A stretch of 64,000 nt of DNA from Candidatus Melainabacteria bacterium RIFCSPLOWO2_02_FULL_35_15 (GTDB taxonomy: Bacteria; Cyanobacteriota; Vampirovibrionia; 2-02-FULL-35-15). The DNA is taken from positions 80,966-144,965 of the forward strand of contig MFRN01000043.1 of NCBI GenBank assembly GCA_001784585.1, in the 5' to 3' direction. Of the stretch, positions 1 through 64,000 are shown in pieces. Under the pieces are notes generated by a model. The model searched no databases. It was not told the DNA's origin and saw only the letters and a list, made by a program, of their open reading frames with translations. The translations under genes were made by a program, and so were the position numbers. Position 1 is the first letter of the stretch, and the number at the start of each line of letters is the position of its first letter.

Positions 1-148
1 ATCTTCCTATTTTTTCGTTTCCTTCTACTGATTCAAATAAAAATGAATAAGGTTTTTTATCACAGAGCTTATAAAAGGTGCTTACTGGTGTTTCAAGATC
101 AGCTAAGAGTTCAAGATTTTCCAATAAAACAAAAGATTCATTATTCAT
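1..148 (-). CDS. Anthranilate/aminodeoxychorismate synthase component I family protein (TrpE/PabB-like), N-terminal part only; gene continues beyond the window start
   Basis: Minus-strand translation from the ATG near 146-148 reads MNNESFVLLENLELLADLETPVSTFYKLCDKKPYSFLFESVEGNEKIGR. This is the typical TrpE/PabB N-terminal motif (..LLESVEGGEK.GRYS). Partial gene, not in the ORF track. Confidence 0.5.
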   Translation of the reverse strand, partial: MNNESFVLLENLELLADLETPVSTFYKLCDKKPYSFLFESVEGNEKIGR

Positions 149-260
149 GGATGTATATTGTATAGTATTGAGTCACAGAATAATGTGTAAAATACTTTTA
201 CAGGGGCATTAAACCGGTTTTTTGTGCAGAGTTTTTAAAAGCACTTTCGCTGGTAGGTAT

Positions 261-488
261 CTAACCACCGCCTACAAATGTAACTATCTCAAGCTCATCG
301 TTCTCTGATAGTAAAGTAAAGTCAAACAAGTCTTTTTTTAAAATGTTTTTATTTAACTCTATAACAACTCTGTCTTTATTGATTTTGAATGATTCTATGA
401 GCTTTAAAATAGAAATATTCTGAGGTACAAATTTGTCTTCACCATTAATTTTAATTAGAATGTTTGAATTCCTGGAATCTGTTTTCAT
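261..488 (-). CDS. ThiS/MoaD-family sulfur-carrier protein
   Basis: 75 aa with a beta-grasp-like ThiS pattern (..ILIKINGEDKF..) and a C-terminal Gly-Gly-Gly ending (VTFVGGG) typical of ThiS/MoaD carriers. Confidence 0.55.
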   Translation of the reverse strand: MKTDSRNSNILIKINGEDKFVPQNISILKLIESFKINKDRVVIELNKNILKKDLFDFTLLSENDELEIVTFVGGG

Positions 489-1614
489 TTTTTTGTTTCC
501 GATTAGCCTGGTGACTTCTATAACTTTAGCAGGAATTTTACTTTATCTTGGAATAACTTGTTTTGTCTTGCTTTTTATTTTAAATCAGAGAAAGAATTTA
601 AGTTTTAGTGAGATTGATGTTGCATTTTTAATTTATATATTAGCCCTTACCATAAGTGGAATTATTAATTCTGGCACAGGAAGCGGATTCCATATTTTTC
701 TAAGAACATGTCAGGATTATTTTGTTTATGTGTGGGTAGTATTTTTTCTCTGTAAAAATCCAAAAAACAATAAATTGATTTCTGCTGCCATTTTAATCTC
801 TGCTTTTATTTCGATTTTCTATGGATTTTTACAATTTTTTCATTTTGATTTTTTCCACAGGCAGATAAATTTAGACAGGTTATCCGGGTTTCACAAAAAT
901 CCATATACATACTCAGGGCAACTAATTATTTTTCTTTTTTTTCTCCTGAATGAATGGTTTACAAAAGATAAAAAAGCGGTTGGATTGCTGTTTGCATCAT
1001 TGTGTTTGTTTTGTATATTAAACACTTCAGAGCGAGCTGTGATATTTGGTATCTTTGCAGGACTAATATCGTATTTTATTTTTCAAAAAATAAAAAATAA
1101 AGATCTTATTTTAAGTCTTTTCTTTTTTTTAACCCCTGTTTTTTTTACAATAATGTTTCACAGGAAAGTCTTTAAAAGAATAAAAAATATTGTTTCACCT
1201 GCTCATACGCCAAATGTCAGGTTTAAACTCTGGGGAATTGCTCTTAGCATCTGGAAAAAAAATATATTGTTTGGTAGCGGTAAATTTCCTGCAATACCTT
1301 ATCAGATGGCAGATTCCCTCCACCAGGTTAAATACCTGCAGCATGCACATAATGTTTATCTTCAGATACTGGTTACAAATGGGCTCATAGGTTTTCTTAG
1401 CTTTATTTATTTGTTTTATGCTATTTTAAGGACAGCTTTTTATAGTTTGAAGTCAAACAGATATGCTATTAGTTTAATATCAATACTTTTAGCTTTTGCC
1501 ATAGAGGGAATTTTTGAATATTTCTGGGGTGATAGTGAGGTTAGATATTTCCTTCTGTATTTTATCGGGTTTGTTTTAGCCAATTCGCTAGAATTGAATC
1601 AGGAAAAAGTGTAA
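433..1614 (+). CDS. O-antigen ligase (WaaL/RfaL) family polytopic membrane protein. Start uncertain: the first codon is non-ATG and the ORF overlaps thiS 5' end divergently
   Basis: 393 aa and very hydrophobic, with at least 10 predicted TM helices. The periplasmic loop region (..NTSERAVIFG..) has the Wzy_C/O-antigen ligase architecture. A heptosyltransferase lies nearby. Confidence 0.6.
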   Translation: MSSPLILIRMFEFLESVFIFLFPISLVTSITLAGILLYLGITCFVLLFILNQRKNLSFSEIDVAFLIYILALTISGIINSGTGSGFHIFLRTCQDYFVYVWVVFFLCKNPKNNKLISAAILISAFISIFYGFLQFFHFDFFHRQINLDRLSGFHKNPYTYSGQLIIFLFFLLNEWFTKDKKAVGLLFASLCLFCILNTSERAVIFGIFAGLISYFIFQKIKNKDLILSLFFFLTPVFFTIMFHRKVFKRIKNIVSPAHTPNVRFKLWGIALSIWKKNILFGSGKFPAIPYQMADSLHQVKYLQHAHNVYLQILVTNGLIGFLSFIYLFYAILRTAFYSLKSNRYAISLISILLAFAIEGIFEYFWGDSEVRYFLLYFIGFVLANSLELNQEKV

Positions 1615-1624
1615 AATTATTAGA

Positions 1625-2440
1625 ATGAAGAATAAGCTTAACAAAATTATTTATTTTTTTATGATTTTATTAATTGCATTAGTGTGCTTTTCGTCAAACG
1701 CTCAGGAAACAGAAGAGAGAATTCTGGAGCAAAATTTTGATTTTGATAAGCAGGAAGAACAAATTGAACCTGAAATAAGAATTGATAACAAAGCAGAAAC
1801 TCAAAAATCTCCGCTTCTTAAAGGTCACATAAGCAAAGTCCCTGGCGGAACAAAGTTAAAGATTATTTTAGAAACTCCAATAGATGAAATTACAAGCATG
1901 GTAGATGATGAAATTACTGCAAGAACTGCTGAGAATATTGAAATTGATGGTAAGGTAGTAATTCCTGCAGGCAGTACAGTAGTTGGAAAAATTTCAGAAA
2001 TTAACCTGGCAAAGAGACTGCATAAAGCTGGTAATGTAAGGATAGAATTTCAGAACCTGACAATGCCTGACAACAGGCAAGTGCCTATTCTGGCCAGTGT
2101 TTTAACACATAGCGGTTTAATTAAAGGAAAGTATACTAAAAAAAACGCTCTGATTGCCGGTGCTACTCTTCTGGGCCCTGCAGCAGCTGGTTTTGGAGCT
2201 GGACTTGCTGCTGAAGGTAGTCTTGTGGGAGCTGGAATCGGAGCTTTAGTAGGTACACTGGCTGGAGTTGGTTTATTTACATTTCAAAGGGGAAACATGG
2301 TTGACTTGAAATCCGGGGATGAATTAAGTATAGAATTGACAGAAGAAGCACTTGTGCCTGTGAGTGACAGTGAAGAAACAGATGGAGCAAATAAAAGTTT
2401 TTGTGAATTAAAAAATAAAAAAAATGACAGAAAAAACTAA
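1625..2440 (+). CDS. Secreted/periplasmic hypothetical protein with a C-terminal glycine-zipper segment
   Basis: N-terminal signal peptide (MKNKLNKIIYFFMILLIALVCFSSNAQE). The C-terminus carries GxxxG repeats (GPAAAGFGAGLAAEGSLVGAGIGALVGTLAGVG). Confidence 0.5.
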   Translation: MKNKLNKIIYFFMILLIALVCFSSNAQETEERILEQNFDFDKQEEQIEPEIRIDNKAETQKSPLLKGHISKVPGGTKLKIILETPIDEITSMVDDEITARTAENIEIDGKVVIPAGSTVVGKISEINLAKRLHKAGNVRIEFQNLTMPDNRQVPILASVLTHSGLIKGKYTKKNALIAGATLLGPAAAGFGAGLAAEGSLVGAGIGALVGTLAGVGLFTFQRGNMVDLKSGDELSIELTEEALVPVSDSEETDGANKSFCELKNKKNDRKN

Positions 2441-2945
2441 AAAAGAATTAATTGAATATATTAAATTAAAAGATAAACTTGAATATTTAAATAAAAATCT
2501 TACTTTGGAGAAAAATATAAAAAATCCTTTTGAAACTCTTATCTTTAACAAGGCAGAGACTAAAATCAAAAGAAAAGGAATTTCATATAAGTTCTGGTTT
2601 TTAGTATTAGTTGTATTATTTTTAACCACCAGTATTTTATTTAATAAAACAATTTCTTTAAAGATTGATCCTGTATTATATAAATTTATAAATCATTTAT
2701 CCACCCAGCTTAATAAGCCTTACGTGGTAACAATAGGAAATTTTGAGAGTTTTGATCTTGCAAAGAGTAGAGCTGTCGAGTTTTTGCCTAAACTCAGACA
2801 GATAAACATAAAACAGCTTCCTACCGGGAATTATACTTTTGAAATTGAAAAATGTGGTTCAAAAGAAAAAGCTTACTCTATATCAAAAGAATTTATACAG
2901 AATGGCTTTGAACCTGTGAATGTGCGTTACTTGCCAGGTCAATAA
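2424..2945 (+). CDS. SPOR-domain (peptidoglycan-binding) membrane-anchored protein
   Basis: One TM helix (FWFLVLVVLFLTTSILF). The C-terminal ~75 aa (YVVTIGNFESFDLAKSRAVEFLPKL..) resemble a SPOR domain. Confidence 0.45.
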   Translation: MTEKTKKELIEYIKLKDKLEYLNKNLTLEKNIKNPFETLIFNKAETKIKRKGISYKFWFLVLVVLFLTTSILFNKTISLKIDPVLYKFINHLSTQLNKPYVVTIGNFESFDLAKSRAVEFLPKLRQINIKQLPTGNYTFEIEKCGSKEKAYSISKEFIQNGFEPVNVRYLPGQ

Positions 2946-3684
2946 GTTTCATAAATTCTTCAAAGTTTAAACTGGCACCACCTACTAATCCGCCATCAAT
3001 ATCCGGGTATTTTATATGTTCGCCAAAATTATCTGACTTAACGCTGCCACCGTATAGAATTCTTACAGTTTCAGAAATTTGAGGGGTACTTTTTTCTTTT
3101 ATTGTACTTCTAATCATTTTTATTATTTTGTTTGCATCTTCACCACTACAGATTTTTCCTGTCCCGATTGCCCAGACAGGTTCATATGCAATAATTAGTT
3201 TTTCAATATCAGCACTGTTTAGATCTTTAATACCTTCAAGTACCTGATTTTTAACCTGGCTTTCAGCTTCGCCTTTTTCTCTGATTTTTAAATCTTCTCC
3301 TACACAAAACACTGGTGTAAGTCCAAATTTGAGTGCAGCTTTAATTTTTAGATTTACATCTTTATCACTTTCGTTAAAATATTGCCGTCTTTCGCTATGT
3401 CCGATTATCACCATTTCAATATGCAGGTCTTTTAACATTTTAGGAGAGACTTCCCCTGTATATGCTCCTTCTTCTTTATAGAACATATTTTGAGCACCTG
3501 TTTTGATATGAGGTGTATCTTTTAAGATATTGCTTATGGTTAAGAGATAAACAGATGGCGGACAAACAGTTATTTCAGCAGGTCGTTCAACTTTTATAGA
3601 ACTTTTTAATTTAAAGGTTAAATCCTGTGCATCAGCCAGACTTAAGTTCATTTTCCAGTTTCCAATGATTATTTTATTTCGCAT
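2893..3684 (-). CDS. tpiA: Triosephosphate isomerase
   Basis: IIGNWKMN motif near the N-terminus, catalytic IIGHSERR, and YGGSV near the C-terminus. Confidence 0.95.
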   Translation of the reverse strand: MRNKIIIGNWKMNLSLADAQDLTFKLKSSIKVERPAEITVCPPSVYLLTISNILKDTPHIKTGAQNMFYKEEGAYTGEVSPKMLKDLHIEMVIIGHSERRQYFNESDKDVNLKIKAALKFGLTPVFCVGEDLKIREKGEAESQVKNQVLEGIKDLNSADIEKLIIAYEPVWAIGTGKICSGEDANKIIKMIRSTIKEKSTPQISETVRILYGGSVKSDNFGEHIKYPDIDGGLVGGASLNFEEFMKLIDLASNAHSQVQSHSV

Positions 3685-3712
3685 AAGGAGATATTATATA
3701 ATATAAATCCGT

Positions 3713-3934
3713 ATGGAACCAGAATCTAAAATAAAACTAGACAATATTATTAAAGAACTTACAGGTTTTCTTGAAAGAGACTTTTCATCACGGTTTAGAA
3801 ACTTGACCAATAAAGAAGACAGACAGCTCTTTTTCTTAGCAAAAATACTTACACAGCTAAAGCAAATTTCCAACGAATCCGGAAATAAAGACAAAAAAAT
3901 AGTTCGCTTTCCAGCTTTGCAGAGAATTAAGTAA
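3713..3934 (+). CDS. Small hypothetical protein (73 aa)
   Basis: Only ORF in an otherwise non-coding 425-bp gap. No recognisable motif. Confidence 0.25.
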   Translation: MEPESKIKLDNIIKELTGFLERDFSSRFRNLTNKEDRQLFFLAKILTQLKQISNESGNKDKKIVRFPALQRIK

Positions 3935-4108
3935 ATTAGGCGCTGCCTTAGCTATGTTACTAAGTCTCATCTGACTAACTTACAAAGAAAGGTTTTGTCT
4001 GGTTTATCCAGCAAAACCTGAAAAATGACACAAAAGGCAGACTGCGAGCACTTTGCAAAGCCCGACAAGCGAGGTACGAAGCAAGGAGGGCGGTAGGCAA
4101 AAACTAAA

Positions 4109-5185
4109 TTAGTGGACAGTGCTTAATTCAAGTTGTTTATTTACAGCATTAAGCATTAAATCCGGAGTAACCTCCAGGCATTCAGGTGTTTTACAGGATT
4201 CTTTTCTCTTGTCAAATAAACAAGGCCTGCATTCCAGATTATCTGCATGTATAGCAAGGAATCTTGGATCCTCTGGTAATAGCTTTTTAGGATCAGTCGG
4301 TCCAAAAAATGCTACAAGTTTTTTCCCCAGTGCCACAGCTATATGCATCGGGGCAGAATCTACACAAACCAGCAGATCTGAAGAACTTATTAAAGCAGCA
4401 AGTTTTTCAATTGACAAATCAAATGAGCTAAAGTCAAAGAAATTTTTAGGCTTTGCAAAAAAAGAAAGTTTCTTGTGGATTTCAGCAATTGTTTCAGTAT
4501 CATCTTTTCCGCCAAGAAGAATTACAGTGTTATCATGATTTTCAAGTAGCTTCTCAATCAAGACAGCCCAATTTTTTGCTGCCCACCCCTTTAAAATATT
4601 TTTTTTAATACTCAGTTTACTTACTCCAGGATGAATAAATATTTTTTTTGCAAAATATCTTTCTTTTATTCTTGGATTTAAGGTTTCTTTTGCCCATTCG
4701 ATTAATGCAGGAGTCAGTTTGATTTCAGGCATCAGATACTTGCCATGAATTGTTTTTTTTATATCCGGCAACGCTGGCGTAAGTAATTCAGCAAACATAT
4801 TAGGTATATATTGAGTTGTATTTGGTTTTATGGGATCTGTTAAAAATAATTTGCTAAAAATCCCTTTATAAAAACCAATTTTGATTTCAGCATTACTTAA
4901 AAGAGCAACTATATTAGACTTATACGAGGAACCAGTTAAGATCAGGTATTTATAATATCGTGCTCTCAGTTCCTCTCTTAACTTAAAAATATTCAGATTT
5001 TTTTCTTTGAAGTCAAAAGCTCTAATTTTTCTGTATAAATGTGTCAGTTCCCCGATAATTACACTTCTTGGTTCACAAATTAAATCAATTTGATAATCGC
5101 TAAAATTTTCCTTAAAAATTTTTACTGTAGGTAAAAGGAGAATTTGATCCCCAATTCCTCCTGCATTGACAAATAAAGTCCTCAT
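4109..5185 (-). CDS. Glycosyltransferase family 9 (LPS heptosyltransferase-like)
   Basis: N-terminal LFVNAGGIGDQILLLP, the GT9 signature. The C-terminal region (..GPTDP..) is typical of RfaF/RfaC. The track ORF starts at a TTG at 5200. The internal ATG (MRTLFVNAGG..) at 5185 is the more plausible start. Confidence 0.8.
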   Translation of the reverse strand: MRTLFVNAGGIGDQILLLPTVKIFKENFSDYQIDLICEPRSVIIGELTHLYRKIRAFDFKEKNLNIFKLREELRARYYKYLILTGSSYKSNIVALLSNAEIKIGFYKGIFSKLFLTDPIKPNTTQYIPNMFAELLTPALPDIKKTIHGKYLMPEIKLTPALIEWAKETLNPRIKERYFAKKIFIHPGVSKLSIKKNILKGWAAKNWAVLIEKLLENHDNTVILLGGKDDTETIAEIHKKLSFFAKPKNFFDFSSFDLSIEKLAALISSSDLLVCVDSAPMHIAVALGKKLVAFFGPTDPKKLLPEDPRFLAIHADNLECRPCLFDKRKESCKTPECLEVTPDLMLNAVNKQLELSTVH

Positions 5186-5216
5186 AATGGTTCTAAACAA
5201 TTATTTTTATATTGTT

Positions 5217-5244
5217 GTAGAGACGTTATGCATAACGTCTCTAC
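5217..5244. promoter_or_regulatory. Perfect palindrome GTAGAGACGTT-ATGCAT-AACGTCTCTAC in the divergent region between the GT9 gene and the rplD operon promoter
   Basis: Read directly. 28-bp perfect inverted repeat immediately upstream of a TTGACA box. Confidence 0.45.
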
Positions 5245-5291
5245 TTATTGTTGACACAAGAACACTGAACATACACAAATAATAACAGGCG

Positions 5292-5320
5292 TTGACCAAA
5301 ATAGGATAGACCGTTAGAAT
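5292..5320 (+). promoter_or_regulatory. Candidate sigma-70 promoter for the rplD-led ribosomal protein operon (TTGACC-17-TAGAAT)
   Basis: Hexamers read directly: ttgacc, then aaaataggatagaccgt (17 nt), then tagaat, about 50 nt upstream of the rplD ATG. Confidence 0.4.
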
Positions 5321-5367
5321 TAACCCTTGCATCTTTAAAATATGATTGCAAAAACAAAAACAATCAA

Positions 5368-6033
5368 ATGGCAAAATCAACCGCACAACATAGTAATGAG
5401 AAATCGGGTAGTTCTAAGTTACCGGAAGTTTTTTTAGGATTAAAACCTAACAAGCATTTATTACACTTATCAGTTTTAAGACAATTAGACAATCAGAGAG
5501 CCGGTACTGCTTCTACAAAGACCAAAGCCGAAGTCCGTGGTGGTGGTAAAAAACCCTGGAAACAAAAAGGTACAGGCAGAGCAAGAGCAGGATCAATCAG
5601 ATCACCTTTATGGGTTGGTGGTGGAATTACATTTGGTCCAAAGCCCAGAAGCTTTAAGTCTAATCTGCCTCAAAAAGCTAGAAATTTGGCAGAATTGCAG
5701 GCAATAGTGACAAAATCAGATTCACTGGTTATATTAAAAAATTTGCCTGAAATAAAAGACTGTAAGACAAAAAACTTTTTAAGCGCTATTAATTCCCTCT
5801 CACTAACTGATACCCCGCTTTTAATACTAGCTTCAAAAAAAGAGCAACATTTTAACGAAGCAAGGAGAGCATCAAAAAACATACCAGACATTGTTGTTCG
5901 TGACTGTAATTTTGCAGGTGTGTGGGATATCTTAAAAGTAAAAACCCTGGCAATTACAGAACATGCCTTAAAAGAGCTTGAGAAACGCTTTTTGTGGGTT
6001 TTAAAAAATAAAAAAATGAAAACCGGTAAATAA
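5368..6033 (+). CDS. rplD: 50S ribosomal protein L4
   Basis: GGGKKPWKQKGTGRARAGSIRSPLWVGGGITFGPKPR signature. Confidence 0.95.
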   Translation: MAKSTAQHSNEKSGSSKLPEVFLGLKPNKHLLHLSVLRQLDNQRAGTASTKTKAEVRGGGKKPWKQKGTGRARAGSIRSPLWVGGGITFGPKPRSFKSNLPQKARNLAELQAIVTKSDSLVILKNLPEIKDCKTKNFLSAINSLSLTDTPLLILASKKEQHFNEARRASKNIPDIVVRDCNFAGVWDILKVKTLAITEHALKELEKRFLWVLKNKKMKTGK

Positions 6034-6038
6034 AAAAA

Positions 6039-6329
6039 ATGAATAAAAATCTTACAAATATTTTAGAACCAATTATTACTGAAAAGAGTACTGCTTTAAG
6101 TAAGCAAAATAAATACACGTTTAAGGTTGTAAAGGATGCTACGAAAGATTCAATAAGAAAATCATTTCTTGAAATTTTTCCAGACAGAAAAATTACTTCA
6201 ATAAAAACATTAAAGATAAAAGGGCATTCAAAGCGTACAAAATCCGGTATAAAGTTTCCGGCAGATGGAAAAAAAGTAATTATTACAACTCTTGGTCCAA
6301 AGATAGAATATTTTCCTGATATAGGATAG
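6039..6329 (+). CDS. rplW: 50S ribosomal protein L23
   Basis: Size and position between rplD and rplB. Has an L23-like N-terminus (ILEPIITEKST). Confidence 0.9.
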   Translation: MNKNLTNILEPIITEKSTALSKQNKYTFKVVKDATKDSIRKSFLEIFPDRKITSIKTLKIKGHSKRTKSGIKFPADGKKVIITTLGPKIEYFPDIG

Positions 6330-6350
6330 ATAAGAAAGGAGGTAGATAAT

Positions 6351-7175
6351 ATGCCAGTAAAAGAAAGAAGACCTTTAACTCCCGGACAAAGAGGAATGAA
6401 CTTTATTGATTTTAGTGAAATTACAAAATCAAAACCCCAAAAAAGTTTACTTTTGCCTTATAAGAGAGGTTCAGGCAGAAATAACCAGGGAAGGATTACT
6501 ACCAGACATAAAGGTGGCGGTCATAAAAAACATTACAGAATAATTGATTACAAACGTGATAAAGACAATATCCAGGCAAAGGTAGTTGCTTTTGAATATG
6601 ATCCAAACAGAAACTGTAGAATTGCATTGTTGATTTACAAAGACGGAGAAAAGCGTTATATTCTGGCTCCAAATAATTTAAAAGTAAGCGACTCTGTAAT
6701 GTCCGGTGAAAGTGTTGAGCAAAAAGTCGGGAATTCGATGCCGCTTAGAAATATTACAGTAGGTGAATTCGTTCACAATGTAGAACTTAAGCCACATGCA
6801 GGAGGCCAGCTTGTAAGAACTGCTGGTGGTGCTGCACAACTTTTAGCCAAAGAAAATGAAGATGCTACGCTAAGATTACCCTCCGGTGAAATGAGAAGGG
6901 TTAATATTAACTGTCGTGCTACTCTTGGTCAGTTAGGAAACCTGGATCATTTAAATGTGAAGCTTGGAAAAGCAGGCAGAAAGCGTTATTTAGGTATTAG
7001 ACCTACTGTAAGAGGATCTGCCATGAATCCTGTAGATCATCCGCACGGTGGTGGAGAAGGCAGATGTCCAATTGGTGGTCAGCCAAAAACACCATGGGGC
7101 AAACCAGCAATGGGATTAAAAACCAGGAAGCCAAAGTTATCAGACAGATATATAATTTCAAGGAGGAAGAAGTAA
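6351..7175 (+). CDS. rplB: 50S ribosomal protein L2
   Basis: 274 aa. Motifs [22 protein letters not shown] and [14 protein letters not shown]. Confidence 0.97.
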
Positions 7176-7181
7176 AAAAGT

Positions 7182-7505
7182 ATGGGAAGATCACTAAAAA
7201 AAGGGCCTTATGTTCATCCTTCATTATTAAGAAAAATTAGTGAAATGAATAAATCAGGAAAGAAGCAAGTCGTAAAATCCTGGAAACGTGCTTCTATGAT
7301 TATCCCTGAAATGATTGGGCACACAATAGCTGTTCATAATGGAAAAAAGTTTGTACCTGTTTATATAACTGAACAAATGATAGGTCACAGGCTGGGAGAA
7401 TTTTCAGCTACAAGATATTTTAGAGCACATTCAGGAGTTGCTAAGAAAACTGAAGAAGCAGGGACAGAAGGAGGAAGTGCAGCACCAGCACCAAAATCTG
7501 CCTAA
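7182..7505 (+). CDS. rpsS: 30S ribosomal protein S19, with a C-terminal extension of about 15 aa
   Basis: [18 protein letters not shown] followed by [23 protein letters not shown]. Extra Gly/Ala/Pro-rich tail. Confidence 0.95.
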
Positions 7506-7575
7506 TGTTAATAGGAGGAAATAGGGAAACAGAGAAAGAGAGCAAAAATTTAAGCTTAAATTTTTGCAATAAAAC

Positions 7576-8076
7576 ATGACTAAAGCAATAGCAAAATATA
7601 TAAGAATGTCACCGCGAAAATTACGCCGTGTAGTAAATGAAATTCGTGGTAAGGATACTAACTCTGCACAGGTAATACTTAAGTTTATGCCTTATGCCGG
7701 AGCAAGGGTAGTTGAAAAAGTACTAAAGTCTGCAGTTTCAAATGCAAAAGAAAATGAAAAATTAAATCCTGACGAATTAAGAATTACTAAAGCTTTTGTA
7801 GATCAGTCTACTACTCTTAGAAGATGGAGACCAATGTCGCGTGGCAGGGGATATCCGATTTTAAAAAGAACAAGCCATGTGACTTTAGAAGTTGGTGTAG
7901 ATGAAAATCTTATTAATAACATCAAACATACTCCGGCTAAAAAACAAGTTAAGCATGATCATGACCACGATCACAAACATGATCACGATGAAAAGTCTAA
8001 AGATGAAGCTGTCAAGAAAGAAAAGAAACAAGTAAAAGAAAAAACAAAGAAAGATAAAAAGAAGAAAGAGGAATAA
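7576..8076 (+). CDS. rplV: 50S ribosomal protein L22, with a ~55-aa C-terminal His-Asp repeat and Lys-rich extension
   Basis: L22 core (ARYIRMSPRKLRRVVNEIRGK..) followed by KHDHDHDHKHDHDEKSKDEAVKKEKKQVKEKTKKDKKKKEE. Confidence 0.9.
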   Translation: MTKAIAKYIRMSPRKLRRVVNEIRGKDTNSAQVILKFMPYAGARVVEKVLKSAVSNAKENEKLNPDELRITKAFVDQSTTLRRWRPMSRGRGYPILKRTSHVTLEVGVDENLINNIKHTPAKKQVKHDHDHDHKHDHDEKSKDEAVKKEKKQVKEKTKKDKKKKEE

Positions 8077-8079
8077 GCA

Positions 8080-8817
8080 ATGGGTCAGAAGACACATCCC
8101 AGAGGATTTAGATTAGGTGTTATCCAAACATGGGATTCGCAATGGTTTGCAGCACCTAAAGATTATGCAAATCTTGTTTATGAAGACAAACTTATTCGTG
8201 ATTTTATAAAGGGAAAACTTTTTAATGCTGGCATCAGTAAGATTGAAATATGGAGAAAAGCACAATTAATTCAAGTCAATATTCATTCAGTAAGACCAGG
8301 TATTGTAGTTGGTAAAGGTGGACAAGGTTTAGAAACACTAAAGAATCAGGTTACAGAATTAATAAACAGAAAAGATATTATTGTTCAGATTAATGTAATT
8401 GAAGTTGCAAAAGCTGATCTTGATGCACAGTTAACCGCAGAAGCCATTGCACAACAGCTAGAAAGACGGGTAGCTTTTAGAAAAGCAATGAAACAGGCAA
8501 TGCAAAGAGCAATGCGCTCAGGTGCAAAGGGTGTAAAGGTAATGGTTTCCGGGCGCCTTGGTGGAAATGACATTGCCAGGACAGAATGGCTTAGAGAAGG
8601 AGCTATACCTCTTCATACTTTAAGAGCAGATATTGATTATGGACTTGCAACTGCAAAAACAATATTTGGAATTATTGGAGTGAAAACATGGATTTATAAA
8701 GGGATTCTTGCACCCGGTGAAGTAGCTCAAAGAAATGTTAAATTGGTTTCGAATCTTGATGGCGAAGAAGATGATACTCAGCAAAGAAGAAGAAGGAAAA
8801 AGAGAGGCGAACAGTAA
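8080..8817 (+). CDS. rpsC: 30S ribosomal protein S3
   Basis: [14 protein letters not shown]-terminus, KH domain, charged C-terminal tail. Confidence 0.95.
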
Positions 8818-8823
8818 AGAAAA

Positions 8824-9246
8824 ATGTTAGTGCCAAGACAGACAAAATTCAGGAAGCAAATGCGCGGCAGAATGACCGGAAAAGAGTCACGTGGTGTAAG
8901 ACTTCACTATGGTGAATATGGACTTCAGGCCCTGGCTCCAGCCTGGATTTCTTCAAAACAGCTGGAAGCAGCCAGAAAAGCTATGGTTAGGAGTATTAAA
9001 AGAGGTGGGAAAATTTGGATAATGGTTTTTCCGGATAAACCGGTTACTAAAAAACCTGCCGAGGTAAGAATGGGTTCTGGTAAAGGTAACCCTGAATTCT
9101 GGGTAACTGTTGTAAGACCAGGCCGAATCTTATTTGAAATGACAGGTGTTCCTAAAGATATTGCTGTTGAATCTTTGAGACTGGCATCTCATAAGCTTCC
9201 TATTAAGTGTCGAATTATAGAAAAGGGAGAGCATATTAAAGGATAA
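8824..9246 (+). CDS. rplP: 50S ribosomal protein L16
   Basis: [17 protein letters not shown]-terminus. Confidence 0.95.
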
Positions 9247-9249
9247 GTT

Positions 9250-9564
9250 ATGATGAAATTAGTTGAAATTAAAGAACTGCCAGTTGATGAGATTAGCGAT
9301 CAGCTAAAAAAATCACAACTAGAGCTTGTTAACCTAAAAATGAAATTTGCAAGCAGGCAGCTGGAAGATCCTTCTCAAATAAGAAAAAAAAGAAAGGAAA
9401 TTGCAAGGCTACATACTATAAAAACCCAAAAATTACATGAAGTTATCAGCGAACCTAAGACTGAAAAGGTTAAAAAAGTAAAAAAGAAAGTAGTAACTGA
9501 AACTTTTTCTAAATCTGAAAAGCCAAAACGTCAGACAAAGAAAAGGGGAAAACCGGAGACATAA
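9250..9564 (+). CDS. rpmC: 50S ribosomal protein L29, with a ~40-aa Lys-rich C-terminal extension
   Basis: The L29 core (ELxxLxxExxxLRF-like) occupies the first ~65 aa. The rest is a K/E-rich tail. Confidence 0.8.
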
Positions 9565-9565
9565 A

Positions 9566-9811
9566 ATGCCAAAGAAAGTTTTAAAGGGAAAGGTAGTAAG
9601 TGACAAAATGGATAAAACCATTGTTGTTGCCATTGAAAACAAACGACTTCATCCCAGGTATAAAAAACTTGTTTTAAAAACAAGAAAGTTTAAAGCACAT
9701 GATGAATCAAACCAGTGTAAAACAGGTGATGTGGTCGAAATCATAGAACATGTACCCATGAGCAAAACAAAAAGATGGTTACTGAAGGAGGTATTGGTGA
9801 AAGCTGACTAA
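9566..9811 (+). CDS. rpsQ: 30S ribosomal protein S17
   Basis: [29 protein letters not shown] pattern. Confidence 0.9.
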
Positions 9812-9840
9812 ACAAGATTTATTATGCTTTCATAATTAAA

Positions 9841-9868
9841 GGATTTGAGTGGTTTATCCACCAAATCC
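9841..9868 (+). promoter_or_regulatory. Hairpin element A (ggatttg-a-gtgg-TTTAT-ccac-caaatcc)
   Basis: 7+4 bp interrupted stem with a 5-nt loop. Second copy with compensatory stem changes at 3996-4023. Confidence 0.4.
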
Positions 9869-9887
9869 GATCAAACGTAAAGTAAGG

Positions 9888-9923
9888 ACGAAGGAAGCTT
9901 CAGCTTGTCTGAAGCTATAAAAA
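9888..9923 (+). promoter_or_regulatory. SD-hairpin-AUG leader module (GAAGG, then AAGCTTCAG-CTTGT-CTGAAGCT, then ATAAAAA, then ATG) upstream of rplN
   Basis: Read directly. One of four copies with a constant loop and co-varying stem. Confidence 0.55.
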
Positions 9924-10292
9924 ATGATACAACAAGAATCAAATTTAGAAGTAGCAGACAATACAGGCGCTAAAGCAGTGCGATGTATCAGAGTATTGAA
10001 AGGTGGTAATTCCCGCTATGCAGGAATTGGGGATTTGATTATTGGTGTGGTAAAAGATGCTCTTCCAAATATGCCTGTAAAAGAGCATGAAATTGTAAGA
10101 TGCGTAATAGTAAGGACTAAAAAGACTTTAAGCAGAAATGACGGAAGTAAAATCAGGTTTGATGAAAATGCAGTGGTAATTATTGATAAACAAAACAACC
10201 CTAGAGGCACACGTGTATTTGGTCCGGTAGCACGTGAATTAAGAGAAAAACAATTTATGAAAATTCTTTCTTTAGCACCGGAGGTTTTATAG
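9924..10292 (+). CDS. rplN: 50S ribosomal protein L14
   Basis: [18 protein letters not shown]-terminus. Confidence 0.97.
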
Positions 10293-10303
10293 AAAATTAA
10301 AAA

Positions 10304-10768
10304 ATGAGCGAGCAGTATATAAAAATAAATAGTAAAAATAAAAAACGCAGAGTTATTTTCTCCAAAGCACCTATTAAAGGACATCCTAAGAAAGGTGGCT
10401 TTTATATTGTCTCAGGTGCATTCCTTAAGAAAGATGCATCCAACCCAAGACCAAAATTACATATTAAAAGAGGTGATACTGTAATGATTATTTCCGGTCA
10501 GGACAAAGGAAAAACAGGTAAAGTAATTGCTGCATTTCCTCGTGAATCTAAAGTAATTATAGAAGGAGTAAATATAATTAAAAAACACCAGAAACCAAGA
10601 GGAGTTGGACAAGCTGGTGAAATTATTGAAAAAGAAGCTCCGATATTTGCATCAAAAGTAATGTACTATGATACGACGAAAAAAAAACCAACGAGAATTG
10701 GATATAAAATTTTAAAAGATGGGAAAAAGGTCAGGGTTTCAAAAGCTAGCGGGGAACAAATTGACTAA
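10304..10768 (+). CDS. rplX: 50S ribosomal protein L24, with an apparent N-terminal extension (start uncertain)
   Basis: KOW motif region [24 protein letters not shown] matches L24, preceded by ~50 extra basic residues in the longest ORF. Confidence 0.85.
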
Positions 10769-10773
10769 GTCTT

Positions 10774-11328
10774 TTGAGGTTAAATATGGCAAAAAATTTA
10801 AGAAAAGAATTTAAAACGAAAATTGCAAAAGACCTAATGAGCACATTAGGTTATAAAAATCAGCTTGAAGTTCCTATGCTAAAAAAGATTGTTGTAAATA
10901 TGGGTATGGGCGAAGCAATGTCCGATTCTAAGTATTTAGATAGTGGGCTTAATGACATGAAAACAATTACTGGTCAAAAGCCGCTAATTACAAGAGCAAA
11001 AAAATCTATTGCAACCTATAAAATCAGGGAAGGTGGCCCGGTTGGATGTATTGTTACTTTAAGAGGCCAAAGAATGTATGATTTCTTCAGTAAACTTGTG
11101 AATTTGGTACTACCCAGACTTAGGGATTTTAAAGGAGTTTCTCCAAAAAGCTTTGACGGGAGAGGAAGTTATAATTTAGGATTGAAGGAACAAATTGTTT
11201 TTCCTGAAATTAAATATGATAAGGTCGATAATGTAAGAGGAATGGATATTGCAATTGTTACAACTGCAAGGACAAATAAAGAGGGGCTGGAGCTTTTAAA
11301 AGCTTTAGGAATGCCTTTTAGGAAGTAG
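10774..11328 (+). CDS. rplE: 50S ribosomal protein L5
   Basis: L5 family motifs (..VPMLKKIVVNMG.. and ..RGMDIAIVTTA..). Confidence 0.95.
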   Translation: MRLNMAKNLRKEFKTKIAKDLMSTLGYKNQLEVPMLKKIVVNMGMGEAMSDSKYLDSGLNDMKTITGQKPLITRAKKSIATYKIREGGPVGCIVTLRGQRMYDFFSKLVNLVLPRLRDFKGVSPKSFDGRGSYNLGLKEQIVFPEIKYDKVDNVRGMDIAIVTTARTNKEGLELLKALGMPFRK

Positions 11329-11356
11329 TTTATGGGAAGTAATAAATTTATCACCT

Positions 11357-11428
11357 GCGGGTGTAATTCAGTGGTAGAATGCAAGCTTCCCAAGCTTGAC
11401 GTCGCGGGTTCAAATCCCGTCGCCCGCT
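11357..11428 (+). tRNA. tRNA-Gly (anticodon CCC)
   Basis: Cloverleaf read by hand. Acceptor stem GCGGGTG/CGCCCGC with discriminator U. Anticodon stem CAAGC/GCTTG with loop TTCCCAA. T-loop GGTTCAAATCC. Lies between rplE and rpsZ. Confidence 0.85.
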
Positions 11429-11547
11429 CATTTTTGCGGAGCAAAATGAGCGAGGTCCGCTCAGCATAGCTGAGCGACCCGCTATCCAGAGTCAGTGGTT
11501 AGTGGTCAGAAGTTAGAAGGAAACAAGGAGATAAGTTAAATAAAAAT

Positions 11548-11754
11548 ATGGCTAAATTATGCATGATTGAGAGAGAAAGGAAAAAAAGAATATTAGTCGC
11601 AAAAGGTAAATATCCTAAAATAGGACTTCATAACCGTTGCAGGAGCTGTGGCAGATCACGTGGTTATTATAGAGACTTTGGGCTTTGCAGACTATGTCTA
11701 AGAAAAATGGCACACATGGGATTATTGCCTGGTGTAACAAAAGCCAGCTGGTAG
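11548..11754 (+). CDS. rpsZ: 30S ribosomal protein S14, zinc-binding type Z
   Basis: [38 protein letters not shown]. The C4 zinc ribbon and the KASW end are typical of S14 type Z. Confidence 0.9.
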
Positions 11755-11783
11755 AGAAAAAAGAAGAGGTAAGGAAACAAAAA

Positions 11784-12185
11784 ATGTCTCATACAGATTC
11801 AATAAGTGATATGTTAACAAGGATTAGAAATGCAGTTCATGCAACACATGAAAGTGTTGAAATTCCATTATCCAAATTAAAAATACAGATTGCAGAAGTT
11901 TTGAAAAAAGAAGGATACATTAGTTCTTATGAACTTTTTGAATCAGATCCTGTAAAAAAGAATATTAAAGTATTTTTAAAATATGGTCCACGAGGTGAAA
12001 AGTTAATTACAGGAATTCAAAAAGTTTCCAAGCCGGGTTTAAGAGTTTATACAAAATCAAAAGATGCAAAAAGAGTTCTGGATGGTCTGGGAATTTATAT
12101 TATTAGTACAAGCAGGGGCCTAATGACTGATCGACAGGCCAGGAAAGAAAAAGTTGGAGGAGAAGTTCTTTGTAAGGTCTGGTAA
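11784..12185 (+). CDS. rpsH: 30S ribosomal protein S8
   Basis: [18 protein letters not shown]-terminus. The track ORF starts upstream at 11685 and overlaps rpsZ. The internal ATG at 11784 is in the same frame and gives a canonical 133-aa S8. Confidence 0.9.
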
Positions 12186-12209
12186 GTTAGAGATCAGAGG
12201 AAATAAAAT

Positions 12210-12770
12210 ATGTCGAGAATAGGAAAAAATCCAATAAACATACCGGATAAAGTAGAAATTACTATTACTGATACTCTTGGCGGACAAATCGTTAGAGTTA
12301 AAGGCCCTAAGGGTGAGCTCGAAAGCAAGTTTAGAAAAGAAATTAAAATTACTAAAGAAGACAAAAAAATTATTTTTAACAGGGAAAATGATGAAAAATT
12401 AGTAAGAAGTCTTCATGGTTTAATCAGATCATTAGTACAAAATATGATTCTTGGCGTTACAGAAGGATTTAAAAAAGAATTAGATATTGTAGGTGTAGGT
12501 TATAAAGCTCAGCTTCAGGGGACAAAACTGGTTTTACAAATGGGGTACAGTCATCCGGTTGAAGTTACTCCTCCAAACAAAGAAACAAAAATTGAAGTAG
12601 ATAAAACCCAGACTCACCTTACCATTACTGGAATCAGCAAGCAGACTGTCGGGGACTTAGCTGCTTATATCAGATCTGTTAGATTTCCTGAACCGTATAA
12701 AGGTAAAGGCATTAAGTATTCTGATGAAAAAATCAGAAGAAAGGTTGGAAAATCTGCTGCCAAAAAATAG
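12210..12770 (+). CDS. rplF: 50S ribosomal protein L6
   Basis: MSRIGKNPI N-terminus. Two-domain L6 pattern. Confidence 0.95.
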   Translation: MSRIGKNPINIPDKVEITITDTLGGQIVRVKGPKGELESKFRKEIKITKEDKKIIFNRENDEKLVRSLHGLIRSLVQNMILGVTEGFKKELDIVGVGYKAQLQGTKLVLQMGYSHPVEVTPPNKETKIEVDKTQTHLTITGISKQTVGDLAAYIRSVRFPEPYKGKGIKYSDEKIRRKVGKSAAKK

Positions 12771-12785
12771 GCTAAGGATAAATCA

Positions 12786-13154
12786 ATGATAAATCAAACT
12801 TTAAAAAAAGAAAGAACAAGGAAAAGACACCAGAGAATTAGAAATAAGATTATGGGAACCAAGGAACGCCCAAGACTTTGTATTTATAAATCTAATAAGC
12901 ATATTTATGCTCAGTTAATTGATGATGTTGAAGCAAAGACTTTGCTGTTCTGCTCTACAGTTCAACCATCTTTAAGGTCAAAGATTAAATCAACCTGGAC
13001 AAAAGAAGCAGCTAAGATAGTTGGAGAAATGATTGCTAAAAGTGCTACAGAGAAAGGAATTAAAGATGTTGTATTCGATCGCGGCGGTAACAGATATCAT
13101 GGTAAAGTTATAGCTTTTGCAGAAGGAGCAAGAGGTGCGGGTTTAAAATTTTAG
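12786..13154 (+). CDS. rplR: 50S ribosomal protein L18
   Basis: ..RPRLCIYKSNKHIYAQLIDD.. and C-terminal DRGGNRYHGKV. Confidence 0.9.
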   Translation: MINQTLKKERTRKRHQRIRNKIMGTKERPRLCIYKSNKHIYAQLIDDVEAKTLLFCSTVQPSLRSKIKSTWTKEAAKIVGEMIAKSATEKGIKDVVFDRGGNRYHGKVIAFAEGARGAGLKF

Positions 13155-13175
13155 AAACTTATTAGAGAGGGAAAT

Positions 13176-13946
13176 ATGTCAGAAGAAGAAGAAGAAAAAA
13201 AAGAAGTTAATATTAATGAAGAAAAACAGATTTCTTCAGAAAGTACAGAACAGATAACTGTTCCAGAAACTTCAGAACCAGTGAAAGTTGCTGATGCTAC
13301 TGATGTTCCTGCTTCAGCTGAAGCTGAGGAAGATGAAGTCGATGAACTAACTGGTATTGAAGAGGCTTCTGAACAGGAAATATTCCAAAAAGTTACAAAA
13401 AAAGAAACCAGAAAAAAAAGAAAAAAGCGTAGTGAAAGAGGTCAGGATAAAGGTAAAGAAGCCTCTGAATGGATTGAAAAAGTTGTTCAGATTAGAAGAG
13501 TTACCAAGGTTGTAAAGGGGGGTAAAAAATTAAGTTTTAGAGCAGTTGTTGTAGTTGGGAATGCTAAAGGGCAGGTAGGCGTAGGAGTTGGTAAAGCACT
13601 TGAAGTTATAAGTGCTATTCAAAAAGCTGTTGTTGATGCAAAGAAAAATTTAATTCCAATTCCACTTATAAATTCCACTATTCCTCATCAGATTCTTGGT
13701 AGAGCAGGTGCTGCAAAAGTTCTCTTAAAACCTGCCAGAGAAGGTACTGGTATAAAAGCAGGTGGAGCTGCCAGAACAGTTCTTGAGTTAGGTGGAGTAG
13801 GTGACATTCTTTCAAAGTCATTAGGTTCACGTTCACCATTGAATGTAGCCAGAGCAACACTTAATGGTTTAACCAAGCTTAGACAATTTGGAGGTGTTGC
13901 ACAGCTTAGAGGAATGACTTTAAAAGAAATGATAGCAGCAAATTAG
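13176..13946 (+). CDS. rpsE: 30S ribosomal protein S5, with an ~85-aa acidic N-terminal extension
   Basis: S5 core (..[21 protein letters not shown]..) preceded by an E/D-rich low-complexity region ([22 protein letters not shown]..). Confidence 0.9.
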
Positions 13947-13955
13947 ATATAACAG

Positions 13956-14444
13956 GTGGTAGGGATTATGCAGTTAAGTGAATTAAAATCAGCTAAGGGT
14001 TCAAGAAGAAAAAGAAAAACTGTAGGTCGTGGTCCGGGTTCTGGTCATGGTAAGACTTCCTGCAGAGGAAATAATGGTCAGGGGCAAAGAGCAGGAAAAG
14101 GTCACAGAGCTGGTTTTGAAGGTGGTCAAACCCCAATCTACAGAAGACTTCCAAAATATCAGGTAAATGAGAGACCAAACAGATTAATATGGGCAGTTGT
14201 AAATCTAAAGGATTTGGAAGATCTTTCAGGTTCTAAGGTTATAACTCCGGAATTGCTTTTAGAAAAAAGCATAATAGATAATTTAAATGCTGGCTTAAGA
14301 GTCCTGGGAGACGGTAATATAAATTTTTCTGCTACTATAAAAGCACATTATTTTTCACATTCAGCAAAAGAAAAGATTGAAGCAGCTGGCGGTAAATGTG
14401 AATTAATAAATAACACTAAGGACAATGGCAAATCAGGCAAGTAA
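13956..14444 (+). CDS. rplO: 50S ribosomal protein L15
   Basis: L15 N-terminal pattern. Directly follows rpsE, with no rpmD (L30) gene in between. Confidence 0.9.
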   Translation: MVGIMQLSELKSAKGSRRKRKTVGRGPGSGHGKTSCRGNNGQGQRAGKGHRAGFEGGQTPIYRRLPKYQVNERPNRLIWAVVNLKDLEDLSGSKVITPELLLEKSIIDNLNAGLRVLGDGNINFSATIKAHYFSHSAKEKIEAAGGKCELINNTKDNGKSGK

Positions 14445-15888
14445 ATCAGGTAAAGAAGCAGATCTTTCGACATTTTTAGAAATGTTCCAGTCTGCTGGCT
14501 TAATGAAAAGAATAGTTTTTACTATTTCTATGCTGGCTATTTACAGACTTGGTGTTCACATACCTTTAATAGGTGTTAACCATGAGCTTTTAAAGAGATC
14601 AAATGTTTTAACAAGTGGTCTTTTAGGACTGGTAGATTTATTTGCCGGTGGTGCTCTTAGTGCACTGTCTATATTCGCACTTGGTATTGGCCCTTATATT
14701 ACATCTTCCATTATTATGCAGTTAATGACTGAAGTAATTCCAGCTCTAAAAAATATACAGAGAGAACAGGGTGAGCAGGGAAGAAAACAATTTCAGCAAA
14801 TTACACGGAGAACTACAGTAGCACTGGCAATTATTCAGTCACTTGCTTTAGCCAGATTCCTGGATGTAGCAGGTGTTGCCCCGGCTGGAACACCGGCATT
14901 TTATTTAAATACTATTGTTATACTTACCTGCTCAAGTGTTTTTGTTATGTGGCTCGGAGAAGTCATTACTGAGCGTGGTATCGGGAACGGTGCTTCTATA
15001 TTGATTTTTATAGGGATTGCCTCGAGAATGCCTATTATGATTAGAGATACAATTACTGCTATGAATACAGGTTCGTCTCCTGCCTGGGGCGTTGCCACAT
15101 TGTTGCTTGTGTTCTGTTTGCTTGTATTTTTAATAATTTATATTCAGGAGGGTGCGAGAAAGATTTTAGTATTAGGTGCCAGGAGGCAAGCAGCTGGCGG
15201 GAGAGTAACTGCAGCACCGGATCACTATATGCCATTTAGAATTAATCCTGCAGGTGTTTTGCCTATTATTTTTGCAAGCTCTTTAATGTTCCTTCCATTA
15301 CAGCTTCTTGCTTTTGCAGGTCTTCAGGATAAATCTGTTTCAATTACTTTACGAGATCTCTTTACAAATACCCCGGGACTTGGTCAGCTTTCATTTGCAC
15401 TCTCGCAGATCAAAGTAGGAGAGAGTTATATTTTTGCTGATTTTGGAAACTGGCTGTCACTCCAGGTTGAATATCTCTTTAGAACCGGGCACTGGCAACA
15501 TTCACTGGTTTATTTCTTTTTAATTCTTTTATTTTCATATTTTTATGCTTCGATAATTTTAAATCCGCGTGAAGTAGCAGAAAACCTGAAAAAAAACGGA
15601 TCTGCCATTCAGGGTGTTAAACCAGGGAAAGCAACCAGTGATTACCTCGATATTGTAATTAACCGGATAGTTTTTGTCGGTGCCATTGCGATTGGACTTG
15701 TGGCTGTAATTCCAATCCATGTAGAACAATTATGCCAGGTAGCAACTCTTGGTGGTTTGGGAAGCACTTCACTTATAATTCTTGTAGGGGTTGCTATAGA
15801 TACCAGAAACCAGATTATTGCATATGCTCAAACTCACAGATATCAAACAAGGAGCATTTTAAGTTTTTCGTCTAAGAAAACCTTATGA
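14425..15888 (+). CDS. secY: Preprotein translocase subunit SecY
   Basis: About 10 TM helices. SecY motifs (..GIMPYITASIIMQL..-like IGPYITSSIIMQLM). Confidence 0.95.
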   Translation: MANQASKSGKEADLSTFLEMFQSAGLMKRIVFTISMLAIYRLGVHIPLIGVNHELLKRSNVLTSGLLGLVDLFAGGALSALSIFALGIGPYITSSIIMQLMTEVIPALKNIQREQGEQGRKQFQQITRRTTVALAIIQSLALARFLDVAGVAPAGTPAFYLNTIVILTCSSVFVMWLGEVITERGIGNGASILIFIGIASRMPIMIRDTITAMNTGSSPAWGVATLLLVFCLLVFLIIYIQEGARKILVLGARRQAAGGRVTAAPDHYMPFRINPAGVLPIIFASSLMFLPLQLLAFAGLQDKSVSITLRDLFTNTPGLGQLSFALSQIKVGESYIFADFGNWLSLQVEYLFRTGHWQHSLVYFFLILLFSYFYASIILNPREVAENLKKNGSAIQGVKPGKATSDYLDIVINRIVFVGAIAIGLVAVIPIHVEQLCQVATLGGLGSTSLIILVGVAIDTRNQIIAYAQTHRYQTRSILSFSSKKTL

Positions 15889-16676
15889 GTTTTGTTGAAA
15901 AAATAAATAGTAGATTTTCCGACAAACTGTTTCAAATTAATAATTTTATTTATACCCTGGTAGTAAATTTGCTGGATGCATTTTTTATAATTTTTAGAGA
16001 TTTGCCGCGGGGTAAGTTTTATTATGAAAATTTTCTTGAGAGCTTAAGAAAAATCGCCTGGAACTGTCTGCCCATTGCTACGCTTACTATATCTGCAAGT
16101 GCTTTTATTTACTCTATTCATGGTGCTCCTGAAATGTCAAAAAGAGGTTTAACTGATTATTTAGGCGGGCTTGTGGCACTGGCGTTAATTCGTGAAAGTG
16201 TCCCTGTTATGGCAGCACTGGCAATTGTTTCCCAGTATTCATCTGGTATGACTGCTCAGATAGGTTCTATGAAGGTAACCGAACAATTAGATGCCATGAA
16301 AGTTTTAAAAGTTTATCCCAGTGCATACTTGCTTGTACCTATGTTGTTAGCAGGCTTAATTGGTTTTCCGATTGTAATCATGATTTGTATTTTAGTAGGG
16401 ATATTTATAAATTATCTGGTTTCAAATGTATTAATTGATATCAGTTATCATCTTTATTTTTCATCAATTTTAAGAGCTGTAGTTATGAAGGATATTTTCC
16501 TTGCATTGATTAAAGCATCCATGTTCGGATTTTTTATTGCTTTAATAAGTTATATTTGTGGCATTCTTACTCAGGGCGGAGCTAAAGCAGTTGGAAATTC
16601 TACCAGGCTCTCAGTAGTGATTAATTTTATTTTAGTAGTAATTCTGGATTATATAATTACAGCGTTGTGGTTATAG
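15885..16676 (+). CDS. MlaE/Ttg2B-family ABC transporter permease (lipid-trafficking-type permease)
   Basis: 263 aa, multi-TM, with a conserved MlaE-like core (..LIRESVPVMAALAIVSQYSSGMTAQIGSMKVTEQLDAMKVLKVYP..). Overlaps the secY stop by 4 nt. Confidence 0.75.
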   Translation: MSFVEKINSRFSDKLFQINNFIYTLVVNLLDAFFIIFRDLPRGKFYYENFLESLRKIAWNCLPIATLTISASAFIYSIHGAPEMSKRGLTDYLGGLVALALIRESVPVMAALAIVSQYSSGMTAQIGSMKVTEQLDAMKVLKVYPSAYLLVPMLLAGLIGFPIVIMICILVGIFINYLVSNVLIDISYHLYFSSILRAVVMKDIFLALIKASMFGFFIALISYICGILTQGGAKAVGNSTRLSVVINFILVVILDYIITALWL

Positions 16677-16681
16677 TTATG

Positions 16682-17350
16682 CTATGCTACATTCCATTTC
16701 TTAATCGATGGCTTAATTATAAGCATTGTCCCTTCTGCACCAGGAACAGCTCCTTTAACTAATAAAAGATTTTTTTCTTTATCAAAATCTATAACTTCCA
16801 GATTTCTAACTGTTACTTCTTCATTTCCCATACGGGACGGCATGTTTTTCCCTGGCAATACTCTTCCCGGAAAAGTATGTGCACCGATAGAACCTGGAAG
16901 TCTGTGTGACTTAGAGCCATGCGTTTCAGGCCCTCTGTGTTTGTTATGCAGTTTAACCATACCCTGGAAACCTTTTCCTATAGATATCCCGGAGACATCT
17001 ACTTTTTCTTTTAAAACAATTATTTTTGAATGATCTAAAACTTGTCCAACTTTGTATGAATCTAATTCTTCAGGTTTTACTCTAAACTCCTTTAAATAGC
17101 TAAGATTTGGAAGATTTTTCTTTTTTAAGTTTCCAAGTTTTGGTTTATTTAAGTGTTTATCTTTTTTTACATTTGCCCCGATCTGTACTGCTGAATAACC
17201 GTCTCTTACAGGTATTTTAATATCAGTAATAATATTTTCAGCCAGTTCTATAACTGTTACAGGAACAGCATCTCCATCCTGGTTAAAAAACTGTGTCATG
17301 CCAAGCTTTTTACCTAATATCTCTATTCTGAATCTGGATAGCTGCGTCAT
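16682..17350 (-). CDS. rplC: 50S ribosomal protein L3
   Basis: ..[10 protein letters not shown].. N-terminal region and a C-terminal region typical of L3. Confidence 0.95.
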
Positions 17351-17676
17351 AATTTTAGTTCTATATCTACTCCGGCAGGTAAGTCTAATCTGGTCAGAGC
17401 ATCTGTAGTTTCATTTGTCGGATTTTCAATGTCAACAAGTCTCTTATGAATCCTGATTTCAAAATGTTCTCTGGATTTTTTATCTACATGTGGAGATCTG
17501 TTTACACAATAGATATGACGATCTGTCGGTAGATAAATAGGACCTGTTATAGATGCACCTGTACGGTTAGCTGCATCTACAATCTGATCACATGAAGCAT
17601 CTAATGCTCTATGATCGTATCCTTTTAAGCGAATACGAATCCTGTTTTTCAGAGATTGTTGTGCTGTTTTTGACAT
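17347..17676 (-). CDS. rpsJ: 30S ribosomal protein S10
   Basis: ..[21 protein letters not shown].. S10 signature. Confidence 0.95.
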
Positions 17677-17712
17677 TTTTTATAGCTCCAGACAAGCTGG
17701 AGCTTTCCTCTC
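17677..17712 (-). promoter_or_regulatory. SD-hairpin-AUG leader module upstream of rpsJ (minus strand: GAGG, AAAGCTCCAG-CTTGT-CTGGAGCT, ATAAAAA, ATG)
   Basis: Reverse complement of 17677-17712 read directly. Same module as at rplN, accB and the acyl-CoA synthetase gene. Confidence 0.55.
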
Positions 17713-17780
17713 GATCTTCCTTTGTGATTGATCACATTTGCCGAATGAATCGGACAAATGCTCTCTCTTTAATAAGCATA

Positions 17781-18995
17781 TTAGCTTAAAATTTTACTTA
17801 CTACACCAGCTCCTACAGTTCTACCGCCTTCACGGATTGCAAATCTCATGCCTTCTTCAATTGCAACTGGCTGAATAAGTTCTACTTCCATGGCAATATT
17901 ATCTCCAGGCATTACCATTTCAACCCCGGCTGGAAGTATTACTGAACCGGTTACATCAGTAGTTCTGACATAAAACTGAGGTCTGTAACCCGGGAAAAAT
18001 GGAGTATGTCTGCCACCTTCTTCTTTGGTTAATATATAAACCTCAGCATTAAACTTTGTGTGAGGCTTTATGCTGCCTGGCTTTGCAATTACCTGACCGC
18101 GTTCAATACCTTCTTTTTCAATACCTCTTAAAAGCACACCTGCATTATCACCTGCTTGAATTTCATCAAGTGTTTTTCTGAACATTTCAAGGCCGGTTGC
18201 TATTGTCTTAGTAGTATCTTTAATACCAATAATTTCAATTTCTTCCTGTACTTTTAATTTACCTCTTTCTACACGACCGGTTGCAACTGTTCCACGACCG
18301 GTAATAGAAAAGACATCTTCAACTGCCATAAGAAATGGTTTGTCTACATCTCTTTGCGGGGTTGGTATGGATTTATCTATAACATCCATAAGTTCATGAA
18401 TACAGTCTACATCTTTATTTTCACCTTTTTTTATTGCAGGGTTTTTTAGCAAAGCTTCCATTGCTTTTAGAGCAGAGCCTTTAACAATGGGGATCTCAGC
18501 TCCTTTAAATCCATACTTTGTTAAAAGTTCTCTGGTTTCAACCTCAACAAGGTCAACTAACTCTTTGTCGTCAACCATATCTACTTTATTTAAAAAGACA
18601 ACAATATTTGGAACACCTACTTGTCTTGCCAATAAAATATGTTCTCTAGTCTGTGGCATAGGACCATCTGCAGCAGAAATAACCAGGATTGCTCCGTCCA
18701 TCTGTGCTGCACCTGTAATCATATTTTTAATATAGTCAGCATGCCCTGGGCAGTCTACGTGTGCATAGTGTCTGCTTTTTGTTTCATATTCCTGGTGAGA
18801 TGTGTTTATAGTAATCCCACGTGCTTTTTCTTCCGGCGCTGAATCAATTTCATCGTATTTTCTTGGTTTGGCAAGTCCTTCAGCAGCTAGTGCCATTGTT
18901 ATAGCTGCAGTTAAAGTTGTCTTACCATGATCTACGTGTCCAATTGTTCCAATATTTACATTTGGTTTTGTTCTTTCAAACTTTTGCCTTGCCAT
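17781..18995 (-). CDS. tuf: Elongation factor Tu
   Basis: [18 protein letters not shown] and NKVD GTPase motifs. 404 aa. Confidence 0.98.
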
Positions 18996-19333
18996 TTTAG
19001 TTGACTCCTTAATTAAAAAATCTATTGCTAAATCGAGCTTTAATATTCTACACTAGAAAATAATTCCTTGAAAAGGTCTTTTGTTTTAAATATACTGAAG
19101 ATAGGTTTTAGAAAGTATCTATTGAGTAGTTTGTCCTAGTCTATAAGGATGAATCAGAAATACAACATAAAAAAACCCTCCTGGAATTAGACATAAATAC
19201 TATTTTAAGTGTTTAAAAAGGTGAATTTTGAAGTATATTATGGACAGGGTTGGCTCTAGGAGCCAAGCTATCCGTCATAATACTATGTTAAGATCAGCTA
19301 CTTAGCAAAGCTAACAAGTAAAAGGGAAATAGT

Positions 19334-21385
19334 TTGCAAAAGAATAGATGTGTTTATAAAGCATGCTCCAGGCATATTAGCTTGCTGTTTTCTTTTTTGG
19401 TTTTATTTAATTTTATTCTTCCTGCTTCTGCACAATCCGGGTTTTCAAACATAGGTTCGTTTTTTAATAAAAACAAGCATCAGCAAAACCAGGAAAGCAA
19501 TTTTGATAATGCACTTACTATAAAAGAAATACTAATTGAGGGTAATAGATTAATCTCTGAAGAGAGTATTTTGGATGTAATTAATTCTAAAGTTGGTATT
19601 AAATTTGATAAGGATAATGTTCTGAAAGATCTTGAAGCAATTGACAAACTTGGATATTTTGTTCATGACAGTATTCAAGCTAATCCAGAACAGACTGAAG
19701 AAGGTATTTTGCTTAAGATAAGAATTGAGGAAAATAATCCAATTTCAAGTGTGCAGATTATAGGAAACAGCTTAGTAAGCACTGACGAGCTTTTGTTAAT
19801 ATCTCAGGATTTGGTCGGAAAACCTGAAAGCCTTATAAAAATTTCAGAAGTTTTAGATCGGATAGAAAAAAAATATCAAGAAAGAGGTTTTATTCTTGCC
19901 AGGGTAACTGATATAGGACTGGATCCTGACGGAACCCTGACCATTAAGCTGAATGAAGGAGTCATAGACAAAGTAGTAATTAAAGGAAATACAAAGACAA
20001 AAGAAAAGTATATAAAAAGATTTTTGCCAGATCTGCTTCCAAATGAACCTTATAATGAAATTTTACTTGTTCAGGATTTTAGAGCTCTTCAGGGAACCGG
20101 ACTCTTTGAAGATATTAAACGAAATTTAACTCCTTCAAAAGAAAATCCGGATAAGTATGACCTGAATATTGAGCTTGAAGAAAAAAGAAGCAGCTCATTT
20201 GGATTTGGAGGGGGGGTAAACACATTAAACGGGGTCTTTGCAAATCTTGGATACAGCAACAGTAATCTTTTCGGAGAAGGTAAACAGGCATCTTTTAATA
20301 CACAGTTTGGAACAGGAATTTTAGCTAACACTTTTGTAGATCAAAGATTTTTGGCTGATCGTAAAACTATTCAAGTAGAAGCAAAATACTCAGATCCAAA
20401 TTTTTTAAATACAAAAAATTCAGTAACACTTTTTACACATGGTTATACATTTAATAGTTATCTGGTAGATTTGGCTCAGGAAAAAAATATTGGATTAGGT
20501 GCATCCATTACAAGGCCGCTTGGAATGAATTTGTTTGGTGGGCTGGATTTGAGTGGTGAAGCAGTTCAGATAAAAGAGTTTGGTTCTAGTGCTACAGACT
20601 TTTTAACAGAACAGCTGGTTAATATTGGTGGTGGAAAGTTTATTAATGATTTTACTGAAAAGGGCGTATTTAAACCCGGGCAAACTTTTAGTGAGCATGA
20701 AGATGCCATTAAAAAAGCAGCAGCAGCAGATACAGCTAAATTAATCAGAGAAGAACAGCTAAAAGGCGGAAAATATTTAAACTTTAATCCATCACTTGCA
20801 TTTGATACACGCGATAATCCTCTAAATCCAAGAAATGGCTGGAATAATAAGGTAAATATTGGACAGGGAATAGGAATCGGAAATGATAGCTTTACTAAGC
20901 TTGGAATTGATTTAAGAAGATATATACCAATTGGCCAAAAAACTACACTTGCATTTAATTTACAGGGTGCTTCAAAATTAATAGGAGACCTGCCCATGTA
21001 CAATCAGTTTAAAGCAGGTGGTTATTATGGTGTAAGAGGTTACAGGCCTTTTTCTGATTTAGGAATAGGTTCAAGAAGTTTACTGGCATCTCTTGAAGTC
21101 AGAACACCACTGTTAGATACAATACCAGGGATTCAAAAAACACCTCTTGGAAAAGATTTAAGATTAGTATTTTTTGGTGACTTTGGCTACGTCGGTGGTA
21201 ACAATAAAATCAACCGCTTATTTAACAGACTTGATACAGCAGCTTCAGCAGGTATTGGAATCAGAGCAAACATACCTATGTTAGGTGCCATTAGAATTGA
21301 TTATGGTATACCATTCATTAAGTCCTTATGGAATAATAAAAACATCTTAGGCAGATTTAATTTTGGGTTTAGTGACAGATTTTAA
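19334..21385 (+). CDS. bamA: Omp85/BamA-family outer membrane protein assembly factor (POTRA domains plus beta-barrel)
   Basis: Signal peptide. POTRA-like repeats. The C-terminal beta-barrel ends in an aromatic residue (..NFGFSDRF), typical of OMPs. Followed by skp and lpxD. Confidence 0.85.
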   Translation: MQKNRCVYKACSRHISLLFSFLVLFNFILPASAQSGFSNIGSFFNKNKHQQNQESNFDNALTIKEILIEGNRLISEESILDVINSKVGIKFDKDNVLKDLEAIDKLGYFVHDSIQANPEQTEEGILLKIRIEENNPISSVQIIGNSLVSTDELLLISQDLVGKPESLIKISEVLDRIEKKYQERGFILARVTDIGLDPDGTLTIKLNEGVIDKVVIKGNTKTKEKYIKRFLPDLLPNEPYNEILLVQDFRALQGTGLFEDIKRNLTPSKENPDKYDLNIELEEKRSSSFGFGGGVNTLNGVFANLGYSNSNLFGEGKQASFNTQFGTGILANTFVDQRFLADRKTIQVEAKYSDPNFLNTKNSVTLFTHGYTFNSYLVDLAQEKNIGLGASITRPLGMNLFGGLDLSGEAVQIKEFGSSATDFLTEQLVNIGGGKFINDFTEKGVFKPGQTFSEHEDAIKKAAAADTAKLIREEQLKGGKYLNFNPSLAFDTRDNPLNPRNGWNNKVNIGQGIGIGNDSFTKLGIDLRRYIPIGQKTTLAFNLQGASKLIGDLPMYNQFKAGGYYGVRGYRPFSDLGIGSRSLLASLEVRTPLLDTIPGIQKTPLGKDLRLVFFGDFGYVGGNNKINRLFNRLDTAASAGIGIRANIPMLGAIRIDYGIPFIKSLWNNKNILGRFNFGFSDRF

Positions 21386-21434
21386 TAATTTTAGGTTAAT
21401 ATTAATAAGGAAATCTTAAGAGGAGATATTAAAA

Positions 21435-21950
21435 ATGTATAGAATTTTACTTTTAGTTCTTGTGTTAGGTATTAGTTTTTGGCCTGTCAGTTCTTATGCT
21501 GAAGGAAGCTCAAAAATTGGTGTTGTAGACGGAGAAAAGCTTTTTGATGAATATCCAAATGCTCAGGAAGCGACTAAAAAAATTGCAGATGCTCAGGATG
21601 AGCTAAAAGAAGCTATTTCTGAGTCAGAAAGAATTTATACTGAATTTGAAAAACAAAAAAAATCAGAAGCTGAAAAATTAACCAAACAAAAAGAACTTCA
21701 GGCAAAAATTGATACAAAAGCAAAAGATACAAAAAAAATGATTGAGAGTCTGTCCGGTAAGATCGAACAGGATATTTTACAGTCTATAAAAACTGTAGCC
21801 GGTGAAAAGGGACTTGATGTAGTCTTTGATAAGAGAGCAGTATTGCATGGCGGTACAGATGTCACACAGCCGGTTTTGGAAGTTTTAAAGAAAAAGGTTC
21901 CAATTGCCAATCAGCCTGAAAATAAAAAAGACACTAAAGGTACAAATTAA
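21435..21950 (+). CDS. skp: Skp/OmpH-family periplasmic chaperone
   Basis: Signal peptide and coiled-coil-rich ~170 aa (KIGVVDGEKLFDEYPNAQEATKKI..). Sits in the canonical position between bamA and lpxD. Confidence 0.7.
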   Translation: MYRILLLVLVLGISFWPVSSYAEGSSKIGVVDGEKLFDEYPNAQEATKKIADAQDELKEAISESERIYTEFEKQKKSEAEKLTKQKELQAKIDTKAKDTKKMIESLSGKIEQDILQSIKTVAGEKGLDVVFDKRAVLHGGTDVTQPVLEVLKKKVPIANQPENKKDTKGTN

Positions 21951-21953
21951 AAA

Positions 21954-23033
21954 ATGCCCCGGGTCCTGACAAAGAAATTAAGTGAAATTGCAAAAACGAT
22001 TGACGGTGAAGTTAGTAATCCGGTTCATTTAGATCTTCAAATTACAAATCTGGCTGTATCTCCTGAACATTCCACCCAAAACGATCTTGCCCTTGTTTTT
22101 GATCAAAAATATATTAAAAATATTACAGGCATAAAAGCAAAAGCAATTGTGCTGCCTGATTCAGTTAAGAGCCAAATCCCGTCTTTGGATGTTCCCATTA
22201 TATGGGTTAAAAGACCAAGAATTGTTTTAAAAAAACTTTTAGATATTTTTAATACTAAAAAGTTTAAAGAGGAGATTCATCCGGCTGCTGTTATTGATCC
22301 ATCCAGCAAGATTGATAAAACGTGTGTAATCGGTGCAAATGTTTTTATCGGTGCACATGTTTCTATCGGAAAAAATTGTTTAATATACCCAAATGTTACT
22401 ATTTTAGATAATTCGGAGATTGGAAATAATGTTACTCTTCATCCCGGATGTGTTATAGGTTCAGATGGATACAGTTATGTGACAGAAGAAGAAAGCAATT
22501 TAGAAAAAGCCAGGAAAGGAGATTTTAATTTTAAGACGGAAAGACAAATACAACACAAGATCCAATCAATTGGAAATGTAGTCATAGAAGATGATGTAGA
22601 AATCGGTGCAAACACTTGTATCGATCGCGGAACTATTGGTTCTACGGTTATCGGAGCTGGCACAAAGATAGATAATCTGGTTCAGATAGCACATAATTGT
22701 AAAATTGGAAAAGATTGTTTAATAGTAGGTCAGGCAGGTTTTGCAGGAAGTGTAAGTATAGGTGACAGAGTAGTAGCAGGTGGTCAGGCAGGTTTTGCAG
22801 ATAATATAAATATTGGCTCTGATGTGATTTTTCTGGCTAAAGCTGGTGTTCATGGTGAGATACCTTCAAATAGTGTTTATATGGGAATGCCTGCTGTACC
22901 TTATCAGGAATATTTTAAAAATGAAAAAGCAATGCGAAGACTTCCAAAGAAGCAGGAAAAATTAGAAGAACAGGTTAAACAATTAGAAATTAAAATCAAA
23001 GAACTGGAAGAAAGATTACGTATAGGGGTATGA
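21954..23033 (+). CDS. lpxD: UDP-3-O-acylglucosamine N-acyltransferase
   Basis: Left-handed beta-helix hexapeptide repeats throughout the C-terminal two thirds. LpxD-like N-terminal domain. Downstream of skp. Confidence 0.9.
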
Positions 23034-24148
23034 AGATAGCTGTTGTTGTAGGTACCCGCCCTGAAGTTATTAAACTTGCTCCTGTATATCTTGAATTAAA
23101 AAAATCTAAAAAATTAAAACCAGTATTAATCAGCACTGGTCAACACAAAGAAATGGTAAATGAGATGTTTCAGTGGTTTGGTATTAAAGAAGATCACAAT
23201 TTAAAACTAATGCAAAAAAATCAATCTTTGCAATGCATTACTGCAAGAGTAATTGAAGCTACTTATAATTTATTTTCAAAAATTAAACCGGACTTAGTAA
23301 TGGTAGAAGGCGATACTGTATCAGTAATGGCAGCAGGCCTGGCTGCCTTTTATTTAAAGATTCCTTTAGCTCATGTAGAAGCAGGTTTAAGAACAAATAA
23401 TATTTATAATCCATTTCCTGAAGAAATGGCCAGGAGAATAGTCTCGCAGCTTACCAATATTCATTTTGCACCTACGAAGCAGGCTGTTATAAATTTGAGA
23501 AAAGAAAACATTAAAAAAAATGTTTATCTGGCAGGAAATACGGTGATTGATTCTTTGATGTATACGGTTAGGAAAATTAAAAATTCCGCAAAGACATTGC
23601 ATGCCACATCCCTGCGTCCTGATTTTAAAAAATATCGGATTATTCTGGTTACAATGCACCGCAGGGAAAATTTCGGAAAAGCCCATAAAAACATTGCAAA
23701 AACTTTAATTAAAATTTTAAATAAATTTCCGGATACTGCCATTCTTTTACCGCTTCATAAAAATCCAAAAGTCAGAGATGTAATAAGGCCTATTTTAAAA
23801 AATCATAAAAGAGTTTTTTTAACCGGGCCACTGGGTTATGTACCGTTTGTGTATGCTATGAAAAACAGCTATTTAATTTTGACTGATTCTGGTGGAGTAC
23901 AGGAAGAGGCTCCAAGTCTTGGAAAACCAGCTCTGGTGCTGCGTACCACTACTGAGCGTCCGGAGGGAATAAAAGCAGGTTCAGCAAAACTGGTAGGAAT
24001 AGATTCAAAAAAAATATTTAATGAAACTTCGAAACTTTTAACAGATAAAAAAGCCTACAATAAAATGTCAAAGATAAAAAATCCTTATGGGGACGGGAGA
24101 GCGAGTAAGAGAATTGTTAAAATATTAAGTAATTTATTTGTTTCTTAA
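23030..24148 (+). CDS. wecB: UDP-N-acetylglucosamine 2-epimerase (non-hydrolysing)
   Basis: [20 protein letters not shown]-terminus, ..HVEAGLRT.. and C-terminal [15 protein letters not shown] motifs. Confidence 0.9.
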
Positions 24149-25456
24149 CTTTTCATACTTTATCTGTCTCTTTAATTCTATTTCTACTTTTCTTTGAACT
24201 TCATTCAAAGCTTCCTCGGGTGTTTTATTTAGTCTCACAACAGACTCAAATGCTCTTTTTAATTCCCTTCTGTAAAACTCATAAAATGTAGCTTGAGGAA
24301 AAAATACAGCATCTTTTGATCTGGCAAGATCTATAAATGTCTTTATGTAAGGATGAGGGTGTTTTTTTATAAACTCATCTCTGTCTGAATAGACAAGAGG
24401 AGAAAATTTGTACTGTCCTATGCAGAGTTCTTCAATATTTTCCGGCTTCATAAGCCAGCTTATAAATTCAAATGCTTCTTTAGGATGTTTAGATCCCCTT
24501 GGAATTAGAATGCAGTCTTCATCTACGATAGTTATTAATCTTCCGTCTTTTCCTGGCATTGGAGCTACTCCATATTTTAGATGTGGAGCGAAACGAGGAA
24601 TAAAATTCCCTTCCCAAACACCGTTTATTTCCAGTGCAATTTTTTCTGTGTAAAAAGGGTTGTTTGGCCCCTGATAATTTCCAAACTCTTCCTGAAAAAT
24701 CTGAATATTTTTCCCGCCAAGTTTTTTTATAAAGCTTTGTGTCCACTTCCACGCTTCAATGTTTTTAGGATTATTTGCGGTAATGGCTTTCCCATCAGTT
24801 GCTCCCCATTTACCACCAAACAATACCCCGTAAAATCCAAATGCCCATGAAGGCCAGCTCGGCAAGAAACCTATTCGGATAATTTTTCCGTTTTTATCTT
24901 TTTTAGTTAATCTTTCTGAAAATATTTCTAATTCTTTAAGTGTTCTTGGCGGTATTTCTGGATTTAAACCAGATTCTTTAAACAAATTTTTATTCCAGTA
25001 AAGTGCCACAGCTGAAGGTGTAGTAGGCAGAGCCCATGTGTGTCCATAAAGGTTTAGCATCTTCCAATATACTGGTATAAAAAGATCTTTGCTAATCATG
25101 TTTTCTTTGCAGTAAGTATCCAGTGGAATTATTGCTCCACGCGATGCTAACTCTGGTACCCATGCTGCAATTGAACTTATGACATCGGGAGGTGTTCCGC
25201 CTATTATAGATAGCAAAGTTTTTTTTCTGGGCTCCGAAACAGTTAACATTTTTATTTTTATATCTGAATGTGTTTCGTTAAATTTATCTACAAGTTTTTC
25301 TATGGCCTTTCCTTCAAAGCCTGTCCAGTATTGCCAGTAAGTAATTTCTGTAATTTTTCCTCCGCCTGTAGGGGCAGGATAAATCCTGCCCTGCTTTTGG
25401 TTCACAATACAGCCTGTAATAATTAATGCTATTAGTAAAATCAGAAATTTCTTCAT
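24134..25456 (-). CDS. ABC transporter substrate-binding lipoprotein (carbohydrate-type family 1 solute-binding protein)
   Basis: Lipoprotein signal (LIALIITGC). ~440 aa with the family-1 extracellular solute-binding pattern. Confidence 0.75.
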   Translation of the reverse strand: MKKFLILLIALIITGCIVNQKQGRIYPAPTGGGKITEITYWQYWTGFEGKAIEKLVDKFNETHSDIKIKMLTVSEPRKKTLLSIIGGTPPDVISSIAAWVPELASRGAIIPLDTYCKENMISKDLFIPVYWKMLNLYGHTWALPTTPSAVALYWNKNLFKESGLNPEIPPRTLKELEIFSERLTKKDKNGKIIRIGFLPSWPSWAFGFYGVLFGGKWGATDGKAITANNPKNIEAWKWTQSFIKKLGGKNIQIFQEEFGNYQGPNNPFYTEKIALEINGVWEGNFIPRFAPHLKYGVAPMPGKDGRLITIVDEDCILIPRGSKHPKEAFEFISWLMKPENIEELCIGQYKFSPLVYSDRDEFIKKHPHPYIKTFIDLARSKDAVFFPQATFYEFYRRELKRAFESVVRLNKTPEEALNEVQRKVEIELKRQIKYEKLRNK

Positions 25457-25457
25457 T

Positions 25458-27041
25458 TTAAATATTAGTAAATGTATTTAATCTAAACTGCAGAGCTTCC
25501 AGAATATGTTCATCCCTAATGATATCTGAATTTCCTAAATCAGCAATTGTTCTTGCTACTTTTAAAACCCGATCAAAACTTCTGGCTGTTAGTGAAAAGG
25601 TTTTAATGGCTTCTCTGAGGATAAGTTCTCCGTTTTTGTCAGTCTTACAGAAATATTTTATTTCTTTTGAGGACAAGTGTGAATTTGATGGAATGTTTAA
25701 TTTCTTATATCTGTTTAACTGAATTTTTCTTACTTTTAAAACCCTTTCTTTAACACTTTCTGAATTTTCTGAGCTTTTAGTGCTCATTATTTCATTTTCA
25801 TTAAGACGTTTTACTTCTATTTGTAAATCTATTCTGTCTATTATGGGTCCTGAGATTTTGCCCTGATATTTTTTTATATTATTTAAATTACATTTGCATT
25901 TTTTAATATTATCTCCAAAATATCCGCATGGACACGGGTTACATGCAGCTATCAAAGTAAAATCACAGGGAAAAGTACAGCTTTTTCTGGAACGGGATAT
26001 TGTAACTTCTTTGGCTTCAATGGCTTGTCTTAAACTATCTAAAACCTGTTTTGGAAATTCCGTAAACTCATCCAAAAATAAAATTCCATTATGAGCCAGT
26101 GATATTTCTCCAGGCTGAGGAATTGATCCTCCTCCTATTAATCCTGCAGGGCTTATATTGTGATGCGGAGAGCGAAAAGGTCTCAGGGAAACTAAACTGT
26201 TTTCTTTATTTAATTTTCCTGCAGCAGAGTAAACTTGTGTGGTTTCAATTTTTTCTTCATAAGCCAGCGGTGGAAGTATTGTAGTAAGTCTCTGAGCCAG
26301 CATAGACTTCCCGCTGCCAGGCGGTCCGATCATTAGAACATGATGCTGTCCACCTGCAGAAATTTCCAAAGCTCTTTTAGCTAATGCCTGACCCTTTACA
26401 TCGCTAAAGTCAATGCTCAACTTGTTTATATTTTTTGTATCAGATAAAGTTGTATTTTTAAACGGGGAAATGTTTTTAAGATTATTTATTACATTTATAG
26501 CTTCTGCTAAATCAGATACAGGATAAATGTTAATCTCTTCTATTAATGATGCTTCAAGTGAATTATCTTTTGGAATAATTATGCCTTTTGCGCCTTTCTT
26601 TTTTGCAAGTATTACAAATGAAAGAACACCGTTTATTGGTCTGACCTTTCCGGAAAGTCCCAGTTCGCCAACCACATATAAACTTTCCAGATTTGTTTTA
26701 TTTATAACTTCAGGTTCATAACAGGTGAGTATTCCAATTGCAATTGGCAGATCATAAGTAGGCCCTGCTTTTTTTGTATCTGCAGGGGCAAGATTTACTA
26801 CAATTTTTTTACTTGGAAATTCCAACCCGCTTGATCTTATGGCAGATCTGACTCTTTCTCTTGATTCATTTATGGCTGTATCAGGAAGCCCTACTAAAAT
26901 AAAATTTGGCAGTCCACCTGCAATATCTGTTTCAATTTCTACAGCATATCCATTTACACCGATAAGTCCGCAAGAACTAATTTTTGCAAATGAGCTTTTT
27001 GTATCTGTTTCTATAATTTCAATTTCTTGCGTTGCAGTCAT
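25458..27041 (-). CDS. comM: YifB/ComM-family Mg-chelatase-like AAA+ ATPase
   Basis: Lon-like N-terminal domain. Walker A (GPPGSGKSM). MCM/ChlI-like C-terminal domain. Confidence 0.9.
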   Translation of the reverse strand: MTATQEIEIIETDTKSSFAKISSCGLIGVNGYAVEIETDIAGGLPNFILVGLPDTAINESRERVRSAIRSSGLEFPSKKIVVNLAPADTKKAGPTYDLPIAIGILTCYEPEVINKTNLESLYVVGELGLSGKVRPINGVLSFVILAKKKGAKGIIIPKDNSLEASLIEEINIYPVSDLAEAINVINNLKNISPFKNTTLSDTKNINKLSIDFSDVKGQALAKRALEISAGGQHHVLMIGPPGSGKSMLAQRLTTILPPLAYEEKIETTQVYSAAGKLNKENSLVSLRPFRSPHHNISPAGLIGGGSIPQPGEISLAHNGILFLDEFTEFPKQVLDSLRQAIEAKEVTISRSRKSCTFPCDFTLIAACNPCPCGYFGDNIKKCKCNLNNIKKYQGKISGPIIDRIDLQIEVKRLNENEIMSTKSSENSESVKERVLKVRKIQLNRYKKLNIPSNSHLSSKEIKYFCKTDKNGELILREAIKTFSLTARSFDRVLKVARTIADLGNSDIIRDEHILEALQFRLNTFTNI

Positions 27042-27073
27042 TTAGATTATTTAATCATCAAGGTGATTAAATT

Positions 27074-27143
27074 CATGTAACCTACGGTTACATGAAAAGA
27101 TTAAATTTTTCTCATATTCGTGAGATGTAACCTGGGGTTACAT
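27074..27143. promoter_or_regulatory. Two operator-like palindromes, ATGTAACC-N3-GGTTACAT, centred ~50 bp apart, upstream of comM
   Basis: catgtaacc-tac-ggttacatg at 27074-27094 and atgtaacc-tgg-ggttacat at 27125-27143, read directly. Confidence 0.4.
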
Positions 27144-27171
27144 GTAGAGACTTACCTCGGCAAGTCTCTAC
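27144..27171. repeat. GTAGAGACTT-N8-AAGTCTCTAC hairpin/palindrome at the 3' end of cdd
   Basis: Perfect 10-bp arms. Shares the GTAGAGAC arm sequence with the palindromes at 5217, 32887 and 33036. Confidence 0.4.
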
Positions 27172-28049
27172 AATTTAAACGCCCATGGCAAAAGCTCTTC
27201 GATAGTCGTTATGCCCATATTGTCAATAATAATTTTTGTTTTTGGATCACAATAATCCGATATTAACTGAAGTGCATCACCAGGTGGATATTTTACAAAT
27301 GGAAATGCAAATATAATAGCTTTAATCTTATTCTTTAAATTTTTTATCGAGCCGCTTGCCGTGTATGCTCCAAAGACAGCTTTTAACGGTTCTGCAGAGC
27401 ATCCAAATGAGCTGCTGTCTAAAGTACATGCTGAATATTTTTCATTTGTATTTTCTGTAAGCATTGCAATACCATATTTTTCTTTTGAATATGGTACATG
27501 AGCATGGTGAAGAGCAGCTCTGGCTAAATCCAAAGTATCCATTTCTTCTATGGTTAAAGTTTTCAGTTTATTTTGATCAAGCAATGGATGTGGTAACAAT
27601 TCTTTTGGTGTAAAAGTCCTTTCATGTCCGTCAAGTAAAATAATTCCCTTTGTATCTAGTTTTTGAGAAATAACTTCTCTGCATGCACCGCAGGGAGTCA
27701 AAAAATTAAGCTCTGCTTTATCTGTCTGTTTTTCAAGTGCTTTTGGAGCACTGATCGCAAGTGCAATAAATTTTTTATAGCCGGCTGAAATACCATTAAA
27801 GATTGCATTCCTTTCAGCACAGATACTTTGTGAAACAGTTGGTTCTACATTTGTACCTGAGAAAATTTTTGGTTTTTTGCTCTGGTCAATACCCACCACG
27901 ACAGCTCCTACAGGAAAATGGCTGTATGGAGACCACGAATTTGCTGATACCTCTTTTGCTAAGTATTTTAAGTTATCAAATGACAAATTTGAGCTATTTA
28001 ATATCTCTTCGATTTCTTTGTATGAATTTATAATTCCCTCTGGTGTCAT
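27168..28049 (-). CDS. cdd: Cytidine deaminase (two-domain, Cdd type)
   Basis: Zinc-binding CAERNAI and PCGACRE motifs. ~293 aa, like the homodimeric two-domain Cdd. Confidence 0.8.
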   Translation of the reverse strand: MTPEGIINSYKEIEEILNSSNLSFDNLKYLAKEVSANSWSPYSHFPVGAVVVGIDQSKKPKIFSGTNVEPTVSQSICAERNAIFNGISAGYKKFIALAISAPKALEKQTDKAELNFLTPCGACREVISQKLDTKGIILLDGHERTFTPKELLPHPLLDQNKLKTLTIEEMDTLDLARAALHHAHVPYSKEKYGIAMLTENTNEKYSACTLDSSSFGCSAEPLKAVFGAYTASGSIKNLKNKIKAIIFAFPFVKYPPGDALQLISDYCDPKTKIIIDNMGITTIEELLPWAFKL

Positions 28050-28108
28050 TATCTGTTAAAATCCTTTTGTTATAAGTTAACATAGAGAAGTAAAAAATAC
28101 AGATTCAA

Positions 28109-28672
28109 ATGATATCTTCTAATGATTTTAGAACAGGTCAAACAATTCTCTGGAATAACGGTATCTGGACAGTTATTGAATTCCTGCATGTAAAGCCTGG
28201 CAAAGGAGCTGCATTTGTCCGGGCCAAACTTAAAAATGTGGAAAAGGGTAATGTCATCGAAACTACTTTTAGAGGTGGTGAAAAGGTTCCGGTTGCAAAT
28301 GTAGAAAAGCGTGAAATGCAATATCTTTTTAAGACCGGCGATAGAATCACATTTATGGATAATCAGACCTATGAGCAGTTAGAAGTAGGAGAAAGTCAGA
28401 TTGGTGAACCGGTTAAATTTTTAAAAGAAGGCACAAATGTTATGGTCGTATTCTTTGATGAAAAGATTATAGGAATTGATCTTCCTGCACATGTTGAACT
28501 TAAAGTTGCAGAAACACCTCCCGGTGTTCGCGGTGATACTGCTGCAGGAAACAATAAACCTGCTACACTTGAAACAGGTGCTCAGGTTCAGGTACCGTTC
28601 TTTGTTAATATTGGCGATATTGTCAGAATCGATACCAGGACTAACCAATATATCGATCGGGTAAAGGCATGA
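28109..28672 (+). CDS. efp: Elongation factor P
   Basis: MISSNDFRTGQTI.. and KPGKGAAFVRAKLKN (site of the conserved modified Lys). 187 aa. Confidence 0.95.
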   Translation: MISSNDFRTGQTILWNNGIWTVIEFLHVKPGKGAAFVRAKLKNVEKGNVIETTFRGGEKVPVANVEKREMQYLFKTGDRITFMDNQTYEQLEVGESQIGEPVKFLKEGTNVMVVFFDEKIIGIDLPAHVELKVAETPPGVRGDTAAGNNKPATLETGAQVQVPFFVNIGDIVRIDTRTNQYIDRVKA

Positions 28673-28705
28673 AATGGAGGCAGCTTGTCTGGAGCGAAAT
28701 AAAAA
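28673..28705 (+). promoter_or_regulatory. SD-hairpin-AUG leader module (shortened copy: GGAGG, CAG-CTTGT-CTGGAGC, GAAATAAAAA, ATG) upstream of accB
   Basis: Read directly. Same conserved CAGCTTGTCTG core as the other three copies. Confidence 0.45.
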
Positions 28706-29146
28706 ATGAAATTGCCATGGGAAGAGATAGAAGAATTAACCAAATACCTTAGAGAAAAAGGTCTTAGTGAGATTACCATTGAAACAAAAGATGGAAAAAT
28801 TACCGTTAAAAAAGATGCACAGGGAGTAATAAAATCATCTGCCATATCTTCGCAGGAAAGTTCTCAGAAACATAACACTGCAGAACCAGAGACACAAAAA
28901 TCAAAATACTATGAGGTAACTTCTCCAATGGTTGGTACTTTTTATGTATCTTCAAGCCCCGGAGCAGAACCATTTGTAAAAACCGGATCAAAGATAAAAA
29001 CAGGAGATGTCTTGTGTATTATAGAAGCTATGAAAATAATGAATGAGCTGCCTGCTGAAGTAAGCGGTACAGTTAAGGAGATTCTTGTGAAAGACAACCA
29101 AACTGTTGAATATGGACAAGTATTAATGAGACTTGATACAAAATAA
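28706..29146 (+). CDS. accB: Biotin carboxyl carrier protein of acetyl-CoA carboxylase
   Basis: Biotinyl-lysine motif CIIEAMKIMNEL. ~146 aa. Confidence 0.9.
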   Translation: MKLPWEEIEELTKYLREKGLSEITIETKDGKITVKKDAQGVIKSSAISSQESSQKHNTAEPETQKSKYYEVTSPMVGTFYVSSSPGAEPFVKTGSKIKTGDVLCIIEAMKIMNELPAEVSGTVKEILVKDNQTVEYGQVLMRLDTK

Positions 29147-29165
29147 CAATGGCAGATTCCAGGTT

Positions 29166-30098
29166 ATGAATAAAGTAATAAATCTTCTGATTGTTTTAAT
29201 GATTATTTTGAATAATTATTTTGTTGTTTATGCTAAAGAAGATAATTTAAATAAAAATAAACCAGGGCAAAAACAATTTAATAAGATTGAAAAAAAGAAA
29301 CCTGTTGTACCGGATATTTCGTTTGGAGCGGAAGATTCCAGGACACCAGAAGAGTTAGTGCAGGTATTTGTAAAAAATGATTTTGATGAAGAGATTAAAG
29401 TTAAACTGGACACAAACAGAGAATACCCGATTGGCCCGCATGAATCAATTACCCTTGGGCAAAGGAAACCAGGGAAATATACTTTAACTGTTTATAATAA
29501 AAAAGGTGAGTTTGTAGATAACTTAACCAGAAGTATTGATTACAAAAACAAGTTTGTTTTAAATAAAGATACTGTCTCTGATTCAGATAAAATCACAGGT
29601 CTAACAACAGGTCAAAAAGTAGCTATTACTGCCGGAGCACTAGGTGCTGCTGGTGTTGGCAGTTTGCTTATAAATAAAGCATTGCAGGAAAGCAGCCAGC
29701 CACAGCAGGAAGCAGTACAAGAACAAAATCAAATTCCAGCACCACTTCCCCAGTTACCGCCACCAGTACAACAGGCAATTATTCCTGAACAACAAATTAT
29801 TCAAAGTAATGCTTTTGCTGAAAATGGAATGTCAATCAAATTTTTAAATACAAAATATTCCCAACTTACAATTATAGTTGAAGGGATTGACGGTCAGCCA
29901 ATTGGAAATAACTGGGTTATTCCTCTTGCACCACCAGCTCAAAAACCACAACCACTTGTTCTTAGCGGTGAAAAAATTGCTATTAATCCTGAGCAAAAAA
30001 TAAAAGTTATTTTGCCAAATAATTTTGAACTACAGAGACTTGGATTTGAATTAGATGTTGATCCTATGGACAACAGTTATGTTTGGGTTTTGAAATAG
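29166..30098 (+). CDS. Secreted hypothetical protein with a Pro/Gln-rich linker
   Basis: Signal peptide/TM (MNKVINLLIVLMIILNNYFVVYA). No recognisable domain. The track ORF starts earlier, at 29133, and overlaps accB. Confidence 0.5.
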   Translation: MNKVINLLIVLMIILNNYFVVYAKEDNLNKNKPGQKQFNKIEKKKPVVPDISFGAEDSRTPEELVQVFVKNDFDEEIKVKLDTNREYPIGPHESITLGQRKPGKYTLTVYNKKGEFVDNLTRSIDYKNKFVLNKDTVSDSDKITGLTTGQKVAITAGALGAAGVGSLLINKALQESSQPQQEAVQEQNQIPAPLPQLPPPVQQAIIPEQQIIQSNAFAENGMSIKFLNTKYSQLTIIVEGIDGQPIGNNWVIPLAPPAQKPQPLVLSGEKIAINPEQKIKVILPNNFELQRLGFELDVDPMDNSYVWVLK

Positions 30099-31455
30099 TT
30101 TGTGCTGTTGTTAAACTGTGCCTTATCACATCTAAAATTTTCTTAGCCTGAAAAATTTCAATTCTGCTGTTTTGTATTTTTGTATCTATATCAGGAATTA
30201 CAACCTGCTCAAAACCTAATTTTATACATTCTTTTATCCTGTTTTCAATTTGATTTACCTGCCTAATTTCACCCGTTAAACCTATTTCCCCAATAAAAAC
30301 TGTTTTTTTAGACGGGATTACATCCTGCTTGCAGCTAACTATTGACATGGCTATTGATAAATCAAGAGCAGGTTCACAGCTGCTTAATCCACCTACAAGA
30401 TTTACAAATAAATCATGCTTTGAAAAATTAAACCCAACCCTTCTCTCTAAAATTGCAATAATCTGAAGAACCCTATTATAATCAAGTCCGTTAACAACTC
30501 TTCGCGGGGTAGTATACGCCGTCCCGCCAACCAGTGCCTGAACTTCTGCAATAATTGTTTTGCTTCCTTCTACTATAGCTGAATAAGTGCTTCCAGGCAC
30601 CGGGTCTTTATTTTGAGACATAAAAAGGAAGCTGGGATTTGATATAGGTTTTAACCCGGTATCTTTCATTTCAAAAACTGAAATTTCATTCGTACAGCCA
30701 TATCGGTTTTTTGTAGCACGCAAAATCCTGAAATTATGAAATTTTTCTCCTTCAAAATATAAGACTGTATCTACTATGTGTTCTAAAACTTTTGGCCCGG
30801 CAATTAGCCCTTCTTTGTTTACATGCCCGACTAAAATTGTGGTTATGTTTTTGCTTTTTGCAAGATGTAAAATTTTATTTGCGCATTCTCTGACCTGGCT
30901 TACATTTCCGGCTGATGATTCAAGCTCAGGATGATATATGGCCTGGATAGAATCAATGATTAAAAATTCCGGCTTTTCTTTTTCAATTAAATTTATTATG
31001 GTTTCAAGATTATTTTCTGCAAGTAAAAGTAAATTTTCACTGTCCAAATTTAATCTCTGGGCACGGAGTTTTATCTGGTAAATAGATTCTTCGGCGGTAA
31101 TGTAAGCTACTTTTAATTTGTTTGACAAATAATCTGCTACCTGTAATAAAATCGTAGATTTTCCAATGCCAGGTTCTCCTGCAAGCAAGACTAAAGATCC
31201 ATGCACAAAACCACCGCCAAGAACGTTATCCAGCTCTTTATCAAATGATTTAATTCTTTGAACGCTTTGAACGTCTATAGTAGCAGCAGAGCTAAATAAA
31301 TTTTCTGAAGAGTTTAAATTTGATTTTGGCAATTTCTTATAAACTACTTCTTCTATTAAGCTGCTCCATGAATTACATTCAGGACATTTACCAATATAAC
31401 TTGGTGAAATATATCCGCATTCCTGACATGTCCATTTTGATGATATTTTAGGCAT
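30064..31455 (-). CDS. radA: DNA repair protein RadA/Sms
   Basis: N-terminal C4 zinc finger (CQECGYISPSYIGKCPECNSW). RecA-like ATPase (GEPGIGKST). Lon-like C-terminal domain. Confidence 0.95.
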   Translation of the reverse strand: MPKISSKWTCQECGYISPSYIGKCPECNSWSSLIEEVVYKKLPKSNLNSSENLFSSAATIDVQSVQRIKSFDKELDNVLGGGFVHGSLVLLAGEPGIGKSTILLQVADYLSNKLKVAYITAEESIYQIKLRAQRLNLDSENLLLLAENNLETIINLIEKEKPEFLIIDSIQAIYHPELESSAGNVSQVRECANKILHLAKSKNITTILVGHVNKEGLIAGPKVLEHIVDTVLYFEGEKFHNFRILRATKNRYGCTNEISVFEMKDTGLKPISNPSFLFMSQNKDPVPGSTYSAIVEGSKTIIAEVQALVGGTAYTTPRRVVNGLDYNRVLQIIAILERRVGFNFSKHDLFVNLVGGLSSCEPALDLSIAMSIVSCKQDVIPSKKTVFIGEIGLTGEIRQVNQIENRIKECIKLGFEQVVIPDIDTKIQNSRIEIFQAKKILDVIRHSLTTAQTISKPKHNCCP

Positions 31456-32986
31456 GATGATTTTGTGTAGAGGCGTAGTTGGTTAGATAATTGATTAATG
31501 TTCTTACTCCAACGCCTGTCGGTCCTTTTGGTCCATATTCATTTTCTTTATCGATCCATGAAGGACCAGCTATATCTATGTGAACCCAGGGAATATCAGA
31601 AACAAATTTTTCTATAAACACAGCACCATTTTGTGCACCTGATTTTCCTTTTGAACCAGTGTTTATCATATCGGCAATATCGCTCTTTATTTTTTCCCTA
31701 TCTTCATCATATAAAGGTAACTGCCACATTCTTTCACCAGCTTCATTTCCTGCTTTAATAATTTTATCTGCAAGTTTTTGATTATTTGTCATAACTCCGT
31801 TTGCAGTATCGCCTAAAGCTACTACACATGCGCCGGTTAATGTAGCCAGATCAATAATTTCATCCGGCTTTTGTTTTGCTGCATAAGATACTGCATCTGC
31901 CAGTGTTACACGTCCTTCCGCATCAGTGTTTAAAACCTCAATTGTTTTTCCGTTCATGGCACGGATTACATCGCCTGGTCTGTACGCTTTTCCGCTTGGC
32001 ATATTTTCAGCAGCAGCTACTATCATAGTAATTGCTACATCAGGCTGAAGTTCTTTCATAGCACTCATTGTGCTTATTGTTGCAGCAGAACCTGACATAT
32101 CGTCTTTCATGGTTTCCATGGAGTTGGCTGGCTTAAGTGAAAGACCACCTGAGTCAAATGTAATTCCTTTTCCTACAATTACAACATGTTTCTTAGGTTT
32201 TCTTTTTGGCGTATATTTTATTTCAATAAATTTTGGCGGTTCATCACTTCCCTGAGCTACAGCTAAAAATGCCCCCATTCCAAGTTTTTTACATGCAGCA
32301 CTATCTAAAACTTTTATTTTTAATTTATTTTCTTTTGCTACTTTTCTGGCTATATTTGCAATCTTTGTGGGAGTCATGGTTATAGCTGATTCAGCAACCA
32401 TGTCACGGGCAAGGGCCTGTGCTCTTGCTACAATATTTCCTCTTTTTATTCCAGATTCAATATCTTTTAGCTTTGACTTATCAGTTTCAGCAATGATTAA
32501 AGTTTTAATTTCCATTTTAGGTTCTTTTTTATCTTTTGATTTAAGTCTGTCAAACTCATAAAGCGCAAGCTGAGAAACCTCAGTTATAGCCTGTGCTGCA
32601 TTTTTTATATCAATTTTTCCTGCTCCTGCACCATGTAAAATGGTGCAGACTGTTTTTGCTTTTTCTTTTTTAGCACATCTTATAGCAGACGCAGATATCT
32701 TCCTTATACTATTTAAATCAAATTTTTCTTTTTCACCCAATCCTATTACAATAACTTTCTTTGCTGGGATCAAACCATTTGTTCTTATTACCAGAGTAGT
32801 CCCGGCTTTCCCTTTGAAATTTTCTTCCTTTATTATTTTTTTTATTAATCCATTCAACGCAAAATCGACTGCTCCTGTCCCTCCCCATAGAGACGTGCTA
32901 CGACGCGTCTCTACTTCGAATAAATTTAAAATCAATACATCACATGAAATGTTTTCCAGCTTTTGATTTTTTAGAGTTATCTTCAT
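31448..32986 (-). CDS. pepA: Leucyl aminopeptidase (M17 family)
   Basis: NTDAEGRL motif (VLNTDAEGRVTLADAV). ~500 aa M17 architecture. Confidence 0.9.
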   Translation of the reverse strand: MKITLKNQKLENISCDVLILNLFEVETRRSTSLWGGTGAVDFALNGLIKKIIKEENFKGKAGTTLVIRTNGLIPAKKVIVIGLGEKEKFDLNSIRKISASAIRCAKKEKAKTVCTILHGAGAGKIDIKNAAQAITEVSQLALYEFDRLKSKDKKEPKMEIKTLIIAETDKSKLKDIESGIKRGNIVARAQALARDMVAESAITMTPTKIANIARKVAKENKLKIKVLDSAACKKLGMGAFLAVAQGSDEPPKFIEIKYTPKRKPKKHVVIVGKGITFDSGGLSLKPANSMETMKDDMSGSAATISTMSAMKELQPDVAITMIVAAAENMPSGKAYRPGDVIRAMNGKTIEVLNTDAEGRVTLADAVSYAAKQKPDEIIDLATLTGACVVALGDTANGVMTNNQKLADKIIKAGNEAGERMWQLPLYDEDREKIKSDIADMINTGSKGKSGAQNGAVFIEKFVSDIPWVHIDIAGPSWIDKENEYGPKGPTGVGVRTLINYLTNYASTQNHHA

Positions 32987-33035
32987 TTGTTTCGTATTAT
33001 CCTTTCTTAAAAATCTGTAAAACTAATTTTAGCGT

Positions 33036-33059
33036 GGAGACGTTGCATGCAACGTCTCC
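33036..33059. promoter_or_regulatory. Perfect 24-bp palindrome GGAGACGTTGCATGCAACGTCTCC, followed by a half-site repeat at 33066-33080, in the pepA/5S divergent region
   Basis: Read directly. The core GAGACGTT-N6-AACGTCTC matches the palindrome at 5217-5244. Confidence 0.45.
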
Positions 33060-33103
33060 ATATCTTGCATGCAACGTCTTTACAATCTTCTATGTGTAAT
33101 ATA

Positions 33104-33132
33104 TTGCATTGAGTCATATGCTTGTGTATAAT
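33104..33132 (+). promoter_or_regulatory. Sigma-70 promoter of the 5S rRNA gene (TTGCAT-17-TATAAT)
   Basis: ttgcat, tgagtcatatgcttgtg (17 nt), tataat, ending about 7 nt before the 5S 5' end. Confidence 0.6.
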
Positions 33133-33138
33133 TAGTAG

Positions 33139-33257
33139 TCCTTGGTGAGGATGCGGCTGGATCACACTCGTTCCCATTCCGAACACGACAGTAAAGACAG
33201 CTAGCAGTGACAATATTTAGATCGCAAGGTCTTGAGAAGATAACCATTCGCCAGGGA
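33139..33257 (+). rRNA. rrf: 5S ribosomal RNA (orphan copy, no adjacent 16S/23S)
   Basis: ~119 nt. The terminal helix I pairs (tccttggtg with cgccaggga). Internal conserved CCCATTCCGAACACG..GTAAAG loop-C region. Own promoter upstream and an intrinsic terminator downstream. Confidence 0.75.
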
Positions 33258-33261
33258 TTTA

Positions 33262-33300
33262 TAAAAAACCCTCCGTTAATAGTGGAGGGTTTTTTATTTT
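33262..33300. terminator. Rho-independent terminator (CCCTCC-gttaatagtg-GGAGGG, then TTTTTTATTTT). Bidirectional: A-run upstream, T-run downstream
   Basis: Read directly. Lies between the 5S 3' end and the 3' end of the minus-strand gene 33321-33917. Confidence 0.7.
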
Positions 33301-33320
33301 AGTCGTTTATTTATTTTAGG

Positions 33321-33917
33321 TTATGCGGCTTGTTGTGTTTCTTTTGCTTCTTCTCTACAGGCTTCTTTCGCTTTCGTAAAGTCTTTTTGATAATATTTAA
33401 CAGTAGAAGGTGAAACTGTTTCTAAGTCTCTTATAAGTTCTCTTACGAATCTGGTTGAATCATCATCATAAGCAGTTGCTACCATAGTTTTAATTCCCTT
33501 TGCAAGAACGCCACTGGTTTTATAAAAAGCCCTATCTGGAGAGTATCCACTATTTGCTATAAGAACCTGAGCTCTACCAACAGCATCTTTTATTTGAGCT
33601 TTAGCTTCAGTCATTGACTTTTTAGTTCCTTTTGGTATAGTTCTAGCTTTATCTAGCTGTGCTTTGCCCTCCATGGCAAGATTAGAAGTTTTTCCACTCA
33701 TATTAAATTCTCCAGCTGCAATTAGTTTTTGCCTTTTATCTAAAGGTTTTATGAAACCTTCTGGTGGTCTAAATTTCAAAACCTTATCAAGTTCTACAGC
33801 TGTAACTTCTAAATCTGATTCTTTATATGGAGTTCTTTGCCTTTGTTGTGGTGCGCCACTAGCTGGATTTGCACCTGCTGCACTCGCTGCTCCACCTACT
33901 GCTCCTGTTCCTGCCAT
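33321..33917 (-). CDS. Hypothetical protein with a Gly/Ala-rich N-terminus
   Basis: 198 aa. N-terminal low-complexity region (MAGTGAVGGAASAAGANPASGAP), then a Lys-rich alpha-helical-looking region. No recognisable motif. Confidence 0.5.
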   Translation of the reverse strand: MAGTGAVGGAASAAGANPASGAPQQRQRTPYKESDLEVTAVELDKVLKFRPPEGFIKPLDKRQKLIAAGEFNMSGKTSNLAMEGKAQLDKARTIPKGTKKSMTEAKAQIKDAVGRAQVLIANSGYSPDRAFYKTSGVLAKGIKTMVATAYDDDSTRFVRELIRDLETVSPSTVKYYQKDFTKAKEACREEAKETQQAA

Positions 33918-34140
33918 AATATTTTCTCCTCAAAAATCCTTCTTAAATATTATATTAAATAAATCAATTACTTTCTTCTAACATAATCTATTTTGATTAT
34001 GACATAACCGAATCTTAAAATGCAATACTAAATTGTTAAAAGAATATGAAATTTGGTGTTAACGTTTGTATGTGAATTGTAATTGCTTTTTGTTTACCTA
34101 CATTAAGAAAAAAGGTTAAGATGTAAGGTTAAAACCTAAT

Positions 34141-36098
<1,958 letters not shown>

Positions 36099-36308
36099 TA
36101 AAAAGCTGGTTATCCCTGTTATGCCTGGGGAATCAAAAGTAGTATAGAGTTATCTCTCAGATTATTAAATAAAAATTTATCTTTTTAGCTCAGCACATCT
36201 TCTGCCTTAGCATGAATGACCCTTGAAAAAAATTTTTGTAGGGATAACCAGTCTAACTCACTGTTAATTATTTTGTACAATTAAAATGATATACCGATTA
36301 ACTAAATT

Positions 36309-37016
36309 ATGAATAACTTTGTACATAAATCTCTTGTTAACAACAGTCTTTTAAGTAATCAGATACTTGGGGCAGTTCTTTTGTTTTCTTACTTTGCAGT
36401 ATATGGAATTACTGCTCAGGCTGCATTGTATGGTTTAGAGTTTATTTATTTTCTAAGTTCAATCGGGTTTGCTGCATTAATATTTTATATCCGGGACCCT
36501 GAAGCCCAAAAGAAGAAAATCAAAAAGGGGATTTTATTTAATCAAATTTTTGGTACAGTTCTGCTTTTTGCTTATCTTTTGATTTATGGAGTTTCCAGTA
36601 TTGCTTTATTACAAGGGTTTGGGCTTATATTTTTTATGAGTTCATATATCTTTTTCCTGTCAATAGCTTATATCAGGGATCCTGAACGCATTAAAAAACA
36701 GGAAGAAGCATCTGCTTCAATTACATACAGTCCTTTTGCAGAAAGAACCCCATGTTTTATAAATAATAAGGATTTAAGCTGGTTAGTCAGGGAAGTAAAC
36801 AGTGCACTATCAGTTATTATCGGATTTTCAGAACTCTTAATGAAGAGAGAACACAGTGAAGCTGAAAAAGAATACATGCTAAGAAATATTTATGAGCAGT
36901 CGCTTCATATAAATAGCAGTATTAGTAAGGTTGCATCTCTTGTCCCTGACTCTGTTACAAAGCCAAAACCAACTCATGAAGTCGCTGACTTATTGGCTGA
37001 TAGTAATTTTGTATAA
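36309..37016 (+). CDS. Membrane protein with an internal tandem duplication and a degenerate HisKA-like segment lacking the phospho-accepting His
   Basis: Two ~55-aa hydrophobic repeats, each ending in IRDPE. C-terminal ..VREVNSALSVIIGFSELLMKRE.. aligns to the HisKA consensus SHELRTPLtaIiGFSELL, with Arg in place of His. No ATPase domain. Confidence 0.5.
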   Translation: MNNFVHKSLVNNSLLSNQILGAVLLFSYFAVYGITAQAALYGLEFIYFLSSIGFAALIFYIRDPEAQKKKIKKGILFNQIFGTVLLFAYLLIYGVSSIALLQGFGLIFFMSSYIFFLSIAYIRDPERIKKQEEASASITYSPFAERTPCFINNKDLSWLVREVNSALSVIIGFSELLMKREHSEAEKEYMLRNIYEQSLHINSSISKVASLVPDSVTKPKPTHEVADLLADSNFV

Positions 37017-37053
37017 AACTTAAAACTTTTTTGTCCTGTATAATATTTCACAT

Positions 37054-37136
37054 GCCGGTGTGACGAAATGGCAAACGTAGCTGACTCAAAATCAGCCGAG
37101 CGTAAGCTCTTGTGGGTTCAAGTCCCTCCACCGGCA
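37054..37136 (+). tRNA. tRNA-Leu (anticodon CAA)
   Basis: Acceptor stem GCCGGTG/CACCGGC with discriminator A. Anticodon stem GCTGA/TCAGC with loop CTCAAAA. Long variable arm. T-loop GGTTCAAGTCC. A TATAAT box sits ~10 nt upstream. Confidence 0.85.
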
Positions 37137-37250
37137 ATTATGTAAAGCATCTTTGTTTCAGAGTTGTCTTTGCCATCTTGACAATCTATTAGGTAAGACT
37201 ATATAGTGTTAGATAATAACAAAAAGAAACATAATATACTCATATACAAG

Positions 37251-37279
37251 TTGACATAAGAGGCAAGGGAAAATATAAT
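37251..37279 (+). promoter_or_regulatory. Consensus sigma-70 promoter for rpoB (TTGACA-17-TATAAT)
   Basis: ttgaca, taagaggcaagggaaaa (17 nt), tataat, about 70 nt upstream of the rpoB ATG. A GAGG Shine-Dalgarno sits before the ATG. Confidence 0.55.
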
Positions 37280-37350
37280 TTTACCCTTACTTGCTGTAAT
37301 TTTTTGAAAAAAATAAATTGTTTTATTTGATAAAGATATTGAGGTAATAA

Positions 37351-40300
37351 ATGACAGTTAAAGCGCCTGAGCGGGTGCAACCCTACGCAAAGGCTGGCCA
37401 AAGGACTGCTGTCCTTCCAGATCTCGCTGAAATTCAAAAAGCCTCCTTTGAATGGTTCCTGAGAGAAGGGCTTTCAGAGGAGTTAAAGTCATTCTCACCC
37501 ATTAGAGATTATACGGGCCGGCTTGAATTATATTTTTTACACGATAATTATTCTTTTGAAGATCATACAGAACCTAAAAAAGCTAAAACTCCACAAGAAG
37601 CCCGGGATAACGATCAGAGCTATACAAAAAAACTTTATATCCAGATGCGCCTTGTTAATCGTGACACTGGTGAAATAAAAGAAAATAAAATGTTTGTGGG
37701 TGAAATTCCCATGATGACTGATCGCGGTACATTTATTATTAATGGCGCAGAGAGAGTAGTAGTTTCTCAGATTGTCAGATCACCTGGTATTTACTATAAA
37801 CGTGATGTTGATCCAAATGGGAAAAGAACATTTAATGCCACTCTTATCCCAAACAGAGGTGCATGGTTAAAACTTGAATCTGATAATAATGACATTGTTC
37901 ATGTAAAGATTGATAAGAACAGAAAATTATATGCTACTACCCTGCTAAAAGCACTTGGCTATACAGCAAATGAAATGGAAACACTTTTCCATCACTTTGA
38001 TTTCCTGCACAAAACACTGGAAAAAGATCCTGCTGAAAACAGAGAACAAGCGTTAATTGAAGTCTATAAAAAATTAAGACCTGGAGATCCTACCAGTGTG
38101 GAAGGCGGAAGACAAATATTAGAATCCAGATTTTTTGATGATAAAAGATATAACCTTGGTAAAGTAGGCCGTTATAAAATAAACAAAAAACTTAGCTTAT
38201 CTGTTCCTGAAGATGTAAGAGTATTAACCAGGGACGATATCGTGGCATCAATAGATTATTTAATAAATCTTCATTATGATGAAGGGCAAATTGATGATAT
38301 TGATCATTTGGGAAACAGAAGAATCAGATCAGTTGGTGAGCTTTTGCAAAACCAGTTCAGGGTAGGTCTTTCACGCCTGGAAAGAATTATTAAAGAAAGA
38401 ATGACTTTGCAGGATGCAGATACCTTAACTCCGGCAAATCTTTTAAATCCAAAACCATTGATTGCAGCTATCAGAGAATTCTTTGGCTCATCCCAGTTAA
38501 GTCAGTTCATGGATCAGACAAATGCACTTGCTGAATTAACACATAAAAGAAGATTGTCAGCATTAGGTCCTGGTGGTTTATCAAGAGAGCGTGCGGGTTT
38601 TGCAGTTCGGGATATTCATCCTAGTCATTATGGAAGAATATGTCCTGTAGAAACTCCGGAAGGTCCAAATGCAGGATTGATTGGTTCGCTTGCTACTCAT
38701 GCTCGTGTTAACCAGTATGGTTTTATAGAAACACCGTACAGAAAAGTTATAAACGGTACTGTGGCCAGCGAAGTTCAGTATTTGTCTGCTGATGAGGAAG
38801 ATAATTTCAGAGTAGCTCCCGGTGATGTACCTTTAAATGAAGATGGATCTTTTAAAGCAGAGTTTATACCTGCCAGATATAAAAGTGAGTTTATTGTAGT
38901 GCCGCCTGAAGAAGTAGACTTTGTAGGTGTAAGTCCTATTCAGATAGTTTCTGTAGGTACAGCACTCATTCCGTTCCTTGAACATGATGATGCAAACAGA
39001 GCTTTAATGGGTTCAAATATGCAGCGTCAGTCAGTACCACTTATTACCACTGAGAGACCTTACGTCGGTACTGGTATTGAAAAGCAGACAGCAAGAGACT
39101 CCGGAATGGTTATTGTAGCAGGTGACTTTGGTGAGGTTACTTATGTCAGCTCACAAAGAATCAGAATTAAATATAAATCATTTAATCATGAGGTTGAATA
39201 TTCTCTTACCAAATTTAACAGAAGTAACCAGGATACCTGCTTAAATCAAAAACCAATTGTAAGCACTGGTGATAAAGTTATTCCGGGTCAGGTGCTGGCT
39301 GACGGACCAGCTACAGATTGTGGAGAGCTTGCGCTTGGGAAAAATATTCTTGTTGCATTTATGCCATGGGAAGGATATAACTTTGAAGATGCTATTTTAG
39401 TCAGTGAAAGACTGGTAATGGATGATGTTTTTACATCTATTCACATAGAAAAATTAGAGATTGATGCCAGATCTACAAAACTTGGACCTGAAGAAATAAC
39501 AAGAGAAGTTCCAAATGTTTCCGAAGAAGCTTTAAGACATTTGGATGAAAATGGAATTGTAAGAATCGGGGCCAGAGTTTTTCCGGATGATGTTCTGGTT
39601 GGAAAGATTACTCCAAAAGGAGAGTCTGATCATCCTCCTGAGGAAAGGCTTTTAAGAGCAATCTTTGGTGAAAAGGCCCGTGATGTAAGGGATAATTCCT
39701 TAAGGGTTCCGCATGGTGAAGGTGGAAGGGTTGTAGATGTAAAAGTATTTGATCGTGAAAAAGGAGATGAATTGCCTCCTGTAGCAAATAAAGTAGTGCG
39801 TGTTTTTATTGCTCAGAAAAGAAAGATTTCAGTAGGTGACAAGGTGGCAGGACGACATGGTAACAAAGGTATAATTGCAAAGATTCTGCCTGTTGAAGAT
39901 ATGCCATTTTTATCTGATGGTACGCCGGTGGATATTGTTTTAAATCCGCTTGGTGTGCCAAGTCGTATGAATATCGGGCAAACCTATGAAACAATGCTTG
40001 GTCTGGCTTCCATGTTAAATAATACTCACTATGAAGTTCCGCCTTTTGATGAAATGTATGGATCAGAAGCCAGTAAAACACTTGTTCTTAACGAAATTAA
40101 CAATGCAAAGAAAAATAAAAATGTTGAATGGATTGATGATAACGGCAAAGTTAAATTAATTGATGGCAGGACCGGTGAACCTTTTGATAATCCGTGCTCT
40201 GTTGGAAAAATCTACATGATGAAACTTGTTCACCTTGTAGACGATAAGATTCATGCAAGAAGTACAGGGCCTTACAGCCTGGTAACACAACAACCTCTTG

Positions 40301-40845
40301 GCGGGAAAGCTCAGTTTGGCGGTCAAAGACTTGGAGAAATGGAGTGCTGGGCACTTGAAGCATATGGTGCAGCATATACACTTCAGGAAATGCTAACAGT
40401 AAAATCTGATGATGTCTCTGGCAGAAGTCGTGCTTATGAATCAATTGTAAAAGGTGAAAATATACCAAGACCTGGCGTTCCTGAATCATTTAAGGTGTTG
40501 GTTAGAGAACTGCAATCTCTTGGTCTGGATGTAACAGTCTTGAGAAGAACACGTGAAGGAAATGACGAAGAAATTGATTTGACAAGTGATGAGTCAGAAC
40601 AAAGAAGAACTCAGCCCAATATTTCATTATCCAGTCGTGATATTGGACTTGAAGAGGAATTACAGGGGCTACGTTCTAAAGCTGAGCCTCTGGCAGGAGT
40701 TGCCATTCAGACTAAAGAATTAGTTTCTGAAAAAGAGACAGGTAGTGCAGAAGCAGTAGCAGAAGCAGTAAAAGAAGAGCTTTTTGAAGAAGTGTCTCTT
40801 GATGAGATTGAGGGAGAGGGGGAAGGAGAAAGCGAAGCTAGCTAA
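37351..40845 (+). CDS. rpoB: DNA-directed RNA polymerase subunit beta
   Basis: 1164 aa. N-terminus ..[34 protein letters not shown].. and conserved beta-subunit blocks throughout. Confidence 0.98.
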
Positions 40846-40864
40846 CTTTGCATTCTTAGGGAAA

Positions 40865-42712
40865 ATGGCAATTCAGGAAAATACAGTAAAATCAAATGGA
40901 AGCTTTAGTGATCTTTCAATCTTTGATCGATTTAATCACCTTCAGATTAAAATTGCTTCACCTGTAAGGATCATGGGATGGTCATTTGGTGAAGTTACAA
41001 AACCTGAAACCATTAACTATAGAACTTTAAAACCTGAAAAAGATGGCTTGTTTTGTGAAAGAATTTTTGGACCCACAAAAGACTGGGAATGTTATTGTGG
41101 AAAGTATAAAAGAGTCAGACATAAAGGTATTATCTGCGAACGTTGCGGTGTTGAAGTAACTGAATCAAAAGTCAGAAGACACAGAATGGGGCATATTAAG
41201 CTGGCTGCACCGGTTTGTCATATATGGTTTTTAAAAGGAATTCCAAGTTATTTAAGTTTGCTGAGTGATATTCCGCTAAGAGATCTTGAACAGGTTATTT
41301 ACTTTAACCAGTACATAGTTTTAAACCCCGGCAATGTTGAAACAATTGTAAAACACCAGTTATTAACTGAAGAAGAATATGAACTTTTAAGCAGTGACGA
41401 AAATGCTCAGTTTGAAGTTGCAATTGGGGCAGAAGCACTAAAACTTATCTTAGAAGAAATTTCCAAACCTGTTTATGAATTTCCTGATGCTAAGACAAGA
41501 GATGAAAGAGGAGAACTAAAATCTACACCCGGACTGGAAGAGCTTGCTCAAAAGCTAAGACAGGAATTAGCACTTAGCAGTGGAAGTCAGCAAAGAAGAG
41601 CAAAAATTATTAAAAGACTTAGATTGGCAGAAAGTTTAATTCTTTCAAAAACAGATCCAACTTCAATGGTATTAGAGGTTTTGCCTGTTACCCCGCCTGA
41701 TTTACGTCCAATGGTCCAGCTGGATGGCGGCAGGTTTGCAACCAGTGATTTAAACGATTTATACAGGAGAGTTATTAATAGAAATAACAGACTTGCCAGA
41801 CTGCTTGATATGGGTGCTCCTGAAATTATTGTCCGGAATGAAAAAAGAATGCTTCAGGAAGCAGTAGATGCATTGATTGATAATGGAAGAAGAGGCAGGG
41901 TGGTTACCGGATCAAACGGAAGACCGCTAAAATCCCTTTCAAATATTATTGAAGGTAAACAAGGCAGGTTCCGTCAAAATTTACTCGGAAAAAGAGTTGA
42001 CTATTCAGGCAGATCTGTAATTGTTGTTGGTCCTCAGTTAAAAATTCACCAGTGTGGTTTGCCAAGGGAAATGGCCATTGAATTATTTAAACCATTTGTT
42101 ATTAATAAGCTAATTGAACGTCAGATTTGTCAGAATATTAAATCAGCTAAAAAACAAATTGAAAAAGGTTCTTCAATTATCTGGGAAATTCTTGAACAGG
42201 TTATCCAGGGACACCCGGTTCTTTTAAATCGTGCGCCTACTTTACACAGGCTGGGTATACAGTCTTTTGAACCGGTACTGGTAGAAGGAAGAGCAATTCA
42301 GCTTCATCCGCTTGTTTGTGCAGCATTTAATGCAGACTTTGACGGAGATCAGATGGCAGTTCATATCCCGTTATCAGTTGAAGCTCAGTCAGAAGCAAGA
42401 ATGCTTATGATGGCATTTAATAATATTCTTTTACCGGCAAGCGGTAAGCCTACTATTACTCCTACACAGGATATGGTGTTAGGGATTTATTATTTAACAG
42501 TTGAAAAACCAGGCGCAGACGATCAGAAGATTTGCAAAGGCGCAGGAATGAACTTTTATAATTTTAAAGATGCAATCGCAGCATATGAAGCTGATGTTGT
42601 TGATTTACATGCAAACATTAATGTCAGGGATGAAAATAATAAGAGGATAAGTACAACAGCAGGACGAATTATTTTTAATCAGACTATTAAGGATACATTT
42701 GATATCAGGTAA
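40865..42712 (+). CDS. rpoC1: DNA-directed RNA polymerase subunit gamma (N-terminal half of beta-prime; split rpoC)
   Basis: ..[59 protein letters not shown].. zinc-binding region, and [12 protein letters not shown] (the catalytic DFDGD). Ends after ~615 aa. The track ORF start at 40784 overlaps rpoB. The in-frame ATG at 40865 was chosen. Confidence 0.95.
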
Positions 42713-42736
42713 ATTTGAAAGTGGAGATAAATAAAA

Positions 42737-45700
42737 ATGCCTCAGACAGTTAAAACCAAAGAAACATACGAATTCCAGAATTCTACTATTGATAAAAAGA
42801 AGCTGTCAGGGCTCATGCTGGAAATTTATGAAAAATATGGTTCTGCCAGAGCAAGCGATGTTGCAGATGCACTAAAAAATTTAGGGTTTCATTTTGCTAC
42901 TAAAGCTGGTGTAACTATAAGTATTGAAGATCTGACAGTTCCGGAAGATAAAAAAGATTTAATTAGTTCTGCAGAAGAGCAGATTGAAGATGCCCAGAAA
43001 AAATTTGAAAGGGGAGATATTACTGAAGTAGAAAGATATAACAAAGTTATTGATACATGGTCTGAGACTACAGAAAAATTAACTGAAAAGGTCGTAGAAA
43101 GATTTAACAGACTTAATCCTGTTTATATGATGGCATTTTCAGGTGCCAGAGGTAACATCAGTCAGGTACGTCAGCTGGTCGGTATGAGAGGTTTGATGGC
43201 TGACTCTCAGGGACAGATTATTGACCTGCCGATTAAAACAAACTTTAAAGAGGGTTTAAATGTTACTGAGTATATTATTTCAAGTTACGGTGCAAGAAAA
43301 GGACTGGTTGATACTGCTTTAAAAACAGCAGACTCAGGTTATTTGACCAGGCGGCTTGTGGATGTTGCCCAGGATGTAACTATTCGTGCTCATGACTGTG
43401 GAAGCAAGAGAGGCGTTGTTGTTCATGCCTTGTTTGAAGGGGAAAAATTAACTGTAGGGATCGTTGAGAGAGTAATCGGACGTGTCGCTGTAGAAGATAT
43501 TATAAGTTTAAAAACCAAAGAAGTTATTGTTAAAAGAAATGAATTAATTGACAGGCAAAAATCCAAACTAATTGAAGAACATGGGGTAGCTTCAGCTAAA
43601 GTCAGATCTCCGCTTGTCTGTGATTTACCATATGGGATTTGTCAAACATGTTACGGCTGGAGCTTAACTACAAATACCATTGTAGACATTGGTGAGGCAA
43701 TAGGCATAATTGCTGCTCAGTCAATTGGTGAACCCGGGACTCAGCTCACAATGAGAACATTTCATACCGGTGGAGTAGTGGCAGGTGCTGCAAAAAGAAA
43801 ACAAATCAGGTCTCCACTAAGTGACATTTTAAAATTTGATATTCCTGTAAAAGAAATCAGGACAAGATATGGAGATACCGTTTTACAAACCACAAAGGAA
43901 GGAAAAATTAAAATTGGAAAAGATGACTTTTTCTTACCTGCAGGTTCACAGATTAGATTTAAGAGTGGAGCCAAAATAGAAAAAGATACAGTTGTTGCAG
44001 AGTATACGGAAATTCAACAAAAGGGTCTTATTGAAAAAGCAACAAAAGATATTATTTCAGATCATTCAGGACAAATTTTGTTTGAAGGATTTAGTGTTGA
44101 TGAAAGAAGAGATCGCCAGGGAAATATTTCCAAAACTGCAAACAAAAACGGAATTATCTGGATTATGGAAGGTGATGTTTACAATCTCCCAGCAGGCAGC
44201 AAGCTTATCCCGGAGGACGGTCAGCATGTAAAGGTAAGCGATATACTTGCAGAAACATTAATTATTTCAGAGCGTGGTGGTGAAGTACGTTTTAATAATG
44301 ATCTTGTAATTGAAGAAGTAAAAGTCGGGAAAGAAAAAATCAAAAGATTAATTCAGGGGCGTGAAGTTAGTATTGTTATAGCCAGGGTTGGTGCAGAAAA
44401 CGCAAAACTGGAAAGCACAAAGCAAGGTAACTCATGGAAAGTAAAAGCTACAAAAACTAATCCTGAAGAACTTTATACCATTAAAGTAGTTCCTGGTGAA
44501 ACCATTGAAAACAAGAGTGTTATTGCAGAGCTTGTGGATGACGGAGTTATGGCTGTTACCACTGCAGGAGAAATCAGATATGACGGACTTGAAGTGGATG
44601 AGTCCAGAATTATTACTCAGCCGGGGAAAATTATTTTTATTCCTGAAGAAGTTCATTATTTAAGTAAGGATGTAAGTTTAAAGCTTGTTGAAAATGAAGA
44701 TCGCGTTAAGGCTGGACAGGAAATTGTAAAAGATGTGTTTACTCACCTGGACGGATTTATTGAGATTAAAGTTGATAATGATATTATCCATGAGGTTATT
44801 GTAAGACCTGGCGAATTATTTGATATTCCGGAACCATCTTTATTAAAGTGTGAAGATGAGGAAATCGTTAAAGAAGGTATGGAAATTTACCCCGGTATAA
44901 AAATAAATGATACAAAAGTTGTAACCCTTATTGAAAACGAAGAAAAAGGAACTGTAAAACTTCTTTTAAGGCCTGTTCAAACATTTGCAATTGAACCCAA
45001 GAAAGTATTTTTCCAGGGATATTCCACTGATAACAATATTGCTTTATTAGCTGTTACACAAATGCTCTATCGTGATGGAGAGAGAGTAAGAAATTTTAAC
45101 GGTGGGCCGCTTTCAAAAACCAGTCTGGTGCTTACAATGGGTGGTGATTTATCTGCCTTAAAAGGGAAGGTTGAAATCGGGAAAATAGTTGATTCAAAGC
45201 AGGAATTACAAATTATAGTTCAGGAAAATATTGTTTTAAGAAGAGAGCAGGATACAAATGTTACCCAGTTATTAATAAATAATAATGATCACATTGCACC
45301 TGGAGTTGCATTAGCGAAGACTCAGGTTTTAGCCAGATCAAATGGTGAGGTAAGCTTAAGTACACAGCAGGAAAAAAGACTGCTCTTAATTACCATTAAT
45401 GATTTAATTAAACAGGAAACTACCATAAAACCTGCTGTAAAAGTTGGTGATTTTGTTAAACTGGGAGATAAATTAGCTGGTGGAACAGAGTCTGCATGCT
45501 CCGGTCAGATTGTATCTGCAGAAAATAAGTCAGTAATAATCAGAAAAGGAAGACCATATCTTGTTAATGCTGGCGCGCAACTTCAGTGTGATCAGGGACA
45601 TTTAGTTCAAAGAGGCGATCAGTTAGCTGCACTAATTTATGAAAGAGTAAAAACTGCAGATATAGTGCAGGGTTTACCGCGTGTAGAAGAATTATTAGAA

Positions 45701-46438
45701 GGCAGAAAACCAAAAGATGCAGCAATTTTATCCGAGTTCAATGCAAAAGTAAAAATCATTGAAGAAGATGATGCAAGAAGATTAATTTTAGCTTCAGGAG
45801 AGACAGAGCAGGAAGTATCTATTCCGCCTGGTTTAAATGTAATTGTAGAAAATGGACAGGCAGTAAAAATCGGAGAACCTTTAACAGATGGTCCTGCAAA
45901 CCCACACGATATTTTAAACCTGCTTGGCATTGAAGCTGTCCAGCAATATCTTTTGGATGAAGTTCAAAAAGTATACAGAAGTCAGGGCGTTGAAATTGCA
46001 GACAAACACGTTGAAACGATTATAAGACAAATGACACGCAAGGTAAGAATTGAAGATGCAGGTGATACCATACTTCTGCCTGGTGAGCTTGTTGAATTAG
46101 CTGACATAAAAAAAGAAACAGAAAAAGCAAGAAAGTTAATTTCCAAGGATGCAAGACCTCCTGCTTATAAACCAATATTATTGGGTATTACAAAGGCAAG
46201 CTTAAATACTGAAAGCTTTATTTCTGCTGCAAGCTTCCAGGAAACTACCAGAATACTTTCTGAAGCTGCTATTCAGGGAAAGAAAGACTGGCTCAGAGGG
46301 TTAAAAGAAAATGTTATTATCGGACGTTTAATACCGGCTGGTACTGGTTATTTATATTCCAGGGCTTTAGAGTCAAACATTCCTGACTATGGACAGTTAA
46401 CTTCTGAAGGATTTGCTGCTGAACCTAGTCTGAATTAG
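42737..46438 (+). CDS. rpoC2: DNA-directed RNA polymerase subunit beta-prime (C-terminal part, with a large lineage-specific insertion)
   Basis: 1233 aa. Conserved beta-prime C-terminal blocks (..MAFSGARGNISQVRQLVGMRGLM.., ..GIIAAQSIGEPGTQLTMRTFHTGG..). The rpoC1/rpoC2 split is the cyanobacterial-type arrangement. Confidence 0.95.
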   Translation: MPQTVKTKETYEFQNSTIDKKKLSGLMLEIYEKYGSARASDVADALKNLGFHFATKAGVTISIEDLTVPEDKKDLISSAEEQIEDAQKKFERGDITEVERYNKVIDTWSETTEKLTEKVVERFNRLNPVYMMAFSGARGNISQVRQLVGMRGLMADSQGQIIDLPIKTNFKEGLNVTEYIISSYGARKGLVDTALKTADSGYLTRRLVDVAQDVTIRAHDCGSKRGVVVHALFEGEKLTVGIVERVIGRVAVEDIISLKTKEVIVKRNELIDRQKSKLIEEHGVASAKVRSPLVCDLPYGICQTCYGWSLTTNTIVDIGEAIGIIAAQSIGEPGTQLTMRTFHTGGVVAGAAKRKQIRSPLSDILKFDIPVKEIRTRYGDTVLQTTKEGKIKIGKDDFFLPAGSQIRFKSGAKIEKDTVVAEYTEIQQKGLIEKATKDIISDHSGQILFEGFSVDERRDRQGNISKTANKNGIIWIMEGDVYNLPAGSKLIPEDGQHVKVSDILAETLIISERGGEVRFNNDLVIEEVKVGKEKIKRLIQGREVSIVIARVGAENAKLESTKQGNSWKVKATKTNPEELYTIKVVPGETIENKSVIAELVDDGVMAVTTAGEIRYDGLEVDESRIITQPGKIIFIPEEVHYLSKDVSLKLVENEDRVKAGQEIVKDVFTHLDGFIEIKVDNDIIHEVIVRPGELFDIPEPSLLKCEDEEIVKEGMEIYPGIKINDTKVVTLIENEEKGTVKLLLRPVQTFAIEPKKVFFQGYSTDNNIALLAVTQMLYRDGERVRNFNGGPLSKTSLVLTMGGDLSALKGKVEIGKIVDSKQELQIIVQENIVLRREQDTNVTQLLINNNDHIAPGVALAKTQVLARSNGEVSLSTQQEKRLLLITINDLIKQETTIKPAVKVGDFVKLGDKLAGGTESACSGQIVSAENKSVIIRKGRPYLVNAGAQLQCDQGHLVQRGDQLAALIYERVKTADIVQGLPRVEELLEGRKPKDAAILSEFNAKVKIIEEDDARRLILASGETEQEVSIPPGLNVIVENGQAVKIGEPLTDGPANPHDILNLLGIEAVQQYLLDEVQKVYRSQGVEIADKHVETIIRQMTRKVRIEDAGDTILLPGELVELADIKKETEKARKLISKDARPPAYKPILLGITKASLNTESFISAASFQETTRILSEAAIQGKKDWLRGLKENVIIGRLIPAGTGYLYSRALESNIPDYGQLTSEGFAAEPSLN

Positions 46439-47672
46439 CATTTGTTTTTTTAATTTCTTCTAATCCTTTTCTTCTTCTTGCAGAAAAATACACGTCACTT
46501 GCACTAGCTTTGAGCTTTCTTCCGATTTCTACCAAATGTTGTAAGCTGCCGCTAGATTCTTTAATTTTGTTTTCACCAACAATCAATCCAAAGTCAAATA
46601 TATCTGCAATTGTTGAGGCTAACAATAAATCAGAAAGAGTAACTGATGGAAACAGCTTGTTTCTGTCTTCAGGTCCATGCGTTAATTTTTCCGGGATATA
46701 AAATCTAAAAATATTAGTTAACCAAATTAAAGGTCTATCTATTACGCTAAGTATACGGATTATAGTTCTTGGTAAGCCTTGAATATCAAACCTACGGGCT
46801 AATGGTCTTGTTATACCTCCAAAGACACTAAGCCAGTTTACGATTGGTGTAAAACATGAAATCGTTTTATCTAGATGCTGCGAGATGTTTAATTTTTCTT
46901 CACAGCTTAAGCTTTTTGATGTTTTGTATTTATTCCAAGCATTTTTTAATTTGCCTATATGACTGGAGAATCTATTTTTGATAAAATTCCAGTTTATTGT
47001 GTCATCATTCTTAGTAACTTTATTTTCATCTTCGTTACCTTTAAAAAGCTTATTCCAAATTGTTTTGTAAAGTTTATTTGAGAAATTAGGACCATAAGCT
47101 ATATTTATCCCCATATTTCTCCACCACATACCGTCAAACAGTCTTATACAAACCCATTCAAGATCATTAGCTATAGCAGGGCTTACTAAACCTAGGGCAG
47201 AAATTAAAAATTTCCCTTTTGTTTGGAGTTCATTATTAAATAAAGCAAGAGAGGGTATCCATGATTTTTTATCTTCTTCGCTTCTTGTAAATTCTTCTGC
47301 ACCTACGTTATCATCTCTGTTTCCATTGCTATCTTTGTGTCCATAAATCATGTTTCTAAACATATCTCCAAAAGTACCAGTAATTCTTTCTATGGTAAAA
47401 ACCGCTTTTGCTACCCAGGTATCACTGAGTTCAGAATGTGTTAAAAAATAAGATGGTATTTTTAATATTGCTTCTAAAATATAAGTTCTTATACTATTTT
47501 TAGCTAGGTTATCAGTATCAACGGCCCAATTTTTCTTAGTGTCTTCTGTTCTAGCAGGGGACTCATTTAGATAACCTGCAAACACTTCTTGTTTCCCAGA
47601 TGACTCCGGTTTTGAATAGTCATCTGGTGGAGATATTTCACCGAGTCCAATTTTTGTGATATTTATTGTCAT
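46425..47672 (-). CDS. Hypothetical protein (415 aa), no recognisable domain
   Basis: Long uninterrupted ORF convergent with rpoC2 and overlapping its stop by 14 nt. No signal peptide or TM helix. Trp/Asn-rich. No motif recognised. Confidence 0.5.
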   Translation of the reverse strand: MTINITKIGLGEISPPDDYSKPESSGKQEVFAGYLNESPARTEDTKKNWAVDTDNLAKNSIRTYILEAILKIPSYFLTHSELSDTWVAKAVFTIERITGTFGDMFRNMIYGHKDSNGNRDDNVGAEEFTRSEEDKKSWIPSLALFNNELQTKGKFLISALGLVSPAIANDLEWVCIRLFDGMWWRNMGINIAYGPNFSNKLYKTIWNKLFKGNEDENKVTKNDDTINWNFIKNRFSSHIGKLKNAWNKYKTSKSLSCEEKLNISQHLDKTISCFTPIVNWLSVFGGITRPLARRFDIQGLPRTIIRILSVIDRPLIWLTNIFRFYIPEKLTHGPEDRNKLFPSVTLSDLLLASTIADIFDFGLIVGENKIKESSGSLQHLVEIGRKLKASASDVYFSARRRKGLEEIKKTNANSD

Positions 47673-47844
47673 TTATTGATTTCTATAATAATTTTTTCAA
47701 AAAAAATACAAGCCAAACAAAATAACAAAGACTTTTTAAAAATTAAAAAGCCTCTGTAATTTTATGTGTACAGCCTGATTCTATTAATATTGAAATACCG
47801 TTGTCTATAATTTCTTAACCATTAAGATAGAGATTTAGAATTTT

Positions 47845-49032
47845 TTAAGAATTGGAATTAAGCCCTGAAGATTTTACCGTATTAATATCCTTATCTCCCC
47901 GCCCCGAAAGATTTACCACCACCACCTCGTTTTTCTTTGTCTTTGGCATTAAATATTTTAAATAAGCAACTGCATGTGATGATTCCAGGGCTGGAATGAT
48001 TCCTTCCATCTTTGAAAGGAAATTAAAAGCCTGAAGAGCTTCTTTGTCTGAGATGTTTTTATATTGAACAATATTTTTGTCCTTTAAATATGCATGTTGT
48101 GGCCCGACACCAGGATAATCCAAACCTGCTGAAATACTGTGAGCTTCTTTAATAATTCCATTCTTATCCTGAAGAAGATAACTATATGAACCGTGCAATA
48201 CGCCTGGTTTTCCAAGGGTTAATGTAGCAGCATGGTGACCGTTTTTCAATGATACGCCACCGGCTTCAACACCGATCAATCTGGTGTTTTCAAAATTTAG
48301 GTATGGATAAAAAATTCCCATGGAATTTGATCCGCCGCCTACACATGCCACAATATAGTCTGGATCTTTTTTTAATTGTTTTTTTAATTCATCTCCGATT
48401 ACTGACTGAAAATAGCTAACTATTGCAGGATACGGATGCGGACCAACAGTAGAACCGATAATATAATGAGTAGTTTTTATATTTGTAATCCAGTCTCTTA
48501 TAGCTTCACTGGTAGCATCTTTTAATGTCCGGGAGCCGCTTTTGACAGGGATAACTTGTGCACCAAGTAATTGCATTTTAAAGACATTAAGCTCTTGTCG
48601 TTTAATATCGACTGCTCCCATATAAATCTCACATTCAAGTCCAAACAAAGCACAAACTGTAGCTGTAGCCAGACCATGCTGGCCGGCACCGGTTTCTGCA
48701 ATTATTCTTTTTTTACCAAGTTTTTTAGCTAATAATGCCTGACCAATACAATTGTTTATTTTATGTGCACCGGTATGACAAAGATCCTCTCGTTTTAGAA
48801 ATATTTTTGCTTTTCTGTAATGCTCTGTAAGTCTTTTAGCAAAATATAATGGTGTAGGTCTGCCTACATAGGTTTTTAAAAGTAAATCTAATTCAGCTTT
48901 AAAGCTTTTATCATTTTTATATTTATTAAATGTAATTTCTAATTCTTCCAGCGCAGGCATTATGGTTTCAGGAACAAATTGTCCGCCGTATTTGCCAAAG
49001 TAGCCTTTTTGTCTGGTTTTCATGACAAACAT
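47845..49032 (-). CDS. trpB: Tryptophan synthase beta chain
   Basis: PLP-lysine region [16 protein letters not shown]-terminal ..SGRGDKD... Confidence 0.95.
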
Positions 49033-49075
49033 AATATTACCATTTTATGATGACAACCAATGTTATATTTAATTT

Positions 49076-50209
49076 ATGTCCCAAAAAATCCTCATTGCTC
49101 CCAATGCATTTAAATATTCTCTCAGCGCTGTAGAAGCAGCTAAAACAATTAAACAAGCTTTAGACTCTCCGGATTTGAATTTGAAATATGAACTTTTACC
49201 AATAGCTGATGGTGGCGATGGCACAATTGATATTTTGAATTTTAGTTTTCCAAAATCTAAATTTATTAAAGTCAGGGTACATGATCCGTTAATGCGTGAG
49301 ATTGAATCGTTATGGCTACTATGGGATGAAAATACTGCTGTAATAGAGCTTGCAAAGGCTTCCGGAGTTGCACTTTTGTCTAAAGATGAACTAAATCCTT
49401 TCTGGGCAAATACTTATGGTACCGGTGAATTAATTCTTTCTGCATTAGACAAAAGCTGTAAAAAGATAATTATTGCTTTGGGTGGCAGTGCCACTATTGA
49501 TGCAGGAGCAGGAATATTAGAAGCGCTTGGAGTCAGATTTGAAGATAAGAAAAGAAACAAAGTTAAATCAGGAGGAGGATTTTTAGGCTCAATAGAGAAA
49601 ATAGATTTACACCATCTTGATAAAAGAATAAAGGATTGTGAGTTTCATATGCTTTGTGACGTTAGTATTCCGCTTACAGGAGAGAAAGGAACTATACAAA
49701 GATTTGGAACTCAAAAAGGTGCCAGGGAAGGAGAAAAAATTATTTTAGAAAATGGGATGAAGCACTTAGCAAAAGTAGCAAAGCAATATACTGGAAATGA
49801 TTTTGAATCAGCTCCAATGGTAGGAGCTGCAGGCGGAGTAGCATTCTCACTTAAGACTTTTTTAGGTACAAAATTATTTGGTGGTTTTTCGTATCTGGCT
49901 AATTTGATTTCATTAGAAGAAAAAATAAAAAATGTTGATCTGGTAGTTACAGGTGAAGGTAATCTTGATGCTCAAAGTTTAATGGGTAAAGGAGTAATTG
50001 AACTTGCTAAATTGGCCAAAAAGCATGGTAAAAAAGTAATTGCTTTATGTGGTGACTATGATAAGAATATTAACTGGAGAGAACACTATATTGAGCATGT
50101 AATTGAAATAAAGCCGGAAAACTTATCTTTAGAGGAATCATTAAAAAATACTAAAAATTTAATTTTAAGTGCTATTACTCAAAACTCTCATTTGTTTGTG
50201 AATTTTTAA
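49076..50209 (+). CDS. Glycerate kinase
   Basis: N-terminus ..ILIAPNAFKYSLSAVEAAKTI.. and ..PIADGGDGT.. are typical of the GlxK/GarK family. ~377 aa. Confidence 0.85.
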   Translation: MSQKILIAPNAFKYSLSAVEAAKTIKQALDSPDLNLKYELLPIADGGDGTIDILNFSFPKSKFIKVRVHDPLMREIESLWLLWDENTAVIELAKASGVALLSKDELNPFWANTYGTGELILSALDKSCKKIIIALGGSATIDAGAGILEALGVRFEDKKRNKVKSGGGFLGSIEKIDLHHLDKRIKDCEFHMLCDVSIPLTGEKGTIQRFGTQKGAREGEKIILENGMKHLAKVAKQYTGNDFESAPMVGAAGGVAFSLKTFLGTKLFGGFSYLANLISLEEKIKNVDLVVTGEGNLDAQSLMGKGVIELAKLAKKHGKKVIALCGDYDKNINWREHYIEHVIEIKPENLSLEESLKNTKNLILSAITQNSHLFVNF

Positions 50210-50355
50210 AGATTTGGCAAGTTGCAATTTAACGATAATTACATTAAAATAAAACTGTTATAAAAAATATAAGCGAAAAATATTGCGAGGAGCAATATTT
50301 TGAGCGCCAAGAAGAAGAGAAAATATTTAAGCCTAAATGTTTTCAAATAAAAAAA

Positions 50356-50667
50356 ATGAATGTAAAGAGCAGGTTAGAAAGAGCAGCAGAAAATAAACAG
50401 TGGATAAAAGTTTATTTCCATGATGGCAGTGGACTTATTGGAAAAGTTATAAGGGTTGGTCAGGACTATGTAGAGCTGGAAAGTTATGGATATGATGACC
50501 TGCCACATGCCAGAAATTATGCAAAAAATATTATCCCGTTAAGCTTTATAAAAATGTTTATGGTTGAGTCATCTAATTTTGCTGAAGCAGAAAGAAAAAG
50601 ATTGGAATATCTTAATCAGCTAGAGCATCTTACCCATGAAGCAGCTTCAGAAATAGAAAACAAATAA
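50356..50667 (+). CDS. Small hypothetical protein (103 aa), possibly a beta-barrel fold
   Basis: ..KVYFHDGSGLIGKVIRVGQDYVELESYG.. alternating pattern. No confident family assignment. Confidence 0.35.
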   Translation: MNVKSRLERAAENKQWIKVYFHDGSGLIGKVIRVGQDYVELESYGYDDLPHARNYAKNIIPLSFIKMFMVESSNFAEAERKRLEYLNQLEHLTHEAASEIENK

Positions 50668-51687
50668 TTAGTTTAATTTAAGTTCTCCGGCATAATGACA
50701 TGCAACCTGTTGATTATTATATAACTCTAATTTAGGAATTTCGCTCGTACACCTTTCCTTTGCTATTGGACATCTTGTTCTAAAAACACAACCGCTGGGT
50801 GGATTTGAAGGATCGGGAATCTCTCCGCTTAGTATAATTCTTTTTTCTTTCCTGAGCTTTGATCTCAGATCTCCAATCTCTGGATTAGCACTTAACAAAG
50901 CTATTGTATACGGGTGTTTAGGAGATTTTATTATGTCTTCCTTATGTCCGAATTCAACTATACGTCCCAGGTACATTACAGCAATTTGTGTGGAGATATA
51001 GCTAACTACAGATAAATTGTGTGAAATAAACAGATAAGTTAAATTTAATTTTTTCTGTAAATCAATTAAAAGATTTAGTATTTGAGCCTGAACAGACACA
51101 TCAAGAGCACTTACAGGTTCATCTAAAATTAAAAACTCCGGACTTAATGACAGTGCCCGTGCAATAGCTACTCTCTGTCTTTGCCCCCCTGACAGTTCAT
51201 GAGGATATTTATTTCCATGTTGTTCTTCAAGTCCTGCAAGGTTTAATAACTCATTAACTCTTTTCATTATTCCTTCTTTATCCTGAATAATTTTATGTAC
51301 AATTATTGGTTCTGCGATGATATCTTTAATTTTCATCCTCGGACTAAGACTTGAATACGGATTCTGAAAAACAATTTGTAGCCTTTGGCGAATTGAACGC
51401 ATTTCTTTGTTTGACAGGGAGAAAATATTTCTTTCCTTATAGAGAATCTCTCCATCGGTAGGTTCTAATAGTTTTAAAATGAGCTTGCCCAGGGTTGATT
51501 TTCCCGATCCGGATTCTCCGACAATTCCAATTATCTGCCTTTTTTTTATTCCCAGATTTATATCTTTTAATGCCTGTACATAACCTACTGTTTTTGACCA
51601 GAAACCTCTTTGAATGGGGAAAAATTTTGTCAGATTTTTAACTTGGACAAGAAAATCGTGATCCGTTACTTGTGGCTCGTTACTCAT
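50668..51687 (-). CDS. Oligopeptide/dipeptide-type ABC transporter ATP-binding protein (OppF/DppF-like)
   Basis: Walker A GESGSGKST. ABC signature LSGGQRQRV. C-terminal oligopeptide/dipeptide ABC domain with Cys residues (CVFRTRCPIAKERC). Confidence 0.85.
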   Translation of the reverse strand: MSNEPQVTDHDFLVQVKNLTKFFPIQRGFWSKTVGYVQALKDINLGIKKRQIIGIVGESGSGKSTLGKLILKLLEPTDGEILYKERNIFSLSNKEMRSIRQRLQIVFQNPYSSLSPRMKIKDIIAEPIIVHKIIQDKEGIMKRVNELLNLAGLEEQHGNKYPHELSGGQRQRVAIARALSLSPEFLILDEPVSALDVSVQAQILNLLIDLQKKLNLTYLFISHNLSVVSYISTQIAVMYLGRIVEFGHKEDIIKSPKHPYTIALLSANPEIGDLRSKLRKEKRIILSGEIPDPSNPPSGCVFRTRCPIAKERCTSEIPKLELYNNQQVACHYAGELKLN

Positions 51688-52205
51688 TACTGAATCTCGA
51701 TTGAGTCTTTATTATCGACTTCTGAAAGGCAAACCCTTATTGATTGTTTTGGTGTGGTGGAAATATTTTTACCGGTAAAATCTGCACTGATAGGCAGCCT
51801 TCTGTGCCCTCTGTCCACAAGAACAAGTAATTTTACACTTGTCGGTCTGCCAAAATCTTTTATAGCATCCAGGGCAGCCCTTACAGTTCTGCCTTCATAT
51901 AAGACATCATCGACTATTAGTACATTTTTATTATCTATATTAGGAACAGTGCTAGGTTTACTTTGTTTTAGAGACTTTCTGTGATCTAAATCATCTCTGT
52001 AAAGAGTTACATCTAAATAACCAAATGGTATATCTACTTTTTCTATTTGCAGGATGATATCGTGCAGTCTTTTTGCCAGGAATTCTCCTCTGGTTACAAT
52101 ACCTACAATTACAAGGTTATTTAAATCTACATAGTTTTCTATTACCTCATGAGCTAATCTTCTTAAGGTTTTTGTTAGTTCGTTACTGTCCAGTAATACG
52201 TTCAT
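51687..52205 (-). CDS. pyrR: Bifunctional pyrimidine operon regulator / uracil phosphoribosyltransferase PyrR
   Basis: 172 aa. PRT-fold motif VLIVDDVLYEGRTVRAALDAI. PyrR-like N-terminus. Confidence 0.85.
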   Translation of the reverse strand: MNVLLDSNELTKTLRRLAHEVIENYVDLNNLVIVGIVTRGEFLAKRLHDIILQIEKVDIPFGYLDVTLYRDDLDHRKSLKQSKPSTVPNIDNKNVLIVDDVLYEGRTVRAALDAIKDFGRPTSVKLLVLVDRGHRRLPISADFTGKNISTTPKQSIRVCLSEVDNKDSIEIQ

Positions 52206-52320
52206 TTTGTAGCCTAATTTAGCAACTAATCAGCTAGAATTATATAATCATTATGATGTTTTGTGTAATAAAACTGATCACTAATATATGATTTTGTACT
52301 TGTAATTATCGGAATTGACC

Positions 52321-52355
52321 GACGGAAGCTGCAGCTTGTCTGCAGCATTAAAAAA
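52321..52355 (+). promoter_or_regulatory. SD-hairpin-AUG leader module (GACGGAAG, CTGCAG-CTTGT-CTGCAGC, ATTAAAAAA, ATG) upstream of the acyl-CoA synthetase gene
   Basis: Read directly. Fourth copy of the conserved module. Confidence 0.5.
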
Positions 52356-54176
52356 ATGATACCAAAGAACATACCGAATCTTTTTATAGAACAGGCCAAT
52401 AAGTACAGTGAAAAAACAGCAGTTGAGTACAGATTAAGGCGTAATCAGCCATATAAAAGTATTTCCTGGACACATTTAAGTACTATCGTGCAGGAGGTAG
52501 CATATGGGTTAATTGAGCTTGGAGTTAAAAAAGGTGACAATGTTGCGATTTTATCCGGCACAAGATATGAATGGTCTGTTTTTGATTTAGCACTTTTGTC
52601 TATTGGTGCTGTTGTTGTACCTATATATCCCAGCTTACCTGAGCACAGTGTAAATTATATTTTAAATGATTCAATGAGTAAGATTATAATCCTCGAAGAC
52701 AAAGGACAGCTTCAAAAAATCAGATCACAGTGGGATAGTGTACCACAAGTTCGATATGCAATTGTAATTGAAGATCTTGGAGATCTGCCTCAATATGATC
52801 CCAGAATAATAAGTTTTAAAAATTTAAAAGACAAGGGCAAATTAAATTTTGCAGGTGATCCGGATTTGTTTGAAAGGCATCTTGCTGATATACGTGAAAA
52901 CGATCTCGCTTCAATAATTTATACATCCGGTACTACAGGCCCGCCAAAAGGAGTAATGCTTACCCATAAAAATATTTTAAGTGTTATATCTGTTCTTCCT
53001 GAGGTGTTGCCTATGAAACCATCTGACAAGTTTCTTTCTTTTTTACCTCTTTCTCATGTTTTTGAGAGAGTAGGAGGCCTTCATTATGCTGTTTCAACAG
53101 CTGTTACCATCTGTTACTGCTCAAGTATTGATCAAATAGGACCTGCTCTTAAAGATTCCGGTGCAACAATAATGTTAGTCGTTCCGAGGATACTTGAAAA
53201 AATCATAACAAAAATAAACCATGAACTTGAAGCTCTGCCTCCTTTTAAAAAAAATCTGTTTGCCCAGGCAATATCCTGCGGCAGGAAATTATTAGAGTTA
53301 AAAGAAAATAAAAAAAAATGTACATTTGATTTTTTCATTAATTCAGTTAAATATTTTTTTGCTGACAAATTTGTTTTTTCTTCAGTTCGTAAAAAGCTTG
53401 CACCAGAATTAAAACGTTTTGTATCTGGCGGTGCACCCCTTGCAAAAGAAATTGCAGAGTTTTTTTGTATTATTGGAATACCGGTACTTGAAGGTTATGG
53501 TTTAACTGAGACCAGTGCTCCTGCTACAGTAAACACTTTAAAACAAATGAAAATTGGCACTGTCGGAAAACCACTGCCAAATGTACAAATTAAAATTGCT
53601 GATGATGGTGAAATATTAATTAAGGGTCCAAATGTGTTTTGTGGTTATTACAAGGATGAAAAGGCAACAAAAGACTCTTTTGCAGACAACTGGTTTCTTA
53701 CCGGTGATATAGGAAGTATTGACAATGATGGATTTTTAAAAATTACAGGAAGAAAGAAAGATATAATTGTAAACTCTGCCGGAAAAAATATTGCTCCTCA
53801 AAATATTGAAAATGCCATAAGAAACTCACCATACATTAGCAATGTGGTAGTAATAGGAGACAAGAAAAAATATTTATCGGCACTGGTAACCCTGGAGCCA
53901 TCTTCAATATTAAATTACGCAAAGGAGTATAATTTATTTTTGGATAATGGAATGGAGAGCTTGGCAAAAGAGCCAAATGTTATTAAGTTAATAGATAAAG
54001 AAATTAAAATCAGAACTGCGGAATTTGCTGATTATGAACAAATCAGAAAGTTTACTGTTTTTCCTCAGGATTTTAGTATTGAATCAGGCGAGATTACACC
54101 TACTTTAAAAATCAAAAGAAAATTTATTGAGGAGAAGTATAAAAAAATAATTGATGATATGTATCCGACAGAATAA
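52356..54176 (+). CDS. Long-chain fatty acid-CoA ligase (AMP-binding superfamily)
   Basis: AMP-binding motif IYTSGTTGPPKGVMLTH. ..GYGLTET.. and ..TGDIG.. motifs. 606 aa. Confidence 0.9.
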   Translation: MIPKNIPNLFIEQANKYSEKTAVEYRLRRNQPYKSISWTHLSTIVQEVAYGLIELGVKKGDNVAILSGTRYEWSVFDLALLSIGAVVVPIYPSLPEHSVNYILNDSMSKIIILEDKGQLQKIRSQWDSVPQVRYAIVIEDLGDLPQYDPRIISFKNLKDKGKLNFAGDPDLFERHLADIRENDLASIIYTSGTTGPPKGVMLTHKNILSVISVLPEVLPMKPSDKFLSFLPLSHVFERVGGLHYAVSTAVTICYCSSIDQIGPALKDSGATIMLVVPRILEKIITKINHELEALPPFKKNLFAQAISCGRKLLELKENKKKCTFDFFINSVKYFFADKFVFSSVRKKLAPELKRFVSGGAPLAKEIAEFFCIIGIPVLEGYGLTETSAPATVNTLKQMKIGTVGKPLPNVQIKIADDGEILIKGPNVFCGYYKDEKATKDSFADNWFLTGDIGSIDNDGFLKITGRKKDIIVNSAGKNIAPQNIENAIRNSPYISNVVVIGDKKKYLSALVTLEPSSILNYAKEYNLFLDNGMESLAKEPNVIKLIDKEIKIRTAEFADYEQIRKFTVFPQDFSIESGEITPTLKIKRKFIEEKYKKIIDDMYPTE

Positions 54177-54228
54177 GTTACAGACGCCTCGCCGGGGCGT
54201 CTGTACAAAGTGGAAAGCAGTTTGCCTC

Positions 54229-55572
54229 ATGTTTCCTTGTTTCCTTGTTTCCTTGTTTCTTTGCTTCTCTGCCTCTTTTGCCCAAGAGAATTATCCGGTT
54301 ATAGAAAAAATTGAAAACATTATATTCGGGAAATCATTTCCAAATTTAAAAATCTCAAACAGGATTGGTGCAATTGAAAAAAATGTTTTTGGCAAGACTT
54401 ATCCGAATGATTCCTTGGATATAAGAACTAAACGCTTAAAAACCAATGTTCTTGGCATCTCTGATAATTTGCCGAATGAGAACAGTGAGACTGTTGAAAC
54501 ACCGTTAAATACAAATCAAGAGTTTCAGGACAATAATAATTATGAAAATTTGCAAACAGCAGAAATAAACAGTGAAAAATTCCAGGATATTCTCTATGAG
54601 TTTATAAATGAAGAGAGAAGTTTTAAGGGCTTGCTTCCGCTTGTAAAAGATGAAACAGCTCTTAGTGTTGCTTTTGAACAGGCAAAAGAAATATTAGCTA
54701 AAGGATATGTTTCATATAAAAATTTAAAAAACCAGTATCCGGACGAAAGATATACTCTCTCTGGCGGTACCGGTGCCATAATAGAAGTTATAAAAGGTTT
54801 TGAAAATGACTCAAATAAAAAACAGATTAAACTGACAGAACTTTTAGCTAAACAACTGGTACAGGCTATAGAAGCAAATCCGGATGATGCTCAGATTTTA
54901 TATAGTCCTTATATAAATCATTTTGGACTTGGATTTGCTCTGTCGAAAGACAAGAAAAAATTTGTTTCTGTAGTTGAGTTTGTAACAAAGGGAGGAGAAT
55001 TCGAACCTGTTAAACCACAAATAAGTCTTAATGAAAAATTAAAAGTTCTTGGCAAAATTAATCTTCCTTATAAATTTAAAGCAATATCAGTGGCATATTA
55101 TGATTCTGCCAGACTAAATTTTGAAGATGAAAATAATAATCCAGGATATTTTACAAGTGAAAGTCTTAAACCATATTTCCCTCCTCAGGATTATATTGCT
55201 TACAGCAATACTGCAAAAAGTACCTTTATAAAGGTAATAAAAGGAATTGGTGTAATAGGAGCAATAGGAGCAGCACCATTTACAGGCGGTGCCAGTGCCA
55301 TTTTAGCTCCTGCACTTATATCTTCAATTCAAAATGCTCCCCCGAGAGAAATACCTTTAAGAGGCGGGATAAAAGTTAATAAAAAAGGGGAATTTTCGGG
55401 AGAAATTGAATTAAATTATGAAGGGAGGGGAGGACTTTATTATGTTAGTGTTTTAGCTGAACTGCCCGGAGTTAATTTCCCGATTGTAATAAGCAGGAGA
55501 ACAGTCAGGGTTAATGGCTTTTTGCCAGCAGCAGGAAAAACTATACATGCAAATCAATCAAGAACAATTTAA
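54229..55572 (+). CDS. Secreted CAP/SCP (YkwD-like) domain protein. The signal peptide is encoded by an 8-bp tandem repeat
   Basis: Signal peptide MFPCFLVSLFLCFSASFAQE. Central region ..ILYEFINEERSFKGLLPLVKDETALSVAFEQAKEI.. resembles a CAP domain. The track ORF starts at 54151. The in-frame ATG at 54229 is the more plausible start. Confidence 0.5.
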   Translation: MFPCFLVSLFLCFSASFAQENYPVIEKIENIIFGKSFPNLKISNRIGAIEKNVFGKTYPNDSLDIRTKRLKTNVLGISDNLPNENSETVETPLNTNQEFQDNNNYENLQTAEINSEKFQDILYEFINEERSFKGLLPLVKDETALSVAFEQAKEILAKGYVSYKNLKNQYPDERYTLSGGTGAIIEVIKGFENDSNKKQIKLTELLAKQLVQAIEANPDDAQILYSPYINHFGLGFALSKDKKKFVSVVEFVTKGGEFEPVKPQISLNEKLKVLGKINLPYKFKAISVAYYDSARLNFEDENNNPGYFTSESLKPYFPPQDYIAYSNTAKSTFIKVIKGIGVIGAIGAAPFTGGASAILAPALISSIQNAPPREIPLRGGIKVNKKGEFSGEIELNYEGRGGLYYVSVLAELPGVNFPIVISRRTVRVNGFLPAAGKTIHANQSRTI

Positions 55573-55597
55573 TGATATTACTCAGGCAGAATATTAT

Positions 55598-56677
55598 ATG
55601 CGTGAGTGTTTTGAGCTTGCTAAAAAATCATTAGGCAGGACATCGCCAAATCCAGTTGTTGGAGCAATAATTTTGGATAAAAATGGTTTTCCTTCAGGGA
55701 AAGGCTATCATAAAGCTGCTGGCGCTGAACATGCAGAAGTAATTGCTATTAGAGAAGCCGGGGAAAAAACAAAAGGCGGGACTTTGATCGTTAACCTGGA
55801 GCCCTGCTGTCATGAAGGCAGAACTCCACCCTGCACAGAACTAATAATTCAAAGTCAAATACGTGAGGTGATTTTTAGCTGTCATGATGCAAATCCCCTG
55901 GTGCATAAGAAAGGAGAAGGGATTCTTTTAAAAAATAATATAAAAGTTTATTCATGCGTACTGGAATCTGAAGGTATTGAACTTAATAAATTTTTCTTTA
56001 AATGGGTTAAATCAAAACTTCCATGGGTTACTTTAAAGCAGGCTCAGACACTGGATGGAAAAGTTGCTCTCAGTAATAAACAAAGCAAATGGATTAGTGG
56101 AGAGTTCTCCGGAAAAGAAGTCCATAATCTACGCAATATTTACGATGCTGTTTTAGCAGGAGCAAGAACAGTAGAAATTGATAATCCGGAACTTACCGTG
56201 AGAGGTATTAAAAATTCAAGAAACCCAGCCAGAGTAATTATTGATTTAAATTTGATTACAAAACCTGACTCCAATATTTACAAAAATGACTCGGTTATTT
56301 ATTTGGTGACAAGAGCAGATCACTCCAGGGATAAATTAGATAACTATTTAAGATTAAACAATAACCTGAAATTTATCCAGTTCCCGGAAGTAACCAAAGG
56401 TAAAATTAATTTTAAACATTTGTTTGAAGAGCTCGGAAAAAAAGATATCTTAAGTATTTTAGTAGAAGCAGGGCCTAACCTTGCCGGTGAGCTTATTTCA
56501 GGTGGATTGGTAGATGAATATATTTTGTTTATTGCACCAAAAATATTTGGTGACAGTACAGCTCTTTCCAGCGTACAAATGAAACCACTGGATAATATTG
56601 AAAATTCTTACGAATTCAGGCTATTTGACTACAAATCAATAGGTAATGACCTTATGCTTTCTTTACGACCCAAATAA
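55598..56677 (+). CDS. ribD: Bifunctional riboflavin biosynthesis protein RibD (deaminase/reductase)
   Basis: CMP/dCMP deaminase zinc motifs HAEVIAI and LEPCCHEGRTPPC. C-terminal RibD reductase domain. The track ORF starts at 55514. ATG 55598 was chosen by homology. Confidence 0.9.
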   Translation: MRECFELAKKSLGRTSPNPVVGAIILDKNGFPSGKGYHKAAGAEHAEVIAIREAGEKTKGGTLIVNLEPCCHEGRTPPCTELIIQSQIREVIFSCHDANPLVHKKGEGILLKNNIKVYSCVLESEGIELNKFFFKWVKSKLPWVTLKQAQTLDGKVALSNKQSKWISGEFSGKEVHNLRNIYDAVLAGARTVEIDNPELTVRGIKNSRNPARVIIDLNLITKPDSNIYKNDSVIYLVTRADHSRDKLDNYLRLNNNLKFIQFPEVTKGKINFKHLFEELGKKDILSILVEAGPNLAGELISGGLVDEYILFIAPKIFGDSTALSSVQMKPLDNIENSYEFRLFDYKSIGNDLMLSLRPK

Positions 56678-56778
56678 TAGCTCAGTTACATGTTTTTAAA
56701 TATTTGTGCGGGTCTGGTAATTATGCTTCTATAATTAAACTTAGTTACTTTAGTAGCTTGAACTCAGGAGACGTACAG

Positions 56779-57408
56779 ATGACATTTAAAAATTTTATTC
56801 AATGTTTGTTGGTTTTAAGTTTTACTTTTTTTATCTCACAGAGTGTTTATGCTCAGGCAGCACAACAAAAAGATGCTTCTGTCGTTTCTGTAAATGAGCT
56901 GTCTGATATCCAGGGAGATGAATGGGCATATAAAGCAATACAAGAGCTTGTTGAAAAATATGATGTCCTGGAAGGTTATCCTGATGGTACTTTTAAAGGT
57001 AAAAAACCATCTACCAGATTTGAGCTGGCAGCAGCCGTTTATGATCTGGCTACATATTTTAGCGATCAAGTTGCTTTGGATCGTGATGACTTAGCTAAGC
57101 TTGCAAAGCTTCTGGATGAATTTTCAAGTGACATTAAGGCAATTCAGGGAAGAGTTGAACAACTGGAAACAAAAGTTACTGTAGTTGAAGGCAAGACTAC
57201 TGCCCTGGAAGCTAAGACCATGATATTAGAAGGCCAGGTTGCCCAGCATACAGCAAAACTACAAGAACATGAACAAAGACTTGCTTATGCTGAAAGAAGA
57301 AAAGGATTTATCTTTGAAAGATTAATGAAAGGCATAACAGTTGATGTAAGAGATTTTTCAAGAGGTTTTCTGGCTGCAATTACCTCTCCGTTTACTAAAA
57401 AGCCGTAA
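56779..57408 (+). CDS. S-layer homology (SLH) domain protein with a coiled-coil C-terminus
   Basis: Signal peptide. SLH motif ..LSDIQGDEWAYKAIQELVEKYDVLEGYPDGTFKGKKPSTRFELAAAV... Coiled coil follows. The track ORF starts at 56704. The ATG at 56779 (MTFKNF..) is the likely start. Confidence 0.7.
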   Translation: MTFKNFIQCLLVLSFTFFISQSVYAQAAQQKDASVVSVNELSDIQGDEWAYKAIQELVEKYDVLEGYPDGTFKGKKPSTRFELAAAVYDLATYFSDQVALDRDDLAKLAKLLDEFSSDIKAIQGRVEQLETKVTVVEGKTTALEAKTMILEGQVAQHTAKLQEHEQRLAYAERRKGFIFERLMKGITVDVRDFSRGFLAAITSPFTKKP

Positions 57409-57447
57409 CTCATTTCAAAGAATTAATAAAAAAATCTTCCTTAATTA

Positions 57448-58203
57448 ATGGAAAAATATCATATAGTTCAAATCTCAGATACCCATCTTTTTGGGGATAA
57501 AAATCAGAAAATTAATGGTTCAAATTCATATCAGAACTTAAAAAATGTTATAAATCATTTAATTTCTCTGGAGAAAAACCCGGATTTAATTGTAGTAAGT
57601 GGAGATCTTTCACAGGACTGTACTTTTGAATCTTATCAGCATCTGGCAAATCTGCTTAACAGATGCAAAATTAAATATTATTTTTTCCCGGGAAACCATG
57701 ATGATGTTAATGTTATAAATAAAGTTTTTGATATGAACTGGATGCAGGATAAAGCTGATTATTCCTTTGATTTAAATGGATGGTCGGTAAATGTTATAGA
57801 CACATCTGTTTATCCTGAAGTCGGTGGTGAATTATCAGATAAGCAATTAAAAACTCTTGAAGAGAACTTAAAACAAAACAAGAATAAACCAACAATTATT
57901 TTTATGCATCATCATCCTGTCCTGGTTAATAGCAGGTGGCTGGATAAAATGATTTTAAAAAATGCTGATAAGTTCAATGCTGTAATAAAATCAAATCTTC
58001 AGATAAAAGCAGTTTTATTTGGACACATACACCAGGTTTTTGAAAAAGATATTAATGGAATATTTTACGGAAGTGCTCCTGCCTGTTGCTATCAGGTTTT
58101 GCCAAAAACAGAGACCTTTACTATTGAAAAACTTAACGCTGGCTATAGACTGATTGAATTAGATGGGGATAAATTTAGCTCAAGGGTTATTTGGGTGGAT
58201 TAA
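57448..58203 (+). CDS. Calcineurin-like metallophosphoesterase (CpdA-like cyclic-nucleotide phosphodiesterase family)
   Basis: Motifs DTH, GDLS, GNHD and GH.H in the canonical order for class III PDE/CpdA. Confidence 0.8.
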   Translation: MEKYHIVQISDTHLFGDKNQKINGSNSYQNLKNVINHLISLEKNPDLIVVSGDLSQDCTFESYQHLANLLNRCKIKYYFFPGNHDDVNVINKVFDMNWMQDKADYSFDLNGWSVNVIDTSVYPEVGGELSDKQLKTLEENLKQNKNKPTIIFMHHHPVLVNSRWLDKMILKNADKFNAVIKSNLQIKAVLFGHIHQVFEKDINGIFYGSAPACCYQVLPKTETFTIEKLNAGYRLIELDGDKFSSRVIWVD

Positions 58204-58405
58204 AAAACGACATTAACTTATTTAAAAAACCACTTTTTGGTTTTAAGTGAGATTCTTCTGAAAGCATCTCTCCACAATGATGACAGCTTCCACAAATAAA
58301 TTTTGATTCAATGAGTGTCTGACAGCGAGGGCATTTTTGTTCTACAAACGTCTCGCTGACTTCAAAGCTACAAGTAGGACAGTTAATAGTTTTGCATTTG
58401 CTCAT
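58187..58405 (-). CDS. Small double zinc-ribbon protein, translationally coupled to feoB
   Basis: 72 aa with CPTC..CPRC..CGSC..HHC. Its start overlaps the feoB stop by 4 nt. Confidence 0.5.
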   Translation of the reverse strand: MSKCKTINCPTCSFEVSETFVEQKCPRCQTLIESKFICGSCHHCGEMLSEESHLKPKSGFLNKLMSFFNPPK

Positions 58406-60426
58406 GCACCTAATATTCTAGCAAGAATACTCCCTACACTAATAGCTAAAACCATTGAAGAAAGCCATATTCCGGCAGCAATCTTCCAGTTTTGTTCTTT
58501 AGCCATCACAGCTACAGTAGCAATACATGGAACAAATAGTGTTAAAACTATGCTGGCTACTGTAACCTGAGCTGCTGTCATATGAAGTTCAGTTAAACCA
58601 AATGCCCCGAAATCTCTTCTTACCATTCCTAAAATAAATGATACAGAGACTTCTTCAGGCAGATGTAATAGATTTTTTGATACTGGTCTAAAAATATCAA
58701 TTACCCTGTTTAATAAACCTGTCACCTGCATAAGAGAAACTATAAATGCAGCTATAAAAAAGGCAGGCACTGCTTCAGTCATAAAAAACATTATTTTTGT
58801 TCTTGCTTTGTAAAAAACATTTGAAATTCTTGGAAACCTTAATGGCGGAAGATCTATAAGAAGAGGTGTTGCTTTGCCCGGAAGAAACTTATTCATAATG
58901 AACCCGGTTAAAACTAAAACCATACTTATAATTGAGAGCCAGATTAACCAGAATGCTATTCCACCTGATTTAGCAAGCAAAGACTGGATGACACCCAGCT
59001 GAGCAGAACACGGTATTGCAAAGCCTAAAATAGTTATTGCAATTATTTTTTCTCTTTTTGTCGTTAAGAGTCTGGTGGTAACTGTAGCCATGGTTACGCA
59101 GCCAAGCCCGAGTATTAATGGAATTATGGCGCGACCATTCATTCCGATTCTTGTTAACAAGCCATCTACTAAAACAGCAAGTCGTGGCAAATAACCTGTA
59201 TCTTCTAAAATTGCCAGTGCAGTATAAAATGCAATAACCAGCGGTAATAACAAGCCTAACAGATAGGTAACTGTAAGAGTCAGAACACCGTATTTTCCTG
59301 CAAGTATTGTGCCGACTGCACTTAAAAAATTATTTTTGAGCTGAGAGCTCTGAGGTCGGAGTTCTAAACTCTGCTCTTCTATATAGTCACTTGGTCCAAA
59401 AAAGAACTCTTTCTTTTCTGTCTGATATTGTTTTAATTTATTATATTTTTCTTTTTCAGCCATAAAGCCTTTAGGAAAGCTGTATAGGTTATTATTTGCA
59501 AGAACTTCTACAGGAAAAAATTGCCCGGTAATCTCTCTTACCACAGGTTCATAATAAGCATTCATTATCTTTTTTTCAGTAAAGCTTATTAAATCACTCC
59601 CAATCCAGATTCCAAGAAATTGATATAAAAACAAAAATCCTATAAACAGTGCAATGATCGAACCCCAGACAGGCTCAGTCAGAACATTTGAAATCTTTGT
59701 TAAAAATCTTTCTTTTTTGTTTTTTATGCTGATTACATTTGAAATTATTTCATTTACATTTTTCCGTCTTTGGCTGTAAATCTCATTTCTTTTATTTCTT
59801 GGTTTTATTTTATGTCTTTCTGAAATTACTAAATCTCCTTCCAGAAGTAATAATGCTTCTGCCTGATTTGTTACCTCTGGAAGTAACTCTGTAAGCTCTC
59901 TTTGTAAAACAGGATCCACACTTCCTGTTTTTGCTTTTCCGCTCAGCAATGCATTTTTAACATCTGCCATGCCTTCGCCGGTTGTTGCAACAGTAAAATA
60001 AACAGGAACTTCAAGTATTTCACTTAGCTTTTTAATATTTATTTCCAAACCAATTTCCCTGGCTTCGTCCATTTGATTAACAGCTACAATTAATGGTTTT
60101 CCCATGTCAATTAATTGTTTAGTAAGAAACAAATCTCTCTCAAGGCTTATTGCAGATACTACATTTAATATTTCATCTGAATATAAAATTACATCCCGAG
60201 CTACTTTTTCTTCATCATTAAAGCTGCTAACACCATATATACCCGGAGTGTCTTTTACAATAAAATCTTTGTTTAGTAAAGCAGAAGTTATTTCCACTGT
60301 TGTACCAGGATAATTACTTACATCTACATAAACACTGCTTAGATAATGAAAAAAAACAGACTTACCTACATTTGGATTTCCTACGAGAACTATATGTTTT
60401 TGTGTTGCCTTTGTTAGATCAATCAT
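58402..60426 (-). CDS. feoB: Ferrous iron transporter FeoB
   Basis: N-terminal G-domain (LVGNPNVGKS, DTPG, NxxD-like). Polytopic C-terminal permease. 674 aa. Confidence 0.95.
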   Translation of the reverse strand: MIDLTKATQKHIVLVGNPNVGKSVFFHYLSSVYVDVSNYPGTTVEITSALLNKDFIVKDTPGIYGVSSFNDEEKVARDVILYSDEILNVVSAISLERDLFLTKQLIDMGKPLIVAVNQMDEAREIGLEINIKKLSEILEVPVYFTVATTGEGMADVKNALLSGKAKTGSVDPVLQRELTELLPEVTNQAEALLLLEGDLVISERHKIKPRNKRNEIYSQRRKNVNEIISNVISIKNKKERFLTKISNVLTEPVWGSIIALFIGFLFLYQFLGIWIGSDLISFTEKKIMNAYYEPVVREITGQFFPVEVLANNNLYSFPKGFMAEKEKYNKLKQYQTEKKEFFFGPSDYIEEQSLELRPQSSQLKNNFLSAVGTILAGKYGVLTLTVTYLLGLLLPLVIAFYTALAILEDTGYLPRLAVLVDGLLTRIGMNGRAIIPLILGLGCVTMATVTTRLLTTKREKIIAITILGFAIPCSAQLGVIQSLLAKSGGIAFWLIWLSIISMVLVLTGFIMNKFLPGKATPLLIDLPPLRFPRISNVFYKARTKIMFFMTEAVPAFFIAAFIVSLMQVTGLLNRVIDIFRPVSKNLLHLPEEVSVSFILGMVRRDFGAFGLTELHMTAAQVTVASIVLTLFVPCIATVAVMAKEQNWKIAAGIWLSSMVLAISVGSILARILGA

Positions 60427-60557
60427 AGTGCATTATTATATCAATTTATCGCCATTTTATTGGTGTTCAGGAATTGTTTGAATAAGATATCATATTAAGA
60501 TGTCAAAGTTTTATCAGAGGTGCAGGTCTTGAAAAAATTAATAAAATAAATACCGGG

Positions 60558-62279
60558 ATGAGTTTAAAAGCTTTTATGTTTAATGAATTTTTATTTATTT
60601 CCTTGCTTCTGCTTCTCACTTTAGTCCTGGCTGTGCCGCTTGGTGAATACATTGCAAAAGTATTTAATGGCAAAGATACAACTGTCAAATCTTTATTTCA
60701 ATGGCTGGAAAAATTAATTTATAAGATATCTGGCATTGATGAAAATAAAGAAATGTCGTGGAAAACTTATGTGTTTTCTGTTTTAATCTTTAGTATTTTC
60801 AGTATCTTTGGGCTTTTTTTACTGCAGGAACTACAGGGCCATTTACCATTAAATCATGAACACTTTGGCCCTGTAAGATGGGATACTGCTTTAAACACAG
60901 CTATATCTTTTGCCACTAACACAAACTGGCAGTCTTATAGTGGTGAAGAAACAATGAGTTACCTTACGCAGATGCTTGGTCTTGCAGTACAAAATTTTGT
61001 TTCTGCTGCAACTGGGATTGCTGTTTGTATGGCATTTATTCGTGGTTTTACAAGGGCTGCTACAAATACCATTGGAAATTTCTGGGTAGATTTAACACGT
61101 TCAATTGTCTATCTTCTCTTACCATTATCAATAATATTAGCTTTTATTTTTATTTCAGAAGGAATAATTCAGTCGCTTAAACCTTATGTTATTGTACAAA
61201 CTCTTGAAAAAAACAGCCAAATAATACCCCTTGGTCCGGTCGCATCACAGGTTGCAATAAAGTTTTTAGGTACTAACGGCGGTGGTTTTTTTCATGCAAA
61301 CTCAGCTCACCCGTTTGAAAATCCTACTCTAATTACAAATTTTTTTGAAATCCTGGCAATGTTACTTATACCGGTAGCATTGCCATTTGCTTTTGGTGCA
61401 ATGATAAATTCCAGAAAACAAGGATGGTCAATTTTTGCCACAATGGCTATTTTGTTTTTTGTGGAATTTCTTACAGCAACTTGCTTTGAATTAAAAGGAA
61501 ATCCTCTGCTTAAACAGTTAGGCATAGCTGGTGGAACTAATATGGAAGGAAAAGAAGTAAGGTTTGGGATAATTTCTTCAGTTCTTTTTGCCCACAGTAC
61601 TACAGCAACTTCATGCGGAGGAGTATGTAGTATGCATGATAGCTTTACACCTATTCCCGGATTGATTCTTTTATTTAACATGGGAATTGGTGAAGTTATT
61701 TTTGGCGGTGTTGGTGTTGGACTTATTGGGTTACTTATTTATGCAATTCTGACAATGTTTATAGTCGGTCTGATGATAGGAAGAAGCCCGGAGTTTCTGG
61801 GGAAAAAGCTGGAGCCATTTGAAATGTTAATGTCAGTTATCTGCCTTTTATCACCACCCTTGTCGGTACTTATATTTGGAGGAATTGCTATTTCAATTAG
61901 TGCAGGGCTATCAGCATTAAATAATTTTGGACCACATGGTTTATCTGAGATCCTTTATACATTTGCTTCTGCCAGTGGAAATAATGGTTCAGCATTTGGG
62001 GGGGTAAATGCAAACACTTTGTTTTATAATTTTGCAACCTCACTTGCTATGCTTATAGGAAGATTTACCACTCTTATTCCGGCACTTGCAATTGCCGGCT
62101 CACTTTCACAAAAACGTTTTATACCAAAAGGTTCCGCTACATTCACTACCCATGTCCCTATTTTTGTATGGCTATTGGTTGTGGTAGTTATTATTATGGG
62201 AGGATTAACTTATTTCCCGGTTTTGGCATTAGGACCAATACTGGAGCACATGCTAATGCATCTTGGTTCTACTTTTTAA
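60558..62279 (+). CDS. kdpA: Potassium-transporting ATPase subunit A
   Basis: 573 aa, ~10 TM helices. KdpA selectivity-filter-like motifs (..ATNTNWQSYSGE.., ..GTNGGGFF..). Confidence 0.9.
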   Translation: MSLKAFMFNEFLFISLLLLLTLVLAVPLGEYIAKVFNGKDTTVKSLFQWLEKLIYKISGIDENKEMSWKTYVFSVLIFSIFSIFGLFLLQELQGHLPLNHEHFGPVRWDTALNTAISFATNTNWQSYSGEETMSYLTQMLGLAVQNFVSAATGIAVCMAFIRGFTRAATNTIGNFWVDLTRSIVYLLLPLSIILAFIFISEGIIQSLKPYVIVQTLEKNSQIIPLGPVASQVAIKFLGTNGGGFFHANSAHPFENPTLITNFFEILAMLLIPVALPFAFGAMINSRKQGWSIFATMAILFFVEFLTATCFELKGNPLLKQLGIAGGTNMEGKEVRFGIISSVLFAHSTTATSCGGVCSMHDSFTPIPGLILLFNMGIGEVIFGGVGVGLIGLLIYAILTMFIVGLMIGRSPEFLGKKLEPFEMLMSVICLLSPPLSVLIFGGIAISISAGLSALNNFGPHGLSEILYTFASASGNNGSAFGGVNANTLFYNFATSLAMLIGRFTTLIPALAIAGSLSQKRFIPKGSATFTTHVPIFVWLLVVVVIIMGGLTYFPVLALGPILEHMLMHLGSTF

Positions 62280-62288
62280 AAGAAATTT

Positions 62289-64000
62289 ATGGACACTGAA
62301 AAAACAACAATCTGGGAATCAAAATTATTTTGGGAGGCTTTTAAAGAGTCTTTCATTAAGCTAAATCCGTTTAGCCTAAGAAGAAATATTGTAATGCTTG
62401 TAGTTGAAATAGGCTCAATAATTACAACTGTTGTAACTGTGCAAAACATAATTAATCATGAAAGTTTTTCTTTTAATCTTCAAATAACTTTGTGGCTCTG
62501 GTTTACTATCTTATTTGCTAATTTTGCAGAGTCGCTTGCTGAAGGGAGAAGTAAAGCACAGGCAAGATCGCTTCAGCAGACCCGTATCGAGACTTTTGGA
62601 AACAGATTATCAGCAGATGGAACTTGTGAGCGTGTTTCTGCCATGTCTCTAAGAAAAGGAGATATAGTCTTGGTTTGTGAAAATGAAATAATACCAGGGG
62701 ACGGTGAAATTGTTCATGGAGCAGGGCTTATTGATGAATCAGCAATTACAGGTGAATCAGCTGCTGTTTTAAGGGAAGCAGGCAGTGACAGGGATGCTGT
62801 AACAATAGGGACAAGAATAATTTCAGGTAAAATAAAAGTTAAAATTACTGCTGACCCTGGCAATACTTTTCTTGACCATATGATTGCAATGGTAGAAAGT
62901 GCTCACAGGCAAAAGACACCCAGTGAGGTTGCGCTTGAAATTTTGCTCATTGGATTAACAGTTGTATTTTTAGTTGTAACAATTACGCTGATTGGGTTTG
63001 CCGGCTATTTGAATATATTTATCAGCGTAACTGTCCTCATTTCACTTTTAGTATGTCTTATGCCGACAACAATTGGCGGATTACTGCCTGCTATTGGAAT
63101 AGCAGGAATGGAACGACTGGTTAGAAATAATGTAATTGCAATTAGTGGAAGAGCTATTGAAGCATCAGGTGATGTTGATATTGTTCTGCTTGATAAGACA
63201 GGAACAATTACTCTTGGAAACAGAATTGCCTCTGATTTTATTCCTGATGACGGTATAGATGAGCAGCTTTTAGCTGAGACAGCATTACTGTCTTCTATAG
63301 CAGATGAAACACCTGAAGGTAGAAGTATAGTAACTCTGGCCAAAAATAAACTTGGTGTAAGAGGAAAAGATATTCAGGTTCCGGAAGAAGCTATTTTTGT
63401 GCCTTTTAGTGTTCATACCAGGATGAGCGGACTTACTTGTCCTGATGGTGAAATCCGAAAAGGTGCATATGATGCAATAGAAAAATTTATTGCTGAACGC
63501 CAGGGTGTTATTTCAGAAAAATTAAAAGGATATGTAGAAATTATTGCTAAAGAAGGCGGGACACCGCTTGTTGTGGCAAGAGGCGGGAAAGCAATAGGAG
63601 TGATATACCTGAAAGATATTATTAAGCATGGGATTAAAGAGAGATTGTCTGAGCTGCGGAAGTTAGGAATCCGTTCAGTAATGATTACAGGGGACAATCC
63701 GCTTACTGCATCTACAATTGCAAGAGAATCCGGTGTTGATGATTTTATTGCTGAAGCTAAACCTGAAATCAAGTTACAGCTAATAAGAGAATATCAAAGC
63801 AAAGGATATCTTGTGGCAATGATTGGGGATGGAACAAACGATGCACCGGCACTTGCACAGGCAGATGTAGGCATTGCAATGAATGCAGGTACACAGGCAG
63901 CCAGGGAAGCATCAAATATGGTTGATTTGGATTCTAATCCTACAAAGGTAATAAGCATTGTTGAAATCGGAAAACAAATTCTCATTACACGGGGTTCACT
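62289..64000 (+). CDS. kdpB: Potassium-transporting ATPase subunit B (P-type ATPase), 3'-truncated by the window end
   Basis: Frame continuing from the ATG near 62289 (MDTEKTTIWESKLFWEAFKESFIKLNP..). Downstream P-type motifs DKTGTIT and GDGTNDAPALAQADVGIAM. Not in the ORF track because it has no stop within the window. Confidence 0.9.
   Translation, partial: MDTEKTTIWESKLFWEAFKESFIKLNPFSLRRNIVMLVVEIGSIITTVVTVQNIINHESFSFNLQITLWLWFTILFANFAESLAEGRSKAQARSLQQTRIETFGNRLSADGTCERVSAMSLRKGDIVLVCENEIIPGDGEIVHGAGLIDESAITGESAAVLREAGSDRDAVTIGTRIISGKIKVKITADPGNTFLDHMIAMVESAHRQKTPSEVALEILLIGLTVVFLVVTITLIGFAGYLNIFISVTVLISLLVCLMPTTIGGLLPAIGIAGMERLVRNNVIAISGRAIEASGDVDIVLLDKTGTITLGNRIASDFIPDDGIDEQLLAETALLSSIADETPEGRSIVTLAKNKLGVRGKDIQVPEEAIFVPFSVHTRMSGLTCPDGEIRKGAYDAIEKFIAERQGVISEKLKGYVEIIAKEGGTPLVVARGGKAIGVIYLKDIIKHGIKERLSELRKLGIRSVMITGDNPLTASTIARESGVDDFIAEAKPEIKLQLIREYQSKGYLVAMIGDGTNDAPALAQADVGIAMNAGTQAAREASNMVDLDSNPTKVISIVEIGKQILITRGS

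Follow-up and report, generated by a model that had tools for sequence, protein, structure and literature searches.

The palindrome upstream of rplD in a Melainabacteria contig is very probably one copy of a dispersed 28-nt double-foot REP family

The 28-bp palindrome located at positions 5217-5244 of the 64-kb stretch of DNA analyzed in this work (the window) is, very probably, one copy of a dispersed family of 28-nt double-foot REPs of the type that accompanies subclass 2.4 of the RAYT/TnpA_REP transposases (group 4 of Bertels). Elements of this class are of a known kind, that is, small selfish hairpin repeats handled by RAYT transposases. The assignment is carried by the family itself, its architecture, its dispersal, the covariation of its stems, and the RAYT genes associated with it in other phyla. 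By analogy with those systems, a RAYT probably acts, or acted, on the copies of the window in the Melainabacteria lineage. The first-pass annotation of this DNA had offered two readings of the palindrome, a shared REP-like element and the operator of a dimeric transcription factor; the former proved correct, since we find a family with mixed contexts, stem turnover, and RAYT-type association in many phyla.

A perfect palindrome between the GT9 gene and rplD

The sequence GTAGAGACGTTATGCATAACGTCTCTAC at 5217..5244, which we call copy A, is perfectly palindromic, as had been claimed, its two 14-nt arms meeting without a gap. By chance, a perfect palindrome of 28 bp is expected about 2e-4 times per 64 kb (64000/4^14). 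Copy A is a double-foot 28-mer in the divergent spacer between a GT9 heptosyltransferase-family gene (4109-5188, minus strand) and rplD (5368-6033, plus strand), the gene for L4, which is followed downstream by rplW, rplB, and the remaining genes of the operon. The element is separated by 28 nt from the ATG of the GT9 gene and by 47 nt from the -35 of rplD, and its DNA hairpin has a folding energy of -11.3 kcal/mol (z = -8.4).

Two -35 candidates had been proposed for the ribosomal protein operon, TTGACA (5250) and TTGACC (5292). Both are present, and only the second, as part of TTGACC-17-TAGAAT (5292..5320, plus strand), scores as a promoter and is conserved in relatives; this promoter lies outside the element. 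On the other side, 5 nt from copy A, a -10-like TATAAA box (5206..5211, minus strand) points toward GT9. The flank that contains this box, CAATGATGTAAAAATAAT, is conserved in two relatives (L006 and L007), and the box is a candidate part of the GT9 promoter. The window has a G+C content of 35%, and the only Rfam matches in it at the gathering threshold are two tRNAs and the 5S rRNA.

Five copies in five different contexts

The window contains the core GAGACGTT-N6-AACGTCTC in exactly two places, 5220 and 33037, with 0.00 occurrences expected from 100 shuffles. A search for the wider pattern GTAGAGAC-N12-GTCTCTAC, in which up to three mismatches were tolerated, gave four matches (5217, 27144, 32887, and 33034) versus 0.13 expected, and a census of hairpins with at least nine pairs added a fifth copy at 54179-54205 (TACAGACGCC…GGCGTCTGTA). 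The 64 kb contain, therefore, five copies of double-foot hairpins in five different contexts, where 0.1 are expected in shuffled sequences. The 28-nt family follows the pattern GTAGRG-N16-CYCTAC and is represented at least five times in the window. Two of these copies occupy divergent spacers, another two lie at the 3' ends of genes, and one is in frame within pepA.

Copy B (GTAGAGACTTACCTCGGCAAGTCTCTAC, 27144..27171) lies at the end of the ORF 27168..28049 (minus strand), a cytidine/dCMP-deaminase-domain gene according to synteny, whose stop codon is the TAG in the foot of the copy. Copy C (ATAGAGACGTGCTACGACGCGTCTCTAC, 32887..32914) is placed in frame within the coding sequence of pepA (31448-32986, minus strand), where the PepA protein reads …DVLILNLFE-VETRRSTSL-WGGTGAV…. 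Copy D (GTGGAGACGTTGCATGCAACGTCTCCAT, 33034..33061) occupies the divergent spacer between pepA and a free-standing 5S rRNA gene (33141-33256, Rfam), 2 nt from a conserved TAAAAT box (33026-33031, minus strand). Beside it, at 33065..33083, there is a half copy, TTGCATGCAACGTCTTTAC; because the relatives carry a single element there, this partial duplicate of copy D represents a local duplication in this genome. Finally, the REP-like copy E (TACAGACGCCTCGCCGGGGCGTCTGTA, 54179..54205) begins 2 nt past the stop codon of the ORF 52356..54176 (plus strand). It has the same AGACG…CGTCT core and a paired G>C/C>G change in its foot (GTAC, minus strand), and its DNA hairpin has a folding energy of -11.6 kcal/mol. 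An octamer tandem repeat (54230-54267) comes after copy E.

The first-pass annotation had named correctly the genes on both sides of copies A and D, and it had recognized that the palindrome recurs in the pepA/5S spacer; the length of 24 bp that it gave for this second palindrome has to be corrected to 26 bp (33035-33060, within copy D). Its argument that both occurrences lie in divergent promoter regions, with none downstream of a gene, fails for the family, as there are copies at 3' ends (27144 and 54179) and within pepA (32887). The argument was a sampling artifact, because only two of the five copies had been seen. It had also proposed that dozens of copies scattered irrespective of promoters would speak against an operator; in spirit, the five copies of the 64-kb window are such a scatter.

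Conserved feet, variable stems, and covariation

Every copy, whether from the window or from a relative, has a length of exactly 28 nt, with a conserved foot and a variable stem. The layout is the same throughout, with GT[AG]G at the 5' end, C[TC]AC at the 3' end, about 12 bp of stem, and 4 nt of loop. With its 28 nt and 12-14 complementary pairs, the unit is a stem-loop within the size range of short palindromes (20-40 nt). The double foot is complete, GTAG…CTAC, at 5217 and 27144, while one of the two feet is degraded at 33034 (GTGG…CCAT) and at 32887 (ATAG…CTAC), and the copy at 54179 has the GTAC foot variant. When folded as single-stranded DNA, the five copies of the window give energies from -7.9 to -11.8 kcal/mol, with z values from -3.1 to -8.4.

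The alignment of 21 copies indicates that pairing is maintained as the sequence changes. Both sides change in 12 of the 14 pairs, 93% of the cells are paired, none of 500 shuffles equals the alignment in pairing or covariation, and the signal is abolished when the partner columns are slid. Positions T2, G6, C23, and A27 are invariant, and the foot GTAG/CTAC is nearly so. The scarcity of G.U (3 of 293 cells) suggests that the symmetry is kept at the level of DNA, on both strands, and not as an RNA-only helix.

Non-orthologous copies of the same genome share their stems, as seen in the GCCATGGC centers of the L133 genome, the GGGGCATGCC centers of the L135 genome, and the GACGTT…AACGTC common to 5217 and 33034 in the window. 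A concerted, genome-specific stem pattern of this sort has long been noted for REPs, and it is the reason why the same core had been seen twice in the first-pass annotation.

Orthologous sites in related Melainabacteria

The nearest named homologs of the GT9 protein and of PepA are found in MAGs of Candidatus Melainabacteria, of which several derive from the Rifle aquifer. Our comparison is based on syntenic loci from relatives at graded divergence; five contigs with an identical L4 belong to the same strain and are uninformative on conservation.

The element of site A is found at the same place in L006 (GT9 96% identical; GTAGAGACGCTATGCATAACGTCTCTAC), L007 (81%; …GCTATTAATAGC…), and L010 (71%; …GCTATGAATAGC…), with a T:A pair replaced by C:G through changes on both arms, and is absent in L008 (GT9 76% identical). 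The rplD promoter block is nearly invariant in the five genomes compared, and the distance between the element and the rplD -35 takes values of 47, 37, 93, and 62 nt in four genomes. At site B, the same gene ends in or next to a 28-nt element in four genomes (window, L133, L134, and L135); the element supplies its stop codon in the first three and directly abuts it in L135, and the stems of the four copies differ strongly (GACTTACC…, GACTTGCCATGGCAAGTC, GGACTGATCGCGATCAGTCC, and GGACATGCCGCGGCATGTCC, respectively). At site D, the hairpin is present in all five genomes (window and L132-L135) between the conserved blocks GAAGATTGTAA and TAAAATTGGTTTTACAG, again with different stems (GACGTTGCATGCAACGTC, GGCAGGTTT…AAACCTGCC, and GGGGCATGCC…GCATGCCCC). 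At these three sites, the position of the hairpin is kept among relatives whose proteins are 71-92% identical; the identity of the bases is moderately conserved only at site A.

Other copies come and go. In the PepA alignment, the insert of site C is present in the window, P0123, and P0124, and decayed in P0126; about a dozen other relatives lack it, as does the closest one, P0121 (92% identity). In P0121, pepA carries a different in-frame element, located 24 nt further along (VEAFHETPL), and in-frame elements are also found in relatives at two different positions of enolase and at one of an epimerase. An element in the spacer upstream of upp is present in L134 and L135 and not in the window, and the density of copies in the relatives goes from 1 to 6 per ~40 kb. 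Because of the independent insertions in pepA and enolase and of these presence/absence polymorphisms, we conclude that the family has moved within the clade.

Conserved -10-like boxes (TAAAAT/TATAAA) that face GT9, pepA, and upp lie 2-13 nt downstream of copies A and D and of the upp copies found in the relatives. The vicinity of three independent intergenic sites to -10-like boxes is an observation and not a statistic.

A separate small palindrome, ATGTAACC-N3-GGTTACAT, is found at 0-30 nt from copy B, and occurs twice, about 50 bp apart, upstream of a ComM-like gene. The window, L134, and L135 all preserve its two boxes, their spacing, and the intervening sequence, and L133 does so for the most part.

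The family in other phyla and its RAYT-like neighbor gene

A scan of GTDB, with one genome per species, for the pattern GTAGAGAC-N12-GTCTCTAC yielded at least 120 loci, with 128 matches listed. About 139 matches to this pattern are expected by chance in the whole collection (596 Gb/4^16). The matches listed are not a product of chance, because their inner 12 nt are so often self-complementary: perfectly in 83 of the 128, and at five of the six pairs in 28 more, when the chance rate of six pairs out of six is 2e-4. According to the record titles, the loci listed include about 54 from Bacteroidota, 38 from Cyanobacteria, and 7 from Chloroflexota, and the remaining ones include Planctomycetota, Acidobacteriota, Ignavibacteriota, several lineages of proteobacteria and desulfobacteria, Zixibacteria, Spirochaetales, Cloacimonadota, and Gracilibacteria. 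Identical 28-mers are found across phyla, such as …GTTGCATGCAAC… in Trichormus, Desulfuromonas, Anaerolineales, and Prolixibacteraceae. Among the 128 matches listed, 29 lie within long open stretches, always in the frame that reads VET..SL or RD..VST.

The all-against-all clustering of the ORFs of the listed loci revealed one dominant recurrent neighbor, a protein of about 180 aa with the motifs MPNHLH, WQ…YHDHIIRN, and NYIxNNP, which are those of the HUH/Y1 type (NHxH, WQ, YIxNNP). Among the NCBIfam models, it matches 'REP-associated tyrosine transposase' best (E = 1e-18), with a score of 67 bits that falls short of the curated cutoff of 80 bits, and its match to Pfam Y1_Tnp is weak or marginal. 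In a profile search of the listed loci (848 kb), the gene was detected in 8 of 120, always at 300 bp or less from the element or containing it. For a single-copy gene, the chance expectation is well below one locus. Elements are located on both sides of the RAYT-like gene in L025, and in frame between its HuH and Tyr motifs in L024, L030, L074, and L102, so that in other phyla the elements flank, or are inserted into, tnpA_REP genes of the subclass 2.4 type (NHxH … WQ … YIxNNP).

Searches with tblastn and with the profile, covering 279 kb of partly redundant DNA (the window together with 15 Melainabacteria loci), gave no RAYT gene, with nothing below E = 1. RAYTs are usually single-copy in each genome, and for this reason their absence from 279 kb says little.

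Proposed mechanism and possible effects on neighboring genes

Judging by published REP/RAYT pairs, the 28-mer would fold into a hairpin when the DNA is single-stranded, for instance in the lagging-strand template; a HUH/Y1 nuclease would recognize this structure along with the guide tetranucleotide, GTAG, at the hairpin foot, and would cut and rejoin the DNA, allowing the copies to spread and persist. Since the element is palindromic over its full length, either strand shows the same GTAG-hairpin. In this clade, the family may be active, or it may have been orphaned after the loss of the RAYT gene. A figure of hundreds of copies per genome is only an extrapolation.

Any effects of the copies on their neighbor genes, be they hairpins at RNA 3' ends (27144 and 54179) or promoter overlap (5217 and 33034), are probably by-products that do not account for the existence of the element. 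Judging by position, the copies at 27144 and 54179 could form 3'-terminal RNA hairpins, and a cruciform or a bound protein at copies A, D, and upp could overlap the -35 region.

Alternative explanations

The alternative that survives best, which we regard as unlikely, is that these REP-derived hairpins have been co-opted by the host, and that selection keeps their structure, a DNA cruciform or an RNA hairpin, at the conserved sites. Copies A and D would then have a promoter-proximal or supercoiling-sensitive role, and copies B and E would be stabilizers of the mRNA 3' end or attenuators. The positional stability of A, B, and D exceeds what is expected for a freely moving selfish element, and selection for a host function could be behind it. 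The hairpin is kept at these sites with full compensatory turnover, it adjoins conserved -10-like boxes at three loci, and copy B is the stop codon of its gene in three genomes and abuts it in the fourth; in E. coli, REPs have been reported to stabilize mRNA and to affect termination (cited in PMC6006769). However, hairpin-templated repair or gene conversion between copies can restore palindromes without selection, and the resemblance among stems of the same genome fits concerted evolution and not site-specific selection. In addition, site A was lost in L008 with no visible consequence, and no copy has a T-run after the hairpin in the direction of its gene. A narrower proposal, that some of the REP hairpins of this Melainabacteria clade have been domesticated as structural promoter elements, seems to us just as improbable. 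Stem turnover is complete at two of the three sites adjacent to -10 boxes (pepA and upp). If true, domestication would mean that a cruciform or a RAYT-derived DNA-binding protein replaces the -35 element, or that the hairpin is a supercoiling-sensitive switch.

We consider it highly improbable that a dimeric transcription factor uses the palindrome as its operator and thereby controls the divergent promoter regions of GT9/rplD and pepA/5S together. The perfect dyad, the fixed length of 28 bp, and the two copies of GAGACGTT-N6-AACGTCTC in divergent spacers are what led to this reading, and a protein bound at copies A, D, and upp, so close to their -10-like boxes, would occlude the promoter. Nevertheless, operators are restricted to promoters and conserve their base identity at orthologous ones, whereas the family is also located at gene 3' ends and in the coding sequences of pepA, enolase, and epimerase, and the stems of B and D are entirely different in L133-L135 with their pairing kept. 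The spacing to the rplD -35 is not fixed either, and the same 28-mers are found beside transposase genes in unrelated phyla. The small palindrome near copy B provides a local comparison: ATGTAACC-N3-GGTTACAT keeps its sequence as operators do, while the adjoining REP keeps only its foot, length, and pairing. Thus, the contexts, the stem turnover, the variable promoter distance, and the spread over phyla do not support the operator proposed in the first-pass annotation.

A bidirectional intrinsic terminator or insulator between divergent genes is the least credible of these readings: the terminator scan flags 5217-5244 on the plus strand, where the 12-bp stem is followed by TTATTGTT, but upstream of it there is no end of a plus-strand gene, and with flanking genes that diverge, only antisense transcription could be terminated there. 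None of the other copies is flagged, and those at 27144, 33034, and 54179 have no T-runs.

Three other candidates were discarded. MITEs are 70-300 bp long, with terminal inverted repeats, a non-palindromic interior, and target-site duplications; the unit described here has 28 nt and is palindromic throughout, and no flanking target-site duplication is evident in the sequences inspected. The resemblance to back-to-back GAGACG/CGTCTC type IIS sites (BsmBI/Esp3I) is coincidental, as the family also has GAGGC, GGGGC, and GAGTC stems. A dif/Xer-type 11-6-11 site was dropped on account of the copy number and the variable inner arms.

Significance and comparison with known systems

Returning to the double-foot REP family as the preferred explanation, its main value lies in avoiding a misannotation, since a striking palindrome beside a ribosomal-protein operon turns out to be a selfish or domesticated REP hairpin. 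The assignment also extends the double-foot REP/RAYT subclass 2.4 system to Melainabacteria, a lineage without an earlier description of it, and provides clear examples of stem turnover at fixed positions, of stop codons supplied by REPs, and of repeated in-frame insertions in the housekeeping enzymes PepA and enolase. These examples could serve research on REPIN-RAYT persistence, as well as annotation pipelines, which may call the insertions sequencing errors and the hairpins terminators or operators. In the literature searched, no paper links Melainabacteria to REP, REPIN, or RAYT, and searches by sequence (GTAGAGACG and GTAGAGAC) returned only primer and cloning-site matches.

The closest known system is that of the TnpA_Y1 subclass 2.4, equivalent to Bertels group 4, whose proteins have the motifs NH[IFV]H, WQ, and YIxNNP and are abundant in Cyanobacteria and Bacteroidetes and scattered in other phyla (Quentin et al. 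2018, PMC6006769). The REPs of this subclass are long or 'double foot', with 5' GT[AG]G and 3' C[TC]AC, and only in this subclass are REPs also inserted in frame into the tnpA_REP gene itself, at a point between HuH and Y (PMC6006769). The supplement of that study gives GTAGAGACGCACGGCCGTGCGTCTCTAC and GTAGGGGCACAGCGCGCTGTGCCCCTAC, of 28 nt with a 12-bp stem and a 4-nt loop, beside subclass 2.4 genes of Chloroflexus aggregans, and GTAGAGACGCGAAATTTCGCGTCTCTC for Calothrix (PMC6006769). Group 4 RAYTs are common in Cyanobacteria, Chlorobia, and Caldilineae, and are present in 17 classes (Bertels et al. 2017, PMC5581495), and the definition of the GTAG-tagged REP superfamily already noted REPs within genes (Di Nocera et al. 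2013, PMC3733652). Our family coincides with the published double-foot REPs in the feet, the 28-nt length, the 12-bp stem, the 4-nt loop, the outer stems, which are identical (GTAGAGACG… and GTAGGGGC…, both types being found in Melainabacteria loci), the spread over phyla, and the in-frame insertions in genes, including the RAYT gene itself. It differs from the published cases in its host, a MAG of Melainabacteria, the non-photosynthetic sister group of cyanobacteria, in the positional conservation of several Melainabacteria copies across species, and in that the cognate RAYT was not found in the 279 kb of Melainabacteria DNA searched.

To our knowledge, no assay exists for the double-foot type of subclass 2.4. 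An experimental precedent is offered by Corneloup et al. (2021, PMC8266576), according to whom TnpA_REP enzymes recognize, cleave, and process perfect-palindrome GTAG REPs in vitro. The REPs of Stenotrophomonas maltophilia and Marinomonas studied there likewise have a perfect stem and a GTAG, but are single-footed and belong to another RAYT subclass (PMC8266576).

With the REP/BIME elements of E. coli, the family shares the form of short dispersed palindromes with a GTAG guide at the foot of the hairpin, a mostly extragenic location, often 3' of genes, and a species-specific consensus (Messing 2012, PMC3479197; PMC6006769). The E. coli REPs are processed as single-stranded DNA hairpins by a HUH/Y1 enzyme of subclass 2.2, and are imperfect, bulged, single-footed, and usually arranged as inverted pairs (BIME/REPIN) (PMC3479197; PMC6006769). 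Compared to them, the palindromes of the window family are perfect, symmetric, and mostly solitary.

Outside the REPs, the operator of HrcA, CIRCE, is a 9-N9-9 palindrome with a perfect dyad that is located upstream of genes. Operators of this type are similar in size and dyad to the 28-nt family, which, in contrast, keeps only its pairing and foot, and is also found in coding sequences and at 3' ends. The palindromic elements of Rickettsia (RPEs) are selfish sequences of about 100-150 bp found in frame in protein genes. Like them, the copies described here are selfish palindromes tolerated in coding sequences as short extra loop peptide segments; unlike them, they are of unrelated sequence and encode an insert of only about nine residues (VET…SL or RD…VST).

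REP copies within and at the ends of coding sequences

Copies of the REP (the 28-nt "double foot" palindrome with a GTAG/CTAC foot) were found in frame inside housekeeping genes, namely at two positions of pepA in different relatives, at two positions of the enolase gene, and in the gene of an epimerase. These intragenic copies lie at 32887-32914 of the window (in pepA) and, in the syntenic loci of the Melainabacteria relatives, at 10097 of L132, at 7522, 10073 and 21069 of L133, and at 8001 of L135. The REP has only two stop-free frames per strand, and every intragenic copy is in one of these. Each in-frame copy adds approximately 4-9 residues to the protein (e.g., VETRRSTSL, VEAFHETPL, RGLPWQTST, and VEALHATPL).

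The C-terminus of a conserved deaminase-domain protein, named by synteny, is defined or abutted by the REP. The TAG of the REP foot is the stop codon of its gene in the window (27168-27170), in L133 (16287), and in L134 (16012), while the REP of L135 (15762) begins 2 nt past the end of the gene.

REPs in intergenic regions

A conserved TAAAAT/TATAAA box is located 2-13 nt after the REP at three independent intergenic sites, facing the downstream genes pepA (box at 33026-33031), GT9, a heptosyltransferase-family gene (box at 5206-5211), and upp (around 8790 in L134 and 8900 in L135). The REP flank at the pepA and upp sites is (G)TTAAAATTNGTTTT. This arrangement indicates either a preference of the REP for insertion into promoter spacers or its co-option as a putative promoter element, the three sites being too few for statistics.

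In the pepA/5S rRNA spacer, a half copy of the REP of this spacer, TTGCATGCAACGTCTTTAC, is present at 33065-33083 as a local partial duplication, whereas just one element occupies this place in the relatives. The hexamer TTGCAT can be read on either strand of the center, TTGCATGCAA, and it is also the -35 box of the nearby predicted 5S promoter (TTGCAT-17-TATAAT, 33104-33132), which plausibly belongs to the 5S rRNA gene itself (33141-33256). This gene is followed at 33261-33297 by a strong terminator, consisting of a hairpin (ATAAAAAACCCTCC/GGAGGGTTTTTTAT) and a T-run. It is solitary, with no 16S or 23S rRNA gene within the 64-kb window. The whole arrangement is kept in all the relatives examined.

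A conserved palindrome pair near the ComM-like gene

Two copies of the palindrome ATGTAACC-N3-GGTTACAT, approximately 50 bp apart (27075-27093 and 27125-27143), lie upstream of a ComM-like (Lon_C/Mg-chelatase) gene encoded on the reverse strand (25458-27041). The sequence of the pair, its spacing, and the DNA between the boxes are all conserved in four genomes, the other three being represented by L133 (16687/16736), L134 (16042/16092), and L135 (15802/15852). This pair is a much better candidate than the REP for an operator. Its GTAAC-N5-GTTAC half-site presumably bears a loose likeness to LexA-type boxes.

REPs in distant phyla

Among the GTDB scan matches listed, identical 28-mers occur in distant phyla; GTAGAGACGCACGGCCGTGCGTCTCTAC is common to Spirochaetales, Chitinophagales, Paludibacter, and Desulfatirhabdium, and it has also been published for Chloroflexus. 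Such identity would imply either the horizontal spread of the REP together with its RAYT (the HUH/Y1 transposase of such REPs) or a very tight enzyme constraint.

The octamer TGTTTCCT, repeated 4.8 times in tandem at 54230-54267, is located 25 nt downstream of the REP at 54179. Low-complexity repeats likewise surround the internal REP of RAYT genes in other phyla, such as an HDS repeat (L074) and a Q/P-rich tract (L030).

The PepA C-terminus and the ribosomal-protein gene cluster

The PepA of the window has a seven-residue C-terminal extension, STQNHHA (31448-31470), absent in all 17 aligned relatives. The reading frame of this extension overlaps the RadA/Sms-like gene downstream at its start.

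Within the ribosomal-protein gene cluster, a tRNA gene (11357-11428) is placed after rplE and ahead of rpsN/rpsH. The cluster differs from the classical S10 operon, in which rpsJ and rplC lie upstream: here neither precedes rplD, because rplD is the first gene of the cluster, immediately after the divergent GT9 gene.

Follow-up and report, generated by a model that had tools for sequence, protein, structure and literature searches.

The hairpin in the rpsQ–rplN spacer

What is a 28-nt hairpin doing between rpsQ and rplN, two ribosomal protein genes that lie mostly −4 to 24 nt apart in relatives? The question arose from a first-pass annotation of a 64,000-nt stretch of a groundwater Melainabacteria MAG (the whole of this stretch is called the window), in which the hairpin was described as an insertion into a normally very short spacer, a description that the spacers of the relatives bear out. 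The hairpin, designated HP1, is the 5' module of a dispersed structured repeat that is placed before many unrelated genes. The two copies listed in the annotation and the genes flanking the spacer are as follows.

9566..9811, + strand: rpsQ (S17), the gene 5' of the spacer; 100% identity to S17 of Candidatus Melainabacteria bacterium RIFCSPLOWO2_02_FULL_35_15
9841–9868, + strand: HP1 copy 1, GGATTTGAGTGGTTTATCCACCAAATCC (GGATTTG-A-GTGG-TTTAT-CCAC-CAAATCC), inside the rpsQ–rplN spacer
9924..10292, + strand: rplN (L14), the gene served by the copy-1 cassette
3991–4018, + strand: HP1 copy 2, GGTTTTGTCTGGTTTATCCAGCAAAACC (GGTTTTG-T-CTGG-TTTAT-CCAG-CAAAACC), inside a 165-bp MITE

Copy 1 was present at exactly the annotated position, 9841–9868. 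Copy 2 had been assigned to 3996–4023, which is off by 5 nt from its true position of 3991–4018. Folded singly, both copies adopted the geometry that the annotation had claimed they share, i.e., 7 bp, a 1-nt 5' bulge, 4 bp and a 5-nt TTTAT loop. They differ at 5 of the 28 positions, which comprise two compensatory pairs and the bulge base; the compensatory changes claimed for a hairpin family are thus seen between the copies, and covariation extends family-wide. The fold energies were −13.7 kcal/mol for copy 1 and −13.3 kcal/mol for copy 2 (z = −4.7 and −4.95), and none of 200 shuffles was as stable as either. A degenerate 28-mer (up to 3 mismatches) occurred twice in the window and was absent across 100 dinucleotide-preserving shuffles; the bare 11-mer TGGTTTATCCA alone was not significant in the window. 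The entire 112-nt spacer is structured (134 nt folded: −30 kcal/mol, z = −3.65).

No known RNA family was matched: at the gathering threshold, Rfam 15 returned only tRNAs and 5S rRNA in the window, and around both HP1 copies (E ≤ 10) nothing exceeded 18.2 bits or fell below E = 0.47, with gathering scores of 38–100 bits. The 28-mer was also considered as a lone CRISPR repeat, for which the sole support was a 13.6-bit Rfam match (E = 8.5); the sequence is palindromic end to end and this reading was rejected.

HP1 as part of a cassette

HP1 lies 28 nt 5' of a GGAAG-hairpin-AUG arrangement, as expected from the annotation, which had placed it before an SD-hairpin-AUG module in one composite unit. 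The unit, referred to as the cassette, is approximately 95–110 nt long and consists, in order, of a left box, HP1, a GATC/purine-rich middle segment with GGAAG, a second hairpin (hp2) and an A-rich tail, followed by ATG. Around copy 1 of HP1, the remaining modules are located as follows.

9826..9840, + strand: left box GCTTTCATAATTAAA, directly 5' of HP1, by which the cassette is extended upstream; partly conserved (CTTRYA-N5-7-TAWA, followed by GG)
9869..9896, + strand: middle segment GATCAAACGTAAAGTAAGGACGAAGGAA with GATC and the purine-rich SD-like AAGGA/GGAAG, conserved in alignment A1
9897..9915, + strand: hp2, GCTTCAG-CTTGT-CTGAAGC, whose stem of 7 bp covaries and whose CTTGT loop is conserved
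9916..9923, + strand: A-rich tail TATAAAAA, ending at the rplN ATG (9924)

In an anchored alignment of 39 upstream flanks, A was found at −1 in 37, T at −4 in 30 and T at −11 in 30. The cassette is bordered by A/T-rich sequence on both sides, TAWA on the left and TATAAAAA on the right.

Both HP1 copies listed in the annotation are real, but a third copy, a variant at 17734–17761 on the − strand, had been overlooked. It is part of a second full cassette, and the window also holds two incomplete relatives.

17677..17775, − strand: second full cassette, filling the tuf–rpsJ spacer and ending at the rpsJ ATG (78.9 bits, E = 7e-22)
17734–17761, − strand: its HP1 variant GCATTTGTCCGATTCATTCGGCAAATGT (GCATTTG-T-CCGA-TTCAT-TCGG-CAAATGT), in which the inner stem and loop differ
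17704–17733, − strand: its middle segment
17685–17703, − strand: its hp2, GCTCCAGCTTGTCTGGAGC
17677–17684, − strand: its tail, TATAAAAA
52311..52355, + strand: partial cassette without HP1, comprising GGAATTGACCGACGGAA, hp2 GCTGCAGCTTGTCTGCAGC and ATTAAAAAA, with ATG at 52356 (42.6 bits)
28673..28705, + strand: degenerate hp2-type module (GGCAGCTTGTCTGGAGC, GAAATAAAAA, ATG; 20.5 bits, E = 0.003)

Copy number and covariation of the repeat

The annotation had allowed that only its two copies might exist. They do not stand alone because the hairpin family is multi-copy, and the covariance model and the metagenome scan find many copies. The scan, performed with TTTGNNTGGTTTATCCANCAAA, matched 65 stretches. 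Copies with a GG..CC outer stem numbered 45 (43 scan stretches and the two window copies), among which 31 were of the cassette type and 14 of the MITE type; several HP1 copies share single contigs. Model R1 gave 73 matches at E < 1e-6 in 440 kb. Seven pattern matches on viral contigs all lacked the outer stem, i.e., they were chance or coding matches.

Across copies, 99.3% of HP1 cells were paired, with changes on both sides at 11 of 11 pairs; the corresponding values for hp2 were 97.3%, with double changes at 6 of 7 pairs. None of 500 shuffles reached these paired fractions, and slid registers fell to 17–51% paired. Most HP1 copies came through the scan pattern, which fixed TGG/CCA of the inner stem and the TTTAT loop; therefore, conservation at these loop and stem positions looks inflated. 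Inner stems of the scan-found copies were CTGG/CCAG and GTGG/CCAC, and those of copies found without the pattern were CCGA/TCGG, GTGA/TCAC, CCAG/CTGG and CCAA/TTGG. The loops seen were TTTAT, TTCAT, TTAAT and TTTAC. G-U wobbles numbered 14 when read on the cassette strand vs 6 on the opposite strand, an asymmetry that points weakly to the cassette strand as the probable RNA sense strand.

The symmetry of HP1 might instead serve a dimeric protein that recognizes duplex DNA, as at an operator or recombination site, and not an RNA fold. In support, HP1 is a 28-bp near-perfect palindrome, and strong sequence conservation is seen in its outer half-sites, GGATTTG/CAAATCC. However, the identity of the inner stem varies freely while complementarity is kept (at least eight variants), and G-U wobbles are tolerated. 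The bulge never changes arms and the loop is asymmetric; among about 60 copies, all but 2 have these features in one fixed orientation relative to the other modules. We regard a protein site of this kind as very improbable. A dif/Xer-like recombination site, suggested by the 11-5-12 geometry, was rejected on account of the many copies per genome and the freely varying inner arms.

Two further helices were tried and left out. One, closing HP1 by pairing its left flank with the middle segment, appeared in 19 of 41 single-sequence folds but showed no covariation in any register. The other, a GATC..GATC helix in the middle segment, had 72% of cells paired; it was weakly supported and was kept out of the model. 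The modules themselves vary in number, with tandem hp2 in L121 and L131 and with copies that consist of hp2 only.

A MITE carries the second copy

HP1 copy 2 lies within a short element whose position and borders are as follows.

3932..3939: left copy of an 8-bp target-site duplication, TAAATTAG, which holds the stop codon of a 73-aa gene
3940..4104, + strand: MITE of 165 bp without an ORF, enclosing HP1 copy 2 and the left box
4105..4112: right copy of the target-site duplication, TAAATTAG, which holds the stop codon of a minus-strand glycosyltransferase-9 gene

MITEs are bacterial non-autonomous transposable elements (reviewed in PMC10969869 and PMC2229807), and the element at 3940–4104 is a bona fide MITE. 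It resembles the class in its short, ORF-less length, terminal inverted repeats, copy-specific 8-bp duplications, empty site and many near-identical copies. The terminal inverted repeats are GCGCTGCCTTAGC on the left in the window (GTTACTGCCTAGC elsewhere) and GGCGGTAGGCAAAAAC on the right; GTTACTGCCTAGC and the reverse complement of the right end, GTTTTTGCCTACC, agree at about 10 of 13 positions, and the left end in the window has diverged to GCGCTGCCTTAGC. Three relatives, L156, L157 and L159, have an empty site, and TAAATTAG is single in L156. Other copies of the MITE are flanked by the target duplications ATTTTATC, GAACTTTA, TATAATTG and CTAAAGTG. In total, the copies occupied no fewer than 10 distinct insertion sites, with a median pairwise identity of 97%. 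No longer element with the ends of the MITE, i.e., an autonomous IS, was found in roughly 0.5 Mb of sequence.

The left box of the cassette also precedes HP1 in the MITE. The copy-1 cassette differs from MITEs: its two ends, left box/HP1 and hp2/A-rich tail, are not reverse complements, and neither terminal inverted repeats nor a target duplication could be demonstrated as a transposition signature of the cassette itself. A possible AAAAAGAA duplication was noted when the cassette in L084 was compared with the empty site in L082, in a pattern that is inconsistent across copies.

Gain and loss among relatives

We compared the junctions occupied in the window with those of syntenic genomes. The rpsQ–rplN spacer measured 112, 107, 59, 50, 24, 17, 13, 11, 9 or −4 nt in the syntenic set, and the cassette was missing from it in most close relatives with the same operon. 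These mostly short (−4 to 24 nt) spacers indicate, by sequence comparison, that the rpsQ–rplN cassette was gained, not inherited. Similarly, the tuf–rpsJ spacer carries the cassette in the window and in L159, and measures 9 nt in L156 and L157. Occupancy varied among the window, L156, L157, L159, L161, L162 and L163 at five junctions, namely rpsQ–rplN, tuf–rpsJ, rplO–secY, upstream of rplD and upstream of GT9. Orthologous cassettes preceding PBP1 were 97% identical, vs 78% for the adjacent CDS and 71% for the upstream flank; where different lineages have a cassette at one junction, these were approximately 69% identical, with uneven conservation. Among GTDB representative genomes with RplN, the best matches were 70% identical and belonged to other phyla, and they were of no use for spacer comparison.

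Gene context

Among 40 distinct full cassettes, 25 lie directly before a same-strand feature (22 ORFs and 3 tRNAs), and the distance from hp2 to ATG was 8–15 nt in 17 of the 22 ORF cases. The upstream neighbour was co-directional in 23 of 34 scorable cases and often ended 5–40 nt 5' of HP1. The downstream genes are functionally unrelated and include those for L14, S10, L11, aspartate kinase, PurE, PurB, PBP1, PilB, GH116 and thioredoxin. Meanwhile, 5 of the 40 cassettes lie in reverse-complement orientation at the 3' ends of tRNA genes, and about 10 are not directly followed by a gene start; some of the latter face convergent gene ends. Such placements would be no less expected of a selfish element than of a functional one.

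Promoter and terminator readings

The annotation had proposed that a spc-type promoter and/or an attenuator resides in the rpsQ–rplN spacer. The spacer is unusually long and structured, and the window-specific flank just 5' of HP1 contains two weak sigma-70-like matches of 9/12 each (TAAACA-16-CATAAT at 9809–9836 and GTGAAA-17-TATTAT at 9797–9825); however, promoter-like matches in the flank region were fewer than in shuffles (30 observed vs 42.6). The cassette is not confined to the spc operon, being found at 25 or more unrelated genes and tRNAs, and most relatives lack it in this spacer. The + strand after HP1 reads GATCAAACG, which is not a U-tract, and in L156 just 16 nt separate the rpsQ stop codon from HP1. 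In addition, the conserved upstream box is unsuited to a −35/−10 arrangement: no sigma-70 −35/−10 pair at workable spacing was found in the part conserved across copies, in which positions −1, −3, −4 and −11 do not form TTGACA-17-TATAAT. Reading the left box as '−35' and the loop TTTATC as '−10' gave a poor fit, as the essential A at position 2 is missing. The cassette has no conserved promoter, and we give the promoter or attenuator reading hardly any credence.

HP1 may alternatively be a terminator or 3'-end hairpin that acts on the opposite strand or bidirectionally. On the minus strand, the sequence that comes after HP1 is rich in T (TTTCTTTGTAAG in the MITE, TTTAATTATG at 9840); in the MITE, the hairpin read in this direction is 91 nt beyond the glycosyltransferase-9 stop codon, with 7 T among the 9 nt after it. 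The reverse cassettes, moreover, follow tRNA genes. Nevertheless, a terminator scan of 3000–17000 called no terminator-like site at 9841–9868 or 3991–4018 on either strand, and the minus-strand tail in cassette copies is merely A/T-rich and variable. At 9841, within a ribosomal protein operon, there is nothing to terminate on the minus strand, and the orientation of cassettes tracks the downstream sense gene. A role in termination is therefore considered highly unlikely.

Proposed role and the selfish alternative

The repeat occurs in many copies, both of its hairpins are kept by compensatory substitutions, its orientation follows the gene, its presence varies among genomes, and HP1 with the left box is also borne by a MITE. 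We moderately favor the explanation that HP1 is the 5' module of a modular dispersed repeat, specific to this clade of groundwater Melainabacteria, that acts as a transcribed intercistronic or 5'-UTR element. The cassette would share a transcript with its gene, as a spacer between cistrons or as a 5' UTR. Folding of hp2 would then bring the SD-like GGAAG within normal reach of the AUG, forming a split ribosome-binding site, and the A-rich tail may keep the start codon unpaired. HP1, a stable stem-loop whose outer stem and loop are conserved in sequence, could be a hairpin that protects or processes RNA ends, or the binding site of a lineage-specific factor, and expression of the downstream cistron could thereby be uncoupled from that of its upstream neighbour. 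Spread of the cassettes was presumably as small non-autonomous mobile units.

A purely selfish mobile element without host function is a possible alternative that we consider distinctly less probable. The hairpins would serve transposition or be by-products of it, for example through single-stranded DNA intermediates, and the position at start codons would reflect an A/T-rich target preference and host tolerance. Presence and absence do vary among syntenic genomes, the HP1 module is carried by a proven MITE, reverse copies adjoin tRNA 3' ends and convergent gene ends, and some copies lack a module or have one twice; comparable arguments led to the pneumococcal BOX, RUP and SPRITE repeats being considered parasitic (PMC3049150). 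Those repeats are over-represented between convergent genes (PMC3049150), unlike the cassettes, most of which lie upstream of genes and within operons. Further points against the selfish alternative are that orientation follows the downstream gene and not one DNA strand, that the hp2-to-ATG spacing is tight, that diverged copies keep both stems through compensatory changes, and that an orthologous cassette is better conserved than the neighbouring CDS.

The preferred explanation, a transcribed intercistronic or 5'-UTR element, also has a stronger form, which we offer as speculative and rather unlikely. The cassette might be a portable gene-start unit, i.e., mobile RNA-level regulatory hardware that places a structured ribosome-binding site (GGAAG/hp2/A-tail) together with the sequence-specific HP1/left box before arbitrary genes or tRNAs. 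The host would thereby give one RNA-binding protein or RNase a common handle across the genome, by which transcript ends are set and cistrons within operons uncoupled. Such a unit would account for the repeated, independent occurrence of the cassette at rpsQ–rplN and tuf–rpsJ in different lineages.

Relation to known elements

Small dispersed structured repeats are known from few cultured groups, as REP/BIME, BOX, Correia elements and MITEs, and Melainabacteria are the non-photosynthetic sister group of Cyanobacteria. A search of the literature on Melainabacteria with MITE, repeat or hairpin yielded nothing relevant, and no such repeat is known to have been described for this group; the cassette is a small dispersed structured repeat. 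Its sense orientation and its fixed short distance to start codons, even within ribosomal protein operons, are unusual, as are its modular build, its two hairpins held by compensatory change and its repeated gain at the same junctions. If the proposed role is correct, a mobile element would rewrite the translation initiation and operon coupling of many genes simultaneously. Long structured spacers in these genomes should not be taken as operon-specific regulators, and model R1 allows annotators to mask or label the cassettes.

The REP/BIME elements known from enterobacteria and pseudomonads lie in extragenic regions that are transcribed; they are short, imperfectly palindromic sequences and form mosaics with conserved linker motifs. 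Between cistrons they can stabilize the upstream mRNA; REPs cluster at gene 3' ends, have a conserved GTAG at their own 5' end and are associated with RAYT transposases. HP1 is likewise palindromic, located between cistrons and combined with conserved linkers, but it lacks the 5' GTAG (HP1 copies start with GGAT, GGTT or GCAT), and the cassettes abut start codons.

Like the cassettes, the pneumococcal BOX (boxA-boxB(n)-boxC), RUP and SPRITE repeats are modular, confined to a narrow lineage, variable in occupancy and strong in predicted RNA structure, with modules missing or repeated (PMC3049150). They are co-transcribed with neighbouring genes (PMC3049150), as the cassettes probably are. Their sequences are unrelated, however, and the cassettes are mostly in sense orientation, 8–15 nt before start codons, also in operons. 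The CREE/NEMIS of Neisseria are similarly dispersed elements of approximately 100–150 nt, often just 5' of genes; they alter the expression of the adjacent gene, and their RNA hairpins, the counterparts of the hairpins predicted here, are bound or cut by RNase III (PMC2649163). The defining marks of CREE/NEMIS are terminal inverted repeats of 26 bp, a TA target duplication and an IHF site (PMC2649163). None of these three features was seen in the cassette, which forms two separate local stem-loops and no fold-back of its ends. Elements of the IS200/IS605 type and PATEs have similar end hairpins, unlike HP1 and hp2, which differ in sequence and geometry. The replication-tied strand bias of such elements was not seen either: the two full cassettes of the window are on opposite strands, 8 kb apart, each following its own gene, and the cumulative GC skew rises throughout the stretch that holds both.

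In a split ribosome-binding site, of the type found in phage T4 gene 38, a hairpin joins SD and AUG; the known cases are single genes. The layout of hp2 matches this arrangement, with GGAAG abutting its 5' side, AUG 8–15 nt 3' (17/22) and no other SD-like sequence between them. The cassette, whose translational role would follow from this layout, differs in that it is a repeated, portable unit that also stands before tRNA genes. Cassettes preceding tRNA genes need no ribosome-binding site, which counts against the split-site explanation.

HP1 is a genuine hairpin and the entry to a repeat family

The HP1 finding is real and has brought to light a previously undescribed repeat family. The two HP1 copies and the genes that flank copy 1, which were recognized by translation as ribosomal proteins, lie in the window as follows.

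3991-4018, + strand: HP1 copy 2, GGTTTTG-T-CTGG-TTTAT-CCAG-CAAAACC, inside a MITE
9566-9811: rpsQ ORF (S17)
9841-9868, + strand: HP1 copy 1, GGATTTG-A-GTGG-TTTAT-CCAC-CAAATCC, in the 112-nt rpsQ-rplN spacer
9924-10292: rplN ORF (L14)

The first-pass annotation had described this shape and placed copy 2 at 3996-4023; the copy exists, and these coordinates were 5 nt off. Folded alone, each 28-mer adopted the described 7-bp stem, 1-nt bulge, 4-bp stem and TTTAT loop, at -13.7 (copy 1) and -13.3 kcal/mol (copy 2; z approximately -4.7 to -5), stabilities that 200 shuffles never reached. The copies differ at five positions, namely the bulged base and four positions that form two compensatory pairs; the compensatory stem changes reported earlier were thus borne out, and the family as a whole covaries. 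The degenerate 28-mer with at most three mismatches occurred twice in the window and in none of 100 shuffles, which together with the folding energies indicates that HP1 is not a chance observation. The shared 11-mer by itself was not significant in the window.

We searched for the family in one scan of JGI metagenome contigs with TTTGNNTGGTTTATCCANCAAA, which yielded 65 stretches. A full GG..CC outer stem was present in 45 copies, the two window copies counted in, and these formed two classes. Type A (31 copies, copy 1 included) has the order HP1, GATC, a purine-rich stretch (consensus GATCAAGCGAAAGG-ATTGATCGATGGAAG), a second hairpin, hp2 (GCNNNAG-CTTGT-CTNNNGC), an A-rich tail and usually ATG; we refer to this arrangement as the cassette. 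Several type A copies share a single large contig, with four each on Ga0209515_10000016 and Ga0209515_10000051, for instance. In type B (14 copies, copy 2 included), HP1 is set in long near-identical flanks. Matches without the outer stem, many in apparently coding sequence, were treated as chance, as were seven viral-contig matches of the same kind.

A covariance-model search, suggested by the first-pass annotation, was run over 440 kb with a model of the cassette (R1) and gave 73 matches at E < 1e-6. Both this search and the JGI scan revealed a family of many copies rather than only two. Five R1 matches lie in the 64-kb window.

3979-4040, + strand: HP1 inside the MITE, 43 bits
9829-9937, + strand: full cassette before rplN, 110 bits
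17663-17773, - strand: full cassette before rpsJ, 79 bits
28604-28717, + strand: degenerate remnant, 20.5 bits
52277-52368, + strand: middle, hp2 and tail only, 43 bits

The rpsJ cassette (17677-17775, - strand) occupies the whole tuf-rpsJ spacer, with its 3' end at the rpsJ ATG. Its HP1 variant, GCATTTGTCCGATTCATTCGGCAAATGT (17734-17761), is not recognizable by loop sequence.

Both hairpins covary

The RNAalifold prediction for 27 type A copies consisted of HP1, with 11 pairs, and hp2, with 7, and nothing else. As most of HP1 was prescribed by the scan pattern, we sought copies in the fetched loci that did not match it. These had inner stems CCGA/TCGG, GTGA/TCAC, CCAG/CTGG and CCAA/TTGG, loops TTTAT, TTCAT, TTAAT and TTTAC, and outer stems GGATTTG, GGTTTTG, GCATTTG and GGTTCTG with matching partners. 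In the R1 alignment, which is fitted to the model and so biased toward structure (the free alignment of type A copies, A1, gives the same picture), 99.3% of cells were paired in HP1, with both-side changes in 11 of 11 pairs, and 97.3% in hp2. No shuffle of 500 attained this pairing, and sliding the partner column by 1-3 positions lowered it to 17-51%. A GATC..GATC helix in the middle segment (just 72% paired) and a left flank-middle helix (no covariation) were not relied on.

The bulge is on the 5' arm throughout (T 42, C 8, A 7), and the asymmetric loop keeps a constant orientation with respect to the other cassette parts except in two copies; HP1 is flipped within the cassette, with loop ATAAA and the bulge on the opposite arm, in retrieved stretches L134 (~2957-3008) and L146 (~1929-1980). 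G-U wobbles number 14 on the cassette strand versus 6 on the other strand, a modest indication that the cassette strand is the RNA sense strand. In HP1 the outer stem is invariant and the loop nearly so, while the inner stem covaries freely; judged from these sequences, HP1 looks like an element recognized by both shape and sequence. It is probably not a duplex-DNA protein site, as the inner arms vary freely yet stay complementary, and no known RNA family was assigned to HP1 or the cassette.

The earlier reading, in which the rpsQ-rplN spacer probably holds an spc-type promoter or an attenuator, is not supported. Conserved positions 5' of HP1 form no -35/-10 pair, and in the related stretch L156 the rpsQ stop lies only 16 nt before HP1. 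Two 9-of-12 promoter matches in the window-specific flank were given no weight, as the region has fewer matches than its shuffles. Nor is HP1 a terminator or attenuator on the sense strand: it is followed by GATCAAACG, and a terminator scan called nothing at copy 1 or copy 2.

Copy 2 resides in a MITE

In three relatives (L156, L157 and L159), a 73-aa gene directly adjoins a convergent glycosyltransferase-9 gene, i.e., the site is empty; the L156 sequence across it is ...AATAAAATAAATTAGTGAGC.... The window has TAAATTAG (3932-3939), 165 bp (3940-4104) and TAAATTAG again (4105-4112) at the same site, and the 8-bp duplication restores the stop codons of both flanking genes. Other copies of the 165-bp element end in GTTACTGCCTAGC... 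and ...GGCGGTAGGCAAAAAC, inverted repeats of each other, have different 8-bp direct repeats at each insertion site and share a median mutual identity of 97%. The element at 3940-4104 is a textbook MITE.

Directly 5' of its HP1 is aCTTACAaagaaa, matching the partly conserved left box of type A copies (CTTRYA-N5-7-TAWA, then GG). Among 39 type A flanks, 37 have A at -1, 30 have T at -4 and 30 have T at -11. The module common to MITE and type A is therefore the left box plus HP1.

Cassettes are oriented with transcription

We classified 40 distinct full cassettes by context. A same-strand ORF starts 8-31 nt past the cassette end in 22 (8-15 nt in 17 of them), three lie just before a same-strand tRNA gene, five are reverse-complemented against a tRNA gene 3' end, and 10 have other contexts (longer leader, non-ATG start, tandem cassettes or facing a convergent gene). 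The upstream neighbor was co-directional in 23/34 scorable cases, its stop often merely 5-40 nt before HP1, and frequently the cassette is the entire intercistronic spacer. Downstream genes share no theme (L14, S10, L11, aspartate kinase, PurE, adenylosuccinate lyase, class A PBP, PilB-type ATPase, GH116 glycosidase, a thioredoxin-domain protein, hydrolases). The two full cassettes in the window, separated by 8 kb, are on different strands and both read in the direction of the gene they precede, while cumulative GC skew rises over the whole window, indicating that orientation follows transcription, not replication. The cassette is a modular, transcription-oriented repeat placed after one gene's stop codon and before the start of the following gene, with both hairpins kept by selection.

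The cassette would be part of the transcript, as an intercistronic spacer or 5' UTR. The 8-15 nt before the AUG contain no SD-like sequence, the candidates being just GGAAG at the 5' foot of hp2 and AAGGAA farther upstream. Once hp2 is folded, GGAAG would be at the normal SD-AUG distance, creating a split ribosome-binding site, a principle known from phage T4 gene 38, and the A-rich tail may hold the start codon open. The position of HP1 right after the upstream stop codon would fit a hairpin for 3'-end protection or processing, or a protein handle uncoupling the two cistrons from each other. On balance, we lean slightly toward a functional RNA leader spread by mobility. That the cassette is a purely selfish mobile element seems rather unlikely to us; this explanation fits the reverse cassettes at tRNA 3' ends and the cassettes without a downstream gene at least as well.

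The middle-segment consensus GAAAGGAAUUGAUC (e.g., window 9869-9896; A1 columns 41-70) agrees at 11/13 positions with the complement of the canonical 16S rRNA 3' tail GAUCACCUCCUUU, which may differ from the tail in this lineage. In L131 (3440-3850), tRNA-Arg(TCT) has a forward cassette 5' and reverse-complement cassette modules 3', so leader and trailer could pair over tens of nucleotides.

Cassettes turn over at conserved junctions

The S17 protein is identical to that of Candidatus Melainabacteria bacterium RIFCSPLOWO2_02_FULL_35_15, and the window falls within a groundwater metagenome contig of 110 kb. Among GTDB representative genomes, the best L14 match reached 70% identity. Exact-protein look-ups led to strains and species with shared gene order, from DJ-1 via the ribosomal protein cluster to tuf. 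Their rpsQ-rplN spacers are mostly -4 to 24 nt, in agreement with the claim that HP1 was inserted into a normally very short spacer.

Table. Length and content of the rpsQ-rplN spacer.
Window type: 112 nt, full cassette
L156: 107 nt, full cassette
L084: 59 nt, hp2 only
L085: 50 nt, different G+C-rich hairpin
L161: 24 nt, no content
L157: 17 nt, no content
L163: 13 nt, no content
L162: 11 nt, no content
L082: 9 nt, no content
L159 and L160: -4 nt, overlapping genes

The L14 proteins of L082, L084 and L085 are identical to the window's yet the spacers differ, indicating that the hairpin segment was gained, or repeatedly lost, over a short time scale. The L085 spacer (1397-1446) holds an unrelated G+C-rich hairpin, GACGCCCCGGCGGGGCGTC. 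This junction looks like a preferred site of hairpin insertion. In L156 and L157 the tuf-rpsJ spacer measures 9 nt; in L159 it bears a cassette. Within one conserved 20-kb gene order, occupancy varied between genomes, and the selfish explanation accounts for this patchiness at least as well.

Table. Occupied junctions in the conserved gene order.
Window: rpsQ/rplN, tuf/rpsJ
L156: rpsQ/rplN, rplO/secY (partial)
L157: upstream of rplD (partial)
L159: tuf/rpsJ and two weak matches
L161: upstream of a glycosyltransferase gene
L162: tuf/rpsJ (partial)
L163: none

Between lineages, cassettes from one junction share only ~69% identity, versus 81-89% for adjacent coding sequence. This is no more than random paralogous copies share and suggests independent gain or replacement at these junctions. 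Two orthologous pairs were more conserved than their coding sequences, before the PBP gene (97% versus 78%, upstream flank 71%) and before aspartate kinase (90% versus 85%), indicating that some cassettes are under constraint.

Relation to known repeats

The nearest kinds are small dispersed structured repeats, among them REP/BIME. The others among these are MITEs (PMC10969869, PMC2229807), to which the 3940-4104 element belongs, pneumococcal BOX, RUP and SPRITE (PMC3049150) and Neisseria Correia elements (PMC2649163). The cassette belongs to no named family. It lacks terminal inverted repeats, a clear target duplication, the GTAG motif of REP and similar end hairpins. Its modularity recalls BOX, and its position before genes recalls Correia elements. 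Pneumococcal repeats are enriched between convergent genes (PMC3049150), whereas cassettes are sense-oriented and precede start codons by a short, fixed distance, within operons too. Our literature searches turned up no description of such repeats in Melainabacteria.

Other features of the window

tRNA-Gly(CCC) (11357-11429) is located in the ribosomal protein cluster, with rplE and rpsN as its neighbors, as in 6/6 syntenic relatives, and further hairpins follow it (11430-11490). The S10 cluster is split (5368; 17347-18995), an arrangement conserved in relatives: the plus-strand cluster starts with rplD after a divergent glycosyltransferase gene, and tuf and rpsJ are on the minus strand downstream of mlaE, where rplC follows rpsJ in syntenic relatives. 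The 5S rRNA gene (33141-33256) is solitary; 16S and 23S rRNA were not detected within the 64-kb window.

Hairpins GTAGAGACGTTATGCATAACGTCTCTAC upstream of rplD (5217-5244) and GGAGACGTTGCATGCAACGTCTCC upstream of 5S (~33034-33057) have a common core and may be a third repeat family. Similar hairpins CATGTAACCTACGGTTACATG (~27077-27097) and ATGTAACCTGGGGTTACATG (~27125-27144) lie in the same 126-nt spacer, which separates minus-strand genes. A 13-bp inverted repeat, GCTGGTTATCCCT (36105-36118) and AGGGATAACCAGT (36239-36252), surrounds ~120 nt between plus-strand genes, and this segment may be another small inserted element. A different AT-rich hairpin, GCAAAAATTTAAGCTTAAATTTTTGC, is located in the 70-nt rpsS-rplV spacer (7506-7575), immediately 5' of the rplV ATG; L082 instead has a 4-nt overlap between the gene calls for rpsS and rplV.

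Follow-up and report, generated by a model that had tools for sequence, protein, structure and literature searches.

Correia/NEMIS elements of Neisseria, together with ERIC, BOX, and RUP, are non-coding, dispersed sequences of ~100–150 nt that are transcribed with their neighbors; their RNA hairpins affect processing, stability, and expression, and their presence or absence is polymorphic among strains. Among single genes, phage T4 genes 38 and 25 offer a precedent for a Shine-Dalgarno (SD) sequence bridged to its start codon by a hairpin, and the structured, SD-less leader of E. coli rpsA still directs efficient initiation. Putative mobile promoters (PMPs) are families of very similar 50–100 nt sequences that sit immediately in front of unrelated genes, both in the same genome and across genomes, and are most numerous in cyanobacteria and reach a family size of up to 93 (Matus-Garcia, Nijveen & van Passel 2012, PMC3488235). 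TAACTGA repeats are abundant, lineage-restricted, and positioned a few nt from start codons, in regions where ribosome binding sites of the canonical type are rare and the downstream genes, ribosomal protein genes included, follow no pattern (MacGregor 2015, PMC4679880).

Here, we describe a family of the mobile promoter/dispersed-repeat kind, previously undescribed in Rfam, in one groundwater Melainabacteria lineage, starting from four sites in a stretch of 64,000 nt (hereafter, the window). Its genomic signature is the same as that of PMPs, which, however, are defined by identity alone, whereas the present element has two hairpins supported by covariation, keeps a fixed spacing to the ATG, and also occurs inside operons; there is no −10 box at a fixed distance here, and promoter activity is only putative. 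The element is also akin to REP/BIME, REPIN-RAYT, and PATE families, i.e., short palindromic intergenic repeats that occur in tens to hundreds, are modular, mosaic, and co-transcribed (as predicted here), and produce no target duplications (none was observed here), and a Y1-type gene is present in one relative. It differs in that GTAG-type tetranucleotides and inverted doublets are missing from our alignments and its two hairpins are mutually unrelated; furthermore, REPs lie mostly at gene 3′ ends, whereas the present element often lies 8–12 nt before start codons. Terminal inverted repeats mark Correia/NEMIS, ERIC, BOX, and RUP, and Correia adds a TA target duplication; we found none of these here, and unlike the present element those families keep no fixed register with start codons. 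While TAACTGA repeats are unstructured direct heptamer arrays, the present element is a single structured hairpin unit of ~100 nt. The T4 and rpsA leaders resemble it in that a stable hairpin separates a purine-rich element from the AUG, or in that a structured leader lacks an SD, but they are single-gene cases and not repeats, and the SD-like element here is moderately conserved, with a putative role.

A preliminary description of the window had singled out a hairpin motif at four start regions. The motif is real, but it constitutes merely the 3′ part of an element of ~90–110 nt, composed of a weak TTGCAA-type left motif (consensus (c)gtacTTGCAAyTAtA), a first hairpin (P1), a purine-rich linker, a second hairpin (P2, the one noticed earlier), and an A-rich tail. 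The relevant features of the window are as follows.

9828–9923, (+) strand: copy 1, full length, between the rpsQ stop (9811) and the rplN ATG (9924); left motif TTTCATAATTAAA (9828–9840), P1 (9841–9868), purine-rich linker (9869–9895), P2 (9896–9916), tail ATAAAAA (9917–9923).
17677–17780, (−) strand: copy 2, full length, between the tuf stop (17781) and the rpsJ ATG (17676); P1 (17761–17734), P2 (17704–17684), tail (17683–17677).
28673–28705, (+) strand: copy 3, decayed remnant, immediately after the efp stop (28670–28672) and before the accB ATG (28706).
52296–52355, (+) strand: copy 4, short form, before the acyl-CoA synthetase ATG (52356); left motif GTACTTGTAATTAT fused straight to linker GGAATTGACCGACGGAA, no P1; P2 (52328–52346, 7 bp), tail (52347–52355).
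3988–4062, (+) strand: P1-type hairpin module alone; GGTTTTGTCTGG TTTAT CCAGCAAAACC, then TGAAAAATGA...ACTTTGCAAAGCC.

All four leaders share the core CAGCTTGTCTG, with exact occurrences at 9901 (+), 17699 (−), 28681 (+), and 52332 (+) and a core-to-ATG spacing of 8–10 nt at rplN, rpsJ, accB, and the AMP-binding acyl-CoA synthetase gene; the gene identities given earlier (L14, S10, a biotin-carrier protein after efp, and an AMP-binding enzyme) stand. A match with one mismatch at 43610, within rpoC2, is a chance match, and none of 100 shuffles reached five matches. The outer stems had been said to co-vary in all four copies, which is true of three: these form hairpins of 7–8 bp with a compensating pair (AGCTTCAG/CTGAAGCT at 9896–9916, AGCTCCAG/CTGGAGCT at 17704–17684 on the minus strand, and GCTGCAG/CTGCAGC at 52328–52346), stem-to-ATG gaps of 8, 8, and 9 nt, and a minimum free energy (MFE) fold identical to the hairpin (−10.4 kcal/mol for copy 1). 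At accB, the supposed shortened GCAG/CTGG stem contains a G-G clash, and its 5′ arm is deleted relative to the L055 ortholog, which has a full-length copy; copy 3 retains the core (28681–28691) without the P2 5′ arm, linker, or P1, and does not fold as P2. The covariance model R1 scored copy 1 at 96.9 bits (P1+P2 fold z = −4.0), copy 2 at 85.4 bits, copy 3 at 22 bits (E = 0.016), and copy 4, whose short architecture recurs at the rpsJ site of L206, at 46 bits. A filter-free search of the 64-kb window with the model yielded no further copies, returning instead the module at 3988–4062 (35.5 bits), which is not a copy of the P2 element. Similar modules are present in L031, L055 (two), L086, and L102. 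Read on the minus strand, 3988–4062 looks like a terminator, with a hairpin plus TTTCTTTG located 47 nt past a heptosyltransferase gene.

Alignments A1–A3 and model R1 were built from family copies. P1 (GGATTTG-T-CCGA / TCGGCAAATCC) has 11 bp with a bulged T and is followed by GATC and then the single-stranded, purine-rich linker, which carries two AGGA-type motifs; the consensus of P2 is AGCTYCAG-CTTGT-CTGRAGCT and that of the tail nTATAAAA, with an A-run adjoining the right end in every case. Selection for pairing, as previously argued, is borne out by double changes in 6 of 7 P2 pairs and 10 of 11 P1 pairs. Specifically, 98% of cells were paired, compared with 86% in shuffles (0 of 500 reached 98%) and 19–50% in a slid-partner control. 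Copies found with the model include P2 variants that preserve pairing (CAAG/CTTG, GTTTCAG/CTGAAAC, CAA/TTG, and GCGCAAA/TTTGTGC). Most loci were ascertained through an exact 19-mer in P2, which inflated the apparent invariance of this hairpin; among copies found independently of the 19-mer pattern, P2 divergence was ~14%.

Several other structures were considered and rejected. For a long-range helix between the P1 5′ flank and the tail, or a closing helix between the flanks, the best column pairing was ~0.6, and a linker helix (GATCAA/TTGAC) was just 61% paired. If the P1 3′ arm instead paired with the linker GGAATTGACCGA, 10 of 11 consensus pairs would form, but these are lost when P1 covaries, and, on inspection of alignment A2, the resemblance between the linker and the P1 5′ arm is lost as P1 varies. 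A palindromic operator for a dimeric transcription factor is disfavored because the paired positions covary, including via G·U. As for an intrinsic terminator, P1 on the sense strand is followed by GAUC and P2 by UAUAAAAA, and a T-run follows only the reverse complement of P1-type modules. To our knowledge, self-cleaving ribozymes, preQ1-I, CRISPR repeats, integron attC, and recombinase sites fit neither the consensus nor the context.

A genome scan recovered ~60 copies, spread over nine or more related Melainabacteria MAGs, along with unrelated chance matches elsewhere; further copies exist beyond the window, with compensatory changes in both hairpins. The four sites had no Rfam (release 15) match at gathering thresholds, in agreement with the earlier remark that this is not a named RNA family. 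A permissive Rfam scan of 9780–9960 gave noise only (E ≥ 0.47), and no Rfam families adjoined the copies in 16 further loci. Plasmid and phage blastn searches with the whole element gave no match, the 19-mer had eight matches in viral contigs (all in unrelated contexts), and a metagenome scan with SecY returned almost solely distant phyla. Downstream genes are diverse, and the proposed module of ribosomal protein and lipid genes dissolves: copies also precede pth, dnaJ, hisS-like, efp, secY, and gcvH-like genes, as well as genes for an RND pump, a HAD protein, and a phosphodiesterase, and three precede tRNAs (tRNA-Ser, tRNA-Cys, and tRNA-Gln). About 40% of copies lie away from gene starts, at convergent tRNA 3′ ends, at convergent terminators, or in unassigned contexts, and no convincing small ORFs followed the copies that lack a downstream gene.

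Next, we compiled an occupancy matrix of four sites (rpsJ, rplN, secY, and efp) across seven genomes, using the syntenic loci of relatives. The rpsJ site carries a full copy in the window and L203, a short copy in L206, and none in L204, L205, L199, and L200, while the rplN site is filled only in the window and L205 and empty in L199, L200, L203, L204, and L206. The secY site is filled in L205 only and the efp site in L206 only; in L199 and L200 (EF-Tu 87% identical), no copy was seen within 42 kb. At the empty rplN sites, the rpsQ-rplN spacer is 13–21 nt; rplN is not separated from rpsQ in relatives and can therefore not clearly be called an operon-first gene. The empty orthologous sites show a conventional native SD (GGGG, GGGA, or AGGA) 8–15 nt before the ATG, and at filled sites the copy stands in place of the native spacer, which is short, and of its SD; this is so even within the essential S10/spc cluster. 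Between the window and L205, the rplN copies differ at ~11 of 23 P1 positions, all of them compensatory. Individual loci show copies gained, lost, truncated, and tandemly duplicated; L018 and L069 contain tandem units of the element joined to a tRNA 3′ fragment. Divergence among the copies of one genome is about equal to that between genomes (67% versus 64% identity in P1 + linker), and the hairpins are 97–99% paired despite this divergence, with no sign of a recent burst. Given unrelated downstream genes, copies before tRNAs, and variable occupancy, the element is a dynamic dispersed repeat and not a ribosomal protein/lipid regulon. A ribosomal protein autoregulatory leader of the S10/L4 or spc/S8 type is likewise contradicted by the many non-ribosomal genes and by rpsJ and rplN sites that are empty in close relatives.

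The element is, nevertheless, linked to start codons. With crude ORF calls (≥60 codons, start 8–12 nt after P2), 25 of 59 copies end 8–12 nt before an ORF, versus 2.3% of random positions (p about 2e-25). More than 40% of copies are in sense orientation with the tail ending 0–3 nt before a start codon; the 25 ATG-adjacent copies are all in sense orientation and have no SD between P2 and the ORF start, whereas nearly all copies with an ATG 15–30 nt away have their own AGGAG-type SD. Between co-directional genes, the count is 26 sense copies to 5 antisense (p = 2e-4). The preliminary description had allowed that the motif might turn out to be a selfish repeat unrelated to start codons; the half concerning a dispersed repeat with gain and loss proved correct, the half concerning start codons did not. 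Translation cannot account for everything, given that ~40% of copies lie elsewhere than at gene starts; part of the start-codon pattern could come from a preference for inserting at A-runs.

It had also been argued that an SD-to-AUG distance of ~30 nt is too long for initiation, a premise that carries little weight because an SD-like motif of any kind is found at just 19 of the 49 genes in the window; the usual leader in this genome is A-rich and SD-less (30 of 49). Folding of P2 would leave the GGAA/AAGGA stretch at an effective 7–11 nt from the AUG. The GG of this stretch is found in 21 of the 25 copies adjacent to an ATG compared with 13 of 24 others (p = 0.03, post hoc), and a hairpin-bridged SD may be at work, although the P2-adjacent motif is GGAA rather than GGAGG, is moderately conserved, and is present before tRNAs too.

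Many non-homologous loci and presence/absence polymorphism at orthologous sites place the element among generic dispersed repeats of the mobile type. Moreover, its core (linker, P2, and tail, ~48 nt or more), found upstream of more than 25 different genes, falls within the definition of a putative mobile promoter sequence (50–100 nt, at least ~80% identical, upstream of non-homologous genes); pairwise identity over the whole element is lower (~65% in P1 + linker). Candidate promoters within it were rejected: TTGACC...TATATA has a spacer of 26 nt, TTGCAA-N17-TTTATT (the P1 loop) lacks A-11 and would place the transcription start inside P1, and the sigma-54 or T7-like appearance of TTGCAA-TATAGG comes with no GG at −24 and no extended consensus. 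In addition, −10-like hexamers showed no fixed position relative to P1 and no histogram peak. In L203, just 13 nt separate the tuf stop from P1.

Gain and loss at the same gene, combined with an end 8–12 bases before the start codon, suggest that the element is probably a portable leader and not a dedicated switch. We assign a probability of roughly 0.55 to the reading that the four sites belong to a lineage-specific family of dispersed modular repeats that act as a portable 5′ leader or translation-initiation cassette, judging from sequence comparison. The element would be co-transcribed with the downstream gene, and its 3′ module (linker, P2, and A-rich tail) would serve as a self-contained translation initiation region in which the unstructured tail presents the AUG and P2 keeps upstream RNA away from the tail. 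P2 may in addition move GGAA/AAGGA to within effective range of the AUG, and P1 and P2 probably stabilize the transcript as well.

An unlikely alternative is a purely selfish, non-autonomous element (REP-, PATE-, or MITE-like) that inserts by A-runs and has no host function; its hairpins would be single-stranded DNA recognition structures for a transposase, e.g., a Y1/HUH enzyme, and the A-runs would by coincidence lie before start codons and, on the opposite strand, after terminators or tRNAs. Patchy occupancy, truncated and tandem copies, the element-tRNA units of L018 and L069, and the many copies that adjoin convergent terminators or tRNA ends with an A-run are all consistent with this, as is the bulged T kept in P1, which we take to recall IS200/IS605 hairpins. 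No target duplication was observed when filled and empty rpsJ, rplN, and secY sites were compared, although the flanks are too diverged or short to exclude one of 2–3 nt, and G·U outnumbers A·C mismatches in P1 by only 14 to 7, a weak sign of an RNA-strand preference. However, insertion 8–12 nt before the rplN, rpsJ, or secY ATG removes the native SD and would be lethal unless the element supports initiation, and a purely selfish origin does not account for the strong sense bias (26 to 5). Nor does a repeat without a recent burst and yet with almost fully paired hairpins fit it well. Terminal inverted repeats are absent: the left end (TTGCAAyTATAGG...) and the reverse-complemented right end (TATAGCTCC...) share at most TATAG. 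Derivation from an IS200/IS605-type PATE was rejected, since P1 (GGATTTGTCCGA...) and P2 (AGCTYCAG...) are unlike in sequence, stem length, and loop, whereas the paired ends of IS200/IS605 or REPINs are related. The RAYT-like Y1_Tnp gene of a relative (L203:2336–2884, Pfam E = 4e-6) favors the selfish account, but it was found only once in the small fraction of each genome sampled and has no element in its flanks, and a REP/REPIN-RAYT system was rejected on this basis. Upstream of the P2-only copy in L058, where an autonomous parent was sought, there were only CutA-like and GntR-type genes.

We consider it rather improbable that the copies form a post-transcriptional regulon in which P2 (loop YUUGU plus stem) and/or the AGGA motifs of the linker bind one protein or sRNA that co-regulates the translation or stability of ~100 mRNAs, the spread of the element amounting to genes joining the regulon. 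P2 is indeed conserved beyond what pairing needs, with the loop CTTGT in nearly all copies and invariant A's flanking the stem, an element carries as many as three AAGGA-type motifs, and an analogous proposal exists for the TAACTGA repeats near start codons in Beggiatoaceae and cyanobacteria (PMC4679880). Against this, the downstream genes are functionally incoherent, presence varies between close relatives at essential genes, copies occur before tRNAs and at gene 3′ ends, and P2 conservation is in part the ascertainment effect described above. A tblastn search for CsrA, FliW, and Hfq found no match within ~1.5 Mb of fetched DNA, a sample too small to inform. We are similarly doubtful of a stronger version of the initiation cassette, in which P2 and the tail would be an initiation module recognized by the ribosome or a factor and carried by a start-codon-targeted mobile element, with ~100 genes rewired, including essential ribosomal operons; the 8-bp hairpin at −8 to −28 would then dock at the place of the SD/anti-SD duplex or bridge an upstream SD.

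Finally, the model of the preliminary description, i.e., a dedicated thermo- or protein-responsive switch on the lead genes of two ribosomal protein operons and on two lipid genes, in which the folded hairpin brings a distant SD beside the AUG, is very improbable and, as a gene-specific switch, largely refuted: while the bridged spacing, the more common GG of ATG-adjacent copies, and the T4 precedent favor it, the element is neither specific to nor conserved at these genes, rplN is joined to rpsQ in relatives, an SD is missing from most genes of this genome, the predicted MFE and centroid folds leave the AUG and tail unpaired, no alternative fold that sequesters the SD or AUG is supported (including the linker helix), and the accB copy has no hairpin and yet sits at the start codon of a presumably expressed biotin-carrier gene.

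These results add a defined, covariation-supported RNA/DNA motif, absent from Rfam, in a poorly studied, uncultured lineage of non-photosynthetic relatives of cyanobacteria. They also caution against inferring a regulon from leader motifs that recur within one window until the whole family has been surveyed. Should it prove purely selfish, the element would still be of use for tracking genome dynamics in these MAGs. If its 3′ module is truly a stand-alone initiation region, it would be a natural portable 5′ leader, insertable between a stop codon and the next ATG, even in the S10/spc cluster, with the gene surviving; were P2 and the tail an initiation module on a mobile element, this would be a self-propagating translation-initiation cassette in one Melainabacteria lineage. 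A portable leader would bear on how SD-less mRNAs are recognized in cyanobacteria-like bacteria, on the propagation of regulatory sequence within genomes, and on the design of hairpin "insulator" leaders.

Exact matches to the core CAGCTTGTCTG occurred at four positions in the window (9901, 28681 and 52332 on the (+) strand and 17699 on the (−) strand), and a fifth match, with one mismatch, lay at 43610 within rpoC2; none of 100 dinucleotide shuffles of the window reached five core matches. The genes 3′ of the four copies encode L14, S10, a biotin-carrier protein (located after efp) and an AMP-binding enzyme, in agreement with the identities assigned in the preliminary description (rplN, rpsJ, accB-type biotin carrier and acyl-CoA synthetase; copies 1 to 4, in that order). 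That description had also proposed a shared core in all four leaders, which was confirmed, and reading of the sequence revealed three true hairpins (hereafter P2):

9896–9916, (+) strand, P2 of copy 1, AGCTTCAG-CTTGT-CTGAAGCT
17704–17684, (−) strand, P2 of copy 2, AGCTCCAG-CTTGT-CTGGAGCT
52328–52346, (+) strand, P2 of copy 4, GCTGCAG-CTTGT-CTGCAGC

Each of these hairpins is preceded by a purine-rich stretch with GGAA or GAAA as its last bases and followed by an A-rich tail of 7–9 nt and then the ATG. The shortened GCAG/CTGG stem proposed for the accB copy did not hold up: it contains a G-G clash, its 5′ arm is deleted relative to the full-length element upstream of the L055 accB ortholog, and no P2 formed in its predicted fold.

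Scanning species-representative genomes with the pattern GCTNCAGCTTGTCTGNAGC yielded at least 109 matching stretches. Approximately half of those listed were chance matches in unrelated phyla, mostly intragenic or ordinary terminators, while the other half came from nine low-GC metagenome-assembled genomes (MAGs), i.e., among the matches listed, Candidatus Melainabacteria nzgw190, 191, 192 and 193, RIFCSPHIGHO2_02_FULL_34_12, SSGW_16, NC_groundwater_946, Caenarcanales SW_12 and one that is labelled Gammaproteobacteria but matches the other eight in composition and in the element. Copies in all nine MAGs are alike for ~75 nt further upstream. P2 belongs to the 3′ end of a longer repeat with the following parts, 5′ to 3′:

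weak motif, (c)gtacTTGCAAyTAtA
hairpin P1, GGATTTG-T-CCGA / TTTAT / TCGG-CAAATCC
GATC
purine-rich linker, consensus GAAAGGAATTGACCGAAGGAA
hairpin P2
tail, nTATAAAA

Of the copies in the window, numbers 1 and 2 have the full length, number 3 (accB) is a remnant, and number 4 is without P1, its left motif being joined directly to the linker. Extrapolation from the 4 copies in the window (64 kb) and from one 412-kb contig with at least 7 pattern matches gives roughly 70–200 copies per genome. Most copies were ascertained by an exact P2 19-mer, which makes P2 look more invariant than it is; in copies recovered independently of the 19-mer, it departs from the consensus by about 14%. No Rfam family matched the element, as expected from the earlier statement that it was not recognised as a named RNA family, and no match was found in plasmid and phage sequences.

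The 19-mer GCTGCAGCTTGTCTGCAGC was found again in unrelated phyla, namely in Bacteroidaceae (L050, L098, L106), within a repeated CCTCCTTTT...AACACGAGGAGAATT context that may represent a separate repeat, and in Ignavibacteria (L056, L108, L113), where a T-run follows as in ordinary terminators; both are unconnected with the Melainabacteria element. A second repeat family has only a P1-type hairpin in common with the element, followed by TGAAWAATGA and, ~35 nt on, ACTTTGCAAAGCC. It occurs at 3988–4062 (+) in the window, where the opposite strand reads as a terminator-like hairpin plus T-run 47 nt past a heptosyltransferase gene, and at L031:3716–3790, L055:7513–7566(−), L055:3691–3765(−), L086:3070–3132 and L102:3453–3502. 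Two tandem P1-bearing variants with a different 3′ half and no P2 lie at L107:2696–2921, just 5′ of a tRNA gene (2947–3036). The second family suggests that repeats in this lineage are mosaics of reusable hairpin modules.

Covariation of the stems, as claimed earlier, was borne out. In 42 pattern-selected copies (alignment A2), P1 was 97% paired, with changes on both sides in 10 of its 11 pairs, and the one free position of P2 was U-A in 21 copies, C-G in 17 and G-C in 2, with one U-G and one mispaired copy making up the rest. A covariance model of the element (R1), searched over 0.5 Mb, recovered further copies with P2 unlike the search pattern yet still pairing (AGCTCAAG/CTTGAGCT; AGTTTCAG/CTGAAACT with loop TTTGT; GGCTTCAA/TTGAAGCC; AGCGCAAA/TTTGTGCT; CGCTCGAG/CTTGAGCG). 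In the resulting 57-hit alignment (A3), 16 of 18 pairs showed double changes and 98.1% of cells were paired, compared with 85.7% in shuffles (0 of 500 as well paired) and 19–50% with slid partners; A3 leans toward structure because it was fitted to the model, and the P1 result on A2 is free of this bias. A candidate linker helix was only 61% paired and so gained no support, and alignment pairing did not support a closing helix between the element flanks either. Mismatches in P1 were G.U rather than A.C by 14 to 7, which hints weakly that selection acts on the sense RNA and not on one or the other strand of the DNA. Copies 1 and 2 were predicted to fold into P1 plus P2 (z = −4.0 and −3.4), with the tail and AUG unpaired.

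An ORF of at least 60 codons starts 8–12 nt 3′ of P2 in 25 of 59 distinct copies, compared with 2.3% of 43,200 positions drawn at random from those loci, a conservative control (p about 2e-25). In ten further copies the start is 15–42 nt away, and nearly all of these have their own AGGAG, AAGGA or AAGGGG at a normal distance. In co-directional intergenic regions, 26 copies were sense and 5 antisense to their neighbours, these context statistics being derived from simple ORF calls with one obvious misclassification corrected. The downstream genes, mostly identified by N-terminal sequence only, include rplN, rpsJ, secY, efp, accB, pth, dnaJ and hisS-like, RNase J-like, gcvH-like, RND pump, phosphodiesterase, HAD phosphatase and acyl-CoA synthetase genes, among others. 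Three copies each precede a tRNA gene (Ser, Cys or Gln) by 12–13 nt, and about 24 have no downstream gene, most of them adjoining a convergent tRNA 3′ end (L014, L018, L038, L069, L093) or a convergent terminator U-tract (L034, L083, L043). With such heterogeneous neighbours, the element is, contrary to what had been supposed, not special to ribosomal-protein and lipid genes. At L069:3020–3540 (−) and L018:7511–7942, tandem units of 200 and 249 nt each hold one element plus the 3′ 34–47 nt of the neighbouring tRNA (Trp, Ala), and only the last unit joins the intact tRNA; these could be the remnant of an integrase att-site duplication or a simple tandem duplication.

We then compared the syntenic tuf-rpsJ...secY...rplN region of relatives fetched via EF-Tu homologs (identity 96% for L205; 92% for L203, L204 and L206; 87% for L199 and L200; 80% for L202), scoring occupancy by model searches plus reading of the sequences:

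rpsJ site: filled in the window and L203 (full) and in L206 (short form, loop TTTTT); empty in L204 and L205 (24- and 9-nt spacers) and in L199 and L200 (long spacers with other hairpins, no element)
rplN site: filled in the window and L205 (full); empty in all other relatives (spacers 13–21 nt, GGGG or GGGA Shine-Dalgarno [SD] in most)
secY site: filled in L205 (core module only); empty in the window and the others
efp site: filled in L206 (full); empty in the window

The 42 kb covered from the 87% relatives (L199 and L200) contained no copy. The rplN-site copies of the window and L205 occupy the same site and differ at about half of their P1 positions, all compensatory, which points to replacement of the copy or to separate insertions, not to plain inheritance. 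Tandem duplicates apart, identity in P1 plus linker was 67% within and 64% between genomes, so that no recent burst has taken place. On these comparisons, the element is dynamic and long-lived as a dispersed repeat and does not qualify as a regulatory leader conserved at given genes; with the rpsJ and rplN sites empty in several relatives, a ribosomal-protein leader role falls.

Several other features of the region were observed. Within the window, rplO and the start of secY share 20 nt (14425–14444); at L205:14467–14552 (L205 being the same locus as L089), rplO ends earlier and a 48-nt core module lies between its stop and the secY ATG. The S10 ribosomal cluster (window 5368–17676) is split between rplC and rplD by an inversion kept across the clade, with the same synteny in L199, L200 and L203–L206:

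17781–18995, 17347–17676 and 16682–17350, (−) strand, tuf, rpsJ and rplC
5368–15888, (+) strand, rplD...rpsQ-rplN...secY block, facing tuf-rpsJ-rplC with an MlaE-like gene in between
Three further features of the window are:

11357–11429, tRNA-Gly(CCC) amid the spc ribosomal-protein genes, with rplE on one side and the rpsN/rpsH region on the other
33141–33256, lone 5S rRNA gene; the preceding 1.5 kb is an other-strand protein ORF, so there is no adjacent 23S
40784–46438, rpoC in two genes (Rpb1 domains 1–3, then 3–5), the cyanobacterial arrangement, which helped to assign the window to a Melainabacteria MAG, as did an EF-Tu 100% identical to that of Candidatus Melainabacteria bacterium RIFCSPLOWO2_02_FULL

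Comparisons of MAG-derived sequences, on which the case rests throughout, show that the repeat is structured, confined to one clade and subject to turnover at single sites, and that it is strongly enriched, in sense, immediately 5′ of start codons. There it takes the place of the native short spacer and SD, also in the rpsQ-rplN and tuf-rpsJ gaps; given that these are essential genes without an SD in the interval from P2 to the ATG, we infer that initiation is supported by the 3′ module itself. This fits with the separate SDs of the farther copies and with the normality of SD-less A-rich leaders in this genome, where 19 of 49 window genes have an SD-like motif, two of these motifs inside P2 itself. 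Either P2 would bring the GGAA/AAGGA stretch to an effective 7–11 nt from the AUG, or the unpaired A-rich tail would suffice, with P2 as insulator and stabiliser. The former, essentially the hairpin-bridged SD first proposed, agrees with the spacing and gains modest support from the presence of GG in 21 of 25 ATG-adjacent copies versus 13 of 24 that lack a downstream gene (Fisher p = 0.03, post hoc), which does not separate it from the tail-only variant. A switch, initially suggested as possibly thermo- or protein-responsive, is not supported: the AUG and tail are unpaired in the predicted folds and no alternative fold gained support, on which ground a riboswitch or thermometer was likewise rejected.

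As to mobility, terminal inverted repeats are lacking, filled and empty sites show no visible target duplication, and no autonomous parent element was found; P1 and P2 are unrelated to each other. One relative carrying the element has a 182-aa IS200-like Y1 (HUH) transposase/RAYT-like gene (L203:2336–2884; HFH motif, Pfam PF01797, E = 4e-6), with no flanking element and not seen elsewhere in the retrieved DNA. The element was rejected as a MITE (no terminal inverted repeats), a REPIN-RAYT system (no flanked RAYT gene, tetranucleotide or doublets in the loci sampled), an IS200/IS605 PATE (no similar end hairpins) and, by their defining tests, a terminator or ribosomal-protein leader. In the broader sense it resembles REP/BIME, Correia, ERIC and BOX as a small dispersed structured repeat, and it has the genomic signature of "putative mobile promoters," 50–100-nt upstream sequences that are common to unrelated genes and reach their highest abundance in cyanobacteria (PMC3488235). 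In function, the nearest parallel is provided by the TAACTGA repeats, which sit within a few nucleotides 5′ of start codons where ribosome-binding sites are missing (PMC4679880). We therefore class the element as a new family of a known kind, that of portable leaders and repeats dispersed between genes; what is unusual about it is the fixed register with the start codon. Copies at tRNAs and gene 3′ ends imply that translation is not the sole determinant of where copies survive, and these contexts would have a common basis if the right end favoured A-runs.

Follow-up and report, generated by a model that had tools for sequence, protein, structure and literature searches.

Mixed tRNA-mRNA operons and the punctuation of transcripts by tRNAs are both already known. 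In Escherichia coli, tRNA genes are combined with protein genes in the thrU-tyrU-glyT-thrT-tufB, metY-nusA-infB and secG-leuU operons, and RNase P cleaves polycistronic mRNAs. Excision of tRNAs from such mixed transcripts is well established for the tufB and metY operons of E. coli and, in mitochondria, is described by the punctuation model. To our knowledge, none of the known mixed-operon tRNAs lies inside a translated reading frame. The S10-spc-alpha string of ribosomal-protein genes is among the most conserved gene orders of bacteria, and tight translational coupling is needed for its expression. In the spc operon of E. coli, S8 represses rplE from an operator located where rplE translation starts, and repression reaches the distal genes through coupling. 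The rplE-rpsN (rplE-rpsZ) junction matters there because the distal genes depend on the translational coupling across it. Stem-loops at the 5' terminus are known to stabilise bacterial mRNAs, as in the E. coli ompA leader and the 5' stabilisers of Bacillus subtilis, and a stop codon is lost by cleavage or termination in E. coli arfA and B. subtilis brfA. No tRNA inside spc was found in a survey of the spc-containing operon cluster covering 204 genomes (PMC8046335). In the literature covered, which was an incomplete selection, no description was found of an spc operon with an internal tRNA, nor of a conserved or translated bacterial ORF that contains a tRNA in the sense orientation, and the arrangement described here, a tRNA fixed inside spc and nested in a conserved ORF, is without found precedent.

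The locus lies in the window, the whole stretch of 64,000 nucleotides that was analysed, in which the S10-spc-alpha gene string occupies about 5.4-16.7 kb of the + strand and the GC content is 35.3%. The uL5 protein encoded there is 100% identical to that of Candidatus Melainabacteria bacterium RIFCSPLOWO2_02_FULL_35_15. The features of the rplE-rpsZ junction are listed in Table 1. The gene order confirmed that a tRNA is embedded in the spc gene string and has the orientation of the neighbouring genes, as proposed in the first-pass annotation of the window. The junction is 219 nt long (from the end of rplE at 11328 to the start of rpsZ at 11548) and not 220 nt as given there. The accompanying statement that this spacer is usually a few nt long was roughly right, but it does not hold universally, the median being 22 nt and the 95th percentile about 122 nt in 145 loci without the tRNA. 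The description of the junction as a plain spacer had to be abandoned, since a conserved ORF covers the junction and passes through the tRNA. The favoured explanation, to which about an even chance is given on the sequence evidence, is a co-transcribed tRNA combined with a translated junction, the transcript having two competing fates.

Table 1. Features of the rplE-rpsZ junction and its neighbours, in window coordinates
Feature	Position	Strand	Source and remarks
rplE (uL5), 180 aa	10786..11328	+	ORF list; Pfam PF00281 + PF00673; stop TAG 11326-11328
Bridging ORF, 45 codons	11332..11469	+	ORF list; stop TAG 11467-11469 in the loop of hairpin B
tRNA-Gly, anticodon CCC, 72 nt	11357..11428	+	ARAGORN, Rfam; discriminator U at 11428; no encoded CCA
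Hairpin A, AU-rich, GCUCAUUUU(U)GC / GCAAAAUGAGC, loop GGA	11426..11451	+	Sequence and folds
Extended hairpin B, AGCG-A-GGUC-C-GCUCAGC-AUA-GCUGAGC-GACC-CGCU	11449..11483	+	Sequence; fold of trailer
Shine-Dalgarno-like AAGGAG of rpsZ	11525..11530	+	Sequence; 17 nt from ATG, unusually distant
rpsZ/rpsN (uS14, short zinc-binding type, 68 aa)	11548..11754	+	ORF list; PF00253 on relatives' homologue
rpsH (uS8), next operon gene	11784..12185	+	ORF list; PF00410 in relatives

The tRNA was called as tRNA-Gly(CCC) by ARAGORN (11357-11429) and was matched over its full length (1-71) by the Rfam model RF00005, with a score of 67.7 bits against a gathering score of 29 (11357-11428), so that the original call of a complete tRNA-Gly(CCC) is upheld. 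The pairs G1:C72, C2:G71 and G3:C70 and the residues U73, C35 and C36, which we take to be the glycine identity set, are all present (sequence GCGGGUG...CGCCCGC-U). CCA is absent from the gene, CAUUUUU following directly after the discriminator (..CGCCCGC-U-CAUUUUU). Across the tRNA-bearing lineages described below, 3-4 of the 72 positions vary, and the change from G49.U65 to A49-U65 in L004 and L083 keeps the pairing. As the tRNA is nearly invariant while its flanks are unalignable, the comparison indicates that the junction tRNA-Gly is functional and strongly constrained. Among the Gly codons of the window, GGG is the rarest (9.5% of Gly codons in the ribosomal-protein genes, 12% elsewhere), so that an abundant transcript would need to yield only modest amounts of tRNA-Gly(CCC). 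The D-loop-like TCAGTGGTTAG at about 11493-11503 led us to consider a second, degenerate tRNA within the trailer, but this was rejected, the tRNA model giving no second match even at E = 10.

Rfam searches of 11250-11650 with E up to 10 returned the tRNA and one chance-level match, with no ribosomal-protein leader family among the hits. At gathering thresholds, just tRNAs and 5S rRNA were found in the whole window and in eight related loci. In these searches the junction fitted no known leader, riboswitch or sRNA family. The junction had been equated in the first-pass annotation with the site of S8 autoregulation in E. coli, which is a misplacement by one gene, the operator lying upstream at the start of rplE. 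Ribosomal-protein leader RNAs are reported to be narrowly distributed (PMC3616713). Folding of the whole junction gave a z of -4.7 relative to shuffles, with the tRNA contributing much of the signal.

Related loci were collected with uL5 as the query from a species-level genome collection and from metagenomes, and by exact-protein look-ups. The tRNA-Gly(CCC) was present between rplE and rpsZ in 17 distinct lineages (the window, L165/166, L081, L162/163, L167, L001, L002, L082, L169, L003, L083, L084, L171, L004, L173, L174 and L175), whose uL5 is 68-100% identical to that of the window. It was missing from the sister lineage L005 (uL5 identity 72%, spacer of 21 nt) and from about 145 other loci, Obscuribacterales, Gastranaerophilales-type Melainabacteria, oxygenic Cyanobacteria and Firmicutes among them. 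All tRNA-bearing lineages formed one clade, with L005 as sister, in a rough neighbour-joining tree of uL24, uL5, uS14 and uL6. The tree thus points to one insertion event in the ancestor of one Melainabacteria clade. The contigs of L161, L164, L168, L170 and L172 stop inside the tRNA and were uninformative downstream of it. Metagenome assemblies tend to break within the invariant tRNA, which is an annotation issue.

The open reading frame through the tRNA

The tRNA sequence has one open frame, frame A (xGC GGG UGU AAU ..., translated as CGCNSVVECKLPKLDVAGSNPVAR). In the window this frame is entered from an ATG located 3 nt past the rplE TAG and preceded by AGGAAG, and the resulting ORF is made up of 8 codons before the tRNA, 24 codons of tRNA and 13 codons after it. 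Frame A was open from a start codon at or near the rplE stop to the tRNA in every lineage with intervening sequence. In the 14 lineages analysed first, the segment from rplE to the tRNA contained 2 stops in frame A, both located 5' of the ATG, as compared to 37 in frame B and 30 in frame C. Shuffled segments had a mean of 26.3 stops (sd 4.8), and a count of 2 or fewer was reached in 0 of 20000 shuffles; the lineages are related by descent, so that the shuffle statistics, here and below, overstate their independence and the P values come out too favourable. The start codons of the ORF are grouped no more than about 20 nt from the rplE stop, and a purine-rich stretch is found 3-10 nt 5' of most of them. 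Start and rplE stop overlap as ATGA in L083, as TGATG in L081 and as GTGA in L084 and L171 (the latter two read from the sequence).

The end of the ORF falls between -8 and +20 nt relative to the first base of the rpsZ ATG in 10 of the 17 lineages, a number reached in 0 of 20000 shuffles (1.56 +/- 1.13). The ORF stop and the rpsZ start are joined as TAAATG in L162, L167 and L173, a gap of 2-8 nt separates the ORF from rpsZ in L174, L081, L165, L169 and L171, and the two overlap in L175 and L004. The frame remains open for 42 codons past the tRNA in L165. In the window, L002 and L082 the ORF stops 67-88 nt short of rpsZ; the bridge is therefore not universal, and the downstream half of the window junction is left unexplained by it. 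The coupling geometry of the window is thus present on the 5' side, where ATG and TAG are close, but not on the 3' side, where the gap is 78 nt. When the whole segment after the tRNA was counted, frame-A stops were not depleted (23 versus 31 and 20), only the position of the first stop being non-random.

The stop pattern makes it likely that the open frame across the tRNA is kept by selection. That the ORF serves as a translational relay from rplE to rpsZ, as the positions of its two ends suggest, is given slightly less than an even chance. Homologous ORFs have already been gene-called as anonymous or hypothetical proteins (P0121-P0128). Gene callers report tRNA-spanning ORFs as hypothetical proteins, and this is of relevance for annotation.

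A different explanation, regarded as rather unlikely, is that the tRNA is mere punctuation. It would then always be excised quickly, the spc mRNA would be split into two independently translated halves and no ribosomes would pass through the tRNA, the ORF being an evolutionary by-product or a means of holding ribosomes on the AU-rich leader and so protecting it from RNases or Rho. The excision of tRNAs from the mixed transcripts mentioned above speaks for this view, which fits both with the Shine-Dalgarno sequence that rpsZ has of its own in every lineage (e.g. AAGGAG 8 nt upstream in L162) and with the absence of 3' coupling in the window, L002 and L082. Moreover, once one ORF exists, its frame would be frozen by selection for nothing more than an open leader. 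A leader-only role does not, however, predict that the ORF ends at the rpsZ start far more often than by chance. Furthermore, if cleavage were always fast, all ribosomes that translate the ORF would run out on stop-less messages of an operon whose expression is high. Under selection a stop 5' of the tRNA would be expected, yet none was found in any of the 15 lineages with an upstream ORF start. Since no stop has been fixed before the tRNA in any lineage, read-through is favoured over constant rapid excision.

The hairpins of the trailer

The two hairpins reported in the first-pass annotation are both present, but the description of them as GC-rich applies to hairpin B and not to hairpin A, which is AU-rich. 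Hairpin A, GCTCATTTT(T)GC-GGA-GCAAAATGAGC, contains nt 71-73 of the tRNA. A shortened form of it (11429-11448) begins at nt 1 of the trailer if the cut is placed after U73. The core of hairpin B, GGTC-C-GCTCAGC-ATA-GCTGAGC-GACC, covers 11454-11479, and the pairing of AGCG with CGCT extends it to the limits given in Table 1. Hairpin A is followed by GAGG and hairpin B by CGCUAUCC, neither of which is a U-tract, and a terminator scan of the window junction gave no site on the + strand and one match on the - strand (11463 to 11447). The hairpins were thus ruled out as intrinsic terminators, in line with the earlier opinion.

The hairpins were found in 3 of the 17 lineages only: besides the window, L083 and L084 carry them, hairpin A with an unchanged frame sequence. 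The three are scattered in the tree, and the nearest relatives of the window are without hairpins. They are thus no general trait of this locus; their absence from 14 of the 17 lineages indicates that the element is dispensable. A search for the hairpin signature in 172 loci and in the rest of the window gave matches just in L083 and L084, and the translated signature KMSEVR was present in no called protein of a large protein database. The hairpin element is either ancestral, with several later losses, or has moved between lineages through recombination across the tRNA, which is invariant.

The window, L083 and L084 share about 35 unchanged nt (CAUUUUU..AAAAUGAGCGAGGU and GACCCGCU), while uL5 is just 73% identical. 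The hairpin loops and the distal stem of hairpin B differ among the three lineages with the pairing kept. For hairpin B, 97.5% of the cells were paired across the three lineages, compared to 25-45% when the partners were slid. Covariation in hairpin B amounted to one compensatory pair and was not significant with three sequences. The two strands of hairpin B resemble those of the tRNA acceptor stem: AGCG-A-GGU in the 5' strand (11449-11456) is similar to the 5' acceptor strand GCGGGU, and GACCCGCU in the 3' strand (11476-11483) is similar to the 3' acceptor strand together with U73 (CGCCCGCU; CGCCCGC-U).

Two folds were predicted for this region. The first consists of the cloverleaf and two abutting trailer hairpins. 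When the trailer was folded alone, from the nucleotide after U73, it was predicted to pair from nt 1, with -27 to -30 kcal/mol in the three lineages and -27.2 kcal/mol in the window. In the second, strand-swapped fold, the 5' strand of the tRNA pairs with the downstream copy, and the 3' strand and the U-run pair with AAAAUGAGCGAGG. The strand-swapped fold was 4-6 kcal/mol below the cloverleaf-enforced fold in all three lineages, with an energy model that ignores tRNA tertiary contacts. The roles proposed for the hairpins on the basis of these models, a shield of the 5' end and a delay of excision, are speculative.

It could also be that the two hairpins are a functionless relic that persists in few lineages, either of a decayed tandem tRNA-Gly or of an element integrated at the 3' end of the tRNA. 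The strands of hairpin B do look as if copied from the acceptor strands, and both the absence of the hairpins from most lineages, the closest relatives of the window included, and the non-significant covariation would suit a relic. A neutral remnant should, however, have decayed like the other, unalignable flanks. Instead, roughly 35 nt have remained identical over the uL5 distance given above, and the stems still pair where the loops and the distal part of the stem have changed. A functionless relic is on balance doubtful. As the origin of the hairpin element, a decayed tandem tRNA copy is credible.

Possible peptide, promoters and probable co-transcription

Two peptide motifs recur in many lineages, (K/N)-N-x-(E/K)-L-H-(S/P) near the ORF start and LISDFL(K/E) directly before the tRNA. 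The codons of the K/E-L-H-S/P motif vary synonymously in the third position (CAC/CAT, TCA/TCG/TCT, TTA vs CTG, with CTG in L169). A recurrence of this kind would be in keeping with a micro-protein or an arrest peptide, the peptide being the selected product of the ORF. This explanation is nevertheless improbable. Neither motif was present in the window, where the ORF begins with MGSNKFIT, nor in L167, L083, L004 and L002. The part of the ORF before the tRNA has between 1 and 33 codons. Overall conservation of the peptide is low, and close relatives differ mainly by nonsynonymous changes, with 7 nonsynonymous and 3 synonymous changes between L084 and L171 (by reading). The 12-nt stretch CTGATTTCTGAT, shared unchanged by four lineages, could just as well be a motif at the RNA level. 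As the motifs are missing in several lineages, constraint seems to act on the translation of the ORF more than on its peptide.

A weak -10-like hexamer, TAAATT, is located at 11344-11349 in AT-rich sequence just 5' of the tRNA-Gly, and two 9-of-12 promoter-like matches are located within rplE. The number of promoter-like matches in the region was at chance level (43 found versus 47 expected). The stand-alone tRNA-Leu(CAA) in the same window (37053-37137) has a clear extended -10, TGTATAAT, 8 nt upstream, and nothing comparable was found before the tRNA-Gly. The rplE stop codon and the tRNA are separated by 0 nt in L002. The distance from the tRNA to the rpsZ ATG is 17 nt in L162/L163, the Shine-Dalgarno sequence of rpsZ included, and 24 and 26 nt in L169 and L167, respectively. 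Flanks as short as these could not accommodate both a terminator and a new promoter. A separate transcription unit for the tRNA, with a promoter and a terminator of its own and hence two spc operons in this clade, is very improbable given these distances, the chance-level promoter matches and the lack of a + strand terminator, even if the hexamers and the hairpins after the tRNA in the window might be read that way. A weak internal promoter near the tRNA-Gly may exist. The tRNA-Gly is very probably real and, as judged from gene order and spacing, co-transcribed with the spc mRNA. The relatives, which carry the tRNA at the same position and in some cases with flanks too short for a promoter or terminator, bear out its placement within the operon.

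Proposed fates of the transcript and comparison with known systems

According to the favoured explanation, tRNA-Gly(CCC) would be transcribed as part of the spc ribosomal-protein mRNA. Its release would require RNase P at the 5' end and, because no CCA is encoded, an RNase Z-type cut after U73 with later addition of CCA. Ribosomes leaving rplE would re-initiate on the relay ORF, unwind and read the tRNA and terminate at the rpsZ start, and the relay would in this way preserve the coupling from rplE to rpsZ. With ribosomes on the tRNA stretch, no cloverleaf would form and the mRNA would stay intact. On a ribosome-free stretch, the cloverleaf would fold and be excised, which would supply a tRNA for the rarest Gly codon and sever the operon mRNA. 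Uncoupling of the two operon halves, expected from the beginning as the result of tRNA processing, is probably one of two fates of the junction RNA.

In the window lineage, where the ORF stops early, a trailer of two hairpins appears to duplicate both strands of the acceptor stem. Before the cut, the trailer could swap strands with the tRNA and thereby delay excision. After the 3' cut, the distal mRNA could begin, from nt 1, with two abutting hairpins that shield its 5' end. The full proposal would be that the same 72 nt are decoded as the middle of the relay ORF and excised as functional tRNA-Gly(CCC), translation and maturation competing for each transcript, with the trailer adding a strand-swap switch in the window lineage. 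This is put forward tentatively, with its chances placed clearly below even. If true, such dual use would make both the availability of a rare-codon tRNA and the lifetime of the distal spc mRNA depend on the translation level of the operon.

The loss of a stop codon in arfA and brfA offers an analogy that is not favoured. Here too the ORF would lose its stop, through endonucleolytic cleavage by RNase P within the reading frame. A reading of the ORF as an ArfA/BrfA-like rescue factor was dropped, since the peptides are short and variable and show neither sequence similarity nor a basic C-terminal tail. The trailer of the window would resemble the 5' stabilisers of E. coli and B. subtilis in that it is predicted to pair from nt 1 after the cut at U73, a geometry that blocks 5'-end-dependent RNase E and RNase J. 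It differs from them in that the 5' end would be made by 3' processing of a tRNA and not by initiation of transcription, and most lineages are without the hairpins.

In the mixed operons of E. coli, as probably here, a tRNA shares its strand and its transcript with translation-apparatus genes, and its release by the normal processing enzymes cuts the mRNA. The tRNAs of those operons are located at the end of the transcript or between units, whereas the tRNA-Gly lies in the middle of the coupled spc string. The presence of a tRNA in mid-string throughout a clade means that the S10-spc-alpha organisation can absorb an element that must be cut from the message. The mitochondrial system shares with this locus the location of tRNAs between protein genes with almost no spacer, here in L002 and L162, and in both cases excision would set the ends of mRNAs. 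In contrast, mitochondrial punctuation is organellar and releases all mRNAs, while a single tRNA in a bacterial operon is involved here. The ORF also overlaps the tRNA and links both cistrons, which suggests that excision is not obligatory. Provided that the bridging ORF is translated, the junction would be a natural example of an RNA that is at once coding sequence and tRNA precursor, with ribosome traffic deciding between the two.

The locus also resembles coupled ribosomal-protein cistrons, in that the classic overlaps of stop and start occur at both ends of the ORF in relatives (ATGA, GTGA, TGATG, TAAATG) and the junction is the first coupling step 3' of rplE. No S8 operator or Rfam leader match was identified at the junction, and the gap before rpsZ interrupts the 3' coupling in the window. 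What sets the arrangement apart from the coupled cistrons of E. coli is that coupling would be relayed via an extra ORF, the middle third of which is a tRNA gene.

Structure and variation of the rplE-rpsZ junction

The junction of the window combines, at 11329-11483, a short leader of 28 nt between the rplE stop and the tRNA-Gly(CCC), starting ATGGGAAGTA, with a trailer of two hairpins (A and B) located 3' of the tRNA. The leader is similar to that of L004, and the trailer to those of L083 and L084, which are distant members of the clade. The window's junction is closer to these than to the junctions of its nearest relatives in the ribosomal-protein tree (compared with L162, L165, L167 and L081). 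This suggests either recombination across the invariant tRNA or an ancestral polymorphism.

A stretch of 12 nt, CTGATTTCTGAT, read as LISD in frame A (the sole open frame through the tRNA), was identical or near-identical in several pre-tRNA leaders (L162:3044-3158, L081, L001, L082 and L175). The L162 leader reiterates the stretch as CTGATTT CTGATTC TCTGCCC TCTGATTC TCTGAAC. CTGATTTCTGAT could be a motif at the RNA level and not a peptide motif.

Short-read contigs of five close relatives (L161, L164, L168, L170 and L172) end, independently of each other, within the tRNA, at nt 29-57. Where co-occurring strains have an identical tRNA and differing flanks, assembly graphs branch at the tRNA, and this is the likely cause of the contig ends. 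Junctions with the tRNA are expected to be under-represented in MAGs.

A spacer of 174 nt without a tRNA was observed between rplE and rpsZ in L052 (3547-3720), from the Melainabacteria lineage UBA9971, and the L108 spacer is of the same length. The L052 spacer has the ends TGTCATCCCGAG ... CTCAGAATGACA and looks like a small inverted-repeat element. The rplE-rpsZ junction seems to have tolerated insertions repeatedly.

Other features of the ribosomal-protein genes

Clade-specific extensions are present in several ribosomal proteins, and two unusually long gaps were found elsewhere in the gene string. L162 likewise has a rpsQ-rplN gap, of about 107 nt.

Locations of ribosomal-protein extensions, long gaps and other RNA genes
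Feature	Location	Description
uL24	window 10304-10768	154 aa; N-terminal extension of ~50 aa
uS5	window 13176-13946	256 aa; acidic N-terminal extension of ~90 aa
uL5 (rplE)	L083, L084, L171	K/E-rich C-terminal tail; length up to 209 aa
rpsQ-rplN gap	window 9812-9923	112 nt
Gap between ORF ending at 6033 and ORF starting at 6351	window 6034-6350	~317 nt
5S rRNA gene	window 33141-33256	66.3 bits; solitary, flanking protein-coding ORFs on opposite strand
tRNA-Leu(CAA) with promoter	window 37026-37137	textbook extended -10 TGTATAAT, ending 8 nt 5' of tRNA

Other RNA genes of the window

No match to 16S or 23S rRNA was found within the 64-kb window, and the 5S gene therefore appears to be unlinked from an rRNA operon. 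CCA is not encoded in the tRNA-Leu(CAA) gene, which suggests that tRNAs here generally rely on CCA being added once their 3' end has been cut.
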